The position numbers were made by a program, and so were the translations under genes. This document shows positions 1-64,000 of a stretch of DNA of 64,000 bases, in pieces (positions within the stretch are counted from its first letter, which is position 1; the number at the start of each line of letters is the position of its first letter). The stretch lies in IMG/VR virus record IMGVR_UViG_3300020383_000001, positions 1-64,000 of that record. The stretch is one strand, 5' to 3'. The notes under the pieces were generated by a model. It searched no databases and was not told the origin of the DNA. It saw only the letters and a list, made by a program, of their open reading frames with translations. Source of the stretch: a virus.

Positions 1-311
1 AAAACGTCTACTGCCAATCCATCTAAGTGTTTAGATTTCAGTGTTTGGGTTTTGCCCTCATCCAATAATTTCTTTTGCCTTTCTAAAGAACGTAGACCTT
101 CAGAAACACCGAAATCAACTTCTGAATAAGAAATTGCTAACTTAGTCAATTCCGCAATTTCTTTATCTACTCCTTCAAGGTTTTTTAAGCTGTTATTAGA
201 AAATTTAAATTTGTTTATTGGTTTCGGTAAGTTGTCTAATTGTTGATTCGAGCTTTGCAACGACCCGAAACAACTTACGATTTTTCCTTTTAGACCTTTT
301 ATAATTTTCAT
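1..311 (-). CDS. endolysin, L-alanyl-D-glutamate peptidase (peptidase M15C, phage T5 Lys-like); 3' end beyond window edge
   Basis: Not in the ORF track because it runs off the window. My own translation from ATG at 311 (RBS GGAGGTGAG upstream) gives MKIIKGLKGKIVSCFGSLQSSNQQ...DFGVSEGLRSLERQKKLL...LKSKHLDGLAVDV. SKHLDGLAVD fits the SxHxxGxAxD zinc-ligand motif, and the GLRSLERQ region matches T5-type endolysins. Confidence 0.7.
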   Translation of the reverse strand, partial: MKIIKGLKGKIVSCFGSLQSSNQQLDNLPKPINKFKFSNNSLKNLEGVDKEIAELTKLAISYSEVDFGVSEGLRSLERQKKLLDEGKTQTLKSKHLDGLAVDV

Positions 312-525
312 ACTCACCTCCCAGCTTATTGAATTTGTGCCACTAACGATAAAACCAGTTTACCCGGAGATACCAGAACCACCGGTAATATCGTTTGCGC
401 TGATTCTCGTCATTGTGACCCTGACCATCCTCTACGTGCAGCACCCACGCCAAAGCTTACCGCTTCACTTTGGATTAGTTTGTTTACGACAGTAAGTTGT
501 CAGCTACGGCCTAAAGACTTAATTT

Positions 526-855
526 TTACCACCACCAATAAACCCAAACTTCTTGGCCCTCTTTGACTCCTTTGTGTTGGAGCCACAAATACACTTTAGG
601 GTATTCTTCTCGTAATTGGTCATCCATTTGGGTTTGGTATACATATCTATCATTGCCTAATTCAAAATCAGTCCATATTTGTTTAACTTCATCTTCAACT
701 TCTACAGGACAATCAGACCATTGTGCATCAAGTACTGTTACTTGCTTAACAGAGTCACTACCATTAGGTTCTTTTTGTTGCCAATCACCAAATTTATGCG
801 AGTGGGATGTTGTTCTTCCTGAAAGTGACTTTAGAAATTCTTCTTGGTTTTGCAT
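526..855 (-). CDS. hypothetical protein (109 aa)
   Basis: Listed ORF; acidic, Trp-rich C-terminus; no recognisable motif. Confidence 0.35.
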   Translation of the reverse strand: MQNQEEFLKSLSGRTTSHSHKFGDWQQKEPNGSDSVKQVTVLDAQWSDCPVEVEDEVKQIWTDFELGNDRYVYQTQMDDQLREEYPKVYLWLQHKGVKEGQEVWVYWWW

Positions 856-1020
856 AATAAACTCGTTTTAAATTAGTTATAGCTCTGTCAAGGACTCGAA
901 CCTTGTATTGCATCCATTTCATTCTAAGCACTACCAAAGAATTACTCTATCCGCCGTGTTCCAATACACTACATCGAGCTAAACCACCTACTAACAGTAG
1001 TGTGCTGCGTTTGGTGAAAA

Positions 1021-1096
1021 TGGTGCCCCTGACTGGATTCGAACCAGTGACCTTCTAGTTATGAGCTAGCCGCTCTACACACTGAGCTACAAGGGC
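1021..1096 (-). tRNA. tRNA-Met (or Ile2), anticodon CAT, CCA encoded
   Basis: Reverse complement folds by hand into a 76-nt cloverleaf: acceptor GCCCTTG/CAGGGGC, D-arm GCTC-AGTGTGTA-GAGC, anticodon arm GCTAG-CTCATAA-CTAGA (anticodon CAT), T-arm ACTGG-TTCGAAT-CCAGT, discriminator A, CCA. Confidence 0.8.
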
Positions 1097-1104
1097 TAAA
1101 TTAG

Positions 1105-2001
1105 TTAATTTTTACCACGGAACATTTCTACATTGGCTCCAGTGGAACTTAAAGCTTCAACAGGTAAGAATACCTTAGATGCTTCATTTGAGCCTTCAGC
1201 AAGCTTCTCAGCTACTTCTAAACGCTTAAGTTCAAGCAGTTGAGGAGTGACACCTTCACCGATGATTAAGTTTTCATCACGAATAGCTTTAGCTTTAGTC
1301 ATTCGAACTTTATAGTCAGCTTCAGCAAGACGCTGTTCATTTCGTTTTTTGGTCATATCAATTTCAGCTTGAGCTTCTTCACGGGTAATAGCTAACCGGC
1401 GTTCTTCTGCTGCTTCAATTGCTTTATTGACTACATCTGGGTAATCAATATCGCCAATACTAAATTCACTTAAATCAATAGGTGAGCGTGATAAGGGCTC
1501 TTGCAATGCTGCTGTGATTTCATCACCTAAACGAGCATAGTTAAGGTGCACTTCATCTACATTATATTGGCTTACGACTTTACGTACTGTTTCACGTACA
1601 ACATCACGACCATAGATACCGTAAATCATTGAGAAAGAGATGGTATCAATGTCAGTAGTTGTGATGTCATTGAACATTGCATTCAGTACTTTTTCATCAC
1701 CTGAGATACGACCACGGAAACGTACTTCAATAGTCAAACTAAGTTTGTCTTCTAATTTGACTATAACGCGTTCTTTGTAAACATCAGTACCAGTTTCAAT
1801 TAAAACAGTATCTTCACGAAATCCTTCCCAATACTTACCTGGCTCAAGTACTTCAGGTTGGTAACCACTTGGAGTAAGGAATTTGCCTTTGTGTGCCGGA
1901 GGCACAGTTACAGGGCTGCAAGCAGTAATAAATAAGCTAACTGCAGCTATCGAGATCATTGCTAATTTAGTCAATGCTTTCATTTTTTCGGTCCTTTTCA
2001 T
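1105..2001 (-). CDS. SPFH/band-7 (stomatin/HflK-like) lipoprotein
   Basis: N-terminal signal with lipobox FITAC; C-terminal Ala/Glu-rich coiled region (AEAEIDMTKKRNEQRLAEADYKVRMTKAKA...LAEG) typical of the SPFH family. Confidence 0.6.
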   Translation of the reverse strand: MKRTEKMKALTKLAMISIAAVSLFITACSPVTVPPAHKGKFLTPSGYQPEVLEPGKYWEGFREDTVLIETGTDVYKERVIVKLEDKLSLTIEVRFRGRISGDEKVLNAMFNDITTTDIDTISFSMIYGIYGRDVVRETVRKVVSQYNVDEVHLNYARLGDEITAALQEPLSRSPIDLSEFSIGDIDYPDVVNKAIEAAEERRLAITREEAQAEIDMTKKRNEQRLAEADYKVRMTKAKAIRDENLIIGEGVTPQLLELKRLEVAEKLAEGSNEASKVFLPVEALSSTGANVEMFRGKN

Positions 2002-2281
2002 ATTCTTCGAGATCTTCCTTCACACGTTCTTTAAAGGAAGGTTGAGATTCAACTGTTACTTTTGGAGGTAACGGCTTTTGTTCAATACTACGGTTAGTGG
2101 CTTCAATAGCACCATAACCATCTTTTGTAATATTGACTGGTGGTAAAAGAGCAATGATAAAAATCCCTAAAATAGGGATAGTAGCCCATTTACTTTTATG
2201 CTTGTTAATCAGCTTCCAAGAGATAAAAAGAAGCAAACCAATTACGAATACTTGAAAAAGATCAAACCAATAAAATGTCAT
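1967..2281 (-). CDS. small two-TM membrane protein, possible NfeD-like partner of the SPFH protein
   Basis: Two hydrophobic helices then a charged tail; overlaps the SPFH gene by 35 nt, consistent with co-transcription. Confidence 0.4.
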   Translation of the reverse strand: MTFYWFDLFQVFVIGLLLFISWKLINKHKSKWATIPILGIFIIALLPPVNITKDGYGAIEATNRSIEQKPLPPKVTVESQPSFKERVKEDLEEYEKDRKNESID

Positions 2282-2462
2282 AATTTTCCTTGGTAAAATA
2301 ATAGAAGATAACGAAGTAGAACACCTCTCGAGTGAAGAAAAATTAAAAGGAAGTGTTCTAGTAGAGCCAACTAAGCGATGGGGGCAGTAGACTGGGTCTG
2401 AAGATCTTCTACCACTGTTTAGTTGGCTCTACAATGGCAGCTATTTCTAACTGCCATGAATA

Positions 2463-3065
2463 TTAAACAAAGTCTACTTCAATGCCTTCATCGGTACGAG
2501 TAAACTTAATGTGATCAAATCCCGGCATTTCGATGTCGTATTCATTGGAAACACGTTGCAAGAACTTCTTACACAAACAAGAGAATTCTTCATTAACAAG
2601 TTGATCATCACGTTCTGAGTCATCGAGTTTAATGTCAAGAGCCAATGGAGATTCTAAAACACTTAAAGTTGTGTTAATACACAAACTCAATTCGATAATC
2701 TCATTCTCAAGTTTTTGACATAGCAACGACTGAACAGCTTCAGGAGCTTTTATAAGTTGGTTTAAGTAACTGTTAATTACTTTAATTGTTTCAACAATAC
2801 CAGCATCTACAACTTCTTTTTCATTGTAGTCTTTTGGATAACCTTCTGGCGCAGCTTCTTTAAGTTGTTCAAAGTATTGTTCACTTCTTTTGTAGAACAC
2901 TTCTGGCGTGATAGCTGAGTTTTCCAGAACATTGTTTTCTTCTACGAATGTTATCATTTCTTCATGACTTTCGAATGTCCAGAACAGAAAGAATAAAAAC
3001 AATGGACGATTATCAAAAGATTGTACTTGTACTGCCAAGTTCATTGCTTGTGCTTTAGTTAGCAT
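2463..3065 (-). CDS. hypothetical acidic protein (200 aa)
   Basis: Listed ORF, no recognisable motif. Confidence 0.35.
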   Translation of the reverse strand: MLTKAQAMNLAVQVQSFDNRPLFLFFLFWTFESHEEMITFVEENNVLENSAITPEVFYKRSEQYFEQLKEAAPEGYPKDYNEKEVVDAGIVETIKVINSYLNQLIKAPEAVQSLLCQKLENEIIELSLCINTTLSVLESPLALDIKLDDSERDDQLVNEEFSCLCKKFLQRVSNEYDIEMPGFDHIKFTRTDEGIEVDFV

Positions 3066-3125
3066 AATATTTCCTATTTATTGGGGAGTATAAAAGAAAA
3101 AGCCCCGCATAAGCAGAGCCAATAA

Positions 3126-4346
3126 TTAAAGAAAATTATAGTAACCCAAATTAGTTTCTTGTACTTGTTGGGTTAACATTTCTAACTCTACTTCAATTAG
3201 AGTATCACCTTCACCAATAGAGTAAGCTTGTAAATTACCAGAAATTCCAATTAAGTTATTATCATTTAAAGTAACTTTTGTTGGAATTCTTGAGCTTAAC
3301 CGGTAGGTTTTAAACTCTTCAAAGGAATAGTGCATATCATTGTAAATATCACTTTCCCTGAACTCTTCCTCACTCATATCTTTATGTTTGTAGAAAGGAT
3401 TGGCAATACTAGTAGAAATACGAATAGAATCAGAATTAGTTGATTTAGCTAGTTCATTTTCTAATTGTAATCTTTTAGAGTTATCTTTAAAAGATACAAC
3501 TTTATAATTAGTTGAACTACTTTTACGTAGATTAGGTACATTCATGACTTCAACAATTGAGTTCAAAGTCTCTTCTGAATGTACTGCCCATTCGTACATG
3601 ATTTCATTCATGGTATCGAATGTACAAGAATTACGGCGATTGTAAGTAACAAGACTTTCAGTTTTATCAGCAGATAAACCGTATTCTTTTGCTAGTTCTT
3701 CAACTACTTCAGTTTCAAGTCCACTGAAGTTGTACAGATAACGCATACGACTAGGACGGTCTCGGAAATAGTTTGATAACATATAGCTTTCGTTATCGAT
3801 TAAAATCGTAAGACGTTTAGCATTGTTTGTGCCGCTGAAGAATGTAAGCATCTCATCTTGGCGCATTTTTGCCGTAGCAGAATTTGGTCGCTCATCTTCA
3901 CTCATTTTACTTAAGTGCTTTAAGAACTCGTCAAAGATTACAACACAGTCACCAATTGAGTTGATAAAACTTAAGTATTCTGGAGAAGTACTAAATGTAC
4001 CTGATACATCAATTACTGGGTAACCTTGGTTGATTGCGTGATTAGCAATTAGATTAGCCAACAGAGTTTTACCGGCTCCTTTATCACCAAATAAGCCAAC
4101 ACCAATAGAATCTTTTTTGTGCTGGTACATATCCCATATACGTGTTTTACGTGATTCAGCATTACCATAAATCTTCTCAGGTAATGAAATAGCTTGGCTC
4201 ATACGTTCTAAGTAATAACCGCCAAAAGGACCTTCTTTGATTTGGTAGTAAGCAGGTGGAAGTTTGTCAACGATTTGACCTTCTTGTACTACGAAAGGTC
4301 TGGCTAGTTTGCCATCAATAGCAAATTTTTTGATGTCTTTTGACAT
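3126..4346 (-). CDS. P-loop NTPase (AAA-like ATPase)
   Basis: Walker A GLFGDKGAGKT and Walker B-like VVIFDEF. Confidence 0.5.
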   Translation of the reverse strand: MSKDIKKFAIDGKLARPFVVQEGQIVDKLPPAYYQIKEGPFGGYYLERMSQAISLPEKIYGNAESRKTRIWDMYQHKKDSIGVGLFGDKGAGKTLLANLIANHAINQGYPVIDVSGTFSTSPEYLSFINSIGDCVVIFDEFLKHLSKMSEDERPNSATAKMRQDEMLTFFSGTNNAKRLTILIDNESYMLSNYFRDRPSRMRYLYNFSGLETEVVEELAKEYGLSADKTESLVTYNRRNSCTFDTMNEIMYEWAVHSEETLNSIVEVMNVPNLRKSSSTNYKVVSFKDNSKRLQLENELAKSTNSDSIRISTSIANPFYKHKDMSEEEFRESDIYNDMHYSFEEFKTYRLSSRIPTKVTLNDNNLIGISGNLQAYSIGEGDTLIEVELEMLTQQVQETNLGYYNFL

Positions 4347-4388
4347 GATAAACCTTAGTTATTTTTTGAGGGTGTGAAGATATTTTCG

Positions 4389-4600
4389 TATTAATTATGG
4401 CAGCTCTGAGGGGATTCGAACCACTACCTATGAAGTCAGTTTTGGCTTTCATTTGTGGCGCAGATTGACACAAACTATTAACCAAAGTTCACCTTCACTA
4501 GCCACCCCAATCTAATCTTGATGCTTAGGATTCCGCCGACTCTCGTCTGCGCTGCGAGCGTCCATCAAGCATGATTTGGTGCAGAGCTATAATTAATACG
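4389..4600 (-). ncRNA. candidate structured RNA: tRNA-like element (T-arm GGTTCGAATCC plus acceptor-like 3' end CAGAGCTGCCA) closed by a perfect 19-bp inverted repeat
   Basis: CGTATTAATTAT-GG-CAGCTCTG at 4389-4410 is the reverse complement of GCAGAGCTATAATTAATACG at 4581-4600. An internal 7-bp stem CTTGATG/CATCAAG and a T-loop consensus are present. No ORF. Confidence 0.3.
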
Positions 4601-5089
4601 ACCTCCCCGAAGGGAGGAAGAACTATTTGATGACAAGGCGTTACCCTTGCTAGCGTGTAGGGTATTAAGCTACTGCTAGATATTGGCTATCATTTGCATT
4701 TATAACGATTACCGTATAGTTGCTAGGCGACGACTCCTACTCAACTATGTAATGCGGTGACGGGTGGTGAATTTCCCGCTTGATTAAGTGATCAACCTGT
4801 TGCCATCCACTTAATCGCTAGATGAGCGTCAAGGTCAAAGCCTTGACCGATGTTAACTACCAATCACCACTTGGCAATTCACCGCATTGTTGAGTTGGCT
4901 TAAAGATTTTCCACACCATAAGTGCTTGTATCGAATGTTGCCTTTAAACCAACTCAAAAATAAGGTAAATAACGTCCCTGTGCGACCACGGTAGGGACAA
5001 CACCGTTAAGGAGGATTCACATGGCTAAGAACCCCAGGTCTATACAATCATTTCAATAAAACAACCAATTCCAGGCACCGGAGGTGCCA

Positions 5090-5380
5090 TTACCATTCAT
5101 AGGTATTCAAATGATCATAAACTTTGGCATCTCTATCTAACTCAATTAAAAGACAATCCATATCTAAAGCAAATGCAATTAGATGTGCAATGTCATTAGG
5201 TAAGCTTTTAATCAAGTTATCTTGATAGTGTGTATGAAGCTTAATGAAGAAACCTTCATCACGTTTCATGACAGTAAATGGTGTATCACCAGGACTCAAA
5301 CTATCTAGATACTGCATGGTTTCTAGGCTAATGTGCGAGGTACTTAGAGCAATACATTGGTAGAGTTCAGGTTCTTTCAT
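5090..5380 (-). CDS. hypothetical protein (96 aa)
   Basis: Listed ORF, flanked on both sides by matching GGA-loop hairpins. Confidence 0.35.
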   Translation of the reverse strand: MKEPELYQCIALSTSHISLETMQYLDSLSPGDTPFTVMKRDEGFFIKLHTHYQDNLIKSLPNDIAHLIAFALDMDCLLIELDRDAKVYDHLNTYEW

Positions 5381-5564
5381 AAAATCACCTGTTAGTATTT
5401 AGACTGGATTGAGTCAAAAATGCCTGATTTTTAACTTTTACAATTCAGGTAAGTTAACTTTTCTAGCAAACTATCATATTTGATTAAAATACGTAGAATT
5501 TGATAAAAAATAAAATCCACCTAAGCAGCCGGAGGCTGCCTAAGTGGAAGTTAACTTTAGTTGA

Positions 5565-6578
5565 TTAGCTTAATGCGTATTCAGCATCTTTCATGAGTTG
5601 AGCCAGGTTATCTGAACGCTTGATTACTTTAATTGGTTCACCAGTAATCTCAGTAAGAATGCTACTAAGTAGATCACTATCAGCAATCTCAATTAAGATA
5701 TCGAGATAGTTCTGACGCATATTCTGTACGTAGTTAGGATGACACCAGAATGAATCATGAATGGTAAGAATCTCAAAGCCTTGCTTATGAGCTCTACGCA
5801 CCATTTCACGTACCACATAGCCATCAATGGAATGCGTAACATTAGCGGCTAAACTAATACCAGATTCCATTGGCCGGTTAACGTATGCTTTGTGGGTGAA
5901 CGTAGCATGGTCAAGCTCATCTACTTCAATTTTCTTGGTTTCCTCATCCATGACTGGAACATACGCTGTATGCCCATCAGGAAGCGTCCATGAGTGGTAA
6001 TGAGCATTACCTTGCCAGCAGGACTGGATATCATTCATGACTTCAAGAGCACCGCCTAAGTCTTTCTCAAGCATTTCATTGAAGATTTCAAGCTCTTGAG
6101 TATCCTCACCGAATACAAGCTTAGGCTGCTCTTTTGAGCCATAGAACGTAGTCATAATGGGCTTCTTGAGCTTACTACGAGGAATATCATGTCCAATTTC
6201 TTGGCTCATGTGTTTAGCTACGCGCTCATACACATCCTCACGTTTACCTGTATTAATCAGGTTTACTGAGTGAGCTGTATCGTGACAACCAATCAGACAA
6301 GCCAGTATCTGCAAACCAGATGCTGTAGCATCTAAGCCAATAGGCGTACCGGAAGCGATACCACGTTTAGCATCTTTCCAGGTACGCAACATTTTGGCAT
6401 ACAGAATAGGCTCATCAGCTTCGTTTTCTAAGGCTTCAAGCCCTGACAATGAATGACTATTAAACCAGTTTAAACGCTGTTGCCATGTAAGTTTATCTAA
6501 GCCAAAGTGATTAGCTACTGCAATTTTGATGTATTCAAGTGGAGTAAATTGTTGCATTGGATTTTCCTTATAAATCAA
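5565..6578 (-). CDS. phage RNA polymerase II catalytic subunit (T7-like palm, N4 gp16-like)
   Basis: T7 RNAP motif A (GLDATASGLQIL, compare T7 DGSCSGIQH) and motif C (ILTIHDSFWCHP, compare T7 ALIHDSFGT). Confidence 0.8.
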   Translation of the reverse strand: MIYKENPMQQFTPLEYIKIAVANHFGLDKLTWQQRLNWFNSHSLSGLEALENEADEPILYAKMLRTWKDAKRGIASGTPIGLDATASGLQILACLIGCHDTAHSVNLINTGKREDVYERVAKHMSQEIGHDIPRSKLKKPIMTTFYGSKEQPKLVFGEDTQELEIFNEMLEKDLGGALEVMNDIQSCWQGNAHYHSWTLPDGHTAYVPVMDEETKKIEVDELDHATFTHKAYVNRPMESGISLAANVTHSIDGYVVREMVRRAHKQGFEILTIHDSFWCHPNYVQNMRQNYLDILIEIADSDLLSSILTEITGEPIKVIKRSDNLAQLMKDAEYALS

Positions 6579-6584
6579 ATGTAA

Positions 6585-6971
6585 TTAAGACAGAACAGTA
6601 AGTAATACTTGAGTTTCTTTAAGCTTCGTATTGTAAAGCTCAGTAAGATGTTTTAATGCTTCATCAGGGTACATATAAATAGATAATTTTTTGTGGTGAG
6701 TATTTTCTGAATTAACACCAACTAAACAAGCATCTAATACCCCACGGTAAGAGAAAGTAAAAGAATCCCCAAATATCGTTACACAACGATAAAACCTTAT
6801 ATCTAGGGTACGTTTAACTATGCCAGTAACTAAGAAGGGAACAGATGTAAGTCTCAATGGTTTAACTAAACAGAAAGACTTATTAAGTAAGTGGTCTATT
6901 AATTCTGACTCACTAAGTAAATCTTGAGTACAAGCCCAACGTGGTTTAGCTGTAGAGTATGTTTCATTCAT
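6585..6971 (-). CDS. hypothetical protein (128 aa) inserted between the RNAP II subunit genes
   Basis: Listed ORF, no motif recognised. Confidence 0.35.
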   Translation of the reverse strand: MNETYSTAKPRWACTQDLLSESELIDHLLNKSFCLVKPLRLTSVPFLVTGIVKRTLDIRFYRCVTIFGDSFTFSYRGVLDACLVGVNSENTHHKKLSIYMYPDEALKHLTELYNTKLKETQVLLTVLS

Positions 6972-6973
6972 AT

Positions 6974-7333
6974 TTAATACCTCAAAACAAATACTGGTTT
7001 ATCTAGCTTTTTCATCGTATCAATCATGTGCTTAGTGCCTTTGGATTTACCATCCCAAGCGGCTAACAACACATCACTATACTGAGCCATATCAACGTTT
7101 CTGCGGTAACCAGCAGACCTACCGTACAACGCCCAGTTAGCTGGAAATTTACGAAGAGGTAAGTTATTTAATTTAGCTATCTCAATCGCACAAGTATCAG
7201 CTCCAAGAGCCATGCCAGATACTATTTCTAAGCCTTTTTCAATAATATCTCCGGATTGAATAAGACTATTGATAGCATCAATTAAGTCATCAGTGGCCGT
7301 ATAATCACGACCACCTGCAATTAGTAATTTCAT
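6974..7333 (-). CDS. SLOG-family protein (DUF2493 / YspA-like Rossmann fold)
   Basis: Pattern MKLLIAGGRDY...GxALGADxxAIExAK...FPANW..YGRSAGYRRNxxM...WDGKSKGTKHMI matches the DUF2493 consensus as I recall it. Confidence 0.6.
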   Translation of the reverse strand: MKLLIAGGRDYTATDDLIDAINSLIQSGDIIEKGLEIVSGMALGADTCAIEIAKLNNLPLRKFPANWALYGRSAGYRRNVDMAQYSDVLLAAWDGKSKGTKHMIDTMKKLDKPVFVLRY

Positions 7334-8241
7334 AGTTTAACTACCTCTTTCTTGGCAAAGTTAATAAGAGCTTTCTTGTATTCAGTACTCTGGATATTGA
7401 TGTGATAACCCTGTGAATACAGACGACCACGCTTATCGAATTTGTGGGTTAGATAGAACTTATTACCATGATCTAACATCTCATTGTAAACAGTACGAGA
7501 AGCTTGTTTCATTTGGGTAAATTGCTCTTGTTTCTGGAGAGTATCTAATGGTTTATTAGGCAACTCTTCCAATTGCAGTACATGGTAATCAAGACTAAGT
7601 GCTTGGTTATTCATGAGGTTAATTACATCAAGAGCTAATGGCATATCATGATGATTAACTGGAGTACCAAGCAATAGTGATTCACTAAATGAGTAGTACT
7701 GGTAGGCACGGTTATTCATTACCACTATTGGCTTAGATACCATTGGTGGTTGATATCGGATATTAATTAGATGCTGTTTGATTTCATCATCTAACTTCCA
7801 CAAGGGAATAATCATCATCCGGTTTTCATCGTTTAATGTGGCTACTTCAATATCAAACAAGTCATGCTCGCACATGATACCCATCAATTCAGAAGCAGTC
7901 TTAACACCATCAAATATATCTTCAAATCCAAAGGTTGGTGCCATGATACCAGCTACAGATTGCAATGGTTGTGGCTTACCCTCGCGTAATACAACTACCA
8001 TCACACCAAGACAAAAGTTGAGCAAATTATACTCACTTTGAATAAGGTGCTGTTTACGCAATTGCTTGCTTTCATAGCTACTACTAAGTAACCATTTTTC
8101 TATGGACGCAATACAGTCATACACTAGATACATTGTATTGAAGCATGTCTCCAACTCATGCTTAATAAGCTTACGTGCATTTTCTTTGCTGTACTTAAAT
8201 TCTAATACCATTTGTTGTTTCAATAGGTTTTCAGTAGTCAT
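7330..8241 (-). CDS. phage RNA polymerase II N-terminal subunit (N4 gp15-like)
   Basis: Contains FYLTHKFDKRGRLYSQG, matching the T7 RNAP FPYNMDWRGRVYAVS motif; a 303-aa separate subunit fits N4 RNAP II architecture. Confidence 0.7.
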   Translation of the reverse strand: MTTENLLKQQMVLEFKYSKENARKLIKHELETCFNTMYLVYDCIASIEKWLLSSSYESKQLRKQHLIQSEYNLLNFCLGVMVVVLREGKPQPLQSVAGIMAPTFGFEDIFDGVKTASELMGIMCEHDLFDIEVATLNDENRMMIIPLWKLDDEIKQHLINIRYQPPMVSKPIVVMNNRAYQYYSFSESLLLGTPVNHHDMPLALDVINLMNNQALSLDYHVLQLEELPNKPLDTLQKQEQFTQMKQASRTVYNEMLDHGNKFYLTHKFDKRGRLYSQGYHINIQSTEYKKALINFAKKEVVKL

Positions 8242-8326
8242 TGGATTTCCTTACTATCTAATCACTAAAAATAAAGCACCAAGCCCTCCCAATACTGAGA
8301 GAGCCTGATGCTACGGACATCAGCTA

Positions 8327-8593
8327 TTAGACACCGAAATCGATGTCTTGCTGTTGTTCCTCTTCGTCAACCACATACACGGTACCTTTCAACTGGAATA
8401 CAGCTTCAGGATTACTCTTAGCCGCATTGATTAAGCTGCGGTCCAACTTACGACTGATTTCCAATGCAACACCACGACTAAGGCGGTGTTCATTTCCTTG
8501 AGCATCAACTACTACAAGGTTCAGGTATGCGTCTGGTTGGTTTGCGTTAGACTGACGAGTTGATTGGGTTTGGTTTGCTTTTTGTAATGCCAT
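8327..8593 (-). CDS. hypothetical early protein (88 aa) with acidic C-terminus
   Basis: Listed ORF, downstream of a conserved promoter-like motif. Confidence 0.35.
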   Translation of the reverse strand: MALQKANQTQSTRQSNANQPDAYLNLVVVDAQGNEHRLSRGVALEISRKLDRSLINAAKSNPEAVFQLKGTVYVVDEEEQQQDIDFGV

Positions 8594-8665
8594 AATATTT
8601 CTCCGATATTAGAAAGTTATTGAGGGATTATTCCCACTAAATCGCTGAACGCTTTGCGTGAAGCG

Positions 8666-8899
8666 TCACTTAACAGGTGTGTTTAACAGTTCTTGTTCTT
8701 CTTCTTTTACCCAACAGGTACCATCAGCAGTCTCAATATCACTACGAGGGATACCAAGCTTAGTGTACTGAGCTACACATTCAGACTCGGTAATGTACAA
8801 CTGCAATTCACTGGCAATAATCTTAATCATGTGAACAGCACTAACTACAAATAGACAAATAGAAATTACATACAATGCGATGATACGTTTACTAATCAT
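8666..8899 (-). CDS. small membrane protein (77 aa)
   Basis: One strongly hydrophobic N-terminal helix. Confidence 0.3.
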   Translation of the reverse strand: MISKRIIALYVISICLFVVSAVHMIKIIASELQLYITESECVAQYTKLGIPRSDIETADGTCWVKEEEQELLNTPVK

Positions 8900-9576
8900 G
8901 CCGGCTCCATAAATACGTTAGTTGGGTTGGATTTAATGTATTGAGCTATTTGTTTAAAGCTCCATCTAGCTTTGTCATTAAGCTCGGTTAAGTTGTAAAC
9001 AAAGAATTCTGTTTCTGGGTCAACTTCTAAGCTATGTCTCAATGCACCAGAATTAGTAAGAAGCTTTAACTCTTTTCTTACATCTTCTGGCATATAACCA
9101 CCAATAAGCCTTCTATTAGAAGCAGTTTCATGAGGTCTAAGTAAATGTCGGTTAAGATCTGCGGCCACACCAAGGCAACAGAAACCTGAGCTATCCTGTA
9201 AGCTACCAGTAGTCTGTGGATACTCACCAGACTCTAAGGCTATTAACCATTCAAGCTGTTTAGGGCCAATGTTCTGATAAGGCGTAATCTTATTGTCAGC
9301 TAAAACTTGCTGAAATTCACCATAGTTTGTTTTATTTAGTGAAACCAGAATCTCACATAAATCTGGATGGCTATCTTTAAGAAAATCTTTGAAACCCATT
9401 ACATAATTAAAGAACTGTTTACTGTTACGCTTACGTCTTGTTTTACGTGCAACATAATCACCTAATGGTGAATCAGACCAGTAGAAACCTAGCACATCTT
9501 TAGAAGGATTCTTACTGTTAATAAAATCAATTAACTCTGCGATATGCGAAGTTTTAAATTGCATAACTATCTCCAA
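8896..9576 (-). CDS. hypothetical protein (226 aa)
   Basis: Listed ORF with 4-nt start/stop overlap with the downstream gene. Confidence 0.4.
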   Translation of the reverse strand: MEIVMQFKTSHIAELIDFINSKNPSKDVLGFYWSDSPLGDYVARKTRRKRNSKQFFNYVMGFKDFLKDSHPDLCEILVSLNKTNYGEFQQVLADNKITPYQNIGPKQLEWLIALESGEYPQTTGSLQDSSGFCCLGVAADLNRHLLRPHETASNRRLIGGYMPEDVRKELKLLTNSGALRHSLEVDPETEFFVYNLTELNDKARWSFKQIAQYIKSNPTNVFMEPA

Positions 9577-9614
9577 TAAAATTAGGAAGGAAGAGAGCCC
9601 GAAGGCCCTCTCTG

Positions 9615-9737
9615 TTAATCTTCAAAGTCATCATTAAAATCGAGGACTAAATCAAAGTGGTCTTCAATAGGTAATTCAAACTCATAGTTATCAATGAATG
9701 CTTCTTCGATTGGTGAATCAATTGCTTGTGCTGTCAT
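9615..9737 (-). CDS. small acidic protein (40 aa), not in the ORF track
   Basis: My own translation: RBS GGAGGTTCAA then ATG, MTAQAIDSPIEEAFIDNYEFELPIEDHFDLVLDFNDDFED, with 16 of 40 residues D or E; the stop is followed by a hairpin. Confidence 0.3.
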   Translation of the reverse strand: MTAQAIDSPIEEAFIDNYEFELPIEDHFDLVLDFNDDFED

Positions 9738-9933
9738 TTGAACCTCCAGTGCTAACACCTAAATCTTGAGCAATGTAGCAATACACATCACTCGGTTTAT
9801 TTGCTTCATATTGCTGTAGCTCTTTCTCCATGAAGAGAGGAGTACAGGTTATATGTTTAACAGTTGTTTCACTGTTGTCTGTACCAATAGCTACTATCTT
9901 GTAGTTATGCTTAAAGGCCATAAGTAACTCCAA
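9718..9933 (-). CDS. hypothetical early protein (71 aa)
   Basis: Listed ORF downstream of a conserved promoter-like motif. Confidence 0.3.
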   Translation of the reverse strand: MELLMAFKHNYKIVAIGTDNSETTVKHITCTPLFMEKELQQYEANKPSDVYCYIAQDLGVSTGGSNDSTSN

Positions 9934-10183
9934 TTAACAAGTTATTACCATTGATTCGCTGAACGATAGTGAAGCGTTAAGGACAGATTAAGGAAATGAG
10001 TGAGCAGACTATTACCGAACAGGTTCGGAGATAAAAAACTAAGATGTAGGTTAAAAGGTAGTGAATCACACCAAATATTAGTGTATTTCGCCAACTCTAT
10101 AGTGAGAGAGCGAGTGAGAGAGATTAAGAAAGGAAAGGATATCTTTCTGTTTAATCGTACTATCTATGAAAGTGTAAGAGTGT

Positions 10184-10212
10184 AGGAAAAAAATAGAGGG
10201 AGCCGAAGCCCC
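10184..10212 (-). terminator. rho-independent terminator
   Basis: On the - strand, GGGGGC-TTCG-GCTCCC hairpin followed by TCTATTTTTTTCC, directly after the stop of the 10219..10434 gene. Confidence 0.55.
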
Positions 10213-10218
10213 CTAGTA

Positions 10219-10434
10219 TTAATCTTCACTTAGCTCACGGATACGAGCTTGAATCTGGTTTTCGATGTCAGACTCTTTAAGGTTACGTTTCTCAAGTTCA
10301 GCTTTATACTTCGCTTGTGAATCGGCGTAGTAGACCTTAGATGTATTACCAACAGCCATTGATGCAACGTGAGCTGCACGGAATAACTCATAGAAAGTAC
10401 CAAACAAAGCGCCAAGCATCTTAAAGAAGTTCAT
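10219..10434 (-). CDS. hypothetical protein, first gene of the leftward early block
   Basis: Listed ORF; followed by a terminator. Confidence 0.4.
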   Translation of the reverse strand: MNFFKMLGALFGTFYELFRAAHVASMAVGNTSKVYYADSQAKYKAELEKRNLKESDIENQIQARIRELSED

Positions 10435-10760
10435 AGTATTCTCCTAGTAATTAGTAGCAGTATTGCCGTTAGATAGACGACGAGGAACGAGGAGTCTTAG
10501 TGTAAGGTGGGGTAGGGTCTGATAAGAGTAAATGGCAGATTAGACCCCGGGGGGTATTCCGATTTTATTTAGCTCAGAAGAGACAGTACTGCTACCGTAC
10601 TTAATTATGAAAAAATTACCCTATGCAAAATTGTCTCAAAATATAATAAAAATGTGGGATATTTGCGGCCTATTTAAGCCACTGTAAGCTTTTCTTCCTT
10701 GGTTTGATGAAGTATGCTCAATTTTATTTTATTGGCTTAAAATCGCTTTAAGGAGCTTGT

Positions 10761-10979
10761 ATGGGTAAGAAGATTCTACCGGCTTATATTGTACGTATGA
10801 AAGATGAACTGTATGCGTTAGATGATAAGCTGTCGTTAGCCGAGGAGTTCCGTGAGACTCATATATTTAGTTCCTTGGCTCAAGGGGAGCAGAACTTATT
10901 AAATCAGCAGATAAAGCATATGAGAAGTTATGCTGATGTACTGGCTAAGAGGATTGAATTAGCAGAAGCTAGGAAATAG
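10761..10979 (+). CDS. hypothetical protein (72 aa)
   Basis: Listed ORF; GGAG 8 nt upstream; terminator follows. Confidence 0.4.
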   Translation: MGKKILPAYIVRMKDELYALDDKLSLAEEFRETHIFSSLAQGEQNLLNQQIKHMRSYADVLAKRIELAEARK

Positions 10980-10996
10980 CGCAGCGGTTGTGTTGC

Positions 10997-11019
10997 AAAA
11001 AACACCCTTGGGTGTTTTT
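10997..11019. terminator. bidirectional rho-independent terminator
   Basis: AAAAACACCC-TTG-GGGTGTTTTT: a perfect 10-bp stem flanked by an A-run and a T-run. Confidence 0.55.
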
Positions 11020-11165
11020 CTGCATAAGCCCGCAAGCGGTAGGATTGATATTAGTTGATAGTAGAGAAGGCGAAGCCCAGGACAGGAGGATAGGCTGGGG
11101 GCGAATGAAATGAGTTGGAAGGTCGGCAGTCATCCGACAAGTCTTTTGGGTAGTCTTATATTGTT

Positions 11166-11399
11166 AATCATCTGTGAGGATCGTTAATGTATGAGCCTAT
11201 ATGGGTGTATTTAGCTCATGGTTAAGCCAATGAGTAAGGTATGTAATCATAGATGATTCTGATAAAGGTAAATTAGCGATAATCACCAGTGATTACTCTA
11301 TGTGGCTAATCATCTATGAGGATCGCTAAAATATGAGCCTTGAACTTTGTTTTTGGATCATCTATGATTCGTTTTACCATTCTCATGATCACAGGTGAT
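11166..11399. promoter_or_regulatory. array of six 14-bp palindromic operator-like sites (AATCAY-NN-RTGATT) plus two 33-bp direct repeats
   Basis: Sites at 11166, 11245, 11281, 11308, 11357 and 11388; direct repeats AATCATCTGTGAGGATCGTTAATGTATGAGCCTAT and AATCATCTATGAGGATCGCTAAAATATGAGCCTTG; the last palindrome overlaps the start of the HTH gene. Confidence 0.45.
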
Positions 11400-11754
11400 A
11401 ATAATGCTAGTAATCCAACAGCCTAGAAACAAGTTCACAAAGGTAAGCAGACAAGTATTGTTCAATAAAGAGTTAAGCCTTGGTGCCAAGGTATTGTACA
11501 GTACACTATGTTCACTGAAGCCAGGGCAGAACTATACTGATAATTACTTGATTAAAGCTTTGGACATCTCTAAGCCAACACTTACAAGATGGAAAGCTGA
11601 ACTCAAGAAAGAAGACTTAGTGTTGATTAAACAAGTTCATAGGAATGTATTCTTTACCTTTGTTGGTTTACCAGATTACCCGGCTAGTAGATTGTATGCA
11701 GAGTACCAAGTACATAAAAAGATACTTGAAGAAGGCGAAGTGTTTGAAGATTGA
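11395..11754 (+). CDS. helix-turn-helix DNA-binding protein (alternative start ATG 11404)
   Basis: LGAKVLYSTLCSL...YLIKALDISKPTLTRWKAEL resembles a winged-helix HTH; sits directly downstream of the palindrome array. Confidence 0.45.
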   Translation: MIIMLVIQQPRNKFTKVSRQVLFNKELSLGAKVLYSTLCSLKPGQNYTDNYLIKALDISKPTLTRWKAELKKEDLVLIKQVHRNVFFTFVGLPDYPASRLYAEYQVHKKILEEGEVFED

Positions 11755-11780
11755 TAAATACTTAATATAGCCTATATACT

Positions 11781-11811
11781 AAACCCATCTAGTAAAACAG
11801 GTGGGTTTTTT
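11781..11811 (+). terminator. rho-independent terminator/attenuator immediately before the next start codon
   Basis: AAACCCA-N14-TGGGTTTTTTAT, 2 nt before the ATG at 11814. Confidence 0.45.
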
Positions 11812-11813
11812 AT

Positions 11814-12560
11814 ATGTCCAATACAAGTACAGGTCTACAAACAATTCCTGACCATAAAGTTCCATTGACCAAGAATGAGTTTAAACAAGCTTTACCTAAA
11901 CAGGTTAGGGGAGCTGTATCGGACCAGTTAGTTAATGGGGTTAATCAATTATTAAATGATCCTGAGTTAGCTGAGAACTATAGAGATAACTTATTGGGTT
12001 ATGTAAGTGTACTACAAGATGGCAAGTATAAGCTTACTGACTACATGAATGCTGTACGGTACGTAAGCCATAAGTTGTTAGGTGACTCAAATATTCAGGC
12101 TTATTCTAAGACCTTCCCAGACCGTATTGCTCGGTTTCAAGCAGATGGTAAAGACGCTAAAGCAATTAGTAGCTTTGTAGCAGCCTACAACAAAACCAAG
12201 CTTGTTAATGCTATTTTTGAGCAGACACTTATTCCTACTCATATTTTGAATGCTGACTTACACCAGAAAGCTATCAATGTGCAGGCAGAACTCATGATGA
12301 CTGCTAATAGTGAAAAGGTACGCTGTGAAGCTGCTAACAGTTTGTTGAGCCACTTGAAGCCACCAGAAACTAAGCAAGTTCAGTTGAATGTGAACCATGA
12401 GGTTAAAGAGGGCTCTGCGATTGATGAACTACGTAAAGCTACTGAGGAATTGGCAAAGCAGCAACGGGAAATGATCGCTAGTAAGCAAATGACTGCACAG
12501 CAAATTGCCCATTCAAACATTATAGAAGGTGAGGTAGAAGATGCAGAGTTTTCCGGATAA
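11814..12560 (+). CDS. putative terminase small subunit
   Basis: Position immediately upstream of, and overlapping, the large terminase; no motif. Confidence 0.3.
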   Translation: MSNTSTGLQTIPDHKVPLTKNEFKQALPKQVRGAVSDQLVNGVNQLLNDPELAENYRDNLLGYVSVLQDGKYKLTDYMNAVRYVSHKLLGDSNIQAYSKTFPDRIARFQADGKDAKAISSFVAAYNKTKLVNAIFEQTLIPTHILNADLHQKAINVQAELMMTANSEKVRCEAANSLLSHLKPPETKQVQLNVNHEVKEGSAIDELRKATEELAKQQREMIASKQMTAQQIAHSNIIEGEVEDAEFSG

Positions 12561-14169
12561 TGCCGTAGCGTCAGAAGAAATCATTAAAACTAAAACCGTA
12601 GAGGAATGGCTTAATGGTGTAAGCTACCAAGATGATACTGATTATGTACCTGGTGAGTTTGCCTTATTGTTCATTAACTTCATCAAGATGGTTAATGGGG
12701 GGGAAGGAGAGGAAAACAAAACACCGGTACTGCATTACAGAATGTTAGATCAGGTGGCGGGTAAAGAAACCAATATTGCAAATATGGTTCACCGGGGGGC
12801 TGCTAAAACTACAGTACTGGGTGAGTACTTGTTTCTGTATATTGCTACCTACGGAGGTATTCCAGATTTTGGCAGAATACCTTTGGCCATTTACGTATCA
12901 GACAGCATCGATAACGGTGTTAAAAATATGCGAAAAAACTTAGAGTTCCGTTGGGAAGAGTCAGAGTTTTTGCAGAAGTATGTTCCATACACTAAGTTCA
13001 CAGATATTCGATGGGAATTTAGGAATATTGATGGACAGAAGTTTATCGTAAAAGGGTACGGAGCCAAAACAGGTGTACGTGGTGCTAAAGAGATGGGTAA
13101 GCGTCCTTACTTAGCTGTACTCGATGACTTGATATCGGACGAAGATGCTAGATCACCAACGGTGATCGCAAGCATCGAGGACACGGTATATAAGGCAATT
13201 GATTACGCACTACATCCTACCCACTATAAAATCATTTGGTCGGGTACTCCCTTTAACGCCAAAGATCCATTGTATAAAGCAGTTGAATCCGGAGCCTGGA
13301 AAGTAAATGTATACCCGGTATGTGAGAAGTTCCCTTGTAGTAAAGAGGAATTCCGGGGATCTTGGCCAGATCGTTTTACTTACGAGTACGTCAAGAAGAA
13401 ATATGATAAAGCCCTCAAGGCTGGCAAGATTGATACTTTTAATCAGGAGCTCATGTTAAGAATCATGTCTGATGAAGATCGCATGATTGAAGATTGTGAT
13501 ATACGTTGGTATAGGCGAAAGGACCTTATTGCTAACAGGTCTAGTTTTAACTTCTATATTACCACTGACTTTGCTACTTCAGAAAATACAGCCAGTGACT
13601 ACAGTGTAATTGTAGTTTGGGCCATAAATTCCCAAGGTGACTGGTTCTTAGTAGATGGTATGTGTAAGCGGCAGCTTATGGATAAGAACATAGATGCCTT
13701 ATTCAAACTGGTACAAAAGTACCGCCCAATGAGCGTAGGTATAGAAATTACTGGGCAACAAAAAGGCTTTGTCTCCTGGATTCAAAGTGAAATGATGAGA
13801 CGAAATGTTTGGTTTACTATGGCTTCATCTAATAACAGTAAAGAGCCCGGTATTCGCCCTAATACCAATAAAATGGAGCGATTTAATGTAGTAGTTCCTT
13901 GGATTAAATCTGGTCGAGTTAAGTTCCCTAAAGAAATGGAACAAACTGATCTAATGGTAGAAATTTTAGATGAACTAAAACTAGCTACACCTAAAGGTTT
14001 TAAATCTAAACATGATGATGCTATTGATAACATTTCTATGTTGCCTTTATTAGGGGCCTGGAAGCCTTCAGAGTCTGCAGGAGACTGGAGCAAACAAGAG
14101 GATGATATGTGGGCCATAGATACTGATGATGACTCATCTGTATCTTCACTGGACTCTTATATTGTTTGA
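12541..14169 (+). CDS. terminase large subunit
   Basis: Walker A HRGAAKTT, Walker B LAVLDDLISDE, and a C-terminal nuclease-like acidic region; synteny with the N4 late block. Confidence 0.75.
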   Translation: MQSFPDNAVASEEIIKTKTVEEWLNGVSYQDDTDYVPGEFALLFINFIKMVNGGEGEENKTPVLHYRMLDQVAGKETNIANMVHRGAAKTTVLGEYLFLYIATYGGIPDFGRIPLAIYVSDSIDNGVKNMRKNLEFRWEESEFLQKYVPYTKFTDIRWEFRNIDGQKFIVKGYGAKTGVRGAKEMGKRPYLAVLDDLISDEDARSPTVIASIEDTVYKAIDYALHPTHYKIIWSGTPFNAKDPLYKAVESGAWKVNVYPVCEKFPCSKEEFRGSWPDRFTYEYVKKKYDKALKAGKIDTFNQELMLRIMSDEDRMIEDCDIRWYRRKDLIANRSSFNFYITTDFATSENTASDYSVIVVWAINSQGDWFLVDGMCKRQLMDKNIDALFKLVQKYRPMSVGIEITGQQKGFVSWIQSEMMRRNVWFTMASSNNSKEPGIRPNTNKMERFNVVVPWIKSGRVKFPKEMEQTDLMVEILDELKLATPKGFKSKHDDAIDNISMLPLLGAWKPSESAGDWSKQEDDMWAIDTDDDSSVSSLDSYIV

Positions 14170-14221
14170 TGCCTTAAAATCGTACTATACTCTACTCATG
14201 TGAAACCGTGGGTAGAGTACT

Positions 14222-14929
14222 ATGCTATTAGGTGAATTTTTAGAAGATCTTGCTGTAGGTGAACTTAGTAAGATTAACTTTGGTGATAATACTGAAGAAG
14301 GTTTAACTGAATATAACTACAAAGAAATAATTAAACACATTAACAGAGGTATATATCAGATCCACACTAGATTTGATATCAACTTTGCTGAATTCTTTTT
14401 ACAGCAGTACTCTCATATTCAGTTTTATAGGCTGACTCCTGAGTACGCACAAACAAACACTGAATCCTCACAACCAATTAAGTACATTGAAGATAGCCCA
14501 GAAAATCCTTTTGATCGTGAAATTATAAAGATAACTGGGGTGTTTAATGAACTTGGCGAAGAATTGCCGTTAAATGATGATAATGCAGAAAATGGTCTAT
14601 TTACCCCAGAGATTGACCTACTACAAATTACTGCCCCCAGTGATGAGAATACTTTATCATTTATTTATCGCCCGGCCCCCAAGAAGTTGCTTAGTGATGG
14701 GGATGAATACTTATCTCAAAAGTTAGACTTACCCCGGATCTTCCTAGAAGCACTTGAGTACTACATACTTCACAAAGTAGTTAGTTCTCGTGAATACCTA
14801 GACAATGCGAATGACTCCGATAAGTATCTTTTAATGTTTGAAAGAGAGTTAGCTAGAATCATTAACGAAGATTTATATATTAGTGACAACACCACTAATA
14901 TTAAATTAACTCAAAATGGGTGGGTGTAA
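14222..14929 (+). CDS. hypothetical structural protein (235 aa)
   Basis: Position between terminase and tail fibres. Confidence 0.35.
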   Translation: MLLGEFLEDLAVGELSKINFGDNTEEGLTEYNYKEIIKHINRGIYQIHTRFDINFAEFFLQQYSHIQFYRLTPEYAQTNTESSQPIKYIEDSPENPFDREIIKITGVFNELGEELPLNDDNAENGLFTPEIDLLQITAPSDENTLSFIYRPAPKKLLSDGDEYLSQKLDLPRIFLEALEYYILHKVVSSREYLDNANDSDKYLLMFERELARIINEDLYISDNTTNIKLTQNGWV

Positions 14930-17397
14930 GAATGGCACGTAAACCAACAATAAAATCTGTTAATGGCCCAATAGGTCAGTTTATTGGTTCTTCCTACGAT
15001 ATAGTTAAAAAGGTATACGATAATCTACCTTTGCTAGAATCAATTAACCAAAATGCGGAAAATATTACCCAGCAAGCTGAAAACGCTGTTGTAGAAGCTA
15101 ATGCAGTATTAAGTGCAGTTGAATCCACACAAAACTCAATTAACCAAACACAAACAGAAATAAATAATACTGCCAGTGAAGTTGATGCAGATAAGGTAGC
15201 AGCGGAAAGTGCTGCAACATATGCAGAACAATCAAAATTGGATGCAGCTACAAGTGAATCTAACGCTGCAACATCAGCGTCTAATGCTGCCAGCAGTGCT
15301 AGTGCAGCTAATTTGAGTGAACAATCCGCAACAGCCGCTGCAACTAGTGCAAATAGCTCAGAAGCTGCTGCTTCACAATCAGAACAAAATGCTAGTGTAA
15401 GTGAGATAAACGCAAAAGCTTCAGAAACTGCAGCAAAAACAAGCGAAACTAATGCTTCCCAAAGCGAGTCTAACGCCCTAGCAAGTGAACAAGCGGCGTT
15501 AATCAGCAAACAAAACGCAGCATTAAGTGAAGCAAATGCGGCTGACTCAGAAGAACATGCTTTAGCAAGTGAGCAATCAGCTTCACTTAGTGAAACTAAA
15601 GCGCAATTATGGGCTGAAGAAAGTGAAAATATTGAAGTAGAAACTGGTGCGTATTCTGCAAAACATCACGCATTAAAATCTGAAGAATCAGCTTCAAACT
15701 CTGCTCAAAGTGCTTCTAGTGCTCAAACCAGCGCTTCAAATGCTTCTACTTCAGAAAATAACGCATCAGATAGCGAATTAGCAGCCAAACAAAGTGAAGA
15801 TAATGCGTTAACCAGTGAACAAAATGCTGCAACAAGTGCGACAAATGCAAGCACTAGTGAAAGTGCGGCAGCTTCATCTGCATCTGCTGCTAGCGTGAGT
15901 GAACAAAATGCACTAAATAGTGCACTTAATGCGTTATCTAGTGAACAAGCTGCTGAATCAGCCTTATCTACCTTCAGAGAAGTTCATTGGGGAGCATATT
16001 CCACAGAACCTACACAAAGCCCAAATGGTAATGCACCTGCTGCCGGGAACATGTATTACAATACAAGCAGTGAAATTCTATTTTACTATGATGGCAACAA
16101 ATGGGTAGATTTTACTAGAATCTCTGCGGATAACAAAGCTAAGCTTAGCCGGATTGAGGCCCAAGCTAAGCTCGATGAATCTGCTACGTTAATAATGGAC
16201 TATGCGAACAATAAATACCAAGTGTATGAGCAATTTGAAGGTAAGGTTAGTAAACTAGCTCCACAGATACAGACCTTTACGCGTTCAAGTGAAAAAACGG
16301 GCAGCACCCCTAAAGGCGTTGGCACAGTAACTGTTAACCAACCGGTTATTGAGTTGGGTAAAGGAATCTCGATACACGAGCAACAAACTAATTTGTTTTC
16401 TACTAACAGTACTTCGGGCTTTGCCGTTGGTCGCTCGTCTAGAGTCTCGTCAGAAACCGTTCGAGGTGTTGATGGTTTTGTATATAGAGGTAATTCCGGT
16501 GAAGTTAACCCATTAATTATTAATAACCAAGTTACCGCTATTACGGTTGGCAATACTTATAGTTTCTCCATATATGTACAAAAAAGAGAATCTGACGAGT
16601 GCGAGATTGTGTTAGCTACTAACGGTGCAGCGGCTAATGGGGTCAAAGTATTATTCAATTTCTCTGATGAAAGCAGTTTTGTAGTTTATAACAACACTGA
16701 ATATATGAGCTTATATGATTTTTCATACGAAAAACTATCAGACGGTTTTTATAGGCTTATGTTAACAGGGACACTAGTGACAGGAATATCCTTATTTTGT
16801 CTTCTTTATTGGGAAGATGAAAAAGATATATGGGCTGGTGGAGCACAACTCGAAGAAGGAACGTTCTCATCTCCACTTATTCCATCGAACGATACGCAAG
16901 AAACGCGCCAGGCTGATTTTTGTACTATTGACAATATCGACCAAAGTAATTGGTGGAACCCAAATGAAGGTACGTTTGTTGTCGAGTTTGAGAGCAAAGG
17001 AATTGCAGCGGTGGGTAATGCTAGTGCTGCTTTCTACGCATACAGCAGCTCCCCTTCCTTGGATGCGATTACTGTCAGAGTTCTTACGTCTGGCCTTTTA
17101 AATGCGTTTATTTCGGATTCATCTGGCAACACAAAAACGTTAGAGTTTGGAATAACAGATTCTTTTAATAAGAAAATTAGGGCTGTCTTATCTATAGGTA
17201 ACGGGGTGCTAAAAGCAGTAGCAAACGGAGGTGCGGTAAACAGTGTTACAACAGGAATACAGCAGCCTGCTCCTCTACTTTTATCAGTTGGTGGCAGGAA
17301 GACAGGCGGTCAAGAGGTTAACGGTACAATAAAATTTATCGCCTACATACCAAAAGCTGTGTCTGATACACAATTACAGAAGCTTAGCACATTATGA
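14920..17397 (+). CDS. tail fibre protein with Ser/Ala/Glu/Asn-rich low-complexity shaft
   Basis: About 250 aa of SE-x-NA-type fibre repeats (15190..15960); C-terminal domain paralogous to the next gene. Confidence 0.55.
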   Translation: MGVRMARKPTIKSVNGPIGQFIGSSYDIVKKVYDNLPLLESINQNAENITQQAENAVVEANAVLSAVESTQNSINQTQTEINNTASEVDADKVAAESAATYAEQSKLDAATSESNAATSASNAASSASAANLSEQSATAAATSANSSEAAASQSEQNASVSEINAKASETAAKTSETNASQSESNALASEQAALISKQNAALSEANAADSEEHALASEQSASLSETKAQLWAEESENIEVETGAYSAKHHALKSEESASNSAQSASSAQTSASNASTSENNASDSELAAKQSEDNALTSEQNAATSATNASTSESAAASSASAASVSEQNALNSALNALSSEQAAESALSTFREVHWGAYSTEPTQSPNGNAPAAGNMYYNTSSEILFYYDGNKWVDFTRISADNKAKLSRIEAQAKLDESATLIMDYANNKYQVYEQFEGKVSKLAPQIQTFTRSSEKTGSTPKGVGTVTVNQPVIELGKGISIHEQQTNLFSTNSTSGFAVGRSSRVSSETVRGVDGFVYRGNSGEVNPLIINNQVTAITVGNTYSFSIYVQKRESDECEIVLATNGAAANGVKVLFNFSDESSFVVYNNTEYMSLYDFSYEKLSDGFYRLMLTGTLVTGISLFCLLYWEDEKDIWAGGAQLEEGTFSSPLIPSNDTQETRQADFCTIDNIDQSNWWNPNEGTFVVEFESKGIAAVGNASAAFYAYSSSPSLDAITVRVLTSGLLNAFISDSSGNTKTLEFGITDSFNKKIRAVLSIGNGVLKAVANGGAVNSVTTGIQQPAPLLLSVGGRKTGGQEVNGTIKFIAYIPKAVSDTQLQKLSTL

Positions 17398-17435
17398 TAC
17401 CCGACATTATTAGACCAATAACAGAGGAATAAGTC

Positions 17436-18671
17436 ATGGCATTAAAAGATTATAAGAAAGGAAACTATGGGTTGGAGAGTATTGTTGACAGGCTTGAAAT
17501 TAACAACAAACTCGTAGATGAAGAATTAACTAAACGAGACTCGTCATTGGTTGCTGACTTTGCTGGTGGTGATTATCGTGTTGACTCTAACCAGGGCCGA
17601 CTTAACAATCAAGGGTTTATCGACCTGTTACAGTTTACACGTAATAGTACTAAGACAGCTTTTAATCGTATAGGTAGGTTGATTGAGGTTGGTGTGAATC
17701 AACCCGCATTTGAATACGATCCTGTTACAGGCGAACCGTTGGGGATTAGCATTCACGAGCAGCGGACTAACTTGCTTTTATGGAGTGGGGATTTTACACA
17801 AGAAACTTACAAAGACTCAAGCATCACTATAACCCCAAATTATGGGGATAGTCCTTTAGGGGTAGGCACATCAACTAGAGTACAGTTTTCCGAACCAAAT
17901 ACAGTTTTTAGAAAACTTACAACTTCACTATTATCTGGTGAAACTGCTACAGGGAGTGCTCTAATTAAAGGCGTCAAGGGGGAGACTATAAAAATTGATG
18001 GTTTATCTAACCCACAACCTAGCGCTTTTATAACTTTAACTGGCGACTGGCAATATGTATATTTTACTGGGGTGACTGATAGTAATGATTCGGTCAATTT
18101 AAGCACTTATACTGGGGTCACAGCAAGAGATATTGAAGTTGCTTTTATGCAATTAGAAAAAGGCTCATTCCCTACGCCTTATATTCCCACACAAGGGTCG
18201 CAAGAGACACGCTCATACGATACCTGTATTATCGAGGATGTCGATCAAAGTGATTGGTGGAATCCAAACGAATGTACTTTTATTGCTGAATTTAAAGTAG
18301 ACGGGGTACAAAACCAACAGACTATTCTAGGCTCTGAAGTAGACCAACGCATTATCTATAATGGTGGTGGGAGTGGTGAAATAGGATGTTTTGATGGCTC
18401 AACTTTTACATCATTTAAAACACCCGACGTACCTATCGAAGCAAATAAAAATTATATTTGCGCTATAAGTATAACGCCAACGTCAGTTTCTGGTTGTATA
18501 AATGGTAATGATGTTATAACAGGTCCACATAACGGCAGATTATTAGATATTAGCAGACTCGGTGTAGGAAGGCGTTTGTCTGGTTCTTTTTTAAACGGTA
18601 CAATAAAGCAAGTCCTCTATATACCACACGCATTACCAGACGAAAAATTACAACAAGCGAGTACACTATGA
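17436..18671 (+). CDS. tail fibre / receptor-binding protein sharing the C-terminal domain of the upstream fibre
   Basis: Shared blocks GISIHEQ(Q/R)TNL, DQS(N/D)WWNPNE(G/C)TF(V/I)(V/A)EF, and terminal NGTIK...YIP.A..D..LQ..STL. Confidence 0.5.
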   Translation: MALKDYKKGNYGLESIVDRLEINNKLVDEELTKRDSSLVADFAGGDYRVDSNQGRLNNQGFIDLLQFTRNSTKTAFNRIGRLIEVGVNQPAFEYDPVTGEPLGISIHEQRTNLLLWSGDFTQETYKDSSITITPNYGDSPLGVGTSTRVQFSEPNTVFRKLTTSLLSGETATGSALIKGVKGETIKIDGLSNPQPSAFITLTGDWQYVYFTGVTDSNDSVNLSTYTGVTARDIEVAFMQLEKGSFPTPYIPTQGSQETRSYDTCIIEDVDQSDWWNPNECTFIAEFKVDGVQNQQTILGSEVDQRIIYNGGGSGEIGCFDGSTFTSFKTPDVPIEANKNYICAISITPTSVSGCINGNDVITGPHNGRLLDISRLGVGRRLSGSFLNGTIKQVLYIPHALPDEKLQQASTL

Positions 18672-18940
18672 AACCAGATATTATAGGAAAAATACCGAAA
18701 CAAGCAGCTACTTTTAATGAACAAGGGGAGGTTATTGAGCCGGCAATTTATAAGGATGGTTGGCACGTTAATTTCACTCAAGAAGTTCCTGAGCTTGCTG
18801 ATTATAAATGTGACCCTCAGCCGGTAACGCCTTATCGTGTTTATCAGGGCGGTATACGCCCAGTATGCTATAAGTTTAAAGACAAGGCTGAGTGGGAAGC
18901 GGTTAACCCATTTAAAGTTGAGGAAGATATAATGGGTTAA
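18668..18940 (+). CDS. hypothetical protein (90 aa), possibly a fibre assembly factor
   Basis: 4-nt overlap with the fibre gene; followed by a strong terminator. Confidence 0.3.
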   Translation: MKPDIIGKIPKQAATFNEQGEVIEPAIYKDGWHVNFTQEVPELADYKCDPQPVTPYRVYQGGIRPVCYKFKDKAEWEAVNPFKVEEDIMG

Positions 18941-18950
18941 GCTAATTACT

Positions 18951-18992
18951 ATAGGCAACTAATTAGTTTGTTTAGTTGCCTATGGTTTTTTG
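18951..18992 (+). terminator. rho-independent terminator
   Basis: Perfect 12-bp inverted repeat ATAGGCAACTAA / TTAGTTGCCTAT with a 9-nt loop, followed by GGTTTTTTG. Confidence 0.6.
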
Positions 18993-19025
18993 TCGTCTTA
19001 AAATAAAATCAAATGTCGTCAATAA

Positions 19026-19391
19026 TTGGAGCTTGTTGTGGCTGAAGAGTTTACAGAATGGCACAAAGAAGAATTAAAAGAGCATGATCTAAAACTTCAG
19101 CAAACACTAACTGACATAGCTGTTCATAAGAAACAGATAGATACATTAGAAAGTGGACACAAAGAGTTAGAACAGCGATTGATCGAACACAAGGTCAAAA
19201 GTGAAACTACTACTGAGCAGCTAATGATTGATGTGCATACACTAAAAGAGAGCTTTTCTGGTTTTCGCGGAGAAATCAAAGGAAGCCTAAGTTCTCTTAA
19301 GTTTTTCATTCCTTTGGCCATTACAGCAATCTCAGGAATAGCCGGGGTTATTGTATGGCTTTTATCTATAACAGGGAAAGCAGATTTATGA
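19026..19391 (+). CDS. coiled-coil protein with C-terminal transmembrane anchor (non-ATG start, TTG or GTG)
   Basis: Charged helical N-terminus and hydrophobic tail FFIPLAITAISGIAGVIVWLLSI. Confidence 0.35.
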   Translation: MELVVAEEFTEWHKEELKEHDLKLQQTLTDIAVHKKQIDTLESGHKELEQRLIEHKVKSETTTEQLMIDVHTLKESFSGFRGEIKGSLSSLKFFIPLAITAISGIAGVIVWLLSITGKADL

Positions 19392-19819
19392 TTAAAGCCG
19401 ATATTGTAGTAAAACGAGCATATTTTAAAGAATGTACTTTGTCTCGGGTACTCACAAAAACGTTTGATTGTTTTGGTTTAGAGTTACCTTGGCTTGATAA
19501 TTTACAGGATAAATCTTGTATCTCTGAAGGTACTTACAATTACGAAATAGCACCTAGCCCTAGATTAAAAGGTAAGCCTGTTATTTGGCTTCAAAAAGTT
19601 CCTGACCGTACTGCAATCCAAGTACACCCGGGCAACTATACACGACAAATTCTTGGTTGCCTTATAGTAGGTGATCGAATTATGTATTTGGATGGGGATG
19701 ATATTCCTGATGTAGGTAATAGCGTAGAGACTTTCGAAAAATTGCTCGAAGCTATCCCTTCTAAAGGCACCATCCAATTTACTACAGCATCTCAACCTGG
19801 TGTTGGTGTTTATAATTAG
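19355..19819 (+). CDS. hypothetical protein with H-x-G-N...G-C-L motif (L,D-transpeptidase-like or DUF5675-like)
   Basis: IQVHPGNYTRQILGCLIVG resembles a catalytic His/Cys signature; a weak call. Confidence 0.3.
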   Translation: MAFIYNRESRFMIKADIVVKRAYFKECTLSRVLTKTFDCFGLELPWLDNLQDKSCISEGTYNYEIAPSPRLKGKPVIWLQKVPDRTAIQVHPGNYTRQILGCLIVGDRIMYLDGDDIPDVGNSVETFEKLLEAIPSKGTIQFTTASQPGVGVYN

Positions 19820-19828
19820 GAGAGTACT

Positions 19829-20323
19829 ATGGGCTTATTAAGTAAGATTGGGAATTTTTTAACCGGTAATTTAGGCGGTAAAATTATTGAAGGAGTTAAA
19901 GAGTATTTTCCTCCTTCTATGTCAGACAAAGAAAAAGCTGACTTAGAGCTAGCTATTAAACGTGCTACCGATGAACATGAAATAAAACTGTTAGCCATTG
20001 CAGCAGAACAAGACGCTGAGTTTAATGAGCGTATTAAAGAGATGGAAGGAACTGCCAAAGACCTTAAACAGTTTGGTTGGCTTGGTCGTATTGTCTTATT
20101 CTTGCGTGGTTGTCAACGTCCTATCTGGGGCTTTATTACCATTTATATGGATATCATGTGGTTTAGTGGTAAATGGCCTGAAATGAGCGAACAACAAGAA
20201 TCCGCGTTATGGATGGTAAATGTATTGGTGCTTGGCTTCTTATTTGGTGAACGGGCTATTAAGAATGGTATGCCTGTCATAACTAAATTCATGGAAGCCA
20301 GAAAAGAACAAAAAGGGGTGTAA
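19829..20323 (+). CDS. membrane protein (two TM helices), holin-like
   Basis: Hydrophobic helices GWLGRIVLFL and LWMVNVLVLGFLFG flanked by charged segments. Confidence 0.3.
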   Translation: MGLLSKIGNFLTGNLGGKIIEGVKEYFPPSMSDKEKADLELAIKRATDEHEIKLLAIAAEQDAEFNERIKEMEGTAKDLKQFGWLGRIVLFLRGCQRPIWGFITIYMDIMWFSGKWPEMSEQQESALWMVNVLVLGFLFGERAIKNGMPVITKFMEARKEQKGV

Positions 20324-20324
20324 G

Positions 20325-20693
20325 ATGCCTGCAGGTGTATATGACTTTCACGTAGAACAAGGTGTAGCAAATAAGTTCTCTATTGAATACCGTGCATCAG
20401 ATGGTACTGCTAAGGACCTCACAGGATACTCTGGACGGGGGCAGGTAAAACTTAAGATGTCTGATTCTCAACCATTGGCAGAATTTGAGGTAACCATCAC
20501 TGATCCTTTGCTAGGTAAACTGGATGTTGCATTGCCTGCAGCAGCTTTGAAAGGTCACACATTTAAGGCTAGTGATTACAAAGACAAAGTTAAAGGTGTC
20601 TATGATATTGAGCTTTACAAAGACACCAGTGATGAAGAAACTATCCGCATCTTGAATGGTAATATCTTTATTTCTCCGGAGGTAACTAAGTAA
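20325..20693 (+). CDS. hypothetical small structural protein (122 aa)
   Basis: Overlapping start/stop with neighbouring genes. Confidence 0.35.
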   Translation: MPAGVYDFHVEQGVANKFSIEYRASDGTAKDLTGYSGRGQVKLKMSDSQPLAEFEVTITDPLLGKLDVALPAAALKGHTFKASDYKDKVKGVYDIELYKDTSDEETIRILNGNIFISPEVTK

Positions 20694-23600
20694 TGGCCGA
20701 TGTTGTTATCAATGATGAAGCAAACATAACAGTTATTTCTGAAGAGTCTCAACCCAACTCAGTTACTATTGATGAAGCTGGGACTACTTCTGTAGTCTCA
20801 GTAACTGCTGAAGGAGATAATGTAGTTGTAAGCTCAGAAACTTCTCCTGCACTTCTCATGATAACAACAGGTGGTAGTGCCTATATTTCTGCTGTTAATG
20901 ATGGATTCGTAGGTACTGAAGTTGAATGGCTTTATGAAGTAATTGATAGCCGGGCAAGTGTCACATACGTTGATGATATGCGGGCCCAACTAGATGATAA
21001 TATTGCTGCCCAGAACAATGAATTGCGACAAGTCATTGCAGATGAAAATTACACACTGAGCCAAAATATATCTAATTTACGAGCAGAGTATAGTGGAGTA
21101 GCTTCTGCGATTGATTCTGTAGAATTGGCTCTATCTACACAAGAACAAGCTCTTACACAAACAGAAACTACATTACGTGCTGATTTTAATGATAGAATTA
21201 GTTCGGAAGTTTCTACTATTAATACTGCTATTTCTAATGCTAATGAAGCTATAGCATCAACTGAAACCCAACTTAGAGCTGATTATGCAGCCGATATTAG
21301 TTCAGCAGTCAATACACTCAATACTGCTATATCTAATGCAAATCAATCAATAGCTAGTACCGAATCAACGTTAAGATCAGAGTTTGAAGGTGGTATATCT
21401 GGGCTAAATACAGAGTTACGAGCAGTAATAGCAACTGAAAATTCTGTACTAAATCAATCCATAAGTAATCTACAAAGCTCACTTACAGATGATATTACTG
21501 CGGTAAATAACTCTCTATATTTGGCTTACACAGATCTAGAGTCTTCCGTATCTCAACGTATTGATAATATGGAAACTGAGTTTAACGGCAAGTACGCCAC
21601 CATATCTTCAATGCAGACTGCTATCAGTAATTCTGAGCTTTCTATGGCTTCTCAACGTGATCTATTGGAAGCCAGAGTTAATGACGAAATCAGCAGCAAG
21701 ATCGACACAGTTAATTTAGCCATAGCTGGCGAGACTTCCGCCAGAACACAAGCTATCACCAGTTTACAATCTTCACTAGATAACCAAACTCAAGCTAATA
21801 CTAATTTGATATTACAGACTAACAGTAACCTTGATGGTGTTACTGAAGCTGTAGCAGGATTCCGTACTGCAGTTACTGGGGGCACTAATAGCCAGTCTGA
21901 AGCAGAACTTAGGCTAAGTAGTTTAATAGGCCCTGAAGGCGAATTAGTGTCCCGGGCATACCTTGGAACTAGTAATACTGTAGATGGTATGACTACGATT
22001 ACTGGTATTAACGTAGGTGGTGTAGAAAATGGTTTGGATTTCCGTGGCAATGTTATTCGTTTCAGAGCTGCCAATGGTGTACCTAAACTGTACTGGGACA
22101 CTATCGATACTAATCGTTTAGTTATTGATGCAAAGTTAGTACTAGGTGATGGCCACATAATCAATAATTATGATGATATTAAAGGAGCTAATGCAGCTCA
22201 TTATTATATCCGCCCTATAAACGGTACAGCGATTAAAAATAATACTGGCACATTGACAGTAGAAAGCCGCAAATCTGAAAATGGCGTTGATGAACTGTTT
22301 GGTGATTTACGTGTAAAAGACTCTACAACCTTACTAGGGTCAAGCCATACATTCAATGCAGGTGATATTACAGATTCCTTAATTGTAGAAATGCTTGTTA
22401 ATGATGAAGTAGTAGACACCATTACCCTAGCAGATATTACTGATGGTTTAGACGGCACAGATGCTGTTATTGGCTTTATAGAAGCAGAACGAAGAACATG
22501 GACGCAAGCTAAAAATAATGGAGCATGGCCTACAGATACTGATAATTCTGTTGTCGCTCGATTCTATAAGAAAGGACAAGAAATAGCTTATCATGAGGGT
22601 GTAGTAACACTTACACCTGGTGACGGTAACTTATTCTTCAGTGGTGGCTTAGAAAGTGGCGGGGTAAATGTAGTAGTAAGTGGTGAGGGTACAAAAGATC
22701 TTACTCTTACATTTACCCATGTAGATAGTGGTATTCAAATATTTGAAACGTTTAGTGCTGTGTCTTCTGGATACAAAGGTGATAAAGGTGATCCGGGTGA
22801 TGATGGTGATGATGGTGTTGATGGGACAGATGGTAATTCTGTCTTAGTTGTTTACGCTGATGATTCTGTGGGCACTAATCAAAGCCTTATACAAGACAAT
22901 AAAGAATATGTTCAGTATGTGGAATATGTAGGAACTAAACCAACTCTGCCTGTAAGTGGTAATTTTGTTAAGTTTATAGGTAACCCAGGACCCAGTGGTC
23001 AAAGTATTTGGCCTATATATGCAGATGACTCTTCAGGAAGTGGTCAATCATTTAGTGCTGTAAATAAGACATGGGTTACATTTTATGAAAGCATTTCCCA
23101 ACCTACATTACCTGTAACAAACCAAACTTTTGTACGATACGTTGGAAAAGATGCTCCTACTGTCTTGCTTCAATATTCAGATAATGGAGTAACTTGGAGC
23201 AATACTTATACCACATCCAATAAGTACATGAGATCTAGTACTGATGGAGGCAATACTTGGTCACCGGCTCAAAAATTCATAGGTGAAAATGGCGATAATG
23301 GCTCTTACGTCGAGTTCCAGTTTGCTAAAAACACTAGTAGCACCACACAACCAACATCAGGCTGGCAAGACGGACCTCCTACAATCTCAGATACTGAGTT
23401 TTTATGGATGCGTTCTAGAAACGTAGACAAAGATGGAAATGCAGGTAGTTGGAGCTATTCCCGTATATCTGGGGTACAAGGCCCTAGAGGTTACATAGGA
23501 GCCGCAGGAGCCGGTTTTTACGGTGGCACATACGATACAATAAATTGGACAGTTTCTGTAGCTAATAGTCGCTTACAGGCTTTAGCAGGAAGAACTGTAG

Positions 23601-26600
23601 TTTCTGGGGATATTCTAAGCCAAACCAATACTGCAGGAACCTCTACTGAGTCTAAGCAATATAATGGATCTGCTTGGGTAGAACCTGCTTTACAGGTAAA
23701 TGGATCAATAATCGCTTCAGGTACTGTAGCAAGTAATCATCTAATTGCAGGGATATCATTAACTGCACCCAGTATAACCGGTGGTGATATCAATATTGGT
23801 TCAGGTACTTTCGTAGTTACTAACACAGGGCAAGTATCTATTGAGAGTGGTTCAATTGATATTAATTCAGGCAATTTCAGTGTAGATACTTCAGGTGCTT
23901 TAACTGCAAAATCTGCAACGATAACCGGTGGAAGTCTGAATATTAATAACAACTTTGTTGTGGGAACTGATGGGAGCCTAACAGCTAAGAAAGGATCTAT
24001 TGATATTGGCTCAGGTAAATTTGTTGTCAGTACTTCTGGAGCTCTTACAGCAACAGAAGCCAGTATAAAAGGGGCAATTGAATCTGGCTCAACTATCACT
24101 GGTAGTACTCTTACTGGCGGCATTGTAAGGACTGCTACTAGTGGGTATAGAGTAGAATTGGACGGTAATAGTGCTTACCCTTTATGGTTTGGAACAGGTA
24201 CCAAAAATGCAGCTAATGGGCTTCTGTACGCAGATAATAATGGGGGCCTATTTGCGAAGAATATCGATATATCTGGGGATTCTGTATTTTCTGGTAGAGT
24301 AATAATTGGTGGCACAAGTTTAGATTCAGTTTCTGACATCGACTCTGCTATCAGCACAAATAAAATAAAACCCAGTTTAAATTGGAAAGTAGGCACTAGT
24401 GGTAGTCAAGGTTTGTTTTCCCAAAATGGCTCTACACCTGAAAACCATATTCGATTACTTGAAGGACCTTTTGGAATATTAGAGCCTGTATGGGAAGCCA
24501 CTGGGGGTGACAATGCGTCTGATGGTGGTTGGAACACTGGATCTATTCCTATCGACCCAAATAAGAGTTATAGAAATGCCGTTTGGATGAAACAAGTAGG
24601 TGGTACAGCTAACTCATTATACTTGGGATGTGACCAATCAAATACTTTGAACCTTGATGACACAGTAAATACTAACCCATACCATTGGTCTGGTGATTTA
24701 CCTCAAAGGGATAAATGGTACCTAGTTGTAGGCATTATTCATGGTAATAACTACACAGGTGGTTACTCAGGTGTGTCTGGTATTTACGATCCAGAAACAG
24801 GAGAAAAAGTTAGCTCAATTGCTGAGTTCAAGAACGATACAGGAAGCTACCAAAAACAGCGAGTGTATCGGTATTATGTGACTGAGCCTTCACATACTGC
24901 ACAATTTGTTAGACCTCGATTTGAGGAAATAAACGGGGAGGAACCTTCGTTAGGTACACTTATTGGTAGAATCCCTAAAGATGGAGAGACTGGACCACAA
25001 GGACCCCAGGGCCCTCAAGGTGTACCTGGTACGGATGGTGTAACTACATATACATGGATTCGATACGCTGATTCAATAACCGGTGCAGGGATATCCAACG
25101 ACCCTACAGGTAAGGAATATATTGGCTTTGCTTATAATAAAACTACTGCCTCTGAAAGTAATAATCCAAGTGATTACTCTTGGGCGTTGATTAAGGGTGA
25201 GCAAGGGGTACAAGGACCTCAAGGTCCAGACGGGGAGACTCTTTATACTTGGATTAAGTATAGTGATGTTTCTGATGGAACAGGATTATATGACCTTCCA
25301 ACAACAAATACCCAGTATATTGGTATAGCAGTTAATAAAGATACTCCGGTGGAATCTACTAATAAAGCTGATTATGTCTGGAGTAAGTTCAAGGGTGAAC
25401 AAGGTCCTCAAGGCGTACCAGGAGAACCAGGCGCAGACGGTCAAGTTTACTACACTTGGATACGTTATGCTGATGGACCAAACGGTGAAAGCATTAGCAA
25501 CGACCCATCTGGCAAAACTTACATGGGCCTTGCGTACAACAAGACAAGCCCTACCGAATCTAACGATCCTGCTGATTACTCTTGGACACGTTTCCGTGGT
25601 GAAGACGGTACTGATGGTGTTCAGGGACCACCAGGGGAAGACGGCCAGACAACGTATACATGGATTGCGTATTCTAATAACGCTAACGGCTCTGGGATGT
25701 ACCAGACGCCAAATAGCAATACAAAATACATCGGTATCGCTACAAACAAGACCACGGCAAGTGAATCTAGCAATCCAAGCGACTACACATGGTCACTCTT
25801 TAGAGGTGAGGATGGCGCTCAGGGCCCACAAGGACCTGCAGGGGTAGACGGTTCAGATGGCGCAAATGGTGCAGGATTTTATGGGGGTATATACTCATCT
25901 ATTTCCTGGGTAACAAGTACCGCTGACTCAAGACTGCAATCACTAGCAGGCAGAGCGCCAGTAGTAGGAGATATTTTAGTACAAAATACCAGTGGAGGGG
26001 CTTCAGAAGCTCGACAACGAAATGCTAATAACAGTTGGGGCCAAGTTGCCCTGCTAATTAACGGAAGCATGGTGGCAACTGGAACTCTTGCTGGCGACCG
26101 ACTAATAGCCGGCACTGAGCTAAATTCACCAATTATTAAGTCAGGTAGGTTAGAACTGGTTGGCAGCAACTACATGAGCATACAGACAGCCAGCGCGTTT
26201 GGGCCTAACAACCTTCTCGAATGGAAAGGTCCACGAAATAGCTTTACGTATGACGAGACTAACCAACTAGTGAATTTTGATGCCCTAACCAAAGCCAACG
26301 CGCTTGCTTATTTCAGCGAAGATGGTGATCAGTATTTTGGTGGCTCAATTACTGCTGGTACACTTAAAAATGCAATACAAAACTCAACCATAGGCTCACC
26401 TGTTGACGTTGTACTAGGTCCGTTTGGTTCAAATGGTGGCATTATTGAAATCAAAAGCTCAATTGCTGTATCAGCTCTAAGAAACATTCCTAATGGTGGT
26501 CAGCCGGTCGGTATAGGTGACCCGACAGCAACCCTCAAACTTTACAGGCAAACCTCAAGCGGTGAGATACTGGTTTCTTCACATACCATCCAGGGCTCAT

Positions 26601-26776
26601 ATATAGCTTATGGAGGCACCACTAAATACAAAGAGGAATGGAACCTTAATGGTTCGTTCACGTTTACAGATTCGCTTCAGACCACAACAGATAGGACATA
26701 CAGGCTAGAGGTTACTCACTCAGTACCTACATACAACAATACTCAACGCTTATCAATTATTTCGGAAGAAGCTTGA
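20693..26776 (+). CDS. giant tail fibre/adhesin (2027 aa) with collagen-like G-X-Y tracts and internal repeats
   Basis: Six G-X-Y tracts (for example GDKGDPGDDGDDGVDGTDG and GPQGPQGPQGVPGTDG), four tandem ~62-aa repeats, and a duplicated ~85-aa module. Confidence 0.65.
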   Translation: MADVVINDEANITVISEESQPNSVTIDEAGTTSVVSVTAEGDNVVVSSETSPALLMITTGGSAYISAVNDGFVGTEVEWLYEVIDSRASVTYVDDMRAQLDDNIAAQNNELRQVIADENYTLSQNISNLRAEYSGVASAIDSVELALSTQEQALTQTETTLRADFNDRISSEVSTINTAISNANEAIASTETQLRADYAADISSAVNTLNTAISNANQSIASTESTLRSEFEGGISGLNTELRAVIATENSVLNQSISNLQSSLTDDITAVNNSLYLAYTDLESSVSQRIDNMETEFNGKYATISSMQTAISNSELSMASQRDLLEARVNDEISSKIDTVNLAIAGETSARTQAITSLQSSLDNQTQANTNLILQTNSNLDGVTEAVAGFRTAVTGGTNSQSEAELRLSSLIGPEGELVSRAYLGTSNTVDGMTTITGINVGGVENGLDFRGNVIRFRAANGVPKLYWDTIDTNRLVIDAKLVLGDGHIINNYDDIKGANAAHYYIRPINGTAIKNNTGTLTVESRKSENGVDELFGDLRVKDSTTLLGSSHTFNAGDITDSLIVEMLVNDEVVDTITLADITDGLDGTDAVIGFIEAERRTWTQAKNNGAWPTDTDNSVVARFYKKGQEIAYHEGVVTLTPGDGNLFFSGGLESGGVNVVVSGEGTKDLTLTFTHVDSGIQIFETFSAVSSGYKGDKGDPGDDGDDGVDGTDGNSVLVVYADDSVGTNQSLIQDNKEYVQYVEYVGTKPTLPVSGNFVKFIGNPGPSGQSIWPIYADDSSGSGQSFSAVNKTWVTFYESISQPTLPVTNQTFVRYVGKDAPTVLLQYSDNGVTWSNTYTTSNKYMRSSTDGGNTWSPAQKFIGENGDNGSYVEFQFAKNTSSTTQPTSGWQDGPPTISDTEFLWMRSRNVDKDGNAGSWSYSRISGVQGPRGYIGAAGAGFYGGTYDTINWTVSVANSRLQALAGRTVVSGDILSQTNTAGTSTESKQYNGSAWVEPALQVNGSIIASGTVASNHLIAGISLTAPSITGGDINIGSGTFVVTNTGQVSIESGSIDINSGNFSVDTSGALTAKSATITGGSLNINNNFVVGTDGSLTAKKGSIDIGSGKFVVSTSGALTATEASIKGAIESGSTITGSTLTGGIVRTATSGYRVELDGNSAYPLWFGTGTKNAANGLLYADNNGGLFAKNIDISGDSVFSGRVIIGGTSLDSVSDIDSAISTNKIKPSLNWKVGTSGSQGLFSQNGSTPENHIRLLEGPFGILEPVWEATGGDNASDGGWNTGSIPIDPNKSYRNAVWMKQVGGTANSLYLGCDQSNTLNLDDTVNTNPYHWSGDLPQRDKWYLVVGIIHGNNYTGGYSGVSGIYDPETGEKVSSIAEFKNDTGSYQKQRVYRYYVTEPSHTAQFVRPRFEEINGEEPSLGTLIGRIPKDGETGPQGPQGPQGVPGTDGVTTYTWIRYADSITGAGISNDPTGKEYIGFAYNKTTASESNNPSDYSWALIKGEQGVQGPQGPDGETLYTWIKYSDVSDGTGLYDLPTTNTQYIGIAVNKDTPVESTNKADYVWSKFKGEQGPQGVPGEPGADGQVYYTWIRYADGPNGESISNDPSGKTYMGLAYNKTSPTESNDPADYSWTRFRGEDGTDGVQGPPGEDGQTTYTWIAYSNNANGSGMYQTPNSNTKYIGIATNKTTASESSNPSDYTWSLFRGEDGAQGPQGPAGVDGSDGANGAGFYGGIYSSISWVTSTADSRLQSLAGRAPVVGDILVQNTSGGASEARQRNANNSWGQVALLINGSMVATGTLAGDRLIAGTELNSPIIKSGRLELVGSNYMSIQTASAFGPNNLLEWKGPRNSFTYDETNQLVNFDALTKANALAYFSEDGDQYFGGSITAGTLKNAIQNSTIGSPVDVVLGPFGSNGGIIEIKSSIAVSALRNIPNGGQPVGIGDPTATLKLYRQTSSGEILVSSHTIQGSYIAYGGTTKYKEEWNLNGSFTFTDSLQTTTDRTYRLEVTHSVPTYNNTQRLSIISEEA
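25040..25815 (+). repeat. four tandem ~186-bp coding repeats (TYTWI(R/K)Y.D...G...NKT...ES.N..DY.W...GE.G.QGP.G), approximate bounds
   Basis: Seen directly in the translation of the giant fibre gene. Confidence 0.6.
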
Positions 26777-26875
26777 GTATGCTGTGAAGAGCAAATAAGT
26801 GACTGTCTCTAATGACAATGGACAATGCAATATTTGGTAAGTACACTTAACTAAAACTAATTAGTAGGCTTAAAG

Positions 26876-29035
26876 ATGGTAGAAGAAAATAGTACTAAAC
26901 CTAAAACAGAAAGCCCATATGTTCATTCACCTTTAACTGAGTGGGAAAATGAGCCTACTGTTTTAGATCTAAAAGAAGATCTCCAAAATGCACAATCAGA
27001 CCATAATGCAGCAACCCAACGTATTAATAGTTGGCTTGATCATTTAAACATTACTGGTGAAGCTAAACCAAAAACAAAGAAAGGTCGGTCTAGTATTCAA
27101 CCTAGGCTAATCCGTAAACAAGCTGAGTGGAGATACTCTTCACTTAGTGAGCCTTTTTTGAGTACCCCAGATCTGTTTGATATCAATCCAGTAACATACG
27201 AAGATAAAGCTGCAGCACAGCAGAATGCTTTATTACTTAACAACCAATTCAATACCAAACTAGATAAAGTAAAGTTTATTAACGAGTATGTGCGCACTGG
27301 TGTAAATGAAGGCACGATTATCGTTAAGTTGGGTTGGGAAAACGAAGAAGAAGATTACGAAGAAGAAGAACCAGTATTTGAATTACGACCTGCGAAATCA
27401 CAAGAAGAAATTGCAGCTATTCAATCATTGGCTCAAATGGCTCAAGCTAATCCTCAACAGTTCCAGCAGGAAATACCAGTAGAATTCCAAGAAGCTCTGA
27501 CAATGAGTATGCAGAATAATGCTCCATATTTCCCGGAGCAGACTGGTACTGAGACAGTTGAGAAAACTCGCATAATTAAAAACCAGCCAAGTATTGAGAT
27601 CTGTGACTACAAATCAGTAGTAGTAGACCCTACTTGTAAAGGGGACCTTAGTAAAGCAAACTTTATCATTCACTCTTTTGAAACTTCAATGAGCGAATTA
27701 AAGCGTGATGGTCGTTACACTAATCTGGATAAAATCTTAATTGATGAAGCTTCTCCATTACGTGACCCAGATTCTCAGTATGGTGATGCGCCTACATTCA
27801 GATTTAAAGACGAACCACGTAAAATCATCATGGCTCATGAGTACTGGGGTTACTGGGATATCGATGGTAGTGGTATCGTTAAACCTATTGTGGCTACTTT
27901 TGTAGGCCAAACAATGATTCGTATGGAAGAAAACCCATTCCCTGATGGCGAACTTCCGTTTGTATTGGTTAAATATTTGCCTACCAAGAATGCTGTATAT
28001 GGTGAAGCAGATGCAGAACTTCTAGTTGATAATCAGAAAATTGCTGGCGCTGTTACCCGAGGCATGATTGATATCATGGGTAGATCTGCAAATGGTCAGA
28101 TAGGGGCCCGCAAAGATGCACTAGACGTTGTAAACCGTCGTAAATTTATCGATGGTGAGGACTACGAATACAACCCTAACGTAGATCCTCGTATGGCTTT
28201 TTATCAGCATACATATCCAGAAATTCCTGAGTCTGCTCATGTTATGTTGCAGTACCAGAATAATGAAGCAGAAGCTCTTACAGGTGTTAAAGCATTCTCT
28301 CAAGGTATTAGTGGTCAGGCACTTGGTACTACTGCTACAGGTGTTCGTAGTGCACTAGATGCTACTGCCAAACGTGACTTAGATATCTTACGTAGACTCT
28401 CACAAGGTTTAGAGAAAATAGGTCGTAAGATTATTGCAATGAATAGTGCTTTCTTATCAGAAGAAGAGATAGTTCGAGTAACAAATGAAGAGTTTGTCCC
28501 TATTCGTAGAGATGATTTAAAAGGTAACTTTGATTTACGTTTGACAATCTCTACTGCAGAAGCAGATAATCAGAAAGCACAAGAACTTTCGTTTATGTTG
28601 CAAACACTTGGACCTAACACAAGTTTTGATGTTACTAAGCTAATACTTGCAGATATTGCTAAGTTACGTAAAATGCCAACATTAGCGAAAAGAATTGAGG
28701 AATATCAGCCACAACCAGATCCAGTTCAACAACAATTGCAGCAACTGGAGTTAATGAAGTTACAGGCTGAGATTGAAAAGATTAAATCTGAAACAATGCA
28801 CAAAGGTACCGGTGCTCAATTGAATTCAGCTAAAGCAGTTTCTGAACAAGCTAAAGCTGTTAATATTCAATCTGAAACAGACTTAAATAATCTTGAGTAT
28901 GTGGAAGAAGAAACTGGTACTAAACATGAAAGAGAATTACAGAAACAACAAGCTCAAGCTATGGGCAATGCTCAACTTGAGGTTGTAAAAGCACAACTTG
29001 CTAGAGCAGCCAATAACGATAACCAGGGGCAATAA
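26876..29035 (+). CDS. portal protein (N4 gp59-like position and size)
   Basis: 719 aa, between the fibre genes and the scaffold/capsid genes, matching the N4 late-block order. Confidence 0.55.
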   Translation: MVEENSTKPKTESPYVHSPLTEWENEPTVLDLKEDLQNAQSDHNAATQRINSWLDHLNITGEAKPKTKKGRSSIQPRLIRKQAEWRYSSLSEPFLSTPDLFDINPVTYEDKAAAQQNALLLNNQFNTKLDKVKFINEYVRTGVNEGTIIVKLGWENEEEDYEEEEPVFELRPAKSQEEIAAIQSLAQMAQANPQQFQQEIPVEFQEALTMSMQNNAPYFPEQTGTETVEKTRIIKNQPSIEICDYKSVVVDPTCKGDLSKANFIIHSFETSMSELKRDGRYTNLDKILIDEASPLRDPDSQYGDAPTFRFKDEPRKIIMAHEYWGYWDIDGSGIVKPIVATFVGQTMIRMEENPFPDGELPFVLVKYLPTKNAVYGEADAELLVDNQKIAGAVTRGMIDIMGRSANGQIGARKDALDVVNRRKFIDGEDYEYNPNVDPRMAFYQHTYPEIPESAHVMLQYQNNEAEALTGVKAFSQGISGQALGTTATGVRSALDATAKRDLDILRRLSQGLEKIGRKIIAMNSAFLSEEEIVRVTNEEFVPIRRDDLKGNFDLRLTISTAEADNQKAQELSFMLQTLGPNTSFDVTKLILADIAKLRKMPTLAKRIEEYQPQPDPVQQQLQQLELMKLQAEIEKIKSETMHKGTGAQLNSAKAVSEQAKAVNIQSETDLNNLEYVEEETGTKHERELQKQQAQAMGNAQLEVVKAQLARAANNDNQGQ

Positions 29036-29064
29036 GTCCCTACTCCCAATCTCAACCCATAAGG

Positions 29065-29433
29065 GTGAGGACAATAAGAGGTAATACCATGAAAAATGAA
29101 GACCAACAAAATCAGATTCAATTATCAATGCAGCAAGCTAAAGATATGCTAGGTAAACGTGATGCTTTACGTAAGCTGCTAGAAAACAAAGAGTTTGATG
29201 CTTTGATTAACAAAGGTTACTTTGACGGTGAAGCTGCTCGCTTAGTTGCTTTGAAGGCTGACCCGGAAATGCAAAACGAACGGAGTCAGAAAGCTATTGA
29301 TGATCAGATTACTGCTGTAGGTCAGTTCCGTCTGTATCTGCGCACTATTTTCCAACAAGGCCAAATGGCTGAGAAAGCCCTTGCAGATGCTGAAGCAGAA
29401 CAAGCGGCTATTTTGGAACAAGAAGCAGAATAA
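29065..29433 (+). CDS. hypothetical protein (122 aa)
   Basis: Listed ORF between portal and scaffold-like gene. Confidence 0.35.
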   Translation: MRTIRGNTMKNEDQQNQIQLSMQQAKDMLGKRDALRKLLENKEFDALINKGYFDGEAARLVALKADPEMQNERSQKAIDDQITAVGQFRLYLRTIFQQGQMAEKALADAEAEQAAILEQEAE

Positions 29434-29446
29434 GGGGTAGTCTGTT

Positions 29447-30655
29447 ATGGCTGGAAGTGACAAGAAGAACCCTCTGGATTTGACTGATGAAGAACTCATG
29501 CAAATGAGTTTGGAAGACATGGCATCCTATGAGGAACCTGACGAAGACACTTCTGAAGACACAGATGAAAATGAAGATGCTGGCCAAGAGCCGGCATCTA
29601 CTGTATCTGACGAAGAAGACGAAACTGATGATGAAGAATCAGAAGAAGATCCAGAACAAGAAGAAGAACCTGCTGATGATGAAGATGACAGCGAGGAAAC
29701 GGATTCTGAAGATGATTCATCAGAAGAGTCAGATGACGAAGAAGTAACAGAAAAAGAGTCAGATGAAGAAGGCGAAGACGATTCCGATGAGGAATCGGAT
29801 GAAGCCGACCCAGATGATGAAATTGATTATAAAGCTGAGTACATGCGTTTAACAGCACCTTTCCGTGCAAACGGAAAAGATATGCAAGTTAAGAACGTAG
29901 ACGAAGCAATCACACTCATGCAAATGGGTGCGAATTACAATAAAAAGATGGCTGCGCTGAAGCCAAATCTTAAGCTCATGAAGATGCTCGATAATGAGGA
30001 ACTATTGGACGAAGGCAAACTTTCACACTTAATTGATTTAAGTAAGAAGAATCCAGAAGCCATAGCTAAACTCATTAAAGACGCTAACATTGATCCTTTG
30101 GATTTGGATTTAGACAAAAGCTCCGAATACAAACCCAACACTTACACTGTCAATGATAAAGAAGTGGAATTAGATTCTACCCTTGAAGATCTACAAGGCA
30201 CTCCAGGATTTGATCGCACTATCGACGTTATTAGCAATAAGTGGGATGAAAATAGTCGGAGGTTTATAGTTGATAACCCAGGTGTTATTCGTGTCATTAA
30301 TGAACACATGAACCGACAATATAGCGGCTCCACTGTGTACGATACGGTAACTACTGAAGTTGAACGCCAAAAAGCTTTAGGCCAGTTATCAGGACTTTCG
30401 GATATTGAAGCTTACAAAGTAGTAGGTGATCAGATTTTTGGTACGGCTCAACAGCAGCAACAAAAGCCTGCTGCAGCTCAGAAGAAAACTGTGAAGCGTT
30501 CTACAAGTAAGGCTGAAGATCCTAAACTTAAGCAAAAACGCAAAGCCGCGAGCCCTACTAAGACCAAGGCATCTAAGAAGCAAGACACTAACTTTAACCC
30601 GTTAGAGCTTCCAGATGACGAGATCGAGAAGATGGTTCAAGGCAAATTCTTATAA
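29447..30655 (+). CDS. highly acidic protein, putative scaffolding protein
   Basis: About 110-aa tract almost entirely D/E/S/T, then a Lys-rich C-terminus; lies between portal and major capsid. Confidence 0.4.
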   Translation: MAGSDKKNPLDLTDEELMQMSLEDMASYEEPDEDTSEDTDENEDAGQEPASTVSDEEDETDDEESEEDPEQEEEPADDEDDSEETDSEDDSSEESDDEEVTEKESDEEGEDDSDEESDEADPDDEIDYKAEYMRLTAPFRANGKDMQVKNVDEAITLMQMGANYNKKMAALKPNLKLMKMLDNEELLDEGKLSHLIDLSKKNPEAIAKLIKDANIDPLDLDLDKSSEYKPNTYTVNDKEVELDSTLEDLQGTPGFDRTIDVISNKWDENSRRFIVDNPGVIRVINEHMNRQYSGSTVYDTVTTEVERQKALGQLSGLSDIEAYKVVGDQIFGTAQQQQQKPAAAQKKTVKRSTSKAEDPKLKQKRKAASPTKTKASKKQDTNFNPLELPDDEIEKMVQGKFL

Positions 30656-30674
30656 CAGTGTGAGGTAATTAGTT

Positions 30675-31859
30675 ATGCCACGTATTTATAACGATCCTGC
30701 TGGTGGTAGTCCGTCTCAAATCGGTCCACAGTTTAATACTTTCTTCTATTCGAAGAAGGCACTTATTGAAGCTCAACGTGAGCAATACTTTATGCAGTTG
30801 GCTGATGTTACATCTATGCCTAAGCATTTTGGTAAAACCATTAAAAAGTTCCACTACCTGCCGTTGCTTGATGACCGTAACGTAAACGACCAAGGTATTG
30901 ATGCTTCTGGTGCTACCATCTCTAACGGTAACCTTTATGGTTCAAGCAAAGACGTAGGCACCATTGCTGGTAAACTACCTGCTTTGTCTGAAACTGGTGG
31001 TCGTGTTAACCGTGTTGGCTTCAAACGTATCGAGCTAGAAGGCTCAATTGAGAAGTTCGGTTTCTTTGATGAATACACCAAAGACTCGCTTGACTTCGAT
31101 ACTGATGAAGAACTGGAAATGCACGTTTATCGTGAAATGGTTAACGGTGCTTCTGAAATCACAGAAGATGCTTTGCAAATTGACTTGCTGAATGCTGCTG
31201 GTGTTGTACGTTTTGGTGGTGAAGCTACCTCTGACGCAACTATGACCGGTGAAGCAGGTGCAACCGCTTCTGAAGTACAGTACGATGACTTGGTTAAAAT
31301 TGGTATCGAACTAGACCAGAACCGTACTCCTAAGCACACTAAGATCATCACTGGTACTCGTATGATCGATACTAAGGTGGTGCATTCAGCGCGTTATATG
31401 TACATTGGTTCAGAGTTGTTGCCAACCGTACAACGCATGAAAGACTACCACAACGAGAAAGCATTCGTTGGTGTTGAACATTACGCTGCTGCTGGTACCG
31501 TTGCTCGAGGTGAAGTTGGTAAGATTGGCGACTTCCGTCTACTTGTTGTACCAGAAATGATGCACTGGTCTGGCGCAGGTGCTACTGTTACTGATAACGC
31601 CGGTTACCATGAAACTTCTGGTAAGTACGACGTCTTCCCAATGTTGGTTGTTGGTGATGCTTCATTCACTACTATTGGTTTCCAAACTGATGGTAAGACT
31701 GTGAAGTTCAAGATCACTCACAAAAAACCAGGTGAAGAAACTGCAGACCGTACTGACCCATATGGTGAAACTGGGTTTATGTCTATCAAGTGGTTCTACG
31801 GTACAATGATTCTGCGTCCAGAACGCATTGCATTGATGAAAACTGTAGCACGTATGTAA
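30675..31859 (+). CDS. major capsid protein (N4 gp56-like)
   Basis: 394 aa; followed by a strong GC hairpin as expected for a highly expressed gene; position and size match N4 gp56. Confidence 0.7.
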
Positions 31860-31876
31860 GACATAGTTTACTAACT

Positions 31877-31895
31877 GGGCCCTTCGGGGCCCTTT
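31877..31895 (+). terminator. terminator or RNA-stabilising hairpin after the capsid gene
   Basis: GGGCCC-TTCG-GGGCCC followed by TTT. Confidence 0.55.
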
Positions 31896-31941
31896 ACACT
31901 GAACAGGGGTTTCACCCTCTTTACAAAGATAGGTAATAGTT

Positions 31942-32553
31942 ATGACCGATAATACAAAGAATCCCGCAGAAATGACTCCGGAAGAACAAGAGAAGTTCCA
32001 ACTACAACAAGCTAAAGCTCAAGCGGATAAATTGGGCATTAAGTATAGTCCCAACATTGGCTTGGATACCCTAAATGAAAAGATTGAAGCTCGGGAAGCA
32101 GAATTAGCTGATGAAAAAGAAGAAAAAGCTCCTACAGAGCAAAAAACTGCTACTGTTGATGATACATCAGGTAGCACAGAAAACCCTGCTCAACGTGCTG
32201 CTCGTTTACGTAATGAAGCATTGAAGCTTGTACGTGTAAATGTGATGTGCATGAACCCAAGTAAGAAAGAGTGGGATGGTGAAATTATTTCAGTATCGAA
32301 TCGCTTCATTGGCACAGTGAAGAAATTTGTTAAATTCAATACTGAAGATGGTTACCATATTCCTCAAGCAATTCTGAATGTATTGGAAGCTCGCCAGTTC
32401 CAAACATTTGTAACTAAAACCAATGACAAAGGTATGAAGTACCGTGAAGGTAAACTTGTACCTGAATTTAACATTCAAAAATTGCCTGCGCTGACCCAAG
32501 AAGAATTGGATGAGCTTGCACGTAAGCAAGCAGCAGCAGACGGCAAACTGTAA
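31942..32553 (+). CDS. hypothetical virion protein (203 aa)
   Basis: Position after the capsid gene. Confidence 0.35.
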   Translation: MTDNTKNPAEMTPEEQEKFQLQQAKAQADKLGIKYSPNIGLDTLNEKIEAREAELADEKEEKAPTEQKTATVDDTSGSTENPAQRAARLRNEALKLVRVNVMCMNPSKKEWDGEIISVSNRFIGTVKKFVKFNTEDGYHIPQAILNVLEARQFQTFVTKTNDKGMKYREGKLVPEFNIQKLPALTQEELDELARKQAAADGKL

Positions 32554-32569
32554 ATAACGGAGTAATCAG

Positions 32570-33778
32570 ATGACCCTTGATCAGATCAGAGAGCTTACTA
32601 GCCATGCCAAAGATGGTGATGGTGTATTTGACGCTTTAATGCGTTCTTTTAAAGCACATATCCAAGAGGAGTTCACAAAAGGTCGGATTAAGGGCTCTGA
32701 TTACTCTAACGTTTACTTAAATGGTTTAAACACGGTAATGGGCCAAGCGGCCCAATATCTCCTTTCTAAAGAGCAATCAGACGCTCAAGTAGCATTACTA
32801 GAAGCACAAACAGCACAGACTGTTTCCCAGACTGCTTTAACAGATGCTGAGAAAGACCGGGTAGATGCTCAGGTACTTCAAGTACAAGCAGAAACTACTA
32901 ATATCCAGGAACAAAAATTCTTAATCCAGGAACAAGTAACTTCTGAGCAGTTACGACAAAATCAATTAGGCTCTCAAACTATTTTAACGGATAAACAAGC
33001 TTTAGTTGCTGAAAAAGATGCAGCCATCAAAGAACAACAACGTTTGAATCTTATTGATGAGAATGCACAAATAACTGCACAAACTAGCTTAATAAATAAT
33101 CAAGCTACACAAACAGAAAGAGAGAGCGACCGGTTAATTGCGCAAACTCTACTACTCGAGAAACAGACACTAAGCGAATCTGAACGTACTAATTTATTGG
33201 CTAAACAAGTACTTCAAGAAGCAGCTAATACAAGCTTAACTAATTCACAAAAAACTTTAGCGGATAAGCAAGCTCTTAAGCTTGATGAAGATATTTCGTT
33301 AACTGAACAGCAAGTGATTAATGCTTCCAAACAAGCACTTCAAATAGATGCACAAACTGATCAGATTACTCAACAAACTGCTAAATTAGTTTCTGATAAG
33401 TCTTTGGTAGATAAACAGGTTCTTTTAACAGAAGAACAAATCACTAATGCGTCCAATCAAGGACAACAAATCCAGAAGCAAACATTAAAACTTGAGTCAG
33501 AGATTGCACTACTGGATCAGAAAGTAGATACCGAAAAAGCACAAGTAATGGACACTTTAGGCACCACTCCAATAGCTGGCAGTATTGGTCGCCAGAATGC
33601 TCTGTATGAAGCTCAGAAAGATGGCTTCAAACGTGATGCAGAGCAGAAGATAGCTAAGCTGCTGATTGATACTTACTCTGTAAGATTAACGCAGGACAAT
33701 ACTACATTACCCCCATCATCACTGGCAGATAGTAATATTGATACTGTAGTGAATAAAGCAATTGCAGGGCTTGATTAA
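32570..33778 (+). CDS. Gln-rich coiled-coil virion protein (N4 gp54-like position)
   Basis: Q/L/T-rich heptad-like sequence throughout. Confidence 0.4.
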   Translation: MTLDQIRELTSHAKDGDGVFDALMRSFKAHIQEEFTKGRIKGSDYSNVYLNGLNTVMGQAAQYLLSKEQSDAQVALLEAQTAQTVSQTALTDAEKDRVDAQVLQVQAETTNIQEQKFLIQEQVTSEQLRQNQLGSQTILTDKQALVAEKDAAIKEQQRLNLIDENAQITAQTSLINNQATQTERESDRLIAQTLLLEKQTLSESERTNLLAKQVLQEAANTSLTNSQKTLADKQALKLDEDISLTEQQVINASKQALQIDAQTDQITQQTAKLVSDKSLVDKQVLLTEEQITNASNQGQQIQKQTLKLESEIALLDQKVDTEKAQVMDTLGTTPIAGSIGRQNALYEAQKDGFKRDAEQKIAKLLIDTYSVRLTQDNTTLPPSSLADSNIDTVVNKAIAGLD

Positions 33779-36012
33779 TGGGGTTATTCAGCAGTAAAAC
33801 TAAAATTACTGTAGATGTTGTTGGTACCCCTGTTGTAGAAGATAAACAAGATTTTACAACTAACGCAGTATTGAAAGGTGTTATAGGGAATACCAGCGTA
33901 TCAGATAGTTTGTTAGAAGCCTCCACTGGGGGCTTCTATGCTTCTGTGAACCAATACTTCAATCGAGCCAAAGCTAAAGGTAGTGTGAGTCTACCAATAG
34001 CCCGTAGTTTATCTGGCTCAGCTTCTGAAGCAGATTTAAAAAGCGCAGTTACTCAATACGCAGGGGAAATGGTCGTTATTGAGGATATTCAAACATCCGG
34101 CCCTATTGCTAATTCTATTGCCTTATTTGAAATGGATGTACTCTATGGTTTGGACTACACCACAAAGAAAACACGACTGCCTATCGATCCAGAAACTGAT
34201 GCGGACTATGATTGCGACTACTATTTTATAGGTGCTCACTTTGAGTTCTCCATTGAAACTTTCGAATACAATCTCTTAGTAATTGACTATGAAAGAGTAG
34301 TTCCTGCTGTATTAGATGATGACGGTAACACAGTAACTCCTGAGAGTAGAACCTTACACACTACAGAATTACTTATGCCTGATGTTTCAGAAGATGAAGC
34401 ATTTCTCTATGTTATCTTTTACGCACTAGAAGACCCAGAAAAGCGTAGACGTATTTGGGTGTATGAATTAAGTACTAATCGGTATACGGGAATAGAAATG
34501 TTCTCGGCTTACCAAGCTCATAATTATTTACCTATTGTACCGATACGCCGTAATAAACAAAATCTGACAGATAGACAGGGTACGGAAGCGTTCAAACAGT
34601 ACAGTTGGATGATGGACCGTTTAGGGCTTAATTTAGAAGAAATTACAGATGCTATTATGAATGAAGATAATGGCAACGACCCTGAACAGATTGAAGAAGT
34701 ATTCATGCTTTTTGCTGCTGATATAGCCAGTGAAGAACCCAGTACTAAAAAGTACCTATGGGAGTACTTTAATAATTTAAGTAAATACCAGTACCAAACC
34801 AAAACTGAGTTTGAAGCTTGGCTTAATAATCGTACTCACCTAGCCCCAATTAATTTAATTGAAATTGTAGACAATGAGTTTAAATACGCATTGGCATTTA
34901 ATTATATTGAAGTAGAAGATATCTATGACTTCAGTTACAGCACTATGTTTAGTTCTGGAAGTAGGAAAGGAGAGGTAAAAACTAAAATAGTTATAGGTCA
35001 GCCTATTCCTCAGTACATTGATGAAGTGCGTTTAGATGACTTAGAAACGTCTAAGTTCATCATAGAAAAAGTTGTGAATGATAACCACATTAAAAGAATT
35101 ACTGTTCATGGCTTATTTTCAATGCACGAAGCTTATCGCACAAATGAACTACCTCCTGGTCAAGATAATACTTTTCAAGAGCCCGGTGGTTATTGGGTAA
35201 AACGTACATTAACAGATGCTAAATTATCAACAACTGACCCAGATAATGAAGACAAAGGATTTTACATACCTGTAGCTAAAAATTTTGTAGATAAGTTACC
35301 TGCAATACAACGTTCTGAACTATACCAAGATACAATGAATATCATTGTGTATGCGGTAAATAAACAGAAAGTAAAATGGTATGAACGTGGTATGTTTAAA
35401 GTAGCTTTGGTTTTAGTAGCTATAGCTGTTACATATTTTACAGGGGACTTTACTGCTTTAAGTTGGGCTACGGCTTTAAGCTTTGTAACTAACTTAGTAG
35501 TTAACCTAATCATAGGAGAACTAATAAGCCAAGCTTTAACAAATGTTGTTGCAATATTAGGCATTGAAAATGCTGCCATACTAGCAGCTATTGCTTCCAT
35601 TGTTGCATTCACTACTGGACGATTTAATGCAGAAATGGCTGTATCTTGGGCAGATGATTTACTTAAAGCTTCTATGTGGGGCTTACAAGCAGTAGGCAAA
35701 GAAATCCAAAATGAGCTTGGTGATTTACTTAGTGAATCAGAAACTTTCTTTGATATGCTCCAAGAAAAATATGATGAACTGGAAGAAATAGATGAAATGC
35801 TCAAAGGGGATACCAACATAGATTATGTCTACTTACAAAACCAAGCAAGACAGGAAATCTATATTGAAGACCCTAGTATGTTTTACCTTAGAACAATACA
35901 TAATAGTAACCCCGGAGTATTGTCTAAAGATATGATAAGTACTTATGTGGACCGCAAGCTTAAATTGCCAGACATTAATGAATTGACTAAACTGTTCAAA
36001 AAGAATACATGA
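33778..36012 (+). CDS. internal virion/ejection protein with a C-terminal transmembrane cluster
   Basis: 744 aa; hydrophobic block VALVLVAIAVTYF...LIIGELISQALTNVVAILGI... Confidence 0.4.
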   Translation: MGLFSSKTKITVDVVGTPVVEDKQDFTTNAVLKGVIGNTSVSDSLLEASTGGFYASVNQYFNRAKAKGSVSLPIARSLSGSASEADLKSAVTQYAGEMVVIEDIQTSGPIANSIALFEMDVLYGLDYTTKKTRLPIDPETDADYDCDYYFIGAHFEFSIETFEYNLLVIDYERVVPAVLDDDGNTVTPESRTLHTTELLMPDVSEDEAFLYVIFYALEDPEKRRRIWVYELSTNRYTGIEMFSAYQAHNYLPIVPIRRNKQNLTDRQGTEAFKQYSWMMDRLGLNLEEITDAIMNEDNGNDPEQIEEVFMLFAADIASEEPSTKKYLWEYFNNLSKYQYQTKTEFEAWLNNRTHLAPINLIEIVDNEFKYALAFNYIEVEDIYDFSYSTMFSSGSRKGEVKTKIVIGQPIPQYIDEVRLDDLETSKFIIEKVVNDNHIKRITVHGLFSMHEAYRTNELPPGQDNTFQEPGGYWVKRTLTDAKLSTTDPDNEDKGFYIPVAKNFVDKLPAIQRSELYQDTMNIIVYAVNKQKVKWYERGMFKVALVLVAIAVTYFTGDFTALSWATALSFVTNLVVNLIIGELISQALTNVVAILGIENAAILAAIASIVAFTTGRFNAEMAVSWADDLLKASMWGLQAVGKEIQNELGDLLSESETFFDMLQEKYDELEEIDEMLKGDTNIDYVYLQNQARQEIYIEDPSMFYLRTIHNSNPGVLSKDMISTYVDRKLKLPDINELTKLFKKNT

Positions 36013-36022
36013 GGGTAAGTGA

Positions 36023-36526
36023 ATGAATGGTAGTAACCTATTTGGATTAAATATCCCTAACTTTAATATACCTGGCTTAGATACTTCTGGGTTTATGTCT
36101 TCTGGACAGTTACAACAAAATGTTGATCAAGGTTTCAGTCCTCAAGCGTTGTCTCAACAGTTTACAGGACAAGCGAATCAACCTTGGTTTGACTCGAGTG
36201 CATTACCTACTCCAGAAGCATCTGGAGGATTAAGTGAAACGCTTTTTGGAGCCAATGGTAGCCCAGGTTGGCTTAATGGTGGTGTAAGTGTCTTAGGCGG
36301 CTTAGCTAATACTTGGTTAGGTATGCAGCAGTATGGACTAGCTAAAGAAAGTTTTAACTTTAACCGTAATCTGGCCACACAGAATTATGAGAACCAAGCA
36401 CAGCTAACTAACCGTGCATTAGAGGCTTCATTAAAACGAAATGCTATTGCACAAGGTAAAGACCAAAACCAAGCTGTTTCTGAAGGTATGGCTAAATGGG
36501 GCATTGACGAGAAAATAGGAGCCTAA
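36023..36526 (+). CDS. hypothetical virion protein (167 aa)
   Basis: Position in the N4-like gp51-gp53 block. Confidence 0.35.
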   Translation: MNGSNLFGLNIPNFNIPGLDTSGFMSSGQLQQNVDQGFSPQALSQQFTGQANQPWFDSSALPTPEASGGLSETLFGANGSPGWLNGGVSVLGGLANTWLGMQQYGLAKESFNFNRNLATQNYENQAQLTNRALEASLKRNAIAQGKDQNQAVSEGMAKWGIDEKIGA

Positions 36527-36527
36527 T

Positions 36528-37988
36528 ATGAGTCTTACTTGGAGAGATGTAGTATCCAGAGGTACTGGTAATCCATCCTCACTGATGGGTCAAGCAGGTA
36601 CGAGTATTAACCGTGGGTTACAAAGCCTTCAGGATTTAGGGGCTCAGTATCAGGAAGCCAATACATTAAAACAACAAGAACAAGAAGCAGAGAACCTTGC
36701 TAGATTCCAGCAATTTGCATCTGGTTTAGACAGTTCTCAACTACAAGCATTGCAGCAATCAAATGCCTTAGATAGTGCTTTACAACAGTTTGGAGTTAAA
36801 CGGGCTGATGCTTTACCGGCTCTTAACAACATCTTAGAACAACAGAATACTTTGAAAGCACAAGAGCAGCAATTGAGAGCCAATGATTATAATTTCCAAC
36901 GTGGGCGTACTGAAGATCAACGTGCAGACGAGTTGTATACACAAAAACAGCAATATAGTAATTTAAGAAATGCTGTCGGCAATATAGGCGAAGAAGCTAT
37001 CGACTTAGCCAACAAAGGTGAGATTACTACATCTGAAGCAGAAAGAATGCTTAAAGACAAAGTTTCTTCTTTGCCTGGTTATCAAGAGTTCGGTGATGAA
37101 ATTGCTGAACAGGGTTTACTTAAACCTTATATTGAACGCATCAAAACTTCGCAAAAACTATCAGAAGATGAGGCTACTATTTATAGTGGTGCTTCTAACT
37201 TTGTGGAAAGTGAAGCAGCTCGTAGGGCTGAGTTATTAAATCAAGAAGCTCAACAAGAATTGTCTCGTTTAGAAGCAGGATATCGTGTAGTTGAAGATAT
37301 CAACCAATTTGAAGGTTCACCTGCTACAGCAGTTCAAGAAGCTATTCAGAAAAACGCTAAAGATGCTGGCCTTGATTTAGCAGACCTAACTGGTGAGGAC
37401 GAAGAAATACCTCAAACAGCTGCTTCACTTTTAAGTGAATTCGAGAAGCTTAAAAAACAAGAAGAGTATAAAGATTTACCCTCTGGAGTTGTAGTTAATG
37501 CTGCTAGAAGAACACAACTTGACGATGCTTTCTATGGTGTAAATGAGCCAAGTGATGATGAATTACAGAAAATATTGAAAATTGCGGCAGATGAGTATAA
37601 AGCTGGTTTAGCTGATCATGAGACTTATATAAATAGACAGAACAGACTTAAAGAACAGCTTAATGATCTAGATAAACTTAAAGCCAATAAGCTAATTGAG
37701 CTTTCTAAGCAAGCCAAACAAAAAAGAGCTGATGCAAATAAAGGCAAAGGCTTCCAAAGTATTGCAGAGCTATTTGATGTTGAGGAATTCAACAAAAAGT
37801 TAGATGAGTTTGTTGTAACCGGTGGTAAAGGTAATAATAATACTGACAATACAAATGATGAACCAACACCTGAAGAAACAGAGCAAGCCCGTCAAGATGC
37901 TCTATTAGAAAGGGCTCTTCGAAGAATGGAAAGACTAAATGCTGCAGACAAAGCTAATCCCCTCTCACAATTCTCTCCAAAATTCTAA
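36528..37988 (+). CDS. hypothetical virion protein (486 aa), coiled-coil rich
   Basis: Immediately upstream of the vRNAP gene, as N4 gp51 is. Confidence 0.4.
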   Translation: MSLTWRDVVSRGTGNPSSLMGQAGTSINRGLQSLQDLGAQYQEANTLKQQEQEAENLARFQQFASGLDSSQLQALQQSNALDSALQQFGVKRADALPALNNILEQQNTLKAQEQQLRANDYNFQRGRTEDQRADELYTQKQQYSNLRNAVGNIGEEAIDLANKGEITTSEAERMLKDKVSSLPGYQEFGDEIAEQGLLKPYIERIKTSQKLSEDEATIYSGASNFVESEAARRAELLNQEAQQELSRLEAGYRVVEDINQFEGSPATAVQEAIQKNAKDAGLDLADLTGEDEEIPQTAASLLSEFEKLKKQEEYKDLPSGVVVNAARRTQLDDAFYGVNEPSDDELQKILKIAADEYKAGLADHETYINRQNRLKEQLNDLDKLKANKLIELSKQAKQKRADANKGKGFQSIAELFDVEEFNKKLDEFVVTGGKGNNNTDNTNDEPTPEETEQARQDALLERALRRMERLNAADKANPLSQFSPKF

Positions 37989-37995
37989 AATACCT

Positions 37996-38019
37996 AGCCA
38001 CCTTCGGGTGGCTTTTTTA
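37996..38019 (+). terminator. rho-independent terminator
   Basis: AGCCACC-TTCG-GGTGGCT followed by TTTTTT. Confidence 0.6.
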
Positions 38020-38079
38020 TTACTTTCCGATTAAAGTAAGCCAAATAGAAAGCGCATAAACTACCTCGCAGGAGCTAAA

Positions 38080-41000
38080 ATGGTTGACCAAACTGATCCT
38101 TCCAGTACCCCAATTATGGAAGAAAATACTACAGCTGCTTCTTTAACAAAAGAAAAACAAAAAACAGTGCGTGAAAATTTTAATGAAAAAGCTAAGGCAG
38201 CAGCTAATATACAGCTTCAGAAAAAATTAGAGTTAGATCGTGAAAGCACAATTAGAAGTATTTATGTAGACCCAGATAAAACTGATGAAGCTGACTTTAT
38301 TCTGAATGGTAACCCAGCGCTTACTGTTGCAGAACGTAGATATATTCTTGCTAACTCAAAACGTAAGAAAGCCCAGAACCAATTAAGTGAAACTATTCGC
38401 TTACAGGATACTGCTCGCAGTGTTGGGGAAATGGCAGGGGATACTGCTATTTCTTTGGGTAAAGGTGCTGTCAATCTAGCTGGTGGTTTTTATGGTTTAG
38501 CTAACGTACTGTCACAAGGCTTGAATGCTACAGTAGGTACAGCAGGAAGAACAATCGGTTCATTGCTTGAAGACGGTTCTATATTTGATGAAGAAGGTAA
38601 TCTAGAAGCTGGTTTATTCAATACTGCTGGTATTGATACTGCTCTTAACTTATCAAAAGATTTTGTAGATACCCAAGATATTTTAAGTGGATTTCAGTCA
38701 GAAGGTTTACGTAATACCCGGGATGCAGTAAATCTAAGAGTAAGAGAAGCCAGACAACAAAGACTTACTGAGTTAAAAGAGCAGGGCATTGATCCAACTG
38801 AATTAGCAAACCAACTAAAAGTCGAAGGCACTGGTTTCACAGAGACCTTGGGTGCTATGTGGGATAACCCACAGCTAATTGTTGATGGTTTACTGGAAAC
38901 AGGACCTGAGTTCCTAGGTGGTGGTCTTGTTAAGAAAAGCGCTGATACCTTTCTTACTGGCTTAAAGAAATTAATTAAAAAAGATGGAAGTGGTGTAGCA
39001 GAAAAAGCCGCTGAAGGCATCTCAGATGCCACAGCAGGTACAATCAATATTGTAGCAGGTGAAGCAGGCAATACAGCTAACCAAGCTGCTGCTTCTGTGC
39101 TTAGGATGTCTGATGAAGATGTAATGGAATCCAAAGCAGCAGAGGAATTGCTTAAAGAAAATCCTGATTACACTCCAGAACAGATTAAACGAATATTGGC
39201 AGATCAAGCCAGTATGACAGCATTTGCTATTGCTGGTCCCTTATCAGTACTTACAGGTAAAGTAACTGGTGCAGCTAAACTAGAGGGTAGTGTATTACAG
39301 CGTCTTTCAGGACAGAAAGGTAATATAGCCGATAAAACGGCAGGAGTACTTGGCCAAACTGTGAGCGAAGGCTCAGAAGAGCTAGTTCAAGGTGTTACTG
39401 GCGCAGTTGCGGAAAATGTAGCTGTCGGTGAAGCACTCGACAAAAAGGATTACAACCCTGTCGAAGGAGCAGGTGAACAAGCCGCAGCAGGTTTAGTTAT
39501 TGGCTCTGCTTTAGGTGGTTCGCTAGGTACTGTACAAAAAACTGTAGAAGCAATTAAAGATGGTAGCACTATTGCTGGTGGTGCTGCTGAAACTGTACAG
39601 GATAGTAAAGATATTCAGGCCGGCAATTATGAAGAAGTCATAAAACGAGCTGCAGAAAATGACCAACCTGACAGAGCTTTGGCTGCTTTGACTGATGGGC
39701 GGGTACTACAAAAAGTACGCAACAAAAGTCAAGAAGATCCTGATGCCGTAATCACACATGGCAAAGCAATATCTAAGCAATACAACCGTAGTATTGCTAT
39801 GCTTCAAGAATTACACAAAGCAGAATTAGAAGCCAAAGACAATAAAGATACTAAGGCTGTTAAACGTATCCAACGCCGTAAGCAACAAATAGAGCAAACT
39901 CTTGTTAAGTATAAAAACAAAGAGATTAAGGTAATTGATTACCTAATTGGCAACAAAGCCCAAAGTGCTGAAGCTAAAGCTACTATAGATAAACTGTCTT
40001 CTACTGAACAAGAAGTAGAATTGTCAGATGACGAAATCAACAATGCTATTAAGTATTTTGGCTCAGACCCTAGTGCAGTTGATACAGAGTCATTAGCTAA
40101 ATTCGAGACAGTGTCAGAAAGATTAAACCCAGCCCAAAAACAACGCTTGAGTGACATTAAAACAGTTAAGCAAGCTGAGAATAGTCTTGCAGAAGTAGCT
40201 GGTAAAAAATCTATTGATGAGGTTAACTCAGAAGTACTTACTGGCAAATCAAAACAGTTTGTTGGTTTACGCACCCATCAGTCTGCAGTCAACAATGCTT
40301 TAAAAATCCAAGACAAAGAAACTGCAGATGAAGCCGTAGGTAATATGCGTTCATTTGTTGAACAGAGAATACGCAAAGCTAATTTGGCTAAACGTATTTT
40401 TGACGGAATCAAAAACAATAACCCAGAGGTATCAACTTTACAGGAGAAATTCAAAGAAGAATTCTCTTATGGTTCTGCCAATGATAAAGGTGCTTTTATT
40501 GACCAACGCAGTGGTAAATTAGTTCGCACTTTAGGGGCTGAAGCAGAGTTAGCTAAAGCTTACTTCAATAATGTACAAGGAGCTTATCAAAGTACGTTTA
40601 ACGAAGAAGTGGAAGCACCAAAATACGATGTCAATTTACCAAGTCAAGATAGTCTGGTACCTGATGTTGAGACGGATATTCCGGAAGCAGAAGTAACTAC
40701 TGAAAATCTAGAAACAGAGGTAGAAACAGATTTAACTCCTGAGACTGCAGAATCAGTCGATACTCCTAAACAAGATGTTGAGCCAGTTACACAAGAAACA
40801 GAGGTCCCTCAAGAAGACACTGAAAAAGCTCCTTCTATGGCTCAAGAAGTCTTACAGGAGCTGGAAACAACAGAGACTAAAGAGCAGCTCAAGAATCGTA
40901 CTGATACGTATGTAGAACGTGTGTTCTCAGAAAGAGTTCTTAAACGTGGTACTCGAATAAAAACTAAAGAGCTATCCAAGATCCGAAAAGATATTGGTGA

Positions 41001-44000
41001 CACCCTGAAAAATGTCATCGACCAACGAGATGATATTACCCCTACTCAGGTTAAAGAAGCAGTGGATACTGTTGCACAAGGTTATACAGACCGTGCAGAA
41101 GATAACGTAGATACAAATAATAAATCTGGCTTGTACCGTTATGGGGTTAAGTTAGCTGAGAAAGCTAATGCTAAGTTCTCGTTGCAGACTCGCTTAATGG
41201 AAGCATCAAGAAATCTTAATAGCTTGTTCCGTATTAAACCAGGCCCTAAAGGTTTCCTATCTAGTAGGCTTAATCCTATTGATTGGTTGGTATCACGTAA
41301 AGAATTGAGTCAGCTTCCAACTGGTGACAGTAATTTCTTGATTGCCATGAAAGAGTATCGTGACGTATTTCAAGAAGCCATCAATAAACCAGAAGTATTT
41401 GGTAATTATTTCCGTAAAGCCAAAGACTCAAAAGATAATCCAATTACTTGGTTACAGACTCGAACCAAGAGACAGACAAATAACTTTACTTCTACTGGCT
41501 TAGAACAAAATGTAGTAGATGCTATGTTCGTAGCTGGTATGGAAGCTATTGGACGTACTCTCAACAAACATGAAAATAGTGAAGACGATATACGAGGCAT
41601 TGTTGGTGATAACAATACAAATGCTGATGATAGTATCACTGCTGCACAGTATAAAAACTTTGCTTACATTGGAATAAACAAAGCAACTATCATTGATCAA
41701 ATTGGTAACAATGTATTAAATCTTCTTGGCTTACAAGAGAAGCAATATATCGATCAAGATGTTATTGATGAGAACGGTAATATCACCGGCAAAGAACGTA
41801 TCTACTTAGATCCAACTAATCAGGAGAGACTGGCAGTTGCTTTAGGTAATTTTGTCTTATCTGGTTTAGCAAGTACTGGAGCAATTGAGATTACTTTATA
41901 CCCTAACGAGGTAATTGAGAAAGCTAAACTTAAAGAGAATAAGTTGAGCATTCCTCAGCTATTGGAAGCTCGTTTTAAAGAGAAGCAAACTGATTATACA
42001 GAAGTTGCTTTTGTTAAGCCTGTATCCACTGGCACCTCAAGTTCTGATTTGCACCCGATGATTCGTAAGATTACTGGGGCATTCTCAAATATGTCGCCTA
42101 ACTTTTTTGATGAGACCTTTGGTTTAGATAGTGAACCTAAAGAGCCATCTTTGGAGCCTATTAAACTCAAGCAGACGAATTATAAGAAGACCCTTCAAAA
42201 GATACCTGCTCGGGTTAAAAAAATCTTACAACGCCATTCAGAGCGTCCTATTCAAACCAAGGAAGGTATTTCTGCTTTGGTTTCTAATCTGTTTGATGTG
42301 ACGTTTGATTCTTCAATCACACTGGGTACCAAAGAGGATGACATGATACGGAACAAACTCCGTATTGGTCTATTTGGTTTCACTGATTTAGATACTATGC
42401 CGGCTGATTTGGTACACCATAAAAAAGCTAAGAATGATTCTATTCTACGTGATATCACCTTGAACGTAGATTGGATGAATAGTGTCAAAGACAAAGTATT
42501 TTACGTGCCTCATGAATTATGGCGTAACAGTCGTTTTGGTATCGCTTCTGCTGTGGCTAATATGCAGAACAGTAAATTAGCTCGCCATATGTTTTCTTAC
42601 TCAGACCAGAGAGTTGAAATAGATCTGATAAATGGTGATGAGGAAACTAACTTAGGTTTCAGATTAGCACTAGCTCAACACCTAGGAATAAAAATAGACA
42701 AAAACACTATTGATACTTCTCTTGAGCAACTCGAAGAGCTAGAAAATGACCCAACTATTTTAGAGGGTCTGCAGGTACTTTCTGAGATTGAGCAGGGTGA
42801 AGTCACTGCAGATACAGCTAATAAATTACTGGCTGCAATAGAGAAAGCAGGTAATGAAAACTTTCAATCTCTTGAGGGGCTAATAAATCTTAAGCGTTAC
42901 CTAGAAGCCAAAGATAATGGTAAACCTTTTACCACAGATATTGGTATCGAGGTTGATGGCGTAAACAATGGTGTAGCTATCAGCCTAATTCAGTTTGGTG
43001 CTGACAATCCAGATACGACTAAGATGATGCTAGAAGCAACCGGCGTATATATGGATGGAAAGTTTACTAACTTTTCTGAATGGCGCAATGCTGGTGAAGA
43101 AACCAAACAAGACTTGTATGAGATGTTCAGTGAACAATGGGGCAAGTTAGTAGAAGCTGATGCAAATAGGCTTGGTGAAGCTAGTTTACTACCTTACTGG
43201 AAAGTCTTAATAGGCGATATGCTTGATAACAGAGGTCTAGTAACCAAACTTGGTAGAGACCTGGCTAAACCTATTGTAATGACTGGTAACTATTTAGCAG
43301 GCTACAGTAGCCAATTCAGCAGCTTCAGTGATGAAGTGTATGAAAAGATGCTTATCAAGTTGGTTAACACTGAATCACAAGATTTCATTGGTACGTTTGT
43401 AAACTTGATGGAACGATTGGAAGAACCTCTAAATGCCAAGCAATTAAAGACTTTAGCTGAAAACCCTAAAAAGTTGTCACTAAGCCCAAAACAAGCAGGC
43501 AAACTGTATAGATCATTAGCTACTGTATATTTTGGACCGATGAAAGATGCTTCTGAAATTTCATTTGGGACCATCAGAAAAAGAATGCAGGATTTTGCTT
43601 TCTCTTACCAAGTAGGCTTTGAGACTTGGTTTGCTTTCTATGAAAAAGCCCAGGAAGCTAAAAGAAATGAGCTTGGTATTGATAAAGGTAAACCATTACC
43701 TAAAGACGTAGAAGCTGAGTTGTATGAGTCAACCATACAATACGCACCAGTCATGCCTTCTTATTTCAGTGGAGATATGACAGAAGCGTTAGAAATGTAC
43801 AAGACAGCTCGTGATCGTCTAACAAGCAAGGATACCCGTGTAATACTTAAGTTTGGTGAGGGTAACCAAAATATACGGTCTATTAGACCACTAGCTTCAG
43901 CAGAAGCTGGAAAGGTTATTGATGGTATTCCTTACAATTTTAATAAAAGTGTCTCAGATCAACCTAGTTATCGTAAGTTTACAAATCCCGGTGTTGCGCC

Positions 44001-47000
44001 TGGTGCCCGGGCAGTACAGTCTCTTGATGGTACAACAATGCTGCTTTTCCTTGAGAAAATCGGAGCATTGAATATTCATGATGCTGTCATGCTTCCTGTA
44101 GATAAAGCATTCTCAAGCACCAAAGCAATGAACGAAGCCTTCTTAGAAGCTATGGATTATTCTTTACCTATGGCAGGTGGCACAATGCTTAATAAAGCAT
44201 TTACTGTCATACGTAAAGCTAAAACACGTTTGGATCCTAATCAATCTAACTTAGCTGTTATTGCTAAGAGATTAGGCGTTAAACCAACTAAAAAGAAAAC
44301 AGCCGAGCAAGTGCTGTACGCTAAGATTTTTAATGCCGGCAGAAATCTAAATGTTGCTAATGCGTCCCGTAAAGAGGTACTATCCCGCATTTCCAGCCTT
44401 GGTCAGTACCATTTACCTAATGGTGAATTATATGTTCAAGAGAAGCCTACAGGGGGCCCTGAAATTGATTTGAATACTCTTGGATCAGAAGATTCAGTAT
44501 TCAGTGATTTTAATCCAACAACAGTAGATACGATTACTCCAACCAACAGTGGAGCTTTATTTGGTAAGTTGGCTCAATTAGACGGTGACGCATTACCTGA
44601 ATCACATTATGAGCAGTTGTCCAGTGTGCTCGATATCGTTGTTAATCGAGTAATAGACCCACTTAAAGTCCGTATACAGAACATGAGTCCTCGGGCTGTT
44701 GGCAGGTTCCAAGCAGATAGCAAAACCGTTGATTTAAAACTTACTGGTAGTAACGCAAACCAAGGTAATAAATCAAACGCTGAGGTCTATGTTCACGAAT
44801 TAGTCCATGCTGTTACAGAAGAGGGTTTTCGTAATAAGCCAAGAGCTCGGGCAGAAGTCAAAAAAGTATTTACTGCAGTACGTAACGCAGGGATGAGACT
44901 GTATCCTGATAATCCTGAGTTGCTGTTACTTAGCAATCCTTTAGCAGCATCTGATGTACAGCGTCGCAATGCTAAAGAAGTTTGGGATTATGTAATGGAC
45001 AACAACCAGGGTACCTACCTGGACGAGTTTATTGCACATGGTTTAACTAATGAGTTAATGCTTACAGCATTGAAGAACCCAGAGGTAGACAAAGAATTAA
45101 GTAAGATTCGGAGAACATTTAACTTAACTACTAAGTCTGATGCCACTTTTACAAGAGTAGTTGTGGGTGCTTTAGATATGGTTCTGAATATCTTTTCTGA
45201 CTTACTTAATGTGTTTGCTGACAAGTACTTTAAAACAACAGATATGAAAGCTGATGCCCGAGTATTTGCTTTAGCTCAGTATTTGGGGGAAAAAGAAGCA
45301 GAGCACACAAGCAAATTTTGGAAAGCCATCGAAAAAGTAGAAGGCTTTAATGCTGTCAGTAACAAGCAAGTTAGAGAGTGGATTATTGAGCCACTTATTA
45401 AGTACGCCGAGAAATCTAAAATATCTCAAATCAAACAACTAAGTACTATCATTGGTAGTGTTGTTACAGATCGCGTTACCCCAGAAGGCTTTAGTGCGAC
45501 TGTGAAAATGGTAATGAACCGAACCAGTATCAGCAAAGACAACCTTGCTGCTTCTTTAATGCGTGAATTACAGGGGCAAAAGAAAGATAACCGTGGATTG
45601 TATAAGTTACTTAGATTATCAGGTAAACACGTAGACCAAGCTCGTAAGCATACAAGTAATGCTGTTAAATCTGTTGCCCGAGGTTATTTCAAAGTTGCTC
45701 CTACCAGAGATCAAAGTGAAGCAATTACACGCATAGGATTTAAAACAGACCTGTCTTCGTTACTTTTGGATGACATGGCTTTACGTAATATGACTCCAGA
45801 GCAGGTAGATGAATACTTATCTAACCCAGCTAATCAAAATAGTTTTAAGCGTAATGCTGAATTGATAAAAGACTTAGTTGGCTCAGGTGATGTAAGAGCT
45901 CGTGAAATTAAAAAGCTTGAAGATTCTATTCGTAATGAGTTTGGTGCCAATGCTCAGTACTACATAATGCAGGCACGTAGCCTAGGTAGCTTAATGGCTA
46001 ACGGTATCCCATTGTTAGAAGACTCGTTAAGAAACGCTCATGCTATTGCTAATTTAGCTGGTAGAAGCTCTATGCAGCCTGTAGGTGACTTAGCCATAGC
46101 AGAATTACTGATTGACCAACTTGCTACTTTGCATGGCTTAGATAACAGTTCAGATACTGATTTACGTAACTTCTATGAAATCTTTTCTGAGGAAGCCTCA
46201 CAGCCAGATAATGACATAGTAAATAATGGTGTCATTAAAACATTACAGATGTACGCTCAATTTAAGCGAGAGTCTTTGGATACCTTATTTGAGGGTAATC
46301 CTATGCTGACTACTAAGGGCTATATAAAAGAAATTACTAACCCGAATATTGGGTTGGCATTTGCTCAAACTCAGGAAGAACGCAAAGCTCTTGAGAAACA
46401 GGGGTACCAGTTTATTAAGACAGTTGGTAAAGACTCCTCAGACTTTAACCAAAGAAAGACTCATATCTATCGCAGTAAAGTAGCAGGTATGAATACTTAC
46501 AATAAGGCAATCCTGTCTATAACAGGTATGCGTAAATCTGGTACAACTTTATATGATGGTCATGTAATTAGTAATACTGGGGACCCTAGCTTAGCTTCAA
46601 TTGTAGATGTGAAGCGTGTACGTCGAATTAATGAAAACAGATATAAAAATAATCAGTATGGGTTACAGGAAGGGGTGTTATTGCAGCCTGTACTAAATCC
46701 AGCCGGGGATATTGTAGATTATCGCTATGTGATGGCTGAGGCTACTAGAAGACAGTTGTTGGATAGAAATGACGACTTTGGTGAAGTCATCGGGGGAATG
46801 TATGGAAACATGGTTGATAAACGCAATAGCGTGGAAATTAATAACAGTGCTATCAAGTACTTGAAAGATTTCTACGATAATGCAGATGACCTGGATACTG
46901 AATGGGTAGAGCTCAGTCCTACTTCTGATGATAAAGATGCTAGAGAATTTTGGAATATGCTTCCAGAAAGCACTCGTCAATATGCTAAAGAAGTCTGGAA

Positions 47001-48069
47001 TAACAAGCCAGTGATGATCCGGAAAGAGGATTATCGTTTGGTTACTGGTTTCCGTAAGTGGAGTATCTCCAGTATCGATACGGAAAGAATGCGTAAATCA
47101 CAAAATCAAATGATGCGCTTAGCCGGTGAGTACATAACCAAAGCAGTTAATCGCCCGGGGGTACGGATTACTGAAAATGTAATCCAAGAATTGGTGCGTA
47201 TGGCTAAAGACACGATTGTAGTGAAATCTGGTGGTGTGCTGTTAGCCAACATATTAAGTAATGCTGTTGTTCTACGTACTGAGGGTATCCCAGTAAGTAA
47301 ACTGATTAAGTATCAAGCAGAGGGTTGGAAATACGCGGCAGAGTATAAAAAAATGGATCAAGAACTTAGTCAACTACAAATAGAATTGGCTAGTGATCCA
47401 CGAATGGGCCGTACTAAGAAAAAACGTAAAGAAGCTCGTATTGCTCAGCTTGGTAAAGAAATGCAGCTTAGCCCAGTAAGAGACCTCATTGATGAAGGCA
47501 TGTTTCAAACAATTGTTGAAGATATTGAGTTGGAAACAGAGTCCTTCACTTATAAGAGTCAATTAGAACAATGGGTTAGTCCAATTACAGATAAGGTGCC
47601 TCAAAGTCTTAAAGACATAGGCAATACTCTATTCATGACCCATGATACTAAGTTGTACCGAGCGTTATTGGATGCAACTCAACTATCTGACTTTGTTGCT
47701 AGATACGCACTGCATAAGCATCAATTAGAAAACGGCATGGAGTACAATGAATCGGTAACAAGAATTGTTGATACTTTTGTGGATTATGATTCACCTACTC
47801 ATGTATCAATACAGTACTTGAATGATATGGGTGTATTAATGTTTACCAAGTTCTTTATTCGTATTCAGAAAGTGATACTAAGACAAATTAGAGAAAATCC
47901 TGGTAATGTGTTGTCGTTTGTGTTGATGCAACAACTATTAGGAATTGATGCACCAGATATCTTTGAAACAATTGCATTAGACCCTGGCAATTTGGGTAAT
48001 AGGTTATATAGCCCGTTCGGAGCATTAGAGGATGTAATGCAATTGCATCTGCTAAACGTGTCACCATAA
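38080..48069 (+). CDS. virion-encapsidated RNA polymerase (N4 gp50-like giant vRNAP)
   Basis: 3329 aa; central T7-like motifs: A (IEVDGVNNGVAISLIQFG), B (LAKPIVMTGNYLAGY), C (ALNIHDAVMLPVD); last gene of the late block, as in N4. Confidence 0.85.
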   Translation: MVDQTDPSSTPIMEENTTAASLTKEKQKTVRENFNEKAKAAANIQLQKKLELDRESTIRSIYVDPDKTDEADFILNGNPALTVAERRYILANSKRKKAQNQLSETIRLQDTARSVGEMAGDTAISLGKGAVNLAGGFYGLANVLSQGLNATVGTAGRTIGSLLEDGSIFDEEGNLEAGLFNTAGIDTALNLSKDFVDTQDILSGFQSEGLRNTRDAVNLRVREARQQRLTELKEQGIDPTELANQLKVEGTGFTETLGAMWDNPQLIVDGLLETGPEFLGGGLVKKSADTFLTGLKKLIKKDGSGVAEKAAEGISDATAGTINIVAGEAGNTANQAAASVLRMSDEDVMESKAAEELLKENPDYTPEQIKRILADQASMTAFAIAGPLSVLTGKVTGAAKLEGSVLQRLSGQKGNIADKTAGVLGQTVSEGSEELVQGVTGAVAENVAVGEALDKKDYNPVEGAGEQAAAGLVIGSALGGSLGTVQKTVEAIKDGSTIAGGAAETVQDSKDIQAGNYEEVIKRAAENDQPDRALAALTDGRVLQKVRNKSQEDPDAVITHGKAISKQYNRSIAMLQELHKAELEAKDNKDTKAVKRIQRRKQQIEQTLVKYKNKEIKVIDYLIGNKAQSAEAKATIDKLSSTEQEVELSDDEINNAIKYFGSDPSAVDTESLAKFETVSERLNPAQKQRLSDIKTVKQAENSLAEVAGKKSIDEVNSEVLTGKSKQFVGLRTHQSAVNNALKIQDKETADEAVGNMRSFVEQRIRKANLAKRIFDGIKNNNPEVSTLQEKFKEEFSYGSANDKGAFIDQRSGKLVRTLGAEAELAKAYFNNVQGAYQSTFNEEVEAPKYDVNLPSQDSLVPDVETDIPEAEVTTENLETEVETDLTPETAESVDTPKQDVEPVTQETEVPQEDTEKAPSMAQEVLQELETTETKEQLKNRTDTYVERVFSERVLKRGTRIKTKELSKIRKDIGDTLKNVIDQRDDITPTQVKEAVDTVAQGYTDRAEDNVDTNNKSGLYRYGVKLAEKANAKFSLQTRLMEASRNLNSLFRIKPGPKGFLSSRLNPIDWLVSRKELSQLPTGDSNFLIAMKEYRDVFQEAINKPEVFGNYFRKAKDSKDNPITWLQTRTKRQTNNFTSTGLEQNVVDAMFVAGMEAIGRTLNKHENSEDDIRGIVGDNNTNADDSITAAQYKNFAYIGINKATIIDQIGNNVLNLLGLQEKQYIDQDVIDENGNITGKERIYLDPTNQERLAVALGNFVLSGLASTGAIEITLYPNEVIEKAKLKENKLSIPQLLEARFKEKQTDYTEVAFVKPVSTGTSSSDLHPMIRKITGAFSNMSPNFFDETFGLDSEPKEPSLEPIKLKQTNYKKTLQKIPARVKKILQRHSERPIQTKEGISALVSNLFDVTFDSSITLGTKEDDMIRNKLRIGLFGFTDLDTMPADLVHHKKAKNDSILRDITLNVDWMNSVKDKVFYVPHELWRNSRFGIASAVANMQNSKLARHMFSYSDQRVEIDLINGDEETNLGFRLALAQHLGIKIDKNTIDTSLEQLEELENDPTILEGLQVLSEIEQGEVTADTANKLLAAIEKAGNENFQSLEGLINLKRYLEAKDNGKPFTTDIGIEVDGVNNGVAISLIQFGADNPDTTKMMLEATGVYMDGKFTNFSEWRNAGEETKQDLYEMFSEQWGKLVEADANRLGEASLLPYWKVLIGDMLDNRGLVTKLGRDLAKPIVMTGNYLAGYSSQFSSFSDEVYEKMLIKLVNTESQDFIGTFVNLMERLEEPLNAKQLKTLAENPKKLSLSPKQAGKLYRSLATVYFGPMKDASEISFGTIRKRMQDFAFSYQVGFETWFAFYEKAQEAKRNELGIDKGKPLPKDVEAELYESTIQYAPVMPSYFSGDMTEALEMYKTARDRLTSKDTRVILKFGEGNQNIRSIRPLASAEAGKVIDGIPYNFNKSVSDQPSYRKFTNPGVAPGARAVQSLDGTTMLLFLEKIGALNIHDAVMLPVDKAFSSTKAMNEAFLEAMDYSLPMAGGTMLNKAFTVIRKAKTRLDPNQSNLAVIAKRLGVKPTKKKTAEQVLYAKIFNAGRNLNVANASRKEVLSRISSLGQYHLPNGELYVQEKPTGGPEIDLNTLGSEDSVFSDFNPTTVDTITPTNSGALFGKLAQLDGDALPESHYEQLSSVLDIVVNRVIDPLKVRIQNMSPRAVGRFQADSKTVDLKLTGSNANQGNKSNAEVYVHELVHAVTEEGFRNKPRARAEVKKVFTAVRNAGMRLYPDNPELLLLSNPLAASDVQRRNAKEVWDYVMDNNQGTYLDEFIAHGLTNELMLTALKNPEVDKELSKIRRTFNLTTKSDATFTRVVVGALDMVLNIFSDLLNVFADKYFKTTDMKADARVFALAQYLGEKEAEHTSKFWKAIEKVEGFNAVSNKQVREWIIEPLIKYAEKSKISQIKQLSTIIGSVVTDRVTPEGFSATVKMVMNRTSISKDNLAASLMRELQGQKKDNRGLYKLLRLSGKHVDQARKHTSNAVKSVARGYFKVAPTRDQSEAITRIGFKTDLSSLLLDDMALRNMTPEQVDEYLSNPANQNSFKRNAELIKDLVGSGDVRAREIKKLEDSIRNEFGANAQYYIMQARSLGSLMANGIPLLEDSLRNAHAIANLAGRSSMQPVGDLAIAELLIDQLATLHGLDNSSDTDLRNFYEIFSEEASQPDNDIVNNGVIKTLQMYAQFKRESLDTLFEGNPMLTTKGYIKEITNPNIGLAFAQTQEERKALEKQGYQFIKTVGKDSSDFNQRKTHIYRSKVAGMNTYNKAILSITGMRKSGTTLYDGHVISNTGDPSLASIVDVKRVRRINENRYKNNQYGLQEGVLLQPVLNPAGDIVDYRYVMAEATRRQLLDRNDDFGEVIGGMYGNMVDKRNSVEINNSAIKYLKDFYDNADDLDTEWVELSPTSDDKDAREFWNMLPESTRQYAKEVWNNKPVMIRKEDYRLVTGFRKWSISSIDTERMRKSQNQMMRLAGEYITKAVNRPGVRITENVIQELVRMAKDTIVVKSGGVLLANILSNAVVLRTEGIPVSKLIKYQAEGWKYAAEYKKMDQELSQLQIELASDPRMGRTKKKRKEARIAQLGKEMQLSPVRDLIDEGMFQTIVEDIELETESFTYKSQLEQWVSPITDKVPQSLKDIGNTLFMTHDTKLYRALLDATQLSDFVARYALHKHQLENGMEYNESVTRIVDTFVDYDSPTHVSIQYLNDMGVLMFTKFFIRIQKVILRQIRENPGNVLSFVLMQQLLGIDAPDIFETIALDPGNLGNRLYSPFGALEDVMQLHLLNVSP

Positions 48070-48072
48070 ATA

Positions 48073-48101
48073 AGGGCCCTTATGGGCCCTCATCTCTTTT
48101 C
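48073..48101. terminator. convergent (bidirectional) terminator hairpin
   Basis: AGGGCCC-TTAT-GGGCCCT sits between the + strand vRNAP stop and the - strand block; the stop codon of the small - strand ORF lies inside the stem. Confidence 0.5.
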
Positions 48102-48259
48102 TTGTAGTGTTCTTTAAAGCCGTAAAAAACTACGGAAATAAATAAGAACAATAAACCAAGTGGAACAAGCACGACCCATGAAAATGCTACTAATCCTATA
48201 ATCACCAAAATAATAATTATGGTAATTATTGTGGCCAGTACAGATTTAATCAGGTGCAT
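48080..48259 (-). CDS. small hydrophobic membrane protein (59 aa), not in the ORF track
   Basis: My own translation: RBS AAGAGGT then ATG, MHLIKSVLATIITIIIILVIIGLVAFSWVVLVPLGLLFLFISVVFYGFKEHYKKRDEGP. Confidence 0.4.
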   Translation of the reverse strand: MHLIKSVLATIITIIIILVIIGLVAFSWVVLVPLGLLFLFISVVFYGFKEHYKKRDEGP

Positions 48260-48268
48260 AGTTACCTC

Positions 48269-48610
48269 TTAGTTAAAAAGACTTCCACCTTTGGCGGATT
48301 CTTCTTTTGGAGCTTCCTCCTCTACCTCAGACTTTTGATCTGATTCAAAAGGTGGCTGCTCTTCTTTTTGAGTTACTTCTGAAGTATCTTCAGTAGCACT
48401 TTGTTTTAGAGGAGCATATTCTTCTGTAGCTTCTGCAGGGATTGAATCTCGTTTACGGCTAATTGTAATCTCTGCAGAATAGCCAGGAGTTGGTTTACGA
48501 ACAGTGGTTAAGCTGATTTCGATATTCATGCCTTGGGTACTTAAACCCATGTTAGATACATGATCACGAATAGCTTGATCAATCTGCTCGGTACCTAAGA
48601 TAATTTTCAT
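48269..48610 (-). CDS. hypothetical protein (113 aa), acidic C-terminus
   Basis: Listed ORF, overlaps the RuvC-like gene start. Confidence 0.35.
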   Translation of the reverse strand: MKIILGTEQIDQAIRDHVSNMGLSTQGMNIEISLTTVRKPTPGYSAEITISRKRDSIPAEATEEYAPLKQSATEDTSEVTQKEEQPPFESDQKSEVEEEAPKEESAKGGSLFN

Positions 48611-49188
48611 AAAGTGAATCCTTTAAGTTTCTTACGCATTGCGAGTAGTTGTTGAAATTGCTCAGTCTTAACTCCAGCATAGATAGCAGCTAAAGCATCA
48701 GCAGGGTGTTCATTTTTATCTGTAAATGAAACAATTCCTTTGACTTTCTTAGTTAACCATCCGGCATCTGGATAAGCCTGAGTTGCCCATTCGATCATCT
48801 CTTTTTTACTGGCCGTCTTTTTATTTGTGGCAGCGACCTTAACTTCAGTTGGAGTGACCTGAATCATTGGTATTTGGATTGAAGCAAGTAACCCAATACA
48901 GACCCCATAAGAAGCCATAGCTCTAGCTGATTGGCTTCCTACAGGGATTTCTACAAAGACCATATCCGATTGCTTACAAATATTAGATAAGCCCTCAAAT
49001 TGGATTTGAGCTCGTTCTAGGTCTTTGGAGTTTTGTCTTACTTGTTTCTTGGCTTTAACAGGAGGGGACTCACGCAGTTCAACTTGTAGATTAGTTAAGA
49101 CCCCGGTTTCCATATTAAGGGTTCCGTGGGCATAACCAAAATTAGAGAAGGATGGGTCAATCCCTGTCACTCTAATTTCATCACTCAT
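48607..49188 (-). CDS. RuvC-like Holliday junction resolvase
   Basis: N-terminal VTGIDPSFSNFGYA resembles the RuvC GIDPG catalytic Asp motif; later acidic residues. Confidence 0.45.
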   Translation of the reverse strand: MSDEIRVTGIDPSFSNFGYAHGTLNMETGVLTNLQVELRESPPVKAKKQVRQNSKDLERAQIQFEGLSNICKQSDMVFVEIPVGSQSARAMASYGVCIGLLASIQIPMIQVTPTEVKVAATNKKTASKKEMIEWATQAYPDAGWLTKKVKGIVSFTDKNEHPADALAAIYAGVKTEQFQQLLAMRKKLKGFTL

Positions 49189-49349
49189 TGACTGGCTCCC
49201 GGTATAAGGCCAATGTAGTCTTCATAAGGGACTTCACGGTTGTTAGACAAGATTAGAACTTCGGGGTATTTTCCTGTTCTGTCAAAAGCACGTTTTGCCA
49301 ATTCACGAATTTCCCCTACTTCTAAAAATGTAAATACTTTTTTACCCAT
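49185..49349 (-). CDS. small protein (54 aa), not in the ORF track
   Basis: RBS AGGAGGA then ATG; MGKKVFTFLEVGEIRELAKRAFDRTGKYPEVLILSNNREVPYEDYIGLIPGASQ; TGA overlaps the ATG of the next gene. Confidence 0.3.
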   Translation of the reverse strand: MGKKVFTFLEVGEIRELAKRAFDRTGKYPEVLILSNNREVPYEDYIGLIPGASQ

Positions 49350-49357
49350 GAATCCTC

Positions 49358-49663
49358 CTAGAAGCTATTTGGTAATGCTACAGAACGTACAAGCCACATA
49401 ATGCCTGTTTTGAGTGAATCTTCTGCACGAGTGATACAACGTCCAGATTCCTCAATTTGTTCAAGTGTGAGTCCATCTACTTCTTTAGGCGGCCTAGTGG
49501 GATGTTTGAAGGCACTTAATTGTGAGGCTCGGGCAGAATGTAATTTAGCGATAAGCTCTTCTAAATCCTGACCACGTTCCTTGATTTGGTTCATTAAGTG
49601 TACTTCATACTCTTGTAGATCTCTGTAGCCTTTGATTTTCTTATGTTGGTTATCCATAAGCAT
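49358..49663 (-). CDS. hypothetical protein (101 aa)
   Basis: Listed ORF. Confidence 0.35.
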   Translation of the reverse strand: MLMDNQHKKIKGYRDLQEYEVHLMNQIKERGQDLEELIAKLHSARASQLSAFKHPTRPPKEVDGLTLEQIEESGRCITRAEDSLKTGIMWLVRSVALPNSF

Positions 49664-49694
49664 ACCCCGGTACTAGACCGGGGCCCTCAAATTA

Positions 49695-50489
49695 TTAAGA
49701 GAACAAGCTTCCGCCTTTAGGTGCAGGAGCCGCTGCTTTTTGTGCATTTGCTGGAGCACCAGATTTAGGAGCATTACCTGAGCTAGAAGCACCTTTAACT
49801 TTGTTACGTACAAAGTCACTTGGGTACTTTTCTTCCCATTTTGCGAAGAATACTGCTTCTTCGTCACCGGCTTTGATTTCAGGAACAGTCAATTTGTCTG
49901 CAGCACGGAAAAACTTATCGATAACTGTTTGCTCACGGGTTTCACCAGTTGGTTCATAACCGTTATCAGTTTTAGCTGTTTTATCCACTGTTTCTTTGAT
50001 AAGGCCGGCGTAAACTTCTTGGCCAATGATGTCAACAAGAGCTTGTACTTTGGTAGGCACTTCTTGTTTGGCTTCTGGATCGTAGACTTTGGCAATTTTC
50101 TCTTCAATTGTAGTTTCAGAAATTGATTTGCCAGTTGTCAGACGAGATAAGGCATCTGCAGCAATGAAACCTGGCAAATAGTTTTTGGTACCATCTGAAG
50201 TTTCATAATAGTTTTTGTTGCCTTTAGCGTTGCCTGAAGCAGCCCACAAGGTCTCACGGTGGCTTTGACCACTTGGGTTAGATAAGTGAAGTACGATACC
50301 AGTAGCTCCACCTTCTGACTTCATTACATAAGCCAAGTCTACTTTGAAAGGGTAGATACCCGTATTAAGGGGACCACCGCCACCTAAAGTATCTTTTTCG
50401 CCTTGGATGTCATTGTGTTCTTTTAAGTTGTCTAACATGATTTTCTCCGGATTACTCATCATCGTTGTAGTATTCATGTAAACGATCAA
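49695..50489 (-). CDS. putative single-stranded DNA-binding protein (N4 gp45-like size and position)
   Basis: 264 aa, Gly-rich, downstream of primase and ATPase genes as in the N4 replication module; positional call only. Confidence 0.4.
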   Translation of the reverse strand: MIVYMNTTTMMSNPEKIMLDNLKEHNDIQGEKDTLGGGGPLNTGIYPFKVDLAYVMKSEGGATGIVLHLSNPSGQSHRETLWAASGNAKGNKNYYETSDGTKNYLPGFIAADALSRLTTGKSISETTIEEKIAKVYDPEAKQEVPTKVQALVDIIGQEVYAGLIKETVDKTAKTDNGYEPTGETREQTVIDKFFRAADKLTVPEIKAGDEEAVFFAKWEEKYPSDFVRNKVKGASSSGNAPKSGAPANAQKAAAPAPKGGSLFS

Positions 50490-51192
50490 GTACTAACTGC
50501 ATGTCGTTATCAATGAATGTTTCGTTATTGTCCCACATGCCAAAAGAGCTACGCATACGCTCATTAACAGTTTCTTTGTTAATTTTGGTTTGGAACACGT
50601 ATTTAAAACCAAGTGCTTGTTCTTCATCGGTGATGTTTAGAAGCTTACTGTCTTGGCCTTCTAACTTCTTGATAGGCACTTTCTTAGAAGAAATTACCGT
50701 GGAGAAGAATGACTCAATACCCTGGTTCATGAGTGAACCTTTGACTTTAACAAGGGTATCCATAGTCATTTCAGTTTCATTCATTACGTCAGACGTGTGT
50801 GCTGTCATAATGACGTTTTTAGTTGAAATGGCTACGTACTGTTGCATCAAGTTTTTGAAGTATTGTGCGTAGTCGCCCCATGCCTTCATCGTATTTGATG
50901 AGTTCAATACGTAAACTGATTCAAACATTTCCATAAGGAATGTCATAGAATCAATTACGATGGTATGCACTTCTGGGTGGTTTTCAGCTTCAGTAAAGAG
51001 CTCGAAGATTTGGTATGGGTCAGTGATTACAAACTGACGGAACTTTGAGCGAAATGGTAATTTCTTACCTGATTCACAGTTCGCATACCAAACACCTTCG
51101 GGATTCATCAAGTTACGTAAACTTAAAGATTTACCTGTAGCTGATTTACCACATAACAATACCAGATTGTCATTTGCTACTTGTTCAGACAT
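50452..51192 (-). CDS. P-loop ATPase (N4 gp44-like position)
   Basis: Walker A LLCGKSATGKS and Walker B-like IVIDSM. Confidence 0.5.
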   Translation of the reverse strand: MSEQVANDNLVLLCGKSATGKSLSLRNLMNPEGVWYANCESGKKLPFRSKFRQFVITDPYQIFELFTEAENHPEVHTIVIDSMTFLMEMFESVYVLNSSNTMKAWGDYAQYFKNLMQQYVAISTKNVIMTAHTSDVMNETEMTMDTLVKVKGSLMNQGIESFFSTVISSKKVPIKKLEGQDSKLLNITDEEQALGFKYVFQTKINKETVNERMRSSFGMWDNNETFIDNDMQLVLDRLHEYYNDDE

Positions 51193-51216
51193 ATTTACCT
51201 CTTGGGTTAATGGCTA

Positions 51217-53379
51217 CTATTCGTAGCCATCTTGCTTCTTACGGTGAGCTTTTGCGGCTGTAACCATAATGGTTGAAATGATCTCAGCTTCATCAAGTTT
51301 TTCTGGTAGTTTGGTGTTTAAGGCCATGACATTATTCTTAACAGAATTGATATCCATACCTGAATCAACAAGTAACAGAGCATACTTGATTAGCTGATTA
51401 CTGCGATTACCTGAACCGGTATTATTCACAAACCAGCGCTCTAGATTAGACAAGGATTGCATATCTAGGTATTTGCGCTTACGTTCTTCGTTTTTAGAAG
51501 TACGTGGAATGAACTGAAGAGCATCTACAAATTCACCATCGTTGTCAAAATATTGACCATCGTAGGTGAGCCATTTACGTGCTCGTTGTCCAGTTTGTGA
51601 ATCTACTTCGAAAGGTAACCATTCATAGATGTTTTGCATGAATTCTTTGTATTCAGCAGCATCCATCTTCAACACATGGGATAACGGCATAACGATTCTA
51701 AAACGATTGTGTTCTTCCGTATGCCGCTTAGTGGTATAGATGTGGTATTTAAAGTCTTTAAGCAATTCTCGTGCTGTTGAGAGCTTAATACCACCATCTA
51801 CATCGAGAACCAATAAGTTAAATCCGGGAATGCAGTGATCTTCACTACGATAACCCTCAGCTAACTTATGATTTACCCAGTGCATATTAGGTTGTTGTGT
51901 GAGTACAGAAAGCTTATCAAATGGTACTTCTTCAGCAGCAAAATCAGACGTGATGTTGTTACTGTAAGAGACAATGACTTTATTTAAGTCGGTTTGATCA
52001 AGTGTTTCACCGCTAATAAACTCAATACCGTCTTGGTATGACTTACGAATGATGATGTTATTTTTGTAGCCATAAGCTATAGCTAATTGCATCATCTCAG
52101 ACTTTTGAGCTACTGTGCCTCGATAGAACGGTAATTGCTCTACAAGGTCCGGCTGGGTAACATCATGCTTAATATGGGCAATATATTTAGCCAATTTAGC
52201 ATAGTTACTTTCACGGTTAAGTAGGTTTTGAAAAGCCTGGCCAGATTCTTCAGACAGTTTAATAGCAGAATACAAATGATCTTCTGTAAGTTCATCTGAG
52301 TTATCTACAAAAGCATAAGCACCTGCAAGTTTCAGCGCTTTGAAATACCGATGGCTTAGTTCAGCTTTACGGATTTCATCGTGCTCACCTAGTTCTTCTG
52401 CTCGTTTCTCACAATCTAGCTTATAAGCCAAGTACGCAATGGTTGTGTCCTTGGAGATTTTAAGCTTTTTGTTGAAGTTAAGAGGGTCTGCTAAGTCTTC
52501 AAATAGATCAGACAGGTCTTCAATAACCTGGTCCGAATTCGTATTTGTAAGCTCGTTATACATTTCCTCAGCAGTTTTTTCCAAGTGGTTTAACTGTCTG
52601 CGACCATAACCGAACAAACACCTTCTGGCATACCCAATCTCAAGCATGGAGTAAAATTCTTCCTCAATTTTTCCTCCGTTAAGGAGCTTGGCGGGGGTAC
52701 CAAATAAAAGTAAATTGGTAGGGGTACGCCCGTGAATCTCCTCATTTCGGACATTTTCAGCAGTATTTTTTGTGAGTTTTTGCTTGATCTTACCAACATC
52801 AAATAACTCCAGATACGTATTAAGGACCTCAATATTGCTGACCAAGTTTGAGCCAATTTCATCTATTTCTAGATTCATTGAGCCAGCACCTGACATCAAT
52901 AGCTTATGACGCATCTGTTTAACTGCAGCAGTAGTACCAGAATCAAATGAAAAAGGTAATGCACCTAATGCTTCGAACTCTTTTTCCACACGCTGTATTT
53001 CATCGTCTGGATCGGTATTCTTACTGGCTGCCCGGCGAGTAGCTATTTTAGCTATTTCTCGTTCAGCAATTTGAGAGAAAGTTTCTTCAAGGAATCGCTC
53101 ACGAAACTTATCAATTACCTTGTCTTCAATGATATTCATTGAGTAGCCCTTACCTGAACCAGAGGTAGCTAGGTTAATGGCATACAAGTTAACTGGGAGT
53201 ATTCCACGGTCATGAGTGTTAATAGAACAACGCATCATAGATGCAACTTTCGAGAAGTAATATGCAACCATGACTCTAAAAAACCCTTTACTGTCATTTT
53301 GGGTTTTTTGGCATAGCACCTCGACTAGCGCTTCAGACAGCTTGTGATGAGGTACTGTGTCGAGATCTTTAAGAACCAT
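51217..53379 (-). CDS. putative primase/replication protein (N4 gp43-like position, 720 aa)
   Basis: Size and position only; no motif confirmed. Confidence 0.35.
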   Translation of the reverse strand: MVLKDLDTVPHHKLSEALVEVLCQKTQNDSKGFFRVMVAYYFSKVASMMRCSINTHDRGILPVNLYAINLATSGSGKGYSMNIIEDKVIDKFRERFLEETFSQIAEREIAKIATRRAASKNTDPDDEIQRVEKEFEALGALPFSFDSGTTAAVKQMRHKLLMSGAGSMNLEIDEIGSNLVSNIEVLNTYLELFDVGKIKQKLTKNTAENVRNEEIHGRTPTNLLLFGTPAKLLNGGKIEEEFYSMLEIGYARRCLFGYGRRQLNHLEKTAEEMYNELTNTNSDQVIEDLSDLFEDLADPLNFNKKLKISKDTTIAYLAYKLDCEKRAEELGEHDEIRKAELSHRYFKALKLAGAYAFVDNSDELTEDHLYSAIKLSEESGQAFQNLLNRESNYAKLAKYIAHIKHDVTQPDLVEQLPFYRGTVAQKSEMMQLAIAYGYKNNIIIRKSYQDGIEFISGETLDQTDLNKVIVSYSNNITSDFAAEEVPFDKLSVLTQQPNMHWVNHKLAEGYRSEDHCIPGFNLLVLDVDGGIKLSTARELLKDFKYHIYTTKRHTEEHNRFRIVMPLSHVLKMDAAEYKEFMQNIYEWLPFEVDSQTGQRARKWLTYDGQYFDNDGEFVDALQFIPRTSKNEERKRKYLDMQSLSNLERWFVNNTGSGNRSNQLIKYALLLVDSGMDINSVKNNVMALNTKLPEKLDEAEIISTIMVTAAKAHRKKQDGYE

Positions 53380-53380
53380 A

Positions 53381-53731
53381 TTATTGTCCTTGCTTAGGTT
53401 GGAATGGGTCTATACCGAGAGTCTTCAATGTTCTCATTTCTTTGTACAAAGAAGAATAAAATTGACGAGACTTGTTCAGACTTAGAGATTTGTTAAGCAA
53501 GTCTGTAACTGTTTCCATAGTAATGTATTTGTCGGAAGTTCTAGATAAACCCATATTACAACGTTCACGGTCTGACATAACCCGATAAACATACTCTTTC
53601 TCAGCAGGAGAAAGCTTAGTAGTATCTCGATCTACTTTGGGTTTCTTAGGTGGTGTTGGTGGTTCATCTTCAAATCCGAAAGCACTGAGTATAGCGTCAC
53701 AGATTTGCCTGACCCCGCTTATAAATGACAT
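53381..53731 (-). CDS. hypothetical protein (116 aa)
   Basis: Listed ORF. Confidence 0.3.
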   Translation of the reverse strand: MSFISGVRQICDAILSAFGFEDEPPTPPKKPKVDRDTTKLSPAEKEYVYRVMSDRERCNMGLSRTSDKYITMETVTDLLNKSLSLNKSRQFYSSLYKEMRTLKTLGIDPFQPKQGQ

Positions 53732-53740
53732 AAATTTCTC

Positions 53741-54727
53741 CTAAAGTTCGAGACGACCATTATGAATGTATTCGTCTTTTTGTTGGCAAACAGGAAAAGC
53801 AGAGCAGTATTTACACGCCTTTACTTTACCTTTGACTTCTTCAACAACTCCTACAAAGTTGTCATCAGCTAGACGCTTCTGAGCTTCTGCAAGAGTATCA
53901 AAGTTTTTAGTTGCCCGAGCTTTTTTAGCAGGATTTTTGTAGTACTTATATACTGGATCATCTACCCAGAGATCTGCATCAGTACACTTAGGCAATTGTT
54001 CTTCTGGAGCATTAAATAGTGACTCAATCTGAGCCAATTTACGCTCAACAAAAGCTTGAACAGTGGTAACAGGTTCCAATGTAATGCGTTGAGATACGAT
54101 TTGATTAGAGGGATAGCCTGGAGTTCTTTTAGCCACACCCATGCTGAAGTCAGTGAAGATGAAATTAATGTGCATATAATCTGCAGTAATTACATCAGGA
54201 TTAAGCCAACGGTATAGGCTACCTTGTCTCTTGTAGTCATCTACTTTGTTGCCAGAGGTATAGGTAAATGTACTAGTGGACTTGAAATCTTCTACTACAC
54301 CTTCAACGATGAAGTCATACTTACCACTTACTGTCCATTTGCCCACTTTCTTTTTAACACGATTTTCTAAGTAAACTGGGACACAATCTGGAGTAAGTTC
54401 TTCTGGTTTAGGGTTAACTACAACTCGTTTAATTGCGCGAGATTTGTAACCTAATGCTTTTAAAGCAGTAACTAACTTATCTCGGGTTACCCATACCTTT
54501 TCAATGCTGTCATGGATTGCAGTACCGATACGTGATTTAACCAGTGAGCTAATATCTACTGGCTTATCTTCTTCGGGTACTCTGGCAGATAAGATAATTT
54601 GTTTGAGTGGTTTTAATAAGGTAGTTGCACTGATTGTATATGGGTCATCGTCATGATCGTAATCATCATGAGCCAACCATACGGCAACTGCGATAGGTAA
54701 GTTCTCGTTATTAGTGAACTTGGGCAT
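53741..54727 (-). CDS. Cas4/RecB-like PD-(D/E)XK nuclease with Fe-S cysteine cluster
   Basis: Candidate motifs D..(E)DFK and QGSLY (QxxxY), and four Cys (TPDC...CKYCSAFPVC) arranged as in Cas4-like nucleases. Confidence 0.45.
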   Translation of the reverse strand: MPKFTNNENLPIAVAVWLAHDDYDHDDDPYTISATTLLKPLKQIILSARVPEEDKPVDISSLVKSRIGTAIHDSIEKVWVTRDKLVTALKALGYKSRAIKRVVVNPKPEELTPDCVPVYLENRVKKKVGKWTVSGKYDFIVEGVVEDFKSTSTFTYTSGNKVDDYKRQGSLYRWLNPDVITADYMHINFIFTDFSMGVAKRTPGYPSNQIVSQRITLEPVTTVQAFVERKLAQIESLFNAPEEQLPKCTDADLWVDDPVYKYYKNPAKKARATKNFDTLAEAQKRLADDNFVGVVEEVKGKVKACKYCSAFPVCQQKDEYIHNGRLEL

Positions 54728-54817
54728 AAAGTACCTTTCTTTGTGAACCGCAATACCCGCCGGATGGCGGGCTCAAAGTGGATTGAATAGCTTACAGAGT
54801 TGTAAGCACTAGATCAA

Positions 54818-55474
54818 TTATTTGATGCCTAAGCGCTCACTTAAACGATCAACTGTACGTACAGGTACTGTAATTGCAACATTAGGGTCAGCAATATGAG
54901 GAGGGAAGTACGGTACAATTTCAGGCCAGCTTTCACGAATTTGGTTTGTAGTATTGAACTGTGAAAGAGCATCAAATGTTTCTTCTCGCATTTGTGCCAC
55001 TTCTTTCTTGTACTTAGATACTGCTTGTTTGGCTTCAGATAGAGCTGTTAATTCTGGTGAATCTTCTGGGATATCAACAACAGGTGTATTTTTTGAGTAA
55101 AGTAAACAATCATTATCGCTGTCCACTTTAAGAGAATAGTCTGAAATACCAGGAAAATTATCTTCATTAAGACGTTTTCTACTTGAATAAACAGGGTTAC
55201 TTTTTGAATCTACATGGCGTACTAAAACATCATAATATTTGTGCATGTGATCAAATAAGGCGGGCATTTCAGCATTCACCTTAATGGTACGTGCAAATGC
55301 AGGTGTTTTTTGTAGTTTTGTAAGGAATAAAGTGCTATAAGCTTTTAAAGCTGCTTCCATATCAACTTCACACGGGTTTTGTTTTACATACTCTTCCATA
55401 ATAGAGTCTGTAATATCACGGCGATGTGCTTGATTTAAACGGACTGAACGAGGTGCTGGGGTTGTATTTGACAT
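54818..55474 (-). CDS. hypothetical protein (218 aa)
   Basis: Listed ORF. Confidence 0.35.
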   Translation of the reverse strand: MSNTTPAPRSVRLNQAHRRDITDSIMEEYVKQNPCEVDMEAALKAYSTLFLTKLQKTPAFARTIKVNAEMPALFDHMHKYYDVLVRHVDSKSNPVYSSRKRLNEDNFPGISDYSLKVDSDNDCLLYSKNTPVVDIPEDSPELTALSEAKQAVSKYKKEVAQMREETFDALSQFNTTNQIRESWPEIVPYFPPHIADPNVAITVPVRTVDRLSERLGIK

Positions 55475-55485
55475 GGTTTATCTCC

Positions 55486-55521
55486 AAAAATAAAAAAAAA
55501 AAAAAGCCCCTATAAAGGGGC
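55486..55521 (-). terminator. rho-independent terminator
   Basis: On the - strand, GCCCC-TTTATA-GGGGC followed by a 14+ T-run (seen as poly-A on the + strand). Confidence 0.55.
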
Positions 55522-55544
55522 ATGTAGTTAGTTAAAAATAGTAA

Positions 55545-56504
55545 TTAAAATAGTGCTTTATCATGGTTTGGAATCAAATGTCGATTTTGAATCCAACCAA
55601 CAAAGTTACCGGAACAAGGTATACCTCTACGATTGATATGGCTTACACCATCTGGCCAATCAAATTCTCCGTATTTCTCATCCCATTGTTGCATCACCAT
55701 TTTAAAGTAAGGCATATCAACAGGAGTGGCTTGGTGTTCTGAGGGACTGGCATGAATCTTCTGGCCACCAAACAGCTTAGACTGCATATCTTCAGCTTTT
55801 TCTTTGGATTCATCTAATCTGCGATAGCTAGTTTGAGCTGCACAAGACATACTGATATTTCTGGCTTCAATAGCAGAAATTACTTCATTAGTGTCCATTG
55901 TGGTGTAGTGCAATTCACCCATAGAGTCACGGTAACGATCCACAAAAGGTACGTGCCATTCACCTGGGTTAAGTTTCATGTACTCACCTTCATCACGGGC
56001 TTCTTTCATCATATTAGCGAGCTTAGTGATTTCAGGCTGAGCATCTGCATCTACACGTAACCAATCCCAATTTTCCCATTCAGTACTGGTAAGACAGATA
56101 CGGATATTTTGGTAAGGTTCAATTAGCCGGGCAGCATGTTGCTTATGGACATTTAAACCACCATCTTCTTTTTTAGTGCCCAATGCTAAGGCACAACCTA
56201 AAGCTACTGCTTTGGCTTGAGAATAAACACTTTCAATATGGTTTAAAGTGGCTGGATCATCAATTGGTGTTCCTTGCATACCTGGCTTATTTTCAGTCCA
56301 TAGGTATTCGGCAGGATTTTCTCTCACCTGTTGAACAGCTCTTTTAATTGGAACTGCTCTAGAGCTTGATGAGTTTTTTGCAAAAACTCTGTGTGTGAGT
56401 AATTGGCTATGAATAATTCGAGGATATTCTAGCACTAGCGTACAGATACGCTTACCAGTCTGTGCACACTCAGAGCCCTGAATGAATTCAACTTTAATGG
56501 TCAT
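55545..56504 (-). CDS. ThyX-like (FAD-dependent thymidylate synthase-like) protein
   Basis: LTHRVFAKNSSSSRAV resembles the ThyX RHRxxSxNExSxRY substrate-binding motif; length and motif position are atypical, so tentative. Confidence 0.35.
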   Translation of the reverse strand: MTIKVEFIQGSECAQTGKRICTLVLEYPRIIHSQLLTHRVFAKNSSSSRAVPIKRAVQQVRENPAEYLWTENKPGMQGTPIDDPATLNHIESVYSQAKAVALGCALALGTKKEDGGLNVHKQHAARLIEPYQNIRICLTSTEWENWDWLRVDADAQPEITKLANMMKEARDEGEYMKLNPGEWHVPFVDRYRDSMGELHYTTMDTNEVISAIEARNISMSCAAQTSYRRLDESKEKAEDMQSKLFGGQKIHASPSEHQATPVDMPYFKMVMQQWDEKYGEFDWPDGVSHINRRGIPCSGNFVGWIQNRHLIPNHDKALF

Positions 56505-59112
56505 TTAAGTACTCCTGACAGATATCAGCAATTTGTTGTTTGGTGGCCTGATTAGGGAGGGTGATACCTTTTTCCCATGTAGGGTAAAAGAGGTCTAATT
56601 CTCCACCTAGTTTAACATCTGGGTGACGTATTTCAGGCAGATCTTGCCATTGCATACATTCAATCAGATTAATGTTTACCCAATGCACTACATCAATATT
56701 GTCCCGTATAAGTATATACTGGGCATCGTGTATATGAGCACATGGCATAACATCTAAACGGTGCTTAGAAGCTAAAGTTCTTTCTTGAAATTCGATAGCA
56801 GCGCGGTTATTAAGCATACCGTAGGACTGACCTAACGCATTACCGGCTGTACGAGCTTCAGCCTGTGCTTCATAAGGCATGGATTTAGAGCCGTAGATAG
56901 TTTTGTGAAGCATTGGAGTACGTACCCGCATACCAAATGCTACCGTAACATAACCATCCGTGTGAGCTTGTTTAAGCTGATCTTGTACCCATTGGTCGGA
57001 CACCTTATACATTTCGTGATAGCGGTGTTCAATTGTTTTGGCTTTTTCAGGGCTGAATCCACAGTTTTTAACCAATGTAATCCAAGTACCTTGATACGTC
57101 AGAGCAAATGTAGGAGCTTTTGAATCCTGCCGTAAGTCTGGGTATAGGTCTGCAATTGAATTAATGGAATCTGGGGTTTCTTCTACACCTGTTATTTGTT
57201 CACCAAAGTAATAAAAAGCACGTAAACAGTGACCATCAAATCCATCTGTATATACTTTCAATTTATTGGGGTCTTTGGTGGTTAAGGCACTGATTCTATC
57301 TTCTAAGGAAGAAAAATCAGCTCCAGCAAAAATCCAACCAGGAGGAGCCATAAAACAGCTTTTAATAAGTTTTGCATACTTATTGCCTGTACTCGGGATA
57401 TTTTGTAAGTTCGGGCCGCTAGAAGAGAGACGCCCACTGACAGTGCCACCGAGATTGAAATTACCATGCAGATAATAGTGACCATCTGATTTTTGAACCG
57501 CTTTTTCTAAGAAAGTTGAAGTAAAAGTAGATACTAATATCTGCACTTCAGCCAAATCCAGTAATAACCGGAATAAGTCTGAGTGCCTTGGCTGCAGTGG
57601 TGCTGCCATAAGCTTGACTAAAGTATCTGCTTTGGTAGAAGGCTGTTTAGCTTTAGTAAAATCAACAGGAGCATACCCTAAGAATGTATAAATAAGTTCT
57701 TGTAACTGGGTATTTGAGTTAGGGTTAAACTGGATATCGTCTTCAAAGTAAGAGAAAGGAACACGTTTCTTAACCCAACGTAAATGTTGATTATTATAAG
57801 CATCCAAACGTTTTTGATACAGAAAGTCCTGTACATCGGGATGGTTTATAATGCTAGCAACAGTCTTGTCTTTAATATCACTCAGATAGTTATGGACTTC
57901 GTGGGTACGCTTAATACAAATAGGCATACCAGTAAGTTCCATTTGCAAAATAACTTTTACAGATGGGTGGAATATCTGAGTGTACGGTATGTCTTGTTTG
58001 TCTTGGATTACCTTATGACGATGCTTGTCATACACATAGAAAGTAGATAAAGCATCTACTAAGTTATACTCAGCTAACTGTGTTGGAGGTATAAGCCTAA
58101 TATCTTTGATATCTTCTTCAGCGTAGTCACCAGCAAACTCATGAGCTAATTGTTTAAGACTCAACTCATTACCAGTAGTACTATTGGTTGCTAGATAAGC
58201 CAGCAGCTTAGTGTCATCAAAGTTTTTAGTGAGTACATCGATACCATAAAGCATACCTTCACGGTCTAAATACTCATCCATAAAGAGCTCGTAAGTAAGA
58301 ATTTTCATATCAAAATTACCGTTTTGATAGATCATCTTACCTTCGTAATACTCAAAGAATTCCCGTAACAGTCGTTTAACCGGTTGATTATCGATCTGTT
58401 GTGCAAAGAAACCTTCTGGAGTTTGTTTCTCTAAAGCTTTGTAATCACAATAGATAGTTACTCCATTATGCTTGTCCCATGAGAAACTGATAGTACCTAA
58501 GCCGGCTTTATGCGTTTCTAGGCTGAAAGTTTCGATATCACAGGTTAGCTTCTCTTTGTCCAGGAGACTTAACAAGACACGTTTAATGTCTGCGTAGTCT
58601 TTAACATACTCTTTGGAATGGATTATGTTATTGCCCAGGAGCATTGGTGCCCCAGTAATACTGGCGGCTAACTTATGTATAGATAAATCCAGCTTAGGTT
58701 GAAAGTTGGGATTATGGAAAAGAGCTTGATAGTTAGGAGCAAAGATTATCTCCATGTACTCAAAGCCTTTGATACAACAAGGAACGCTGTAACCATATTT
58801 GGCTTCTACTTTCTTGGCTCCGGTAAGTACCTTGAAGTAATTGGCGTCGCAACAGAACAAACGCTTAATATCCATAGAAGCCAAGACAGGTAATAAATCG
58901 CTTAAATATGGTTTAATTACTTTGTTGACAGGTGCTTTATTTGTTTCTGTATATTCTAGACTGAAAGCTATAAAACCATCGTCAGAAATGCCGTGCTCTG
59001 CTTCTAGTGGTTCTAAATAGCTTTGCCTGATGGGAATATCCTTAAGAGCTTTTTCTTTGATTAGAATGGCTGTGTGGTATTCCTTTTTCGAGCCAAATTC
59101 AATGTACTTCAT
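56494..59112 (-). CDS. DNA polymerase I (family A) with 3'-5' exonuclease domain
   Basis: Exo I DIETFSLE, Exo III YNLVDALSTFYVYD, pol motif A GADFSSLEDRISA, motif B RQDSKAPTFALTYQG, motif C CAHIHDAQYILI. Confidence 0.85.
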   Translation of the reverse strand: MKYIEFGSKKEYHTAILIKEKALKDIPIRQSYLEPLEAEHGISDDGFIAFSLEYTETNKAPVNKVIKPYLSDLLPVLASMDIKRLFCCDANYFKVLTGAKKVEAKYGYSVPCCIKGFEYMEIIFAPNYQALFHNPNFQPKLDLSIHKLAASITGAPMLLGNNIIHSKEYVKDYADIKRVLLSLLDKEKLTCDIETFSLETHKAGLGTISFSWDKHNGVTIYCDYKALEKQTPEGFFAQQIDNQPVKRLLREFFEYYEGKMIYQNGNFDMKILTYELFMDEYLDREGMLYGIDVLTKNFDDTKLLAYLATNSTTGNELSLKQLAHEFAGDYAEEDIKDIRLIPPTQLAEYNLVDALSTFYVYDKHRHKVIQDKQDIPYTQIFHPSVKVILQMELTGMPICIKRTHEVHNYLSDIKDKTVASIINHPDVQDFLYQKRLDAYNNQHLRWVKKRVPFSYFEDDIQFNPNSNTQLQELIYTFLGYAPVDFTKAKQPSTKADTLVKLMAAPLQPRHSDLFRLLLDLAEVQILVSTFTSTFLEKAVQKSDGHYYLHGNFNLGGTVSGRLSSSGPNLQNIPSTGNKYAKLIKSCFMAPPGWIFAGADFSSLEDRISALTTKDPNKLKVYTDGFDGHCLRAFYYFGEQITGVEETPDSINSIADLYPDLRQDSKAPTFALTYQGTWITLVKNCGFSPEKAKTIEHRYHEMYKVSDQWVQDQLKQAHTDGYVTVAFGMRVRTPMLHKTIYGSKSMPYEAQAEARTAGNALGQSYGMLNNRAAIEFQERTLASKHRLDVMPCAHIHDAQYILIRDNIDVVHWVNINLIECMQWQDLPEIRHPDVKLGGELDLFYPTWEKGITLPNQATKQQIADICQEYLNDH

Positions 59113-59639
59113 TAGGTCACCATAGAACTCATTAGGTCTAATTCAGCCAATAACGCAAGCTTAGGTGCATTTTGGCGTTGGTATTTTTGGATTTGTTCAA
59201 CGTCTGATATGTATTCCAGGCTTTCAGGAATATTGAAATTTTGTCGCATTGGGGCAATCAAAAAAGAAGGCAGTAGTTCAACAATATCACCAAAAGTGAA
59301 AGCTTGTTTGTTAACTACTTTTTTGATGAAGCTACCTGCAGAAGCTAATTTACGGTACATGTCATCAACGTAATCAATAAACTGATTAACTTTTTCTTTG
59401 CTTTCTGGGGACAAATCAGAAAAGAATATTCGTACACCGTGGTTGGCATGAGCTGAATTTACAAGTACAACCCCATTACATGAAATAGAGTGAATGCTTT
59501 TACTTCGTTCATGGCCAATAGTATCTACAAGACGATTTTCTTCAGCTCGTAAATATGCCTTAATGTTTTGTTTTAGGTGATCGTTAAGTAACTCAACAAT
59601 ATCGCCTTTAGACCGATAGGATAAAACATCATGTTGCAT
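59112..59639 (-). CDS. hypothetical protein (175 aa)
   Basis: Listed ORF between helicase and polymerase. Confidence 0.35.
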   Translation of the reverse strand: MQHDVLSYRSKGDIVELLNDHLKQNIKAYLRAEENRLVDTIGHERSKSIHSISCNGVVLVNSAHANHGVRIFFSDLSPESKEKVNQFIDYVDDMYRKLASAGSFIKKVVNKQAFTFGDIVELLPSFLIAPMRQNFNIPESLEYISDVEQIQKYQRQNAPKLALLAELDLMSSMVT

Positions 59640-60945
59640 CTTGTTTGCTTGGTTGATACTTCTCAGGTAATTGTCCGTAGAAAAATACTCGAGTAGTTGC
59701 CCGGGTAATTGCTACGTAGAGAAGCCTTGCAACCTCCTCCCGTTTGTTATTTCTGCCAATGTCCGATAAATCGATAAATACCGTATGGAAAGTACTACCT
59801 TGGCTTTTATGGACCGTAGATGCGTAAGCTGGGCGTAAGTCACAAAAAGCCTCTTTAACCCGATAATAATCACCCCAAAGTCCAGAAGCTAAAGCTTCTT
59901 TCTTAAGTACTTTTAAGTAGTGATTAGCTTCGGCTAATCTAAAAGGCACAAATAAACTATGTTTGTTGTTGTGCTTTTTAGGAAAAACAGATTCTACTTT
60001 AACCAACTGGCCTTTAATACCGTAAAGTTCATCTTCTACGGATGAAATAACCCGTAACGGTTCTTCATTAGAGAAGATTACCCTTTCCACATTTTTGATA
60101 ACTGAGTTAGCGATAAGACGCTCACCAGGTTGGTATAAAGGACTCTGGTAGTGTAGGGCACGAACGTAGTTGTTGTAGTCACTTACACGGTTATTTGACC
60201 AAGCCAAGATCTTAACATTGGCTGGATCGTAGTCAGGGTCCGTAAAGTGAGCATCAACAGCATTTTGGAAAGCTTTGCCTTCCATGTGTTGTGTCTCAGG
60301 AGTATTCTGCGTTAAGTCAGGGAACTCACCCCCATCGATAGCTTCACGTAATTGGGCACCAAGAGCCGCTATAGGGCTATTTTGTTTTTGGCGTACAATT
60401 TCACTAAGGGTAGCTTTTAAATTAACTGTCTCGTCTACAGGGCACTTGTTTTCGAACACTGGAAGCAATTGCTTTGGATCGAGAATATAAACTACTTTAC
60501 AGTGATAAGTTGATTCTCTGATCATCTGTAATAGAGAGTCATCTGCCATAGATGCTTCATCAATGAACAGAATAGTATTCTCAGCTACTTTGTAATCTTT
60601 GGTTTTACGTAGTTTAGTGCGACCATTTTGGTAGTCGTCATAAACAGTTAAACCAAGGAAACTGTGAATCGTATTGGCTTCGATTCCGGTTGCTTCATGG
60701 ATTGCAGCAGCAGCTTTATGTGTAAGCGCTGTCAGTACAATCTCAATTGGATTAGGAGAATCCAAAATAGTTTGAAGCAAATCAGCTTGAGTTTCAGCTA
60801 GTTCGATTAAATGTTGGGTTAGAAATGTTTTGCCACACCCTGAAAATCCTTGCAGTGCAAATTCATTTTCATTGGGATCTAGCAAAAACTGAAGAAAAGC
60901 ATCTGCAGCTTTATCTTGATCTTTTGTGAGTGTGACAGTCGTCAT
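59629..60945 (-). CDS. Dda/RecD-like SF1 DNA helicase
   Basis: LTKDQDKAADAF...LQGFSGCGKTFL (Q-motif and Walker A) and Walker B ILFIDEASM. Confidence 0.6.
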   Translation of the reverse strand: MTTVTLTKDQDKAADAFLQFLLDPNENEFALQGFSGCGKTFLTQHLIELAETQADLLQTILDSPNPIEIVLTALTHKAAAAIHEATGIEANTIHSFLGLTVYDDYQNGRTKLRKTKDYKVAENTILFIDEASMADDSLLQMIRESTYHCKVVYILDPKQLLPVFENKCPVDETVNLKATLSEIVRQKQNSPIAALGAQLREAIDGGEFPDLTQNTPETQHMEGKAFQNAVDAHFTDPDYDPANVKILAWSNNRVSDYNNYVRALHYQSPLYQPGERLIANSVIKNVERVIFSNEEPLRVISSVEDELYGIKGQLVKVESVFPKKHNNKHSLFVPFRLAEANHYLKVLKKEALASGLWGDYYRVKEAFCDLRPAYASTVHKSQGSTFHTVFIDLSDIGRNNKREEVARLLYVAITRATTRVFFYGQLPEKYQPSKQDAT

Positions 60946-60947
60946 CT

Positions 60948-61361
60948 CTAGTCCTCATCTTGTAGTACGTAATTGAGTAACATTTGTCCAAATTCTTCAG
61001 AGTGCAGCATCATGACTCTATAGCTACCAGACTTAACTGGTTTAGCTGCTTCACAAGCAGGGTGCCCATTATAATTAGGCTTAAATTGTCTAGCCTGGGC
61101 TAAGGCATCTAAAACTGTTTTACCTACTTCGTAAGGAAAGACAAACCCAATATCGAAAGCAAACTCAATAGACATATAACTTTTGTTTTCTATTGCTCCG
61201 AGTATTTTTGCTTGTTGTCTTGGCTCAAGACTATGAAACTTAATTTGAGGTGAGGAATTCCCTATAAAATGAGAAGAGATAGCATCAGCCGGAATAGTTA
61301 GATTATTTACATTACTGCTGATGATAGAAGCTAAGTCTTTATTGTCTTTACTTGTGGCCAT
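60948..61361 (-). CDS. hypothetical protein (137 aa)
   Basis: Listed ORF. Confidence 0.35.
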   Translation of the reverse strand: MATSKDNKDLASIISSNVNNLTIPADAISSHFIGNSSPQIKFHSLEPRQQAKILGAIENKSYMSIEFAFDIGFVFPYEVGKTVLDALAQARQFKPNYNGHPACEAAKPVKSGSYRVMMLHSEEFGQMLLNYVLQDED

Positions 61362-62562
61362 TTCGTTTCTCCGAAGTGTCGTAGTGAATAAGTTTACCGA
61401 AATCCACTTTGGCTCTGAGGTTATCTACACAAACCCAAATAACAGGAAAATCTGTTTTTTGCGTGATCTTCTTACAATACAAGTCACTGAAAACTACAAG
61501 AACCCGTGGTGGATTCTGTCTGAAATAATCAATAGCTGGCGCTAAGTCAGTACCACCTCTTCCAGTAAATTCTATTGACTTGATACTGTCTGCAGGGGTT
61601 AACGTAGTTACGTCACGTACATCAGTATCAAAAGTCAGTATGGTTGTTTTACTTGGGTTAAGGCGTTCACGGATAGATTCAACTTCTGAGATGAACATAG
61701 TGAAATCTTCATCACTGACAGAAGCACTAGCATCTACTGCTACAGCTATTTCACCCATAGAAGGTGAATAGACTGAAGGCAGATAAGAATGCCAAATATG
61801 CCTGCGATTAGGTCGAGCCATTGAGTAATCACTTTGGTCGTATGAGTCAAAGTAATTTTGTAGAATTTCATACCAAGGAAGCTTAGGATTGATTAATTTT
61901 TCAATCTTAAACTGGAGATGCCCGGGTAAGTGACCAAATTGTTTTTGCATTTTGGCTTGTGTAGCAGCACGAATGATGATTGATTCAATATCTTTCTGGC
62001 GCTGTTTTTGAGCTTTAGCATAATCTGCTGGCGATTGCGAGTTACCTGGACCATTAGAAGAATTTTGCCCTTTACCACTTTCACCTTGATTAGGTTTTAA
62101 GTCCTTCATACCTTCTGGCATTTGTTGGTTTGGGTCACTCTTCTTAAGGTCCTCATAGACTTCTTCGGTAGACCAATTAACATATTTTTGGTCAGCATAG
62201 ACTTCTAATTTTTGCCCAAGAACTTCACGATTAATTAACTGGTGCTTATCTTGATTAAGCATCAAATTGATTACGTGATCTCCTGCAATATTCCACAAGT
62301 TAGGGTCACGTTCTTCAATACGGTCAAAGTGATTGAAAGCTACGTGCCAGGCTTCATGGTATAAAACAAATACCCGTTCTGCTGGAGTAAGTGCTAAGAA
62401 GAATTCTGGGTTGATATAAATGTTCAACCCATCAGTTGCAGCCGTAGGAATAGTCTCATCTTCATGAATATAAAGAGAGAACATTACTGTAGATATGAAT
62501 GCTTCTTTCCGAGCAATAACATCGTACTTAGCCCGTTGAAGAGCTTTGTTGAAGTCTGACAT
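61348..62562 (-). CDS. VWA-domain protein with HExxH metallopeptidase-like motif (DUF2201-like)
   Basis: VLYHEAWHVAFNHF near the N-terminus; C-terminal VWA-like region with DASASV (a MIDAS-like DxSxS); paired with the MoxR-type ATPase. Confidence 0.5.
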   Translation of the reverse strand: MSDFNKALQRAKYDVIARKEAFISTVMFSLYIHEDETIPTAATDGLNIYINPEFFLALTPAERVFVLYHEAWHVAFNHFDRIEERDPNLWNIAGDHVINLMLNQDKHQLINREVLGQKLEVYADQKYVNWSTEEVYEDLKKSDPNQQMPEGMKDLKPNQGESGKGQNSSNGPGNSQSPADYAKAQKQRQKDIESIIIRAATQAKMQKQFGHLPGHLQFKIEKLINPKLPWYEILQNYFDSYDQSDYSMARPNRRHIWHSYLPSVYSPSMGEIAVAVDASASVSDEDFTMFISEVESIRERLNPSKTTILTFDTDVRDVTTLTPADSIKSIEFTGRGGTDLAPAIDYFRQNPPRVLVVFSDLYCKKITQKTDFPVIWVCVDNLRAKVDFGKLIHYDTSEKRNGHK

Positions 62563-62572
62563 AGTTACACCG

Positions 62573-63604
62573 TTAAGTAAGTTGTCTACCGGTAGTAGTT
62601 AACCAATCTTTGACACTATAAGACTGCGTAGCAGCAGGGTTCTTTTTGATAATGGCTTTGACTGTAATGATTTGGAATTCGATTGGTAACCGTTTTAGGT
62701 AAGTCATCAAAATCCCTAATTTATCGGGATCATAGTTTTCGATGATTGTACCTGATAGGGCAAACAGTTCATTAGGTGAAGTAGGGACTTTGGTGTTATG
62801 AGGGTCTTTTAAGATCTGTTCTACAGTCACCAAGTTCTTGAAGATTTGTAGAAAAGATACAAATTCTCGTCCAATGTTTTCACCAATTGAACCATAAATA
62901 GTTAAATCGATATCTTCTGGAGCCTTAGTACCAAGACGATCTGTGACTTTTAACGCTTTAGATACGAACTCCCATGTACGAGGACAAGGGAACGTATGGT
63001 CATTATGGTCTGGGTTAAAGTCCATAAGGCGATTAGGCATATAGCGAATATACGAAATAACTCGATAATCGATACCGTTTTCTTCTGCCCACTCTAACCA
63101 CTGTTCATGGTTTTCTTTCATTTCATAGTGAATCAAGCGGGATTGCATGGCTGTGCCAATTTTGTGTACTACAGCATTATCTGTGGCTTTGTTGCCAGCA
63201 GCCATCATGAATACATTTTTATGCAGGGCATGGTTACCTACATAACGGTCTAATAAGACTTTGTATGCTGCAACTTGTACTGCAGGAGTAGCTGAAGGCA
63301 ATTCATCAAACAGAATTAACCAGCCATTCTTACCTTCAGGAAGTGGATCGTTCTCAAGAGGGAACATATCTACAGGTAAGTATTGAGCACGTTTGTGGTC
63401 TTTACTTGGGAATGGTAAGCCATTCAAATCTGTTTGGTCGCAGTAAGAAAGACGGATATCAATTAACTCTAGGTTAAATTTTTTAGCCAGTAGTTTAGCT
63501 AATGATGATTTACCCATACCAGGGGAACTTAGAACAATAGGGACCAGGCCAGCTTCTAAAGCAATAGGAAGCTGTGCCTGCAACTCTTTAATAGTAGCAG
63601 TCAT
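62573..63604 (-). CDS. MoxR-like AAA ATPase
   Basis: Walker A SSPGMGKSSL, Walker B ILFDELP, and sensor-region arginines. Confidence 0.6.
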   Translation of the reverse strand: MTATIKELQAQLPIALEAGLVPIVLSSPGMGKSSLAKLLAKKFNLELIDIRLSYCDQTDLNGLPFPSKDHKRAQYLPVDMFPLENDPLPEGKNGWLILFDELPSATPAVQVAAYKVLLDRYVGNHALHKNVFMMAAGNKATDNAVVHKIGTAMQSRLIHYEMKENHEQWLEWAEENGIDYRVISYIRYMPNRLMDFNPDHNDHTFPCPRTWEFVSKALKVTDRLGTKAPEDIDLTIYGSIGENIGREFVSFLQIFKNLVTVEQILKDPHNTKVPTSPNELFALSGTIIENYDPDKLGILMTYLKRLPIEFQIITVKAIIKKNPAATQSYSVKDWLTTTGRQLT

Positions 63605-63636
63605 ATTTTCTCCGTAGAGTATTTTTAGAGAGGAAG

Positions 63637-63900
63637 TTAGTTAGTTAGTTGTTCAATATCTTTTTGAAAAGTACGACGTAATTCACAGCAATCAAAATCA
63701 TTGTTATCTAAGATATCTTGGTAGTGTTGGATACGCTCAATAAAGAGATCTAACTCTTGCTGTCGGCGTTCTTCCACATCAGCAAGATCATTGAGTTTAG
63801 AAAATAGAGTCTTAATAATTGCGCGACATTCTGGATTTTCTAAATCTGCATCACGCCAACGCAACAACTCTTCAGTAGTTAAAGAGTCAAAATTAATCAT
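63637..63900 (-). CDS. hypothetical protein (87 aa)
   Basis: Listed ORF. Confidence 0.35.
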   Translation of the reverse strand: MINFDSLTTEELLRWRDADLENPECRAIIKTLFSKLNDLADVEERRQQELDLFIERIQHYQDILDNNDFDCCELRRTFQKDIEQLTN

Positions 63901-64000
63901 TTTGAATATCCGGTTGAGTATCTTTCATGGCTCGGTAAAGCAAACCAATAGTAGATTCTCTTGGGTTGGTTTCTTTACCATCTCGAATACGACGAATAAT
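63893..64000 (-). CDS. C-terminal fragment of a gene continuing beyond the window
   Basis: Open frame to the window edge (...IIRRIRDGKETNPRESTIGLLYRAMKDTQPDIQND stop); its TAA overlaps the ATG of the 87-aa gene. Confidence 0.25.
   Translation of the reverse strand: MIRRIRDGKETNPRESTIGLLYRAMKDTQPDIQND

Follow-up and report, generated by a model that had tools for sequence, protein, structure and literature searches.

A structured RNA locus in a marine phage genome and its probable membership in a widespread, tmRNA-derived phage RNA family that may act on host tmRNA

Introduction

Bacteria universally rely on ribosome rescue mediated by tmRNA, a process that is also important for the growth of some phages. 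In bacterial tmRNA (ssrA; RF00023), an A-rich resume context precedes the codon GCA, a short tag ORF starts with A-N-D and ends in small hydrophobic residues, the stop codon lies in the loop of the helix 5 hairpin and is followed by a pseudoknot, and a T-arm with CCA is located about 275 nt downstream of the resume codon. Complete phage tmRNAs, including two-piece (permuted) forms, have been described for the Methylophilales phage Melnitz and for pelagimyophages (PMC9004378) as well as for the mycobacteriophage Bxz1 group (PMC4131195). Phage DS6A carries a 'TLD-only' tmRNA (PMC4131195, citing Mao et al. 2009), i.e. a retained part of tmRNA that is presumably directed against host trans-translation. 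Synthetic anti-tmRNA (anti-ssrA) oligonucleotides suppress trans-translation in a cell-free translation system by virtue of their complementarity to tmRNA (PMC3384345). Finally, GOLLD and ROOL are large, structured RNAs that are encoded by phages in ORF-free stretches.

Here, an ORF-free locus is analysed that is located within a 64,000-nt stretch of viral DNA (positions 1 to 64,000 of IMG/VR record IMGVR_UViG_3300020383_000001; the whole stretch is referred to as the window). The locus resembles bacterial tmRNA in each of the features named above, the stop codon being located in a helix-5-like hairpin loop with a pseudoknot or hairpin behind it. It differs in that no acceptor stem formed by 5′ and 3′ strands surrounds the tag and P2 is missing, in that the tag ends in LAVA instead of LAA, and in that an arm of the RNA is antisense, not sense, to the PK1-resume-tag region. 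With the phage and two-piece tmRNAs it has in common that it is an ssrA derivative borne by a marine phage, with tRNA-like and mRNA-like functions on separable parts. However, those tmRNAs are complete, are detected by ARAGORN and have alanine-type acceptor stems; permuted genes put the acceptor piece first, whereas in the window the tag precedes the tRNA-like domain, and most relatives of the module found in the window are devoid of any tRNA-like domain. The RNA of DS6A is the mirror image, since it keeps the tRNA-like domain, while the family described here keeps the mRNA-like domain and an antisense arm. The anti-tmRNA oligonucleotides, in turn, are artificial DNA without a replacement tag template and without a structured body (PMC3384345). 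In the literature searched, a limited collection, no report was found of a phage RNA that resembles tmRNA but has no tRNA-like domain, nor of a naturally occurring anti-tmRNA RNA.

Materials and methods

The covariance model R1 was built from 13 sequences of enterobacterial and Aeromonas phages, and the window was left out of its building. The whole region was compared by blastn with 50,697 phages; at E<=1e-5 zero matches were obtained, and a permissive search at E<=10 revealed the family via the tag. The E. coli ssrA sequence was checked against RefSeq. Full-length RNAduplex comparisons of the module with tmRNA were uninformative, because long sequences yield unrealistic duplexes; windowed tests were used instead.

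Results

A gene-free, structured locus

Positions 4347-5089 of the window are flanked by an ATPase gene (3126-4346) and a DUF5983 gene (5090-5380), both on the minus strand. They contain no credible ORF, as only three ORFs of at least 30 aa are present, namely one of 56 aa with a TTG start, which overlaps the start of the ATPase gene, and two of 34-35 aa; by tblastn (best E 1.8), none of them is similar to the proteins found here in relatives. In total, the ORF-free locus has twice the size of a tmRNA. A preliminary description of this DNA had depicted the region as ORF-free, GC-enriched and highly base-paired, and it was right in these points: the GC content of 4351-5100 amounts to 43-47% compared to 31-38% in the flanks, and all of the listed complementarities were found (4751-4760/4879-4888, 4766-4776/4873-4883, 4782-4790/4808-4816 and the hairpin 4602-4617, which on the minus strand has a C(UUCG)G tetraloop). 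The alleged position beside a tRNA locus had to be corrected, since the sole tRNA (Met, 1021-1096) is 3.3 kb distant. A 96-aa upstream ORF has no homologues besides itself.

The strand of the RNA had been left unstated. Folding of the 743 nt yielded -241.6 kcal/mol for the minus strand versus -200.6 +/- 7.7 for shuffled sequences (z -5.3, 0 of 20 shuffles as low) and -216.8 (z -4.1) for the plus strand. The evidence points to the minus strand, which is also that of the flanking genes. Taken together, the region is supported as a minus-strand non-coding RNA locus that is large and structured and has a tRNA-like 3′ module. The features of this RNA are listed in Table 1.

Table 1. Features of the minus-strand RNA with their positions in the window.
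Feature	Position	Strand	Evidence
Terminator-like hairpin GGCACC-UCC-GGUGCC with U-rich tract	5074..5088	-	Sequence, MFE fold
Terminator-like scan match	5082-5070	-	Scan for terminator-like elements
5′ structured domain	4751..5035	-	Inverted repeats I1, I3, I7 and I8, fold
Homologue of the family's anti-ssrA arm	4704..4750	-	CM alignment
Core 'tag module', full-length match to family model R1	4583..4738	-	cmsearch
Resume context and tag frame	4665..4703	-	Rfam local matches, ARAGORN relaxed, homologue conservation
Helix-5-like hairpin, UAA stop in loop	4650..4679	-	Local CM alignments, family covariation
Hairpin CAAGG-GUAACG-CCUUG at the PK2 stem position of the family	4634..4649	-	CM alignment, family covariation
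Hairpin CCUCCC-UUCG-GGGAGG	4602..4617	-	Sequence, folds
191-nt closed tRNA-like domain	4398..4588	-	Sequence, fold z -2.95, T-loop match
Precursor-type 11-bp helix around the tRNA-like domain	4387..4599	-	Inverted repeat I2, fold

The terminator-like hairpin comes directly after the stop of the DUF5983 ORF and is a possible 5′ boundary of the RNA. The 5′ structured domain (fold of 4740-5075: -108.6 vs -88.1 +/- 5.7 kcal/mol, z -3.6) comprises the hairpins 5012-5035, 4975-4999 and 4892-4955 as well as a multi-branch domain (4751-4888), which is closed by AAUGCGGUGA/UCACCGCAUU and GUGGUGA/UCACCAC and contains the hairpins GUCAAGG/CCUUGAC and GAUUAAGUG/CACUUAAUC.

Several RNA classes had been proposed for the locus. 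Rfam 15 gave no match for GOLLD, ROOL, HEARO and group I and II introns, either at gathering thresholds in the window as a whole or at E<=10 in 4100-5600 and 4380-4875, so that the candidates GOLLD, ROOL and intron were dismissed. Among the classes suggested for an Rfam/Infernal comparison, tmRNA proved to be the correct lead, albeit only through sub-threshold local matches and not in the sense of a canonical tmRNA. The one-piece model RF00023 reached 10.9 bits compared to a gathering score of 47, and ARAGORN with default settings found no tmRNA; the permuted two-piece models (RF04321, RF01849-51) reached 15.5 bits compared to 47, with only a PK1-like hairpin and the tag aligned. Upstream of the tag, neither the T-loop nor the CCA that a permuted tmRNA would need was found. 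Likewise, a P1 formed by the 5′ and 3′ ends of the RNA and a P2 enclosing PK1 and the tag were not found. Candidates for a canonical architecture (G3:U70 stem, 5′ acceptor strand upstream of the tag, permuted order) were sought, and none was convincing.

The tag module

Both sub-threshold matches, to RF00023 (model positions 86-140) and to tmRNA_permuted, are located on the core of the locus. Here, the tmRNA-type resume context AUAAAU (4703-4698) is followed by the frame GCA AAU GAU AGC CAA UAU CUA GCA GUA GCU UAA (4697-4665), whose ten codons specify ANDSQYLAVA before the stop. At a relaxed threshold (-ps80), ARAGORN named the same resume consensus and the same tag, together with a tRNA-like domain that is unconvincing. 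The helix 5-like pairing consists of CUAGC..GCUAG and GUAG..CUAC with the UAA stop inside the loop, and it contains a compensatory A-U pair where the family shows G-C. Thus, an A-rich context upstream of the resume codon, a short tag ORF and a stop in the helix-5 loop are present, as in one-piece tmRNA.

Model R1 gave a single match in the window, which extends over model positions 1-168 (50.2 bits, E 3.6e-7); the family members scored 167-178 bits and E. coli ssrA 7.5 bits. On account of this full-length match and of the 10-codon tag with its stop in the helix-5 loop, the core is very probably a member of a tmRNA-derived phage RNA family. The idea of a new class, raised in the preliminary description, holds in part: the core belongs to an apparently undescribed phage RNA family that is derived from tmRNA.

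In the family, helix 5 is followed by an H-type pseudoknot, in which a hairpin loop pairs with a downstream UYGG-type segment. The stem CAAGG/CCUUG at the PK2 position is present in the window, where the pseudoknot pairing is not evident and only about 3 bp between the loop and downstream sequence can be drawn. The homologue L004, which is partial and the only diverged homologue of the window copy, has a clear 5-bp pairing (GAAUG with CAUUC). An internal duplication of the tag (4442-4455 vs 4683-4696) was considered and rejected, as it was no better than in shuffled sequences.

The 3′ tRNA-like domain

The tRNA-like module noticed at the 3′ end in the preliminary description is real and comprises a T-arm, a 7-nt acceptor strand, G73 and a CCA ending at 4398. 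The T-arm (4425-4409, AGUGG-UUCGAAU-CCCCU) has one U-C mismatch in its stem, and its T-loop matches tmRNA model positions 350-360; as in one-piece tmRNA, a GGUUCGAAUCC-type loop is followed by 7 nt, a discriminator base and CCA (4425-4398). The acceptor stem is formed by AGCUCUG (4588-4582) and CAGAGCU (4408-4402), with G73 at 4401 and the encoded CCA at 4400-4398, and its pair 3-70 is C-G, not G-U (A1-U72, G2-C71, C3-G70). Located downstream of the tag, AGCUCUG is the sole 7-bp partner of the 3′ acceptor strand with Watson-Crick pairs throughout; a second candidate (4842-4836) would require two G-U pairs and is itself part of a different hairpin. The search for a G3:U70 stem adjoining a CCA gave just candidates without T-arm. 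The domain contains two long internal arms of about 78 nt each, whose apical loops are complementary over 7 nt (GCGCAGA, 4543-4537; UCUGCGC, 4464-4458), and an 11-bp helix of GUAUUAAUUAU (4599-4589) with AUAAUUAAUAC (4397-4387) prolongs the acceptor stem outwards into the flanks, with GCC bulged out.

No tRNA was called in this domain by ARAGORN (default) or by Rfam RF00005, and relaxed ARAGORN settings yielded a tRNA-Asp only by invoking a 192-nt intron. A cloverleaf with D-arm and anticodon arm was thus not recognised by the tRNA models in the 191-nt domain. This domain may be a processing and stability module, and cleavage by RNase P at 4588 would create the 3′ terminus of the tag module.

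A widespread phage RNA family

The family was detected in 692 and 640 GenBank phage records (at least 640-690 phages), in 96 IMG/VR contigs and in 133 of 5426 E. coli genomes, and in none of these is it annotated as RNA. Its carriers include N4-like, FelixO1-like, Vi01-like and lambdoid phages and several siphoviruses. Most copies have their own sigma-70-like promoter, and the copy of Shigella phage B2 has its own terminator. The lack of covariation that, according to the preliminary description, would have spoken against a structured RNA was not observed: the homologous core shows compensatory changes in 10 of the 16 pairs of the family helices and pseudoknot, with 91.8% of cells paired and 0 of 500 shuffles as high. 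The tag frame is conserved in all 15 homologues and runs over exactly 10 codons in 14 of them (12 in L004); the members are related to one another, and such counts are non-independent observations. Its consensus reads A-N-D/E-x-x-Y/F/V-L-A/M-A/V-A, whereas the other two frames show no conservation. Taken together, the family is apparently a widespread and undescribed phage RNA derived from tmRNA.

In cis, a canonical (alanine) tRNA-like domain was not found in family members by ARAGORN. In most members, a tRNA-like domain is missing altogether or an ordinary tRNA or terminator comes next; other phages have a genuine tRNA where the window has its tRNA-like domain. In Kuttervirus PhiSH19, the module is followed by a tRNA-like domain with CCA, and in L004 no T-arm was found downstream of the tag.

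Protein and DNA-pattern scans of IMG/VR and JGI metagenomes (collections without this phage itself) revealed no close relatives. ATPase homologues with 45-50% identity have protein genes upstream in place of the RNA. The N4-like Shigella phage B2 was not accepted as syntenic, because its downstream gene is not the ATPase homologue.

The antisense arm and host ssrA

In enteric phages, the 5′ arm of the RNA is colinear and antisense to host ssrA nt 54-108, a span that leads from the 3′ half of PK1 across the resume codon to tag codon 6. With nt 54-108 of E. coli ssrA, 7 of 13 members form a duplex of -40 to -46 kcal/mol through this arm and 8 of 13 one of <=-39.5, and for 8 of the 13 arms none of 40 shuffles was as good. 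The same arms reached just -13 to -23 with their own tag region and -18 to -36 with other ssrA windows. For 52 unique IMG/VR arms, the median was -43.3 compared to -21.5 for shuffled sequences (median z -5.2) and -19.5 for the own tag region.

In the window, the arm folds into a hairpin (UAGUUG..CAACUA) with AGUCGUCG (4735-4728) as its exposed loop. Its blocks GGAGUCGUCG (4737-4728), GCAACUAUA (4723-4715) and UACGG (4716-4712) are set by the CM alignment on the family blocks UAGUUUUCGU, GCGACU and UGCGG, which in enteric phages are complementary to ssrA 97-106, 86-91 and 75-80, with the pairings UAGUUUUCGU:ACGAAAACUA and GCGACU:AGUCGC. The window copy and L004 thus keep the block layout of the family, while the letters differ, and L004 shares the loop UCGUCG. 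In L004, a stretch of 8 nt is exactly complementary to ssrA tag codons 2-4 (3 of 300 shuffles as good). For the pairing of the window arm with E. coli ssrA, 25 of 300 shuffles were as good, so that this pairing is not significant. The nearest isolate infects Alteromonas.

From positions 4750-4704, a host ssrA with ..CCGUA..UAUAGUU GCN AAC GAC GAC UCC UAC.. would be predicted, i.e. a tag starting with ANDDSY. Scanning the genome collection for the predicted host tag GCAAACGACGAYTCC gave 120 scattered random matches, none of them in a tmRNA, and a stricter metagenome scan for the predicted host ssrA gave two matches, neither of which is a tmRNA according to ARAGORN and one of which, upon inspection, was coding-like sequence. 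At the level of the family, an action on host trans-translation by pairing with host ssrA is probable; for the copy in the window the same action is plausible, at a confidence that falls a little short of even.

Discussion

As a tentative best explanation for the locus as a whole, a tmRNA-derived RNA is proposed that acts on host tmRNA and its tag template. The family RNA consists of two joined parts, a 5′ arm, which in enteric phages is antisense to ssrA, and its own resume context, 10-codon tag ORF, helix-5 hairpin and pseudoknot or hairpin. It would anneal to host alanyl-tmRNA and mask the host tag template, with nucleation at the 5′ end of the RNA in enteric phages and at the hairpin loop AGUCGUCG in the phage of the window. 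The annealed RNA would put its own template beside the host tRNA-like domain, and ribosome rescue would go on with a phage-encoded tag added in place of that of the host; blocked host tagging would be the minimum outcome. In the window, the 5′ structured domain precedes the module, and the 3′ tRNA-like domain with its CCA follows it. An actual replacement of the tag is conceivable but doubtful. It is similarly a somewhat doubtful possibility that phages of many families carry a 'tmRNA hijacker', i.e. an RNA that pairs over the host resume codon and the first tag codons and substitutes the tag template. Rescue would then be performed by host alanyl-tmRNA and SmpB, nascent chains would be tagged with ..LAVA or ..LMAA instead of ..ALAA, and the 743-nt locus would be a marine, elaborated version of such a trans-acting, two-RNA trans-translation with one host RNA and one viral RNA. 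Against this, a ribosome could unwind a short duplex, and masking alone may not divert tagging; moreover, the tRNA-like domain with CCA that is present in cis in the window and in the Kuttervirus could mean a self-contained function.

The antisense arm would serve equally well an RNA that is only an inhibitor or decoy, binding host tmRNA or titrating a factor with affinity for the tmRNA body (S1, SmpB or RNase R) and shutting down host trans-translation, with a tag-like frame that is inherited or structural and never translated. Anti-tmRNA oligonucleotides suffice to block trans-translation (PMC3384345), the half-tmRNA of DS6A presumably titrates SmpB (PMC4131195), and part of the amino-acid conservation of the tag could be RNA-structural, because codons 7-10 overlap helix 5. 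Nevertheless, the conservation pattern of the frame is what a translated tag predicts: the resume context AUAAAU and the GCA behind it are conserved, indels and in-frame stops are absent from the variable codons 4-6, the residue at position 6 is always aromatic or hydrophobic, and all 15 of 15 copies, the distant marine ones among them, keep the stop in the loop of helix 5. A mere inhibitor or decoy is thus considered rather unlikely. Improbable is also a self-contained, rearranged tmRNA, in which the 3′ domain is aminoacylated and works with the upstream tag module without host tmRNA, as one RNA or as two after RNase P cleavage. The T-arm, the 7-bp acceptor stem, the discriminator base and the encoded CCA have exact tRNA geometry, the spacing of 275 nt between resume codon and T-loop is like that of one-piece tmRNA, PhiSH19 has a comparable arrangement, and marine phages with tmRNAs, two-piece forms included, are known (PMC9004378). 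Yet with C-G at 3-70 the acceptor stem is devoid of G3:U70, and the ARAGORN default search and the Rfam models for tmRNA, permuted tmRNA and tRNA all fail. G3:U70 is the universal alanine identity element. Furthermore, no P1 or P2 helices enclose the tag module, because the 5′ acceptor strand is located downstream of the tag, and most family members have no such domain or have an ordinary tRNA or terminator next; L004 is devoid of a T-arm downstream of its tag.

It is very improbable that the module is a non-functional relic, i.e. a captured, rearranged fragment of bacterial ssrA that arose, for example, by imprecise excision or recombination and is passively carried. Virulent phages of unrelated families have conserved the element, which shows compensatory changes, has promoters of its own and maintains its reading frame; the family is much closer to itself than to ssrA (178 to 50 bits vs 7.5 bits), and N4-like phages do not integrate. 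Since ssrA serves as an integration site, fragments of it do occur in prophages (PMC9004378). For a giant ornate RNA of the GOLLD or ROOL type, or a group I/II intron or ribozyme, only the size (about 0.7 kb), the occurrence in a phage and the dense base pairing could be adduced; since such Rfam matches are missing, the core has recognisable tmRNA ancestry and is explained by the tmRNA-like family, and no interrupted host gene is present that an intron would call for, this origin is hardly credible. Least of all is a decayed protein-coding gene to be expected. Relatives do encode small proteins between RNAP2 and ATPase, but tblastn of eight such neighbour proteins against 4250-5450 gave nothing better than E 1.8, so that the decayed pseudogene named in the preliminary description as a possible refutation was not in evidence, and the structured-RNA signals account for the region.

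In the most conservative reading, the RNA described here represents a new tmRNA-derived family that was missed by ARAGORN, Rfam 15 and GenBank/RefSeq annotation, and the covariance model built in this work recovers a distant marine member of it. If the proposed action on host tmRNA is true, it would explain the ORF-free gaps seen within phage tRNA clusters and N4-like genomes, and an unannotated tmRNA-targeting RNA would be carried by hundreds of sequenced phages, among them phages of E. coli, Salmonella, Klebsiella and Erwinia that serve as models or in therapy, and by prophages of E. coli. The fusion of an antisense arm to a replacement tag template would then constitute a new kind of host take-over.

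RNA locus and tmRNA-like features

The ORF-free stretch at window 4347-5089 (RNA locus) had been described from its sequence as a GC-enriched, highly base-paired candidate for a large phage RNA, and these properties were borne out. Its longest ORF comprises 56 aa, its GC content is 43-47% versus 31-38% in the flanks, every complementarity listed was found in the sequence, the tetraloop hairpin at 4602 reads C(UUCG)G on the minus strand, and the minus-strand fold amounts to -241.6 kcal/mol versus -200.6 +/- 7.7 for shuffles (z -5.3). The plus strand also folds better than shuffles (z -4.1). The proposed tRNA-like 3′ module is present with exact tRNA geometry and a terminal CCA; the position "beside the tRNA locus" was loosely worded, as the sole tRNA gene lies 3.3 kb away. 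GOLLD, ROOL and group I/II introns, the identities initially considered, as well as HEARO are not supported, since no Rfam 15 match was obtained even at E ≤ 10. A decayed protein gene is likewise not supported, since the proteins that relatives encode at the same position have left no remnant in the stretch. The preliminary description is partly supported: the locus is a structured phage RNA, and a tmRNA derivative instead of a GOLLD, ROOL or intron RNA.

The only Rfam signals in the RNA locus were local sub-threshold matches on the minus strand to tmRNA and permuted tmRNA. Read directly, this strand has the tag ANDSQYLAVA* right behind a canonical resume context, and a helix-5-like hairpin holds the stop codon in its loop; ARAGORN reported this tag only after its threshold was lowered. 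The 1.7-kb marine contig L004, the ATPase of which is 70% identical to that of the window, carries a homologous element, and the tag there reads ANDNNYTMEAAA*.

Positions of RNA features and flanking genes (plain numbers, window; L-numbers, other sequences compared; ssrA numbers, stretch of E. coli ssrA opposite the arm block of enteric members)
Feature	Position	Strand	Remark
tmRNA model positions 86-140	4704-4652	-	sub-threshold local Rfam match
tmRNA T-loop	4422-4412	-	sub-threshold local Rfam match
AUAAAU GCA AAU GAU AGC CAA UAU CUA GCA GUA GCU UAA	4703-4665	-	direct reading
Helix-5-like hairpin	4679-4650	-	stop codon in loop
AGUGG-UUCGAAU-CCCCU, CAGAGCU, G, CCA	end at 4398	-	exact tRNA geometry
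DUF5983 ORF	5090-5380	-	flanks RNA locus
AAA ATPase gene	3126-4346	-	flanks RNA locus on other side
tRNA-Met, sole tRNA gene	1021-1096		3.3 kb from RNA locus
Arm block UAGUUUUCGU	ssrA 97-106		pairs with ACGAAAACUA
Arm block GCGACU	ssrA 86-91		pairs with AGUCGC
Arm block UUGCGG	ssrA 75-80		pairs with CCGCAA
Arm block UUUUUA	ssrA 68-73		pairs with UAAAAA
Extended modules	L019:1640-1870, L020:1650-1837, L022:640-960, L026:640-822		siphovirus and lambdoid copies
Mini tRNA-like element	L015:1254-1318		Kuttervirus PhiSH19
Mini tRNA-like element	L016:454-520		Agtrevirus SKML-39

A family of phage RNAs with a conserved tag module

A permissive blastn search with the window's tag region uncovered a phage RNA family, the first matches being unannotated and located in FelixO1-like tRNA clusters and in Vi01-like phages. 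One family copy as query retrieved 692 phage records and a second query 640. Members occur in Ounavirinae, Ackermannviridae, several siphovirus genera, SSU5, the enteric N4-like phages B2, Pollock, PhAPEC7 and PD38, and the lambdoid phage HK633, where the copy lies between PR'/tR' and the holin gene; 96 IMG/VR contigs and, among 5426 complete E. coli genomes, 133 contain further copies. An RNA annotation is absent from every family copy, ARAGORN at default settings called no tmRNA in them, and Rfam returned nothing beyond sub-threshold tmRNA matches. Most copies have a TTGACA-17-TAxAxT promoter approximately 7 nt upstream of the RNA, many are directly followed by a tRNA (Arg, Gly or Leu) or a tRNA-like element, and the B2 copy has an intrinsic terminator.

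The family has a structured core with covariation and a maintained tag frame. In an alignment of 13 diverse copies, helix 5, the next stem and an H-type pseudoknot were 91.8% paired, with compensatory changes in 10 of 16 pairs; these values were reached by none of 500 shuffles, and slid controls collapsed. The tag frame spans 10 codons in 14 of 15 copies (consensus A-N-D/E-x-x-Y/F/V-L-A/M-A/V-A), its variable codons are free of indels and stops, and other frames are unconserved. The covariance model R1, made from the 13 aligned sequences only, yielded a single full-length match in the window (4738-4583, minus strand; 50.2 bits, E 3.6e-7). Family members score 167-178 bits and E. coli ssrA 7.5 bits; the window's element is therefore a divergent member of the phage family and not a diverged copy of bacterial ssrA.

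In siphovirus and lambdoid copies the module runs about 200 nt further, with conserved long-range helices CAACAGGUAAGAGCA/UGCUCUUUCCGUUG and GUGGUG/CCACCAC, giving an RNA of about 350 nt in total, which is the size of tmRNA but without a T-loop. A second conserved hairpin element, CACUUGAUYGAGGUC...CUGUAAAAUGAAUCCACRGAGUGU, precedes the tag module in B2 (L021:390-472) and follows it in SKML-39 (L016:833-918). Its GAAUCC(A) is complementary to GGAUUC of the ssrA D-loop analogue, and AUGUGAAUCCUCC at window 5012-5035 faintly resembles it; these likenesses may be due to chance.

Complementarity to host ssrA

In enteric members, the RNA begins with an arm that is antisense to host ssrA nt 54-108 in colinear order and stops just short of the RNA's own resume context. 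On the ssrA side, the arm spans PK1 (3′ half), A-rich linker, resume codon and tag codons 1-6. Except at nt 152, 163 and 266, the E. coli ssrA sequence used equals RefSeq. Duplex energies of arm and ssrA were -40 to -46 kcal/mol in 7 of 13 members and -39.5 or stronger in 8 of 13; for the arms of 8 of 13 members none of 40 shuffles was as good. Pairing was far weaker with the tag region of the RNA itself (-13 to -23) or with other parts of ssrA (-18 to -36). Among 52 distinct IMG/VR arms the median was -43.3 versus -21.5 for shuffles (median z -5.2) and -19.5 for the own tag region, and in one abundant lineage codon 2 is paired as well, resulting in a nearly continuous duplex. Family members share common ancestry, and their counts are not independent observations; nevertheless, unless complementarity to host ssrA is under selection, the contrast between host and self pairing is difficult to account for.

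R1 places the window's GGAGUCGUCG, GCAACU and UACGG on the three blocks of the family, and GCAACUAUA is the exact antisense of UAUAGUUGC, a resume context typical of gammaproteobacteria. Window GGAGUCGUCG and L004 GGAAUCGUCGUU are antisense to (AA)C GAC GAY UCC, and the two arms predict a host tag beginning ANDDSY; two scans for the predicted host ssrA sequence found no tmRNA. A hairpin loop exposes UCGUCG in both marine copies, plausibly as a nucleation site. L004 has an 8-nt exact match to E. coli ssrA at tag codons 2-4 (3 of 300 shuffles as good), and the window arm was not significant against E. coli ssrA (25 of 300). By homology, the window arm would pair with host ssrA.

3′ and 5′ domains

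The sole all-Watson-Crick partner of the window's 3′ acceptor strand is AGCUCUG at 4588-4582, downstream of the tag, and pair 3-70 is C-G versus the universal G3:U70; therefore, the window RNA is not a canonical tmRNA, and a canonical alanine tRNA-like domain is lacking. The acceptor pairing closes a 191-nt tRNA-like domain with two long arms, the loops of which are complementary to each other over 7 nt, and an 11-bp helix continues from this domain into its flanks. The tRNA-like domain is read as a processing and stability module, the counterpart of the tRNA following the tag module in other phages. The 5′ domain (5035-4751) is stable (fold z -3.6) and without homologue.

Unannotated tRNA-like genes of 119 and 166 nt adjoin the tag module in the Ounavirinae tRNA clusters of Escherichia phage EcSzw-2 (L018:947-1065) and Erwinia phage SunLIRen (L017:452-617), respectively. 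Each has a perfect 7-bp acceptor stem, T-arm, G73 and encoded CCA in a layout resembling the 191-nt domain, and neither was called by ARAGORN or the Rfam tRNA model. In Ackermannviridae, a mini tRNA-like element of about 66 nt (acceptor stem GGCGAGG/CCUCGCC, T-arm GUGUGG-UUCGAUU-CCACAC, no encoded CCA) is conserved immediately upstream of the promoter of the module, and in PhiSH19 the module is also followed by a tRNA-like domain that includes CCA (L015:1636-1761).

Genomic context

The window comes from marine metagenomes and represents the genome of an N4-like phage (Schitoviridae) with a virion RNA polymerase ORF of 3329 aa (38080-48069); its closest GenBank relative is Alteromonas phage vB_AemP_PT15-A5 (ATPase 39% identical). 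Tara and ENA assemblies hold identical copies. One identical segment is included in a 218,408-bp metagenome contig (L002; ERZ908569, k127_545020), about three times an N4-like genome; concatemeric or chimeric assembly could account for its size, as could other causes.

Every gene in window 526-9576 is on the minus strand. A strong intrinsic-terminator-like hairpin (15 bp plus U-run; 5516-5548, minus strand) directly follows the RNAP2 large-subunit gene (5565-6578), and the DUF5983 ORF may therefore be transcribed together with the RNA locus as a unit of their own. At the minus-to-plus gene switch, 1.8 kb (9577-11394) without an ORF of at least 80 aa or an Rfam family match probably corresponds to the N4-like early region, in which small genes and promoters are located. 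In four marine relatives (L005, L008, L010, L012; ATPase identity 45-49%), tRNA clusters (Met, Ile, Arg, Gly, Pro, Tyr, Glu, Ser, Asn) directly follow the ATPase gene on its downstream side. On its upstream side all four lack the RNA locus, which therefore behaves like a lineage-specific insertion.

Discussion

The phage RNAs are of tmRNA ancestry, and the complementarity of enteric members to host ssrA suggests how they could act. The phage RNA would anneal to host tmRNA and mask the host template; equipped with a complete resume context and tag, it would then present a template of its own to ribosomes whose rescue depends on SmpB and the host tRNA-like domain. Anti-tmRNA oligonucleotides are known to suppress trans-translation in vitro (PMC3384345). 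The main rival is a role as pure inhibitor or decoy. A self-contained rearranged tmRNA working through its 3′ tRNA-like domain is less likely, given the C3-G70 pair in the window, the stem topology and the lack of any such domain in most relatives.

Phage tmRNAs are known from mycobacteriophages, Bacillus phage G and DS6A, the latter comprising the tRNA-like domain only (PMC4131195), and an ARAGORN survey of 18,146 phage genomes found tmRNAs in 402, with two-piece forms among those of marine phages (PMC9004378). A tmRNA-like phage RNA without tRNA-like domain and with an anti-ssrA arm is not described in the literature searched, Rfam 15 or GenBank/RefSeq annotation, an absence which is not proof of novelty. 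There is a substantial chance that the RNA represents a new mechanism, the viral reprogramming of host tmRNA.

Follow-up and report, generated by a model that had tools for sequence, protein, structure and literature searches.

A tRNA-like module, predicted to be closed by its own flanks, in a candidate tmRNA-like gene of a marine N4-like phage

What is the tRNA-like element, closed by a long inverted repeat, that lies on the minus strand at 4389-4600 of the window, i.e., of the whole 64,000-nt stretch of viral DNA analyzed here (IMG/VR record IMGVR_UViG_3300020383_000001)? The sequence-only reading that had flagged it offered three kinds of answer: a tmRNA-like or mascRNA-like tRNA mimic, a precursor with an RNase III processing stem, and a small MITE-like element with terminal inverted repeats. 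Among these, the tmRNA-like candidate turned out to be of the correct kind, as indicated by a tag frame upstream of the element and by colinear fragments of the Rfam tmRNA model.

The window belongs to a marine N4-like (Schitoviridae) phage. It contains an ORF of 3329 aa, the size of an N4-type virion RNA polymerase, for which Pfam gave no polymerase match, and it also encodes two small N4-type RNA polymerase subunits. The nearest isolate is an Alteromonas phage (39% identity of the ATPase). Identical contigs are yielded by marine metagenome assemblies, the protein source names include Tara, and further contigs with the window's own genes show 100% identity. The flagged element lies in a 743-nt gap without genes (4347-5089), which has one transcription direction in common with its neighbors, a DUF5983 ORF and an AAA ATPase gene. 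Most of this gap (672 nt, 4389-5060) folds far better than shuffled sequences (z = -4.2); folded alone, the 212 nt of the element are only modestly better than shuffles (z = -1.8).

The minus-strand 3' end of the element reads AGUGG UUCGAAU CCCCU CAGAGCU G CCA, where the T-loop consensus, the acceptor-like 3' strand and the encoded CCA described earlier can all be recognized. The following features were assigned to the element and its flanks.

4409-4425, minus strand: T-arm AGUGG-UUCGAAU-CCCCU with one U-C mismatch in the T-stem, matching Rfam tmRNA positions 350-360.
4398-4408, minus strand: 3' acceptor strand CAGAGCU (4408-4402), followed by G73 and the encoded CCA (GCCA, 4401-4398).
4582-4588, minus strand: internal 5' acceptor strand AGCUCUG (strand T below), forming seven Watson-Crick pairs with CAGAGCU; AUAGCUCUG is kept in the related contig L002.
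4589-4601, minus strand: leader arm of the inverted repeat, UCGUAUUAAUUAU.
4386-4398, minus strand: trailer arm of the inverted repeat, AUAAUUAAUACGA, the first letter of which is the A of CCA.
4503-4581, minus strand: arm I, comprising CACC/GGUG, AAUC/GAUU and a 7-bp CUUGAUG/CAUCAAG helix with a 39-nt GC-rich insert.
4430-4502, minus strand: domain resembling PK4 and the 3' strand of P2 of E. coli tmRNA, according to local alignment to ssrA and to folds.

The complement of the acceptor strand, AGCUCUG at 4588-4582, is indeed located 180 nt upstream, counted from start to start. The perfect 19-bp closing helix proposed for the element requires correction: the exact inverted repeat and the 7-bp acceptor pairing are real, the 64-kb window containing two copies of CGTATTAATTAT and no more, inverted relative to each other at 4387-4398 (plus strand) and 4589-4600 (minus strand), but a bulge interrupts the helix, which consists of 13 bp (4601-4589 x 4398-4386), the 3-nt bulge GCC (4401-4399) and then 7 bp. 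The A of CCA takes part in this pairing, and the element in fact spans 4386-4601. In its interior, the 7-bp helix CUUGAUG (4569-4563)/CAUCAAG (4523-4517) around 39 GC-rich nucleotides (64% G+C, counted by hand) was confirmed; the start of arm I (ACCAAA.CAU...UGGAC) is kept in L002, and the PK4-like domain contains the helices GUGAAG/CUUCAU, UUUGGUU/AGCCAAA, and GUUUGUG/CACAAAU. Inverted repeats of 12-13 bp are not rare, with nine pairs in the window (seeds of at least 11 nt, at most 300 nt apart). The T-loop motif GGTTCRANTCC has three copies in the window vs 0.13 expected, and the conjunction of the repeat with an abutting 7-bp acceptor pairing, the T-loop motif and CCA is far beyond chance.

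The third copy of the T-loop motif (892-902) is part of a degenerate tRNA-like element, E2, at approximately 981-881 on the minus strand, immediately 3' of tRNA-Met. The ends of E2 read UAGCUC ... CAAGG-UUCGAGU-CCUUG-A-CAGAGCU-AUAACUAAU, and the tmRNA-like gene has counterparts of the T-arm, the CAGAGCU strand and the AUAACUAAU trailer at its own 3' end; E2 lacks the GCC of GCCA. ARAGORN reports E2 only at -ps80 (101 nt, undetermined anticodon), and its fold is no better than shuffles (z = +1.2). The similarity suggests that the acceptor/T-arm/trailer unit may have been duplicated within this phage; the parallel thus supports AGCUCUG...CAGAGCU as one evolutionary unit. Two other repeat structures were observed elsewhere in the window: AATCATAGATGAT and its complement are found at three places in the 125 nt of 11245-11369, where the minus- and plus-strand gene blocks diverge, possibly a regulatory or origin region, and a hairpin with 21-nt arms (86% complementary) and a 30-nt loop lies at 2361-2432 between two minus-strand ORFs.

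As anticipated, the element is not a normal tRNA: ARAGORN with default settings and the Rfam tRNA model (E<=10) are silent, and the acceptor strands are 173 nt apart. That the element has nothing to do with the tag-like sequence upstream, being instead a tRNA mimic in its own right or a small mobile element (MITE) with terminal inverted repeats, is very improbable, despite terminal arms that are exact over 12-13 nt and the paralogous T-arm/acceptor/trailer module at 905-873. The MITE explanation finds no support, since the arms are confined to this locus in the window, no copies were found in the phage, IMG/VR, and JGI collections, and no target-site duplication is seen; blastn against the phage collection likewise gave no match. 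The mascRNA-like or other tRNA-type mimic fared no better, as no match to the Rfam tRNA, YrlA or other mimic models was obtained at E<=10 in 4200-5200. Moreover, the interior aligns to the 3' third of tmRNA, and a tag precedes the element by about 65 nt and the T-loop by 292 nt, which is a tmRNA-like spacing. Sub-threshold YrlA (Y RNA-like) matches were noticed in another related IMG/VR phage (L009, ATPase 45% identical) at 6061-6128 and 6175-6238, with 40.1 and 27.8 bits vs a gathering score of 69; they adjoin tRNA-Met and tRNA-Arg genes.

A short distance upstream of the flagged coordinates, at 4697-4650, come the tag frame and its hairpin, accompanied by a further conserved hairpin.

4665-4697, minus strand: tag frame GCA AAU GAU AGC CAA UAU CUA GCA GUA GCU UAA, encoding ANDSQYLAVA*, supported by Rfam, ARAGORN, and L002.
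4650-4679, minus strand: helix-5-like hairpin (CUAGC/GCUAG plus GUAG/CUAC) with the stop codon in the loop.
4716-4748, minus strand: pre-tag hairpin AUAGUUG/CAACUAU enclosing UAGG-AGUCGUCG-CCUA, within the block best conserved with L002.

Standard annotation passes over the locus: neither default ARAGORN nor Rfam at its gathering thresholds makes a call there. In a permissive Rfam search, tmRNA positions 86-140 (tag and helix 5) match 4704-4652 (E = 0.02-0.045) and positions 350-360 (T-loop) match 4422-4412. The two fragments are colinear, their spacing being 292 nt vs 274 in the model, and their scores of 10.9 and 5.8 bits compare with a gathering threshold of 47, so that the curated detection thresholds are not reached; no full-length tmRNA alignment was obtained on sub-regions at E<=10. 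Relaxed ARAGORN (-ps80 and -ps70) finds the resume consensus and the same tag. Local alignments with E. coli ssrA cover the tag and, in matching order, the PK4/P2-3' region, ssrA positions 249-311 aligning with 4485-4423 inside the flagged element. The tag ANDSQYLAVA has the same length as E. coli ANDENYALAA and shares five residues with it. Structure prediction, with tools blind to pseudoknots, returned nested hairpins only.

Several internal similarities were observed around the tag. Its start, CAAAUGAUAGCCAA (4683-4696), recurs as CAAAUGAAAGCCAA (4442-4455) in the PK4-like domain with 13 of 14 positions identical (p ~0.005-0.02); both copies lie in similar hairpins, and the second would read (T)NESQN*. 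A tandem duplication of the whole 5' half was considered and dismissed, the chained alignment being not significant (p ~0.11-0.14) and only the 14-nt repeat standing out. In addition, the tag end and stop region, GCAG-UAGCU-UAAUAC (4662-4676), is complementary to the leader/AGCUCUG segment (4581-4599), which could pair with any of three partners, namely the tag end, the 3' acceptor strand with the trailer, or E2.

Relatives were sought through homologues of the ATPase, DUF5983, and RNAP2 proteins and the contigs encoding them, and the only one found with the RNA is L002, a short contig with an ATPase 70% identical. This contig begins 45 nt upstream of its tag, and the pre-tag block gives the best local alignment with the window (score 77). 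The L002 tag, ANDNNYTMEAAA*, is different yet tag-like: both tags (10-12 codons, in frame) have an ANDxxY start, an Ala-rich end and a stop codon in the hairpin loop. The codons for Asn (AAU in the window, AAC in L002) and Tyr (UAU and UAC, respectively) differ synonymously. The Asn codon site may instead be constrained by RNA pairing, and because the Asn change also keeps the hairpin, selection on the peptide is cleanly supported by the Tyr change alone. The outer stem of helix 5 is CAUGG/CCAUG in L002 vs CUAGC/GCUAG in the window, with three compensatory changes in five pairs. Downstream of the tag, the blocks AUAGCUCUG-ACCAAA-CAU-UGGAC and GGUGGCU-GUGA are common to both, and the L002 RNA is highly structured (z = -5.6 relative to shuffles).

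No T-arm and no CCA are present in L002 between the tag and the ATPase gene, and its AGCUCUG pairs locally with the adjacent CGGAGCUA; an upstream permuted acceptor piece, beyond the contig end 45 nt 5' of the tag, is possible. At 161-249, the L002 RNA ends in a helix drawn at 22 bp with a near-perfect 18-bp core (ACUUAUUCGGCUGGUGGC/GCCGCCAGCCGAAUAAGU) that has no counterpart in the window; it encloses a hairpin, the GGGC loop of which could form an H-type pseudoknot with a downstream GCCC, as judged by eye. Exact-pattern scans of IMG/VR returned nothing, degenerate patterns derived from the two conserved blocks gave no or only random matches, and phages with ATPases 39-48% identical or RNAP2 ~60% identical contain no such gap or tmRNA. 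The family rests on two sequences.

The 3' acceptor strand has a second potential 5' partner, located upstream of the tag.

4836-4842, minus strand: candidate 5' acceptor strand GGCUUUG (strand S below), forming seven pairs with CAGAGCU, two of them G-U.
4850-4877, minus strand: sigma-70-like promoter (TTGCCA, 16 nt, TAACAT) with a predicted start at approximately 4843/4842.
4817-4835, minus strand: P2-like 5' strand, pairing ACCUUGA with UCA(U)AGGU (4433-4426) and UCAUCUAGC with GCUAG-UGA (4502-4495).

The promoter-like site is the sole one on this strand within 4200-5400, although promoters are not enriched overall (3 found vs 2.9 expected from shuffles). The same scan of 4200-5400 gave no promoter-like site directly upstream of 4601, so that the flagged module must derive from a longer precursor. 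When ~128,000 windows of the whole sequence were compared by how well they complement the strands on either side of the T-arm, the segment 4842-4817 came 2nd to 5th; ARAGORN at -ps70 builds a standard tmRNA at 4841-4402 with the ANDSQYLAVA tag. An upstream "anti-T-arm" segment (4777-4762) was attributed to chance, its rank being only ~1,200th of 128,000.

Further upstream on this strand, between a terminator-like hairpin that follows the DUF5983 ORF (5082-5070) and the promoter-like site, the stretch 4877-5060 is strongly structured, containing two hairpins, one of GUCCCU/AGGGAC at 4998-4974 and a long one at 4970-4877, the arms of which measure 29 nt; AAUGCGGUGAAUUGCC (4888-4873) can pair alternatively with 4776-4751. 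This stretch may or may not belong to the same RNA.

Both acceptor pairings look non-random, and the predicted folding depends on what is enforced. In the unconstrained minimum-energy fold of the mature-length RNA, strand S is used with a probability of ~0.97, and this fold breaks the T-arm or swaps helix 5 for a pairing of the tag end with the AGCUCUG/leader segment. With the T-arm enforced, the energies are -128.2 kcal/mol for S vs -129.5 kcal/mol for T. When both the T-arm and helix 5 are enforced, T is ahead by 3.3 kcal/mol at mature length, the pair probabilities being ~0.98 for T vs 0.015 for S, and by 13 kcal/mol when the trailer is included. Thus, with these two elements in place, the internal strand is favored in folding, which would imply a new, two-piece layout.

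We tentatively favor, at somewhat less than an even chance, the interpretation that the element is the tRNA-like module of a divergent phage tmRNA-like gene (about 445 nt, approximately 4842-4398 on the minus strand) with an RNA that would become two-piece after processing. The precursor would start at the sigma-70-like site near 4843, or arise by read-through from upstream, and would run on into the ATPase gene; it would contain, in this order, the P2-like 5' region, the ANDSQYLAVA* frame, the helix-5-like hairpin, two small hairpins, and the module. Pairing of AGCUCUG (4588-4582) with CAGAGCU (4408-4402) would close the module on itself, and pairing of the leader with the 3' trailer would leave G73-C-C bulged. 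The resulting self-contained tRNA-like substrate could then be cut out by tRNA-processing enzymes, with RNase P cutting at 4589/4588 and RNase III, or RNase E together with exonucleases, acting on the 3' side. The product would be a ~191-nt tRNA-like piece ending in CCA, to which the tag-bearing piece would be held by the P2-like pairing (4835-4817 x 4502-4495 and 4433-4426). Such a tRNA-like piece would keep both acceptor strands, a layout that circular permutation of the standard gene does not yield; strand S (GGCUUUG, at 4842) would then be a vestige of the ancestral 5' acceptor strand. We know of no precedent for a tag placed 5' of the acceptor strand. The full version of this architecture, in which the tag part comes first, a self-closed tRNA-like RNA is excised and rejoined through the P2-like pairing, and the molecule either receives an amino acid that is not alanine or functions without being charged, we regard as possible, if rather doubtful.

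In favor of the two-piece model are the self-closure of the module in folding, the acceptor ends and trailer of the same type in E2, and, with regard to attachment of the coding piece, the high rank of the segment 4842-4817. Against the two-piece model stand the position of GGCUUUG exactly at the promoter-like start and the one-piece call of ARAGORN at -ps70, as well as the AGCUCUG block of L002, which appears without a T-arm or CCA between the tag and the ATPase gene. Its close rival is a one-piece tmRNA of standard order (4842-4398), with GGCUUUG/CAGAGCU as P1 and 4835-4817 paired with 4502-4495 and 4433-4426 as P2, which is somewhat unlikely in our estimation. The flagged helix would then occur in the precursor only, as a processing or folding intermediate, e.g., a site at which RNase III would also release the mRNA of the ATPase downstream; after trimming, the 5' end would take over the acceptor strand. 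The promoter-like site is placed as a one-piece RNA starting at 4843/4842 would have it, and the colinear complementarity of P1 and P2, the relaxed ARAGORN call with the same tag and the unconstrained fold using P1 argue for this arrangement as well. The order of tag, PK4-like domain, and T-arm is that of the Rfam model and of E. coli, and L002 could be understood as a permuted variant of the usual kind, with its break right behind the PK4-like domain. On the other hand, P1 includes two G-U pairs and, unlike known tRNA-like domains, has no linkers to P2 and the T-arm. Moreover, the one-piece fold falls behind by the above margins once helix 5 and the T-arm are enforced, the minimum-energy fold in its favor disrupts one or the other of them, and the 5' end and the resume codon are separated by 146 nt vs 85 nt in the Rfam model. 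The conservation of AUAGCUCUG in L002 is left without explanation, and the G3:U70 pair is missing from the one-piece RNA too. With respect to the precursor with an RNase III processing stem suggested earlier, the leader-trailer complementarity is real, and a role in processing is plausible.

A conventional circularly permuted gene can be set aside. No T-arm or CCA other than that downstream of the tag exists in the gap, and the permuted tmRNA called by ARAGORN at -ps80 needs a 13-nt T-loop, has no CCA and is not preceded by a complementary strand. An origin of the acceptor/T-arm unit from a host tRNA or tmRNA was likewise rejected: a scan of 185,579 species genomes gave 28 matches, none of them in a tRNA gene, and the T-loop/CAGAGCU-G ending was found in no tRNA or tmRNA of these genomes. 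BLAST of the 3' end against E. coli tRNAs gave no match at that database size; an apparent resemblance of this end to tRNA-Asn was given no weight.

To our knowledge, G3:U70 and A73 are the two main alanine determinants of every accepted tmRNA. At this locus, whichever 5' strand is used, C-G occupies positions 3:70 and G73 serves as the discriminator; both determinants are absent, which makes alanine charging impossible by canonical rules. The locus otherwise has the tRNA-like domain of a tmRNA (7-bp acceptor stem, canonical T-loop, and 3' CCA) and the tag features (resume codon, Ala-rich/hydrophobic C-terminus, and stop codon in the helix 5 loop). The name tmRNA-like fits it best, as it lacks one defining feature and scores below the curated thresholds; curators of the tmRNA Website rejected candidates with poor AlaRS features (PMC4131195).

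The missing identity elements raise the prospect of an RNA that descends from tmRNA but has lost aminoacylation, be it the decaying remnant of a captured ssrA or a decoy for SmpB or ribosomes that blocks host trans-translation. Such an RNA would be akin to the TLD-only molecule reported for mycobacteriophage DS6A. Both pairing models leave G3:U70 and A73 absent, the T-stem has a mismatch, default ARAGORN and Rfam thresholds fail, and L002 has no T-arm downstream of the tag. A search of the window for SmpB (tblastn with the E. coli protein) found no homologue, the protein being presumably supplied by the host, and TLD-like molecules, chargeable or not, are known to inhibit tmRNA (PMC4131195). 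Nonetheless, we consider this explanation unlikely: two lineages with otherwise unalignable intergenic DNA have each retained a tag in frame, ending at a stop codon in a hairpin loop, both RNAs are far above shuffles in structure, and the 20-bp closing helix is intact.

By definition, a tmRNA is charged with alanine and has a fixed topology, either standard or circularly permuted. What is new here is a locus that is cryptic to standard tools, is devoid of alanine identity and has an internal second acceptor strand. A selected tag frame without alanine identity in a phage RNA would test the strictness of the charging rule, and an acceptor strand downstream of the tag that of the topology rule. 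Such an RNA would also show phage use of trans-translation in infection, be it for rescue, selective tagging or sabotage. The frequency of tmRNA genes in phages has been reported as ~2% of genomes (PMC9004378); as the gene described here is missed by ARAGORN defaults and Rfam thresholds, this figure may be an underestimate.

Compared with known systems, the locus shares with standard tmRNA (SsrA; Rfam RF00023) the 7-bp acceptor stem, the T-arm with UUCGAAU, and the encoded CCA, a GCA-first tag resembling gammaproteobacterial tags with the stop codon in a helix-5-like loop, and the order and spacing of tag, PK4-like domain, and T-arm. It differs from SsrA in G73 replacing A73, in the absence of G3:U70, in scores far below the threshold (10.9/5.8 bits vs 47), in the perfect second 5' acceptor strand downstream of the tag and the leader-trailer pairing, and in the distance of the resume codon from the candidate 5' end (146 nt). 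The ~20-bp duplex formed by the flanks of the mature ends resembles the processing stems of stable-RNA precursors (rRNA and some tRNAs), whereas in the present case the 5' arm lies within the tmRNA-like transcript and is no true leader, and cleavage is only proposed. E. coli 10Sa RNA reportedly undergoes an RNase III processing step.

Phage tmRNAs are already known (PMC9004378, PMC4131195, PMC11915505), and circularly permuted two-piece tmRNAs occur in alpha- and beta-proteobacteria, cyanobacteria, and marine phages such as Melnitz (PMC9004378). The present locus is, like that of Melnitz, phage-encoded and marine (PMC9004378), and if the two-piece model is true, it would also resemble permuted tmRNA (RF04321) in yielding two base-paired pieces from one precursor. 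In contrast to permuted tmRNA, the tag precedes the T-arm and CCA, the tRNA-like piece would hold both acceptor strands, and the RF04321 score is 15.5 bits vs 47. The TLD-only tmRNA of mycobacteriophage DS6A (PMC4131195, PMC11915505) offers another parallel, being a phage tRNA-like domain, as the module described here could be if it is a separate small RNA. The two differ in the alanine identity elements, which are missing from this locus, and in the tag: the DS6A molecule has none, whereas here a conserved tag lies in the same predicted intergenic transcript.

Follow-up and report, generated by a model that had tools for sequence, protein, structure and literature searches.

Background

In the iteron replicons of F (RepE), pPS10 (RepA) and pSC101 (RepA), a winged-helix protein recognises a dyad on its own promoter, and more copies of the site are located nearby. 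These initiators consist of two winged-helix domains and bind as monomers to direct-repeat iterons, which lie beside an AT-rich region and DnaA boxes. In phage lambda, the winged-helix protein Nu1 binds to repeated R sites just 5′ of its own gene. N4-like phages serve as a model for a transcription cascade with three RNA polymerases; to our knowledge, no classical repressor-operator modules have been described in them, and neither their origin nor their packaging signal has been defined. The RepA_N initiators, such as RepA of the Staphylococcus aureus plasmids pSK41 and pTZ2162 and RepA of the Vibrio cholerae PLE, bind through dimeric N-terminal domains to several semi-palindromic iterons near or in their own gene (PMC7145576).

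The locus described here belongs to an uncultured marine N4-like podophage of the family Schitoviridae and was analysed in a DNA stretch of 64,000 nt, in the following called the window. Here, the gene of a small winged-helix protein (HTH gene) is preceded by an array of six palindromic sites. We consider it probable (about 0.6) that the protein binds these six dyads as a dimer and represses its own promoter by means of a helically phased array. Judged by analogy, its mode of action is most likely that of a small autorepressor with multiple operators, as known from phages and plasmids, with a fold that appears closest to N-terminal domains of the RepA_N/DnaD type.

Common to this locus and to lambda Cro (OR1-3) or Mnt and Arc of P22 are a small and probably dimeric protein, several pseudo-palindromic operators, at least one of which covers a core promoter element, and a self-limiting expression, which is predicted in our case. 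Unlike these repressors, the window protein has an initiator-type winged helix and six sites in fixed helical phasing over 233 bp, and it comes without partner repressor, divergent promoter or second genomic target. F RepE and the RepA proteins of pPS10 and pSC101 resemble it in the winged helix, the dyad on the own promoter and the extra sites nearby, whereas the window system has one domain, consists of dyads at all its sites and shows no conserved unwinding element. Compared with the RepA_N initiators, the window protein lacks a C-terminal domain and a Pfam RepA_N match, and its sites, known here from the sequence only, are located 5′ of the gene and over the promoter and do not converge on a poly-A tract. 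Membership in RepA_N thus fails on sequence as well as on domain architecture. As in lambda cosB/gpNu1, a winged-helix gene is located behind repeated sites, to which binding is predicted here, near terminase genes and a genome end. However, the HTH protein is not a small terminase subunit, it is not conserved among N4-like phages and the predicted terminus is about 580 bp away.

The small initiator-like winged-helix proteins delimited here form a family that has yet to be characterised; in the N4-like contigs examined, its members always open the late-oriented block, as a single gene or as more than one. Since a cognate site and a promoter are predicted for each member, the family is directly testable. 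An autoregulator only would be a matter of routine annotation; if the array were an origin, a real gap would be filled.

Genomic context of the HTH gene

The N4-like gene content of the window comprises two subunits of N4-type RNA polymerase II on the minus strand (7330-8241 and 5565-6578), a 3,329-aa product (38080-48069) matching the N4 virion RNA polymerase in position and size range, a gp69-like protein which is the putative small terminase (11814-12560) and the large terminase (12541-14169). A megablast search of the region against 50,697 phage records returned no match, and the phage has no close relative there. By joining the window to the Tara Oceans contig L095, a circular map of 72,959 nt was obtained, of which 8,959 nt lie outside the window. 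With 218,408 nt, or about three genome lengths, L095 is the longest public contig with this phage, a length that points to a concatemeric or repeated assembly. In the early or middle block, the minus strand carries a gene for tRNA-Met (anticodon CAT) at 1021-1096.

The leftward early-oriented block stops at 10434, and the divergence between early and late blocks spans 10435-10760. At the head of the rightward block is a gene of 72 aa (10761-10979) which matches Pfam PF21825 with an E-value of 5e-15. This family is named 'crAss001_48 related protein' in one library copy and 'Sequestin' in another; a PF21825 gene is found upstream of the HTH gene in the contig L091 as well, there in a 155-aa form, and is absent from L001. 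The 72-aa gene is closed by the hairpin AAAAACACCC-TT-GGGTGTTTTT (10998..11019) with a T run on either strand. Behind this hairpin follows a non-coding stretch of 415 nt whose right half is the palindrome array, and then the HTH gene, a terminator-like hairpin (11781-11808) and the gp69-like/terminase operon. The HTH gene is a monocistronic unit with its own control region and hairpin terminators on both sides, and this unit is located between the predicted right-subterminal genome region and the gp69-like/terminase operon. A preliminary description of this DNA had placed the array exactly at the divergence of early and late blocks. Instead, it was found 400-730 bp to the right of the divergence, and the 72-aa gene and its terminator separate the two.

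Palindromic sites and direct repeats

Six palindromes in about 230 bp had been described before. All six are present, between 11167 and 11399, but two of them (S1 and S4) are imperfect. The sites are 12-bp dyads with the consensus ATCAY-NN-RTGAT and extend over 233 bp. Four exact matches to ATCAYNNRTGAT were detected in the 64-kb window, each of them in the array (11246, 11282, 11357 and 11388), compared to an expectation of 0.31 per 64 kb, and a count of four was not reached in any of 100 dinucleotide-preserving shuffles. Two copies with one mismatch, in which TGAG replaces TGAT, complete the array (11167-11178 and 11309-11320), and the remaining thirteen one-mismatch matches are scattered over the window at background level. 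A genome-wide scan for further copies, as had been proposed, confirmed that exact copies are limited to the array, with none in the outer 8,959 nt.

S1 (ATCATCTGTGAG, 11167..11178) has one mismatch, is followed by the extension GATCGTTAA and lies at -237 from the ATG of the HTH gene; among the related contigs, it is kept in L079, L081 and L001. L079 and L081 retain the perfect palindrome S2 (ATCATAGATGAT, 11246..11257, at -158); L001 has a degenerate version of it and L002 a deletion. S3 (ATCACCAGTGAT, 11282..11293, at -122) is likewise perfect, carries the extension TTAGCGAT to its left and is kept in all four relatives with contigs reaching it, and S4 (ATCATCTATGAG, 11309..11320, at -95), with one mismatch and followed by the extension GATCGCTAA, is kept in five of five. 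The perfect site S5 (ATCATCTATGAT, 11357..11368) shows the best conservation (mean column identity 0.97). S6 (ATCACAGGTGAT, 11388..11399), again perfect, occurs in the window phage and L079 only.

The direct repeats of the preliminary description were confirmed with a length of 34 nt each and 30 of 34 positions identical (88%). All six sites are dyads, and two of them are situated within these repeats: copy a (11165..11198, + strand) holds S1, and copy b (11307..11340, + strand) holds S4 and reaches into the -35 hexamer of the predicted promoter. At 75% identity the repeats lengthen to 63 nt. S3 and S4 with their extensions form in addition a large inverted repeat of 57 bp (11273..11329) with arms of 23 nt which are 11 nt apart, and which is found in L079, L081 and L001, too. 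A second element, GATCGYTAA, accompanies S1, S3 and S4; in L081 and L002 it reads AGTGWTAAA, a change that took place in parallel in all three copies. Finally, S1 is touched by TAGTCTTATATTG (11151..11163, + strand), a single-copy motif which is unique in the window.

Chance or low complexity is excluded as the source of the sites. It is true that the region is AT-rich (34.9% G+C) and that the right half of S6 is at the same time a Shine-Dalgarno sequence. This explanation is refuted by the shuffling result, by the conservation of the site positions in five diverged lineages and by the column identities given below, and Tandem Repeats Finder reports no low-complexity array there, so that the case of a simple repeat, which the preliminary description had named as a refutation, does not apply.

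GATC (Dam site) clustering was considered as an origin signature and rejected, since the four GATC sites of the array are equalled or exceeded elsewhere in the window; by eye, L081 and L002 have one GATC each.

Predicted promoter and translation start

A sigma70-type promoter of the HTH gene is predicted at 11340..11368 (+ strand), consisting of TTGAAC, a spacer of 17 nt and TATGAT. With both strands scanned, it is the sole sigma70-like match whose position is conserved in six of six lineages (TTGNNN, 16-17 nt, TATGAT), and in L001 it reaches 11 of 12 matches (TTGACA-16-TATGAT). The same scan of six lineages yielded no conserved divergent promoter in the array. S5 supplies the -10 hexamer TATGAT with its right half, and hence a dyad site is placed on a core element of the predicted promoter of the gene.

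Translation of the HTH gene most likely starts at ATG 11404 and not at GTG 11395, because ML[IV]IQ is the N-terminus of all homologues and of the proteins in the public gene calls. With this revised start the gene extends over 11404..11754 (+ strand) and encodes a winged-helix protein (HTH_36-like) of 116 aa. Therefore, the last palindrome would not overlap the start codon, as had been thought; given ATG 11404, S6 overlaps the Shine-Dalgarno sequence AGGTGAT and the initially transcribed region. The coincidence with the Shine-Dalgarno sequence could be partly fortuitous.

At the 3′ side of the gene, the arm of the terminator-like hairpin (11781..11808, + strand) which comes last covers the Shine-Dalgarno sequence of the gp69-like gene, and this hairpin may have a double function, as a terminator and in the control of translation or of late-operon start. 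Hairpins of other sequence were seen by eye at the equivalent place in L001 and L002, with GCCTATAYACTAA being conserved. A promoter-like sequence, TTGATA-18-TATACT (10 of 12 matches), overlaps the HTH stop codon within window positions 11751-11813.

Conservation of the array in close relatives

Five relatives with 58-64% protein identity were found, all of them in marine metagenomes. The HTH gene is located directly 5′ of the gp69-like gene in every contig that extends downstream, followed by the terminase where it is reached. A tblastn search with the HTH protein against the 50,697 phage records gave no match, and no relative was obtained in a protein-based scan of IMG/VR. The 70 IMG/VR loci that match ATCACCAGTGATTAST were discarded as chance matches, since none of them encodes a homologue.

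The distances of the sites from the ATG in these relatives are -236, -157, -121, -94 and -48, as well as -16 in two lineages, and agree within 1-2 nt. Despite these fixed distances, the spacers have diverged, and different bases occur in the central dinucleotide and at the Y/R positions. Expressed as column identity, the sites reach 0.84 and the specified half-site positions 0.91, compared to 0.73 for the spacers (block permutation, p about 0.015). L002 has lost S2 as well as the spacer between S1 and S2, and both are therefore dispensable. This strict conservation of spacing suggests a higher-order complex which is looped or wrapped.

The winged-helix protein and its family

In a Pfam scan with E-values up to 0.1 the 116-aa protein matched HTH_36 alone, with an E-value of 0.0016 which is below the cut-off; the same scan gave no match to the RepA_N model (PF06970), and there was none in NCBIfam. 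Among the PHROGs, weak matches were obtained to the N-terminal part of the families 'DnaD-like helicase loader' and 'replication initiation protein'. The AlphaFold (AF2) model, which is confident (pLDDT 87), shows a winged helix extended by a strand at the N-terminus and by a long helix at the C-terminus, as in the dimeric N-terminal domains of RepA_N proteins that bind semi-palindromic repeats. It spans residues 2-110 of 116, with a short acidic tail at the end and no C-terminal domain after the DNA-binding domain. The nearest folds are the N-terminal domains of DnaB/DnaD and of RepA_N initiators, and the protein has the features by which a DnaD-like N-terminal winged helix is recognised. Searched against PDB sequences, the family profile had its best match in RepA (4pta, E 0.0012), and longer, weaker relatives bear DnaB_2 or DnaD_N domains. 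According to the model, the protein is a stand-alone DNA-binding domain with a predicted winged helix of the initiator type.

A profile search in 1.84 billion representative proteins delivered 237 clusters with E-values up to 0.001, and most proteins among the matches listed are stand-alone, 105-135 aa long and aligned over their full length. The distant members examined have N4-like surroundings, in which they follow a long intergenic region and head the rightward block, singly or as more than one gene. The sole cultured carrier is the Alteromonas schitovirus vB_AemP_PT15-A5, which has two tandem copies, A5gp_00087 and A5gp_00088, annotated as 'HTH DNA binding domain protein'; it is the one record among the 50,697 with the family when relatives were used as query, and with the window protein as query there was none. 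The family is without a characterised member, with a generic annotation in one phage record, and nothing relevant was found in the literature on the HTH genes of PT15-A5, on the N4 origin or on HTH genes in Schitoviridae. The tandem duplication is located at 7131-7785 in the contig L086, corresponding to 73130-73784 of PT15-A5 (OP481051), and a further one is present in L094 (4613-5342), with the second reading frame starting before the first has ended.

Other palindromes precede the distant members: GTGACAAATATGTCAC occurs twice in L091, together with a half-site in the spacer of a TTGACT-17-TATTAT promoter, GGTCAAATATGACA occurs twice in L085, TAGCCACTGGTGGCTA and TAGCCACTGGTGACTA are found in L093 and AATATTGCCA / TGGCAAAT in PT15-A5. 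The recognition-helix segment PTLTR[WY]K is present in all six proteins linked to ATCAYNNRTGAT and is restricted to the ATCAY clade; in L085, L091, L093 and PT15-A5 the recognition helix differs in each case. Among the computational arguments for this protein, rather than a host factor, as the probable reader of the sites, the strongest is that motif and neighbouring protein change together. A regulatory array occupied by another factor of host or phage is accordingly a quite improbable explanation. It would account for the second conserved element at S1, S3 and S4 and for TAGTCTTATATTG beside S1, and by these elements more than one protein may assemble at the array. However, the motif varies by lineage along with the recognition helix of the adjacent protein, whereas a shared host factor in related marine hosts would be expected to keep it stable, and by eye the site is unlike the consensus sequences of IHF, Fur, CRP, LexA and DnaA.

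Proposed autorepression and the origin alternative

For the arrangement of the sites relative to transcription we assumed a predicted start about 7 nt after the -10 hexamer. With respect to this start, the centres are located near -13 (S5), near +18 (S6), and near -61 (S4), -88 (S3), -124 (S2) and -203 (S1); those of S5 and S6 are repressing positions. S3, S5 and S6 are 115, 190 and 221 bp away from S1, which corresponds to 10.95, 18.1 and 21.05 turns at 10.5 bp per turn and thus to one face of the helix. S2 and S4 are 63 bp or 6.0 turns apart and half a turn off this set, on the opposite face. The helical phasing was noticed post hoc and is only suggestive.

In the proposed mechanism, probable dimers of the 116-aa protein would bind to the 12-bp dyads 5′ of their own gene. 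Occupancy of S5 would block the spacer and the -10 hexamer and that of S6, where present, the initially transcribed region, so that the gene would shut off its own transcription, with negative autoregulation as the outcome. Fixed in position and helically phased, S1-S4 could load further dimers cooperatively, by looping or wrapping, and thereby sharpen repression. Computed features of the locus are the sites and their statistics, the phylogenetic footprint, the overlap with the predicted promoter, the joint change of motif and protein and the fold; from these and from the bracketed transcription unit, we infer binding, dimerisation, looping and autorepression. The preliminary description had offered either an autoregulated repressor-operator array or iterons. 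What stands of it is that the sites behave as cognate to the adjacent HTH protein, and the repressor-operator part gained by the site on the -10 hexamer, the positions kept in homologues of about 60% identity and the motif that tracks the recognition helix.

Some observations count against autorepression. In L085, the clear palindromes are located 5′ of the predicted promoter and not on it. Furthermore, a regulator whose sole genomic sites are its own lacks an evident purpose; as there are no other sites in the phage genome, either a further target would exist in the host or the array itself would be a functional element. The array might, also or instead, be a replication origin, at which the protein would act as a minimal origin binder of the RepA_N/DnaD type and the dyads as iterons. 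We regard this as unlikely; nevertheless, given the initiator-like fold predicted by the model, the iteron alternative to autorepression stays a serious rival. It could even coexist with autoregulation, since a site on the promoter gives autorepression in iteron replicons as well. The best PDB match of the family profile to RepA, the PHROG matches to helicase-loader and initiation-protein families, the DnaB_2 and DnaD_N domains of the longer relatives and the semi-palindromic repeats adjoining the gene, as in many replicons, all point in this direction, and the acidic C-terminal tail could recruit a partner. On the other hand, a C-terminal domain for recruitment is missing, as the protein stops behind its DNA-binding part, and its Pfam result is a sub-cut-off HTH_36 match without RepA_N. 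The absence of the family from N4 and from all but one of the 50,697 phage records argues against a core role in N4-like phage replication. Nor is an AT-rich unwinding element conserved: an AT-rich S1-S2 spacer is found in L079, L081 and L001, that of the window phage is not AT-rich, and L002 has lost the spacer along with S2. In addition, the best-conserved site is S5 on the promoter, and tandem paralogues as in PT15-A5 and L094 would be unusual for an initiator. A more specific form of this idea, in which the winged helix and the phased dyads build a nucleoprotein complex that marks the origin, or a replication/late-transcription switch, in the right-subterminal region of marine N4-like phages, is rather unlikely.

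Genome ends and the packaging alternative

The first 160 nt of N4, reverse-complemented, are collinear with window positions 10428-10620 and with the same spot in the five relatives. The common order comprises the start codon of the first leftward gene, a hairpin, AAGGTGGGGTAGG, which is an exact and unique 13-mer (10504-10516), and a G run (10541-10546); the hairpin occupies the place of the N4 hairpin GTTGCGAAGCAAC, which we take to be the early promoter P1. Base 1 of the N4 RefSeq record is presumably the physical left end. When the ends of this record are joined, the boundary lies between ...CCCCACCA and AATACTGAAC..., and AATACTGAAC aligns with the conserved AGTACTG at window positions 10585-10592. 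The conserved AGTACTG...AATTATGA (10585-10615) as a whole aligns with the sequence abutting the N4 left end.

This homology predicts the left physical end, with which the right terminal repeat would have its inner boundary, near 10584/10585; it would fall inside the divergent intergenic region, about 580 bp to the left of S1. This terminus prediction near 10585, taken from the sequence of the N4 left end, is a by-product of our analysis. With a terminus at this place, the palindromes and the 34-nt repeats would not be the terminal repeat, and no homology of the array to the known N4 end was observed; the idea that the array itself could be a terminal repeat was therefore dropped. The more general statement, that in N4-type genomes the termini lie at the early/late junction, is roughly true for this lineage but is not a rule, as the distance from the gp69 junction to the right end of the record is 1.2 kb in N4 and 6.3 kb in LUZ7, where the junction is internal.

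The same data bear on packaging. An array that is recognised by terminase in the manner of cosB or pac, or that belongs to the terminal repeat, would suit its location upstream of the genes for the gp69-like putative small terminase and the large terminase, the approximately 0.6-0.8 kb between array and predicted terminal-repeat boundary and the parallel with lambda Nu1, whose R sites precede its gene. We nevertheless judge it very improbable. The homology to the N4 left end puts the terminus near 10585 and thus outside the array, and the AGTACTG...AATTATGA shared with N4 at the boundary would be the candidate recognition site instead. Moreover, gp69 is found throughout the N4-like phages (465 records), unlike the HTH gene; in relatives, one to four genes part the HTH gene from gp69, while the intergenic region always adjoins the HTH gene. 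A self-comparison revealed no second copy of the region in the window.

Contig ends were tried as evidence for the terminus and turned out to be uninformative, because assemblies run through direct terminal repeats. The contigs L004, L006, L007, L008, L083 and L084 begin 29-116 nt 5′ of the HTH ATG, several of them inside the array, and two breaks from different lineages are located at -97 and -98, between S3 and S4 at the large inverted repeat. Such breaks probably arose in assembly, through the inverted repeats or strain variation, and should not be read as a genome end.

Further elements beside the array

The motif TAGTCTTATATTG is conserved right before the first palindrome in the distant contigs L085 and L091, whose palindromes differ; in other relatives it is replaced by the variants AGTCTTTATTAG and TCTTAATTAG. 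It was rejected as a repeated phage promoter consensus, since the window has a single copy and no excess of near-matches.

Just 5′ of the array, a GC-rich and purine-rich non-coding element of about 130 nt was noticed (window 11020-11150), which is found at 5600-5740 in L001 and in the upstream regions of L079, L081 and L002 as well. The element has no Rfam match and, by eye, no conserved ORF, and an Rfam search with the window region and four relatives gave nothing above noise. Its 3′ part can be folded into a stem-loop in four relatives with the compensatory pairs GCAG/CTGC, GCAT/ATGC and GGCT/AGCC (covariation term -2.19, 5 of 15 pairs). Hairpin promoters of the type used by the N4 virion RNA polymerase were dismissed for this element, since no stem of at least 4 bp with a 3-nt loop is present in it in the window phage, L079, L081 and L002. 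Hairpins with such a stem and loop adjoin the first leftward gene in L001, L085 and L093, as they do in N4.
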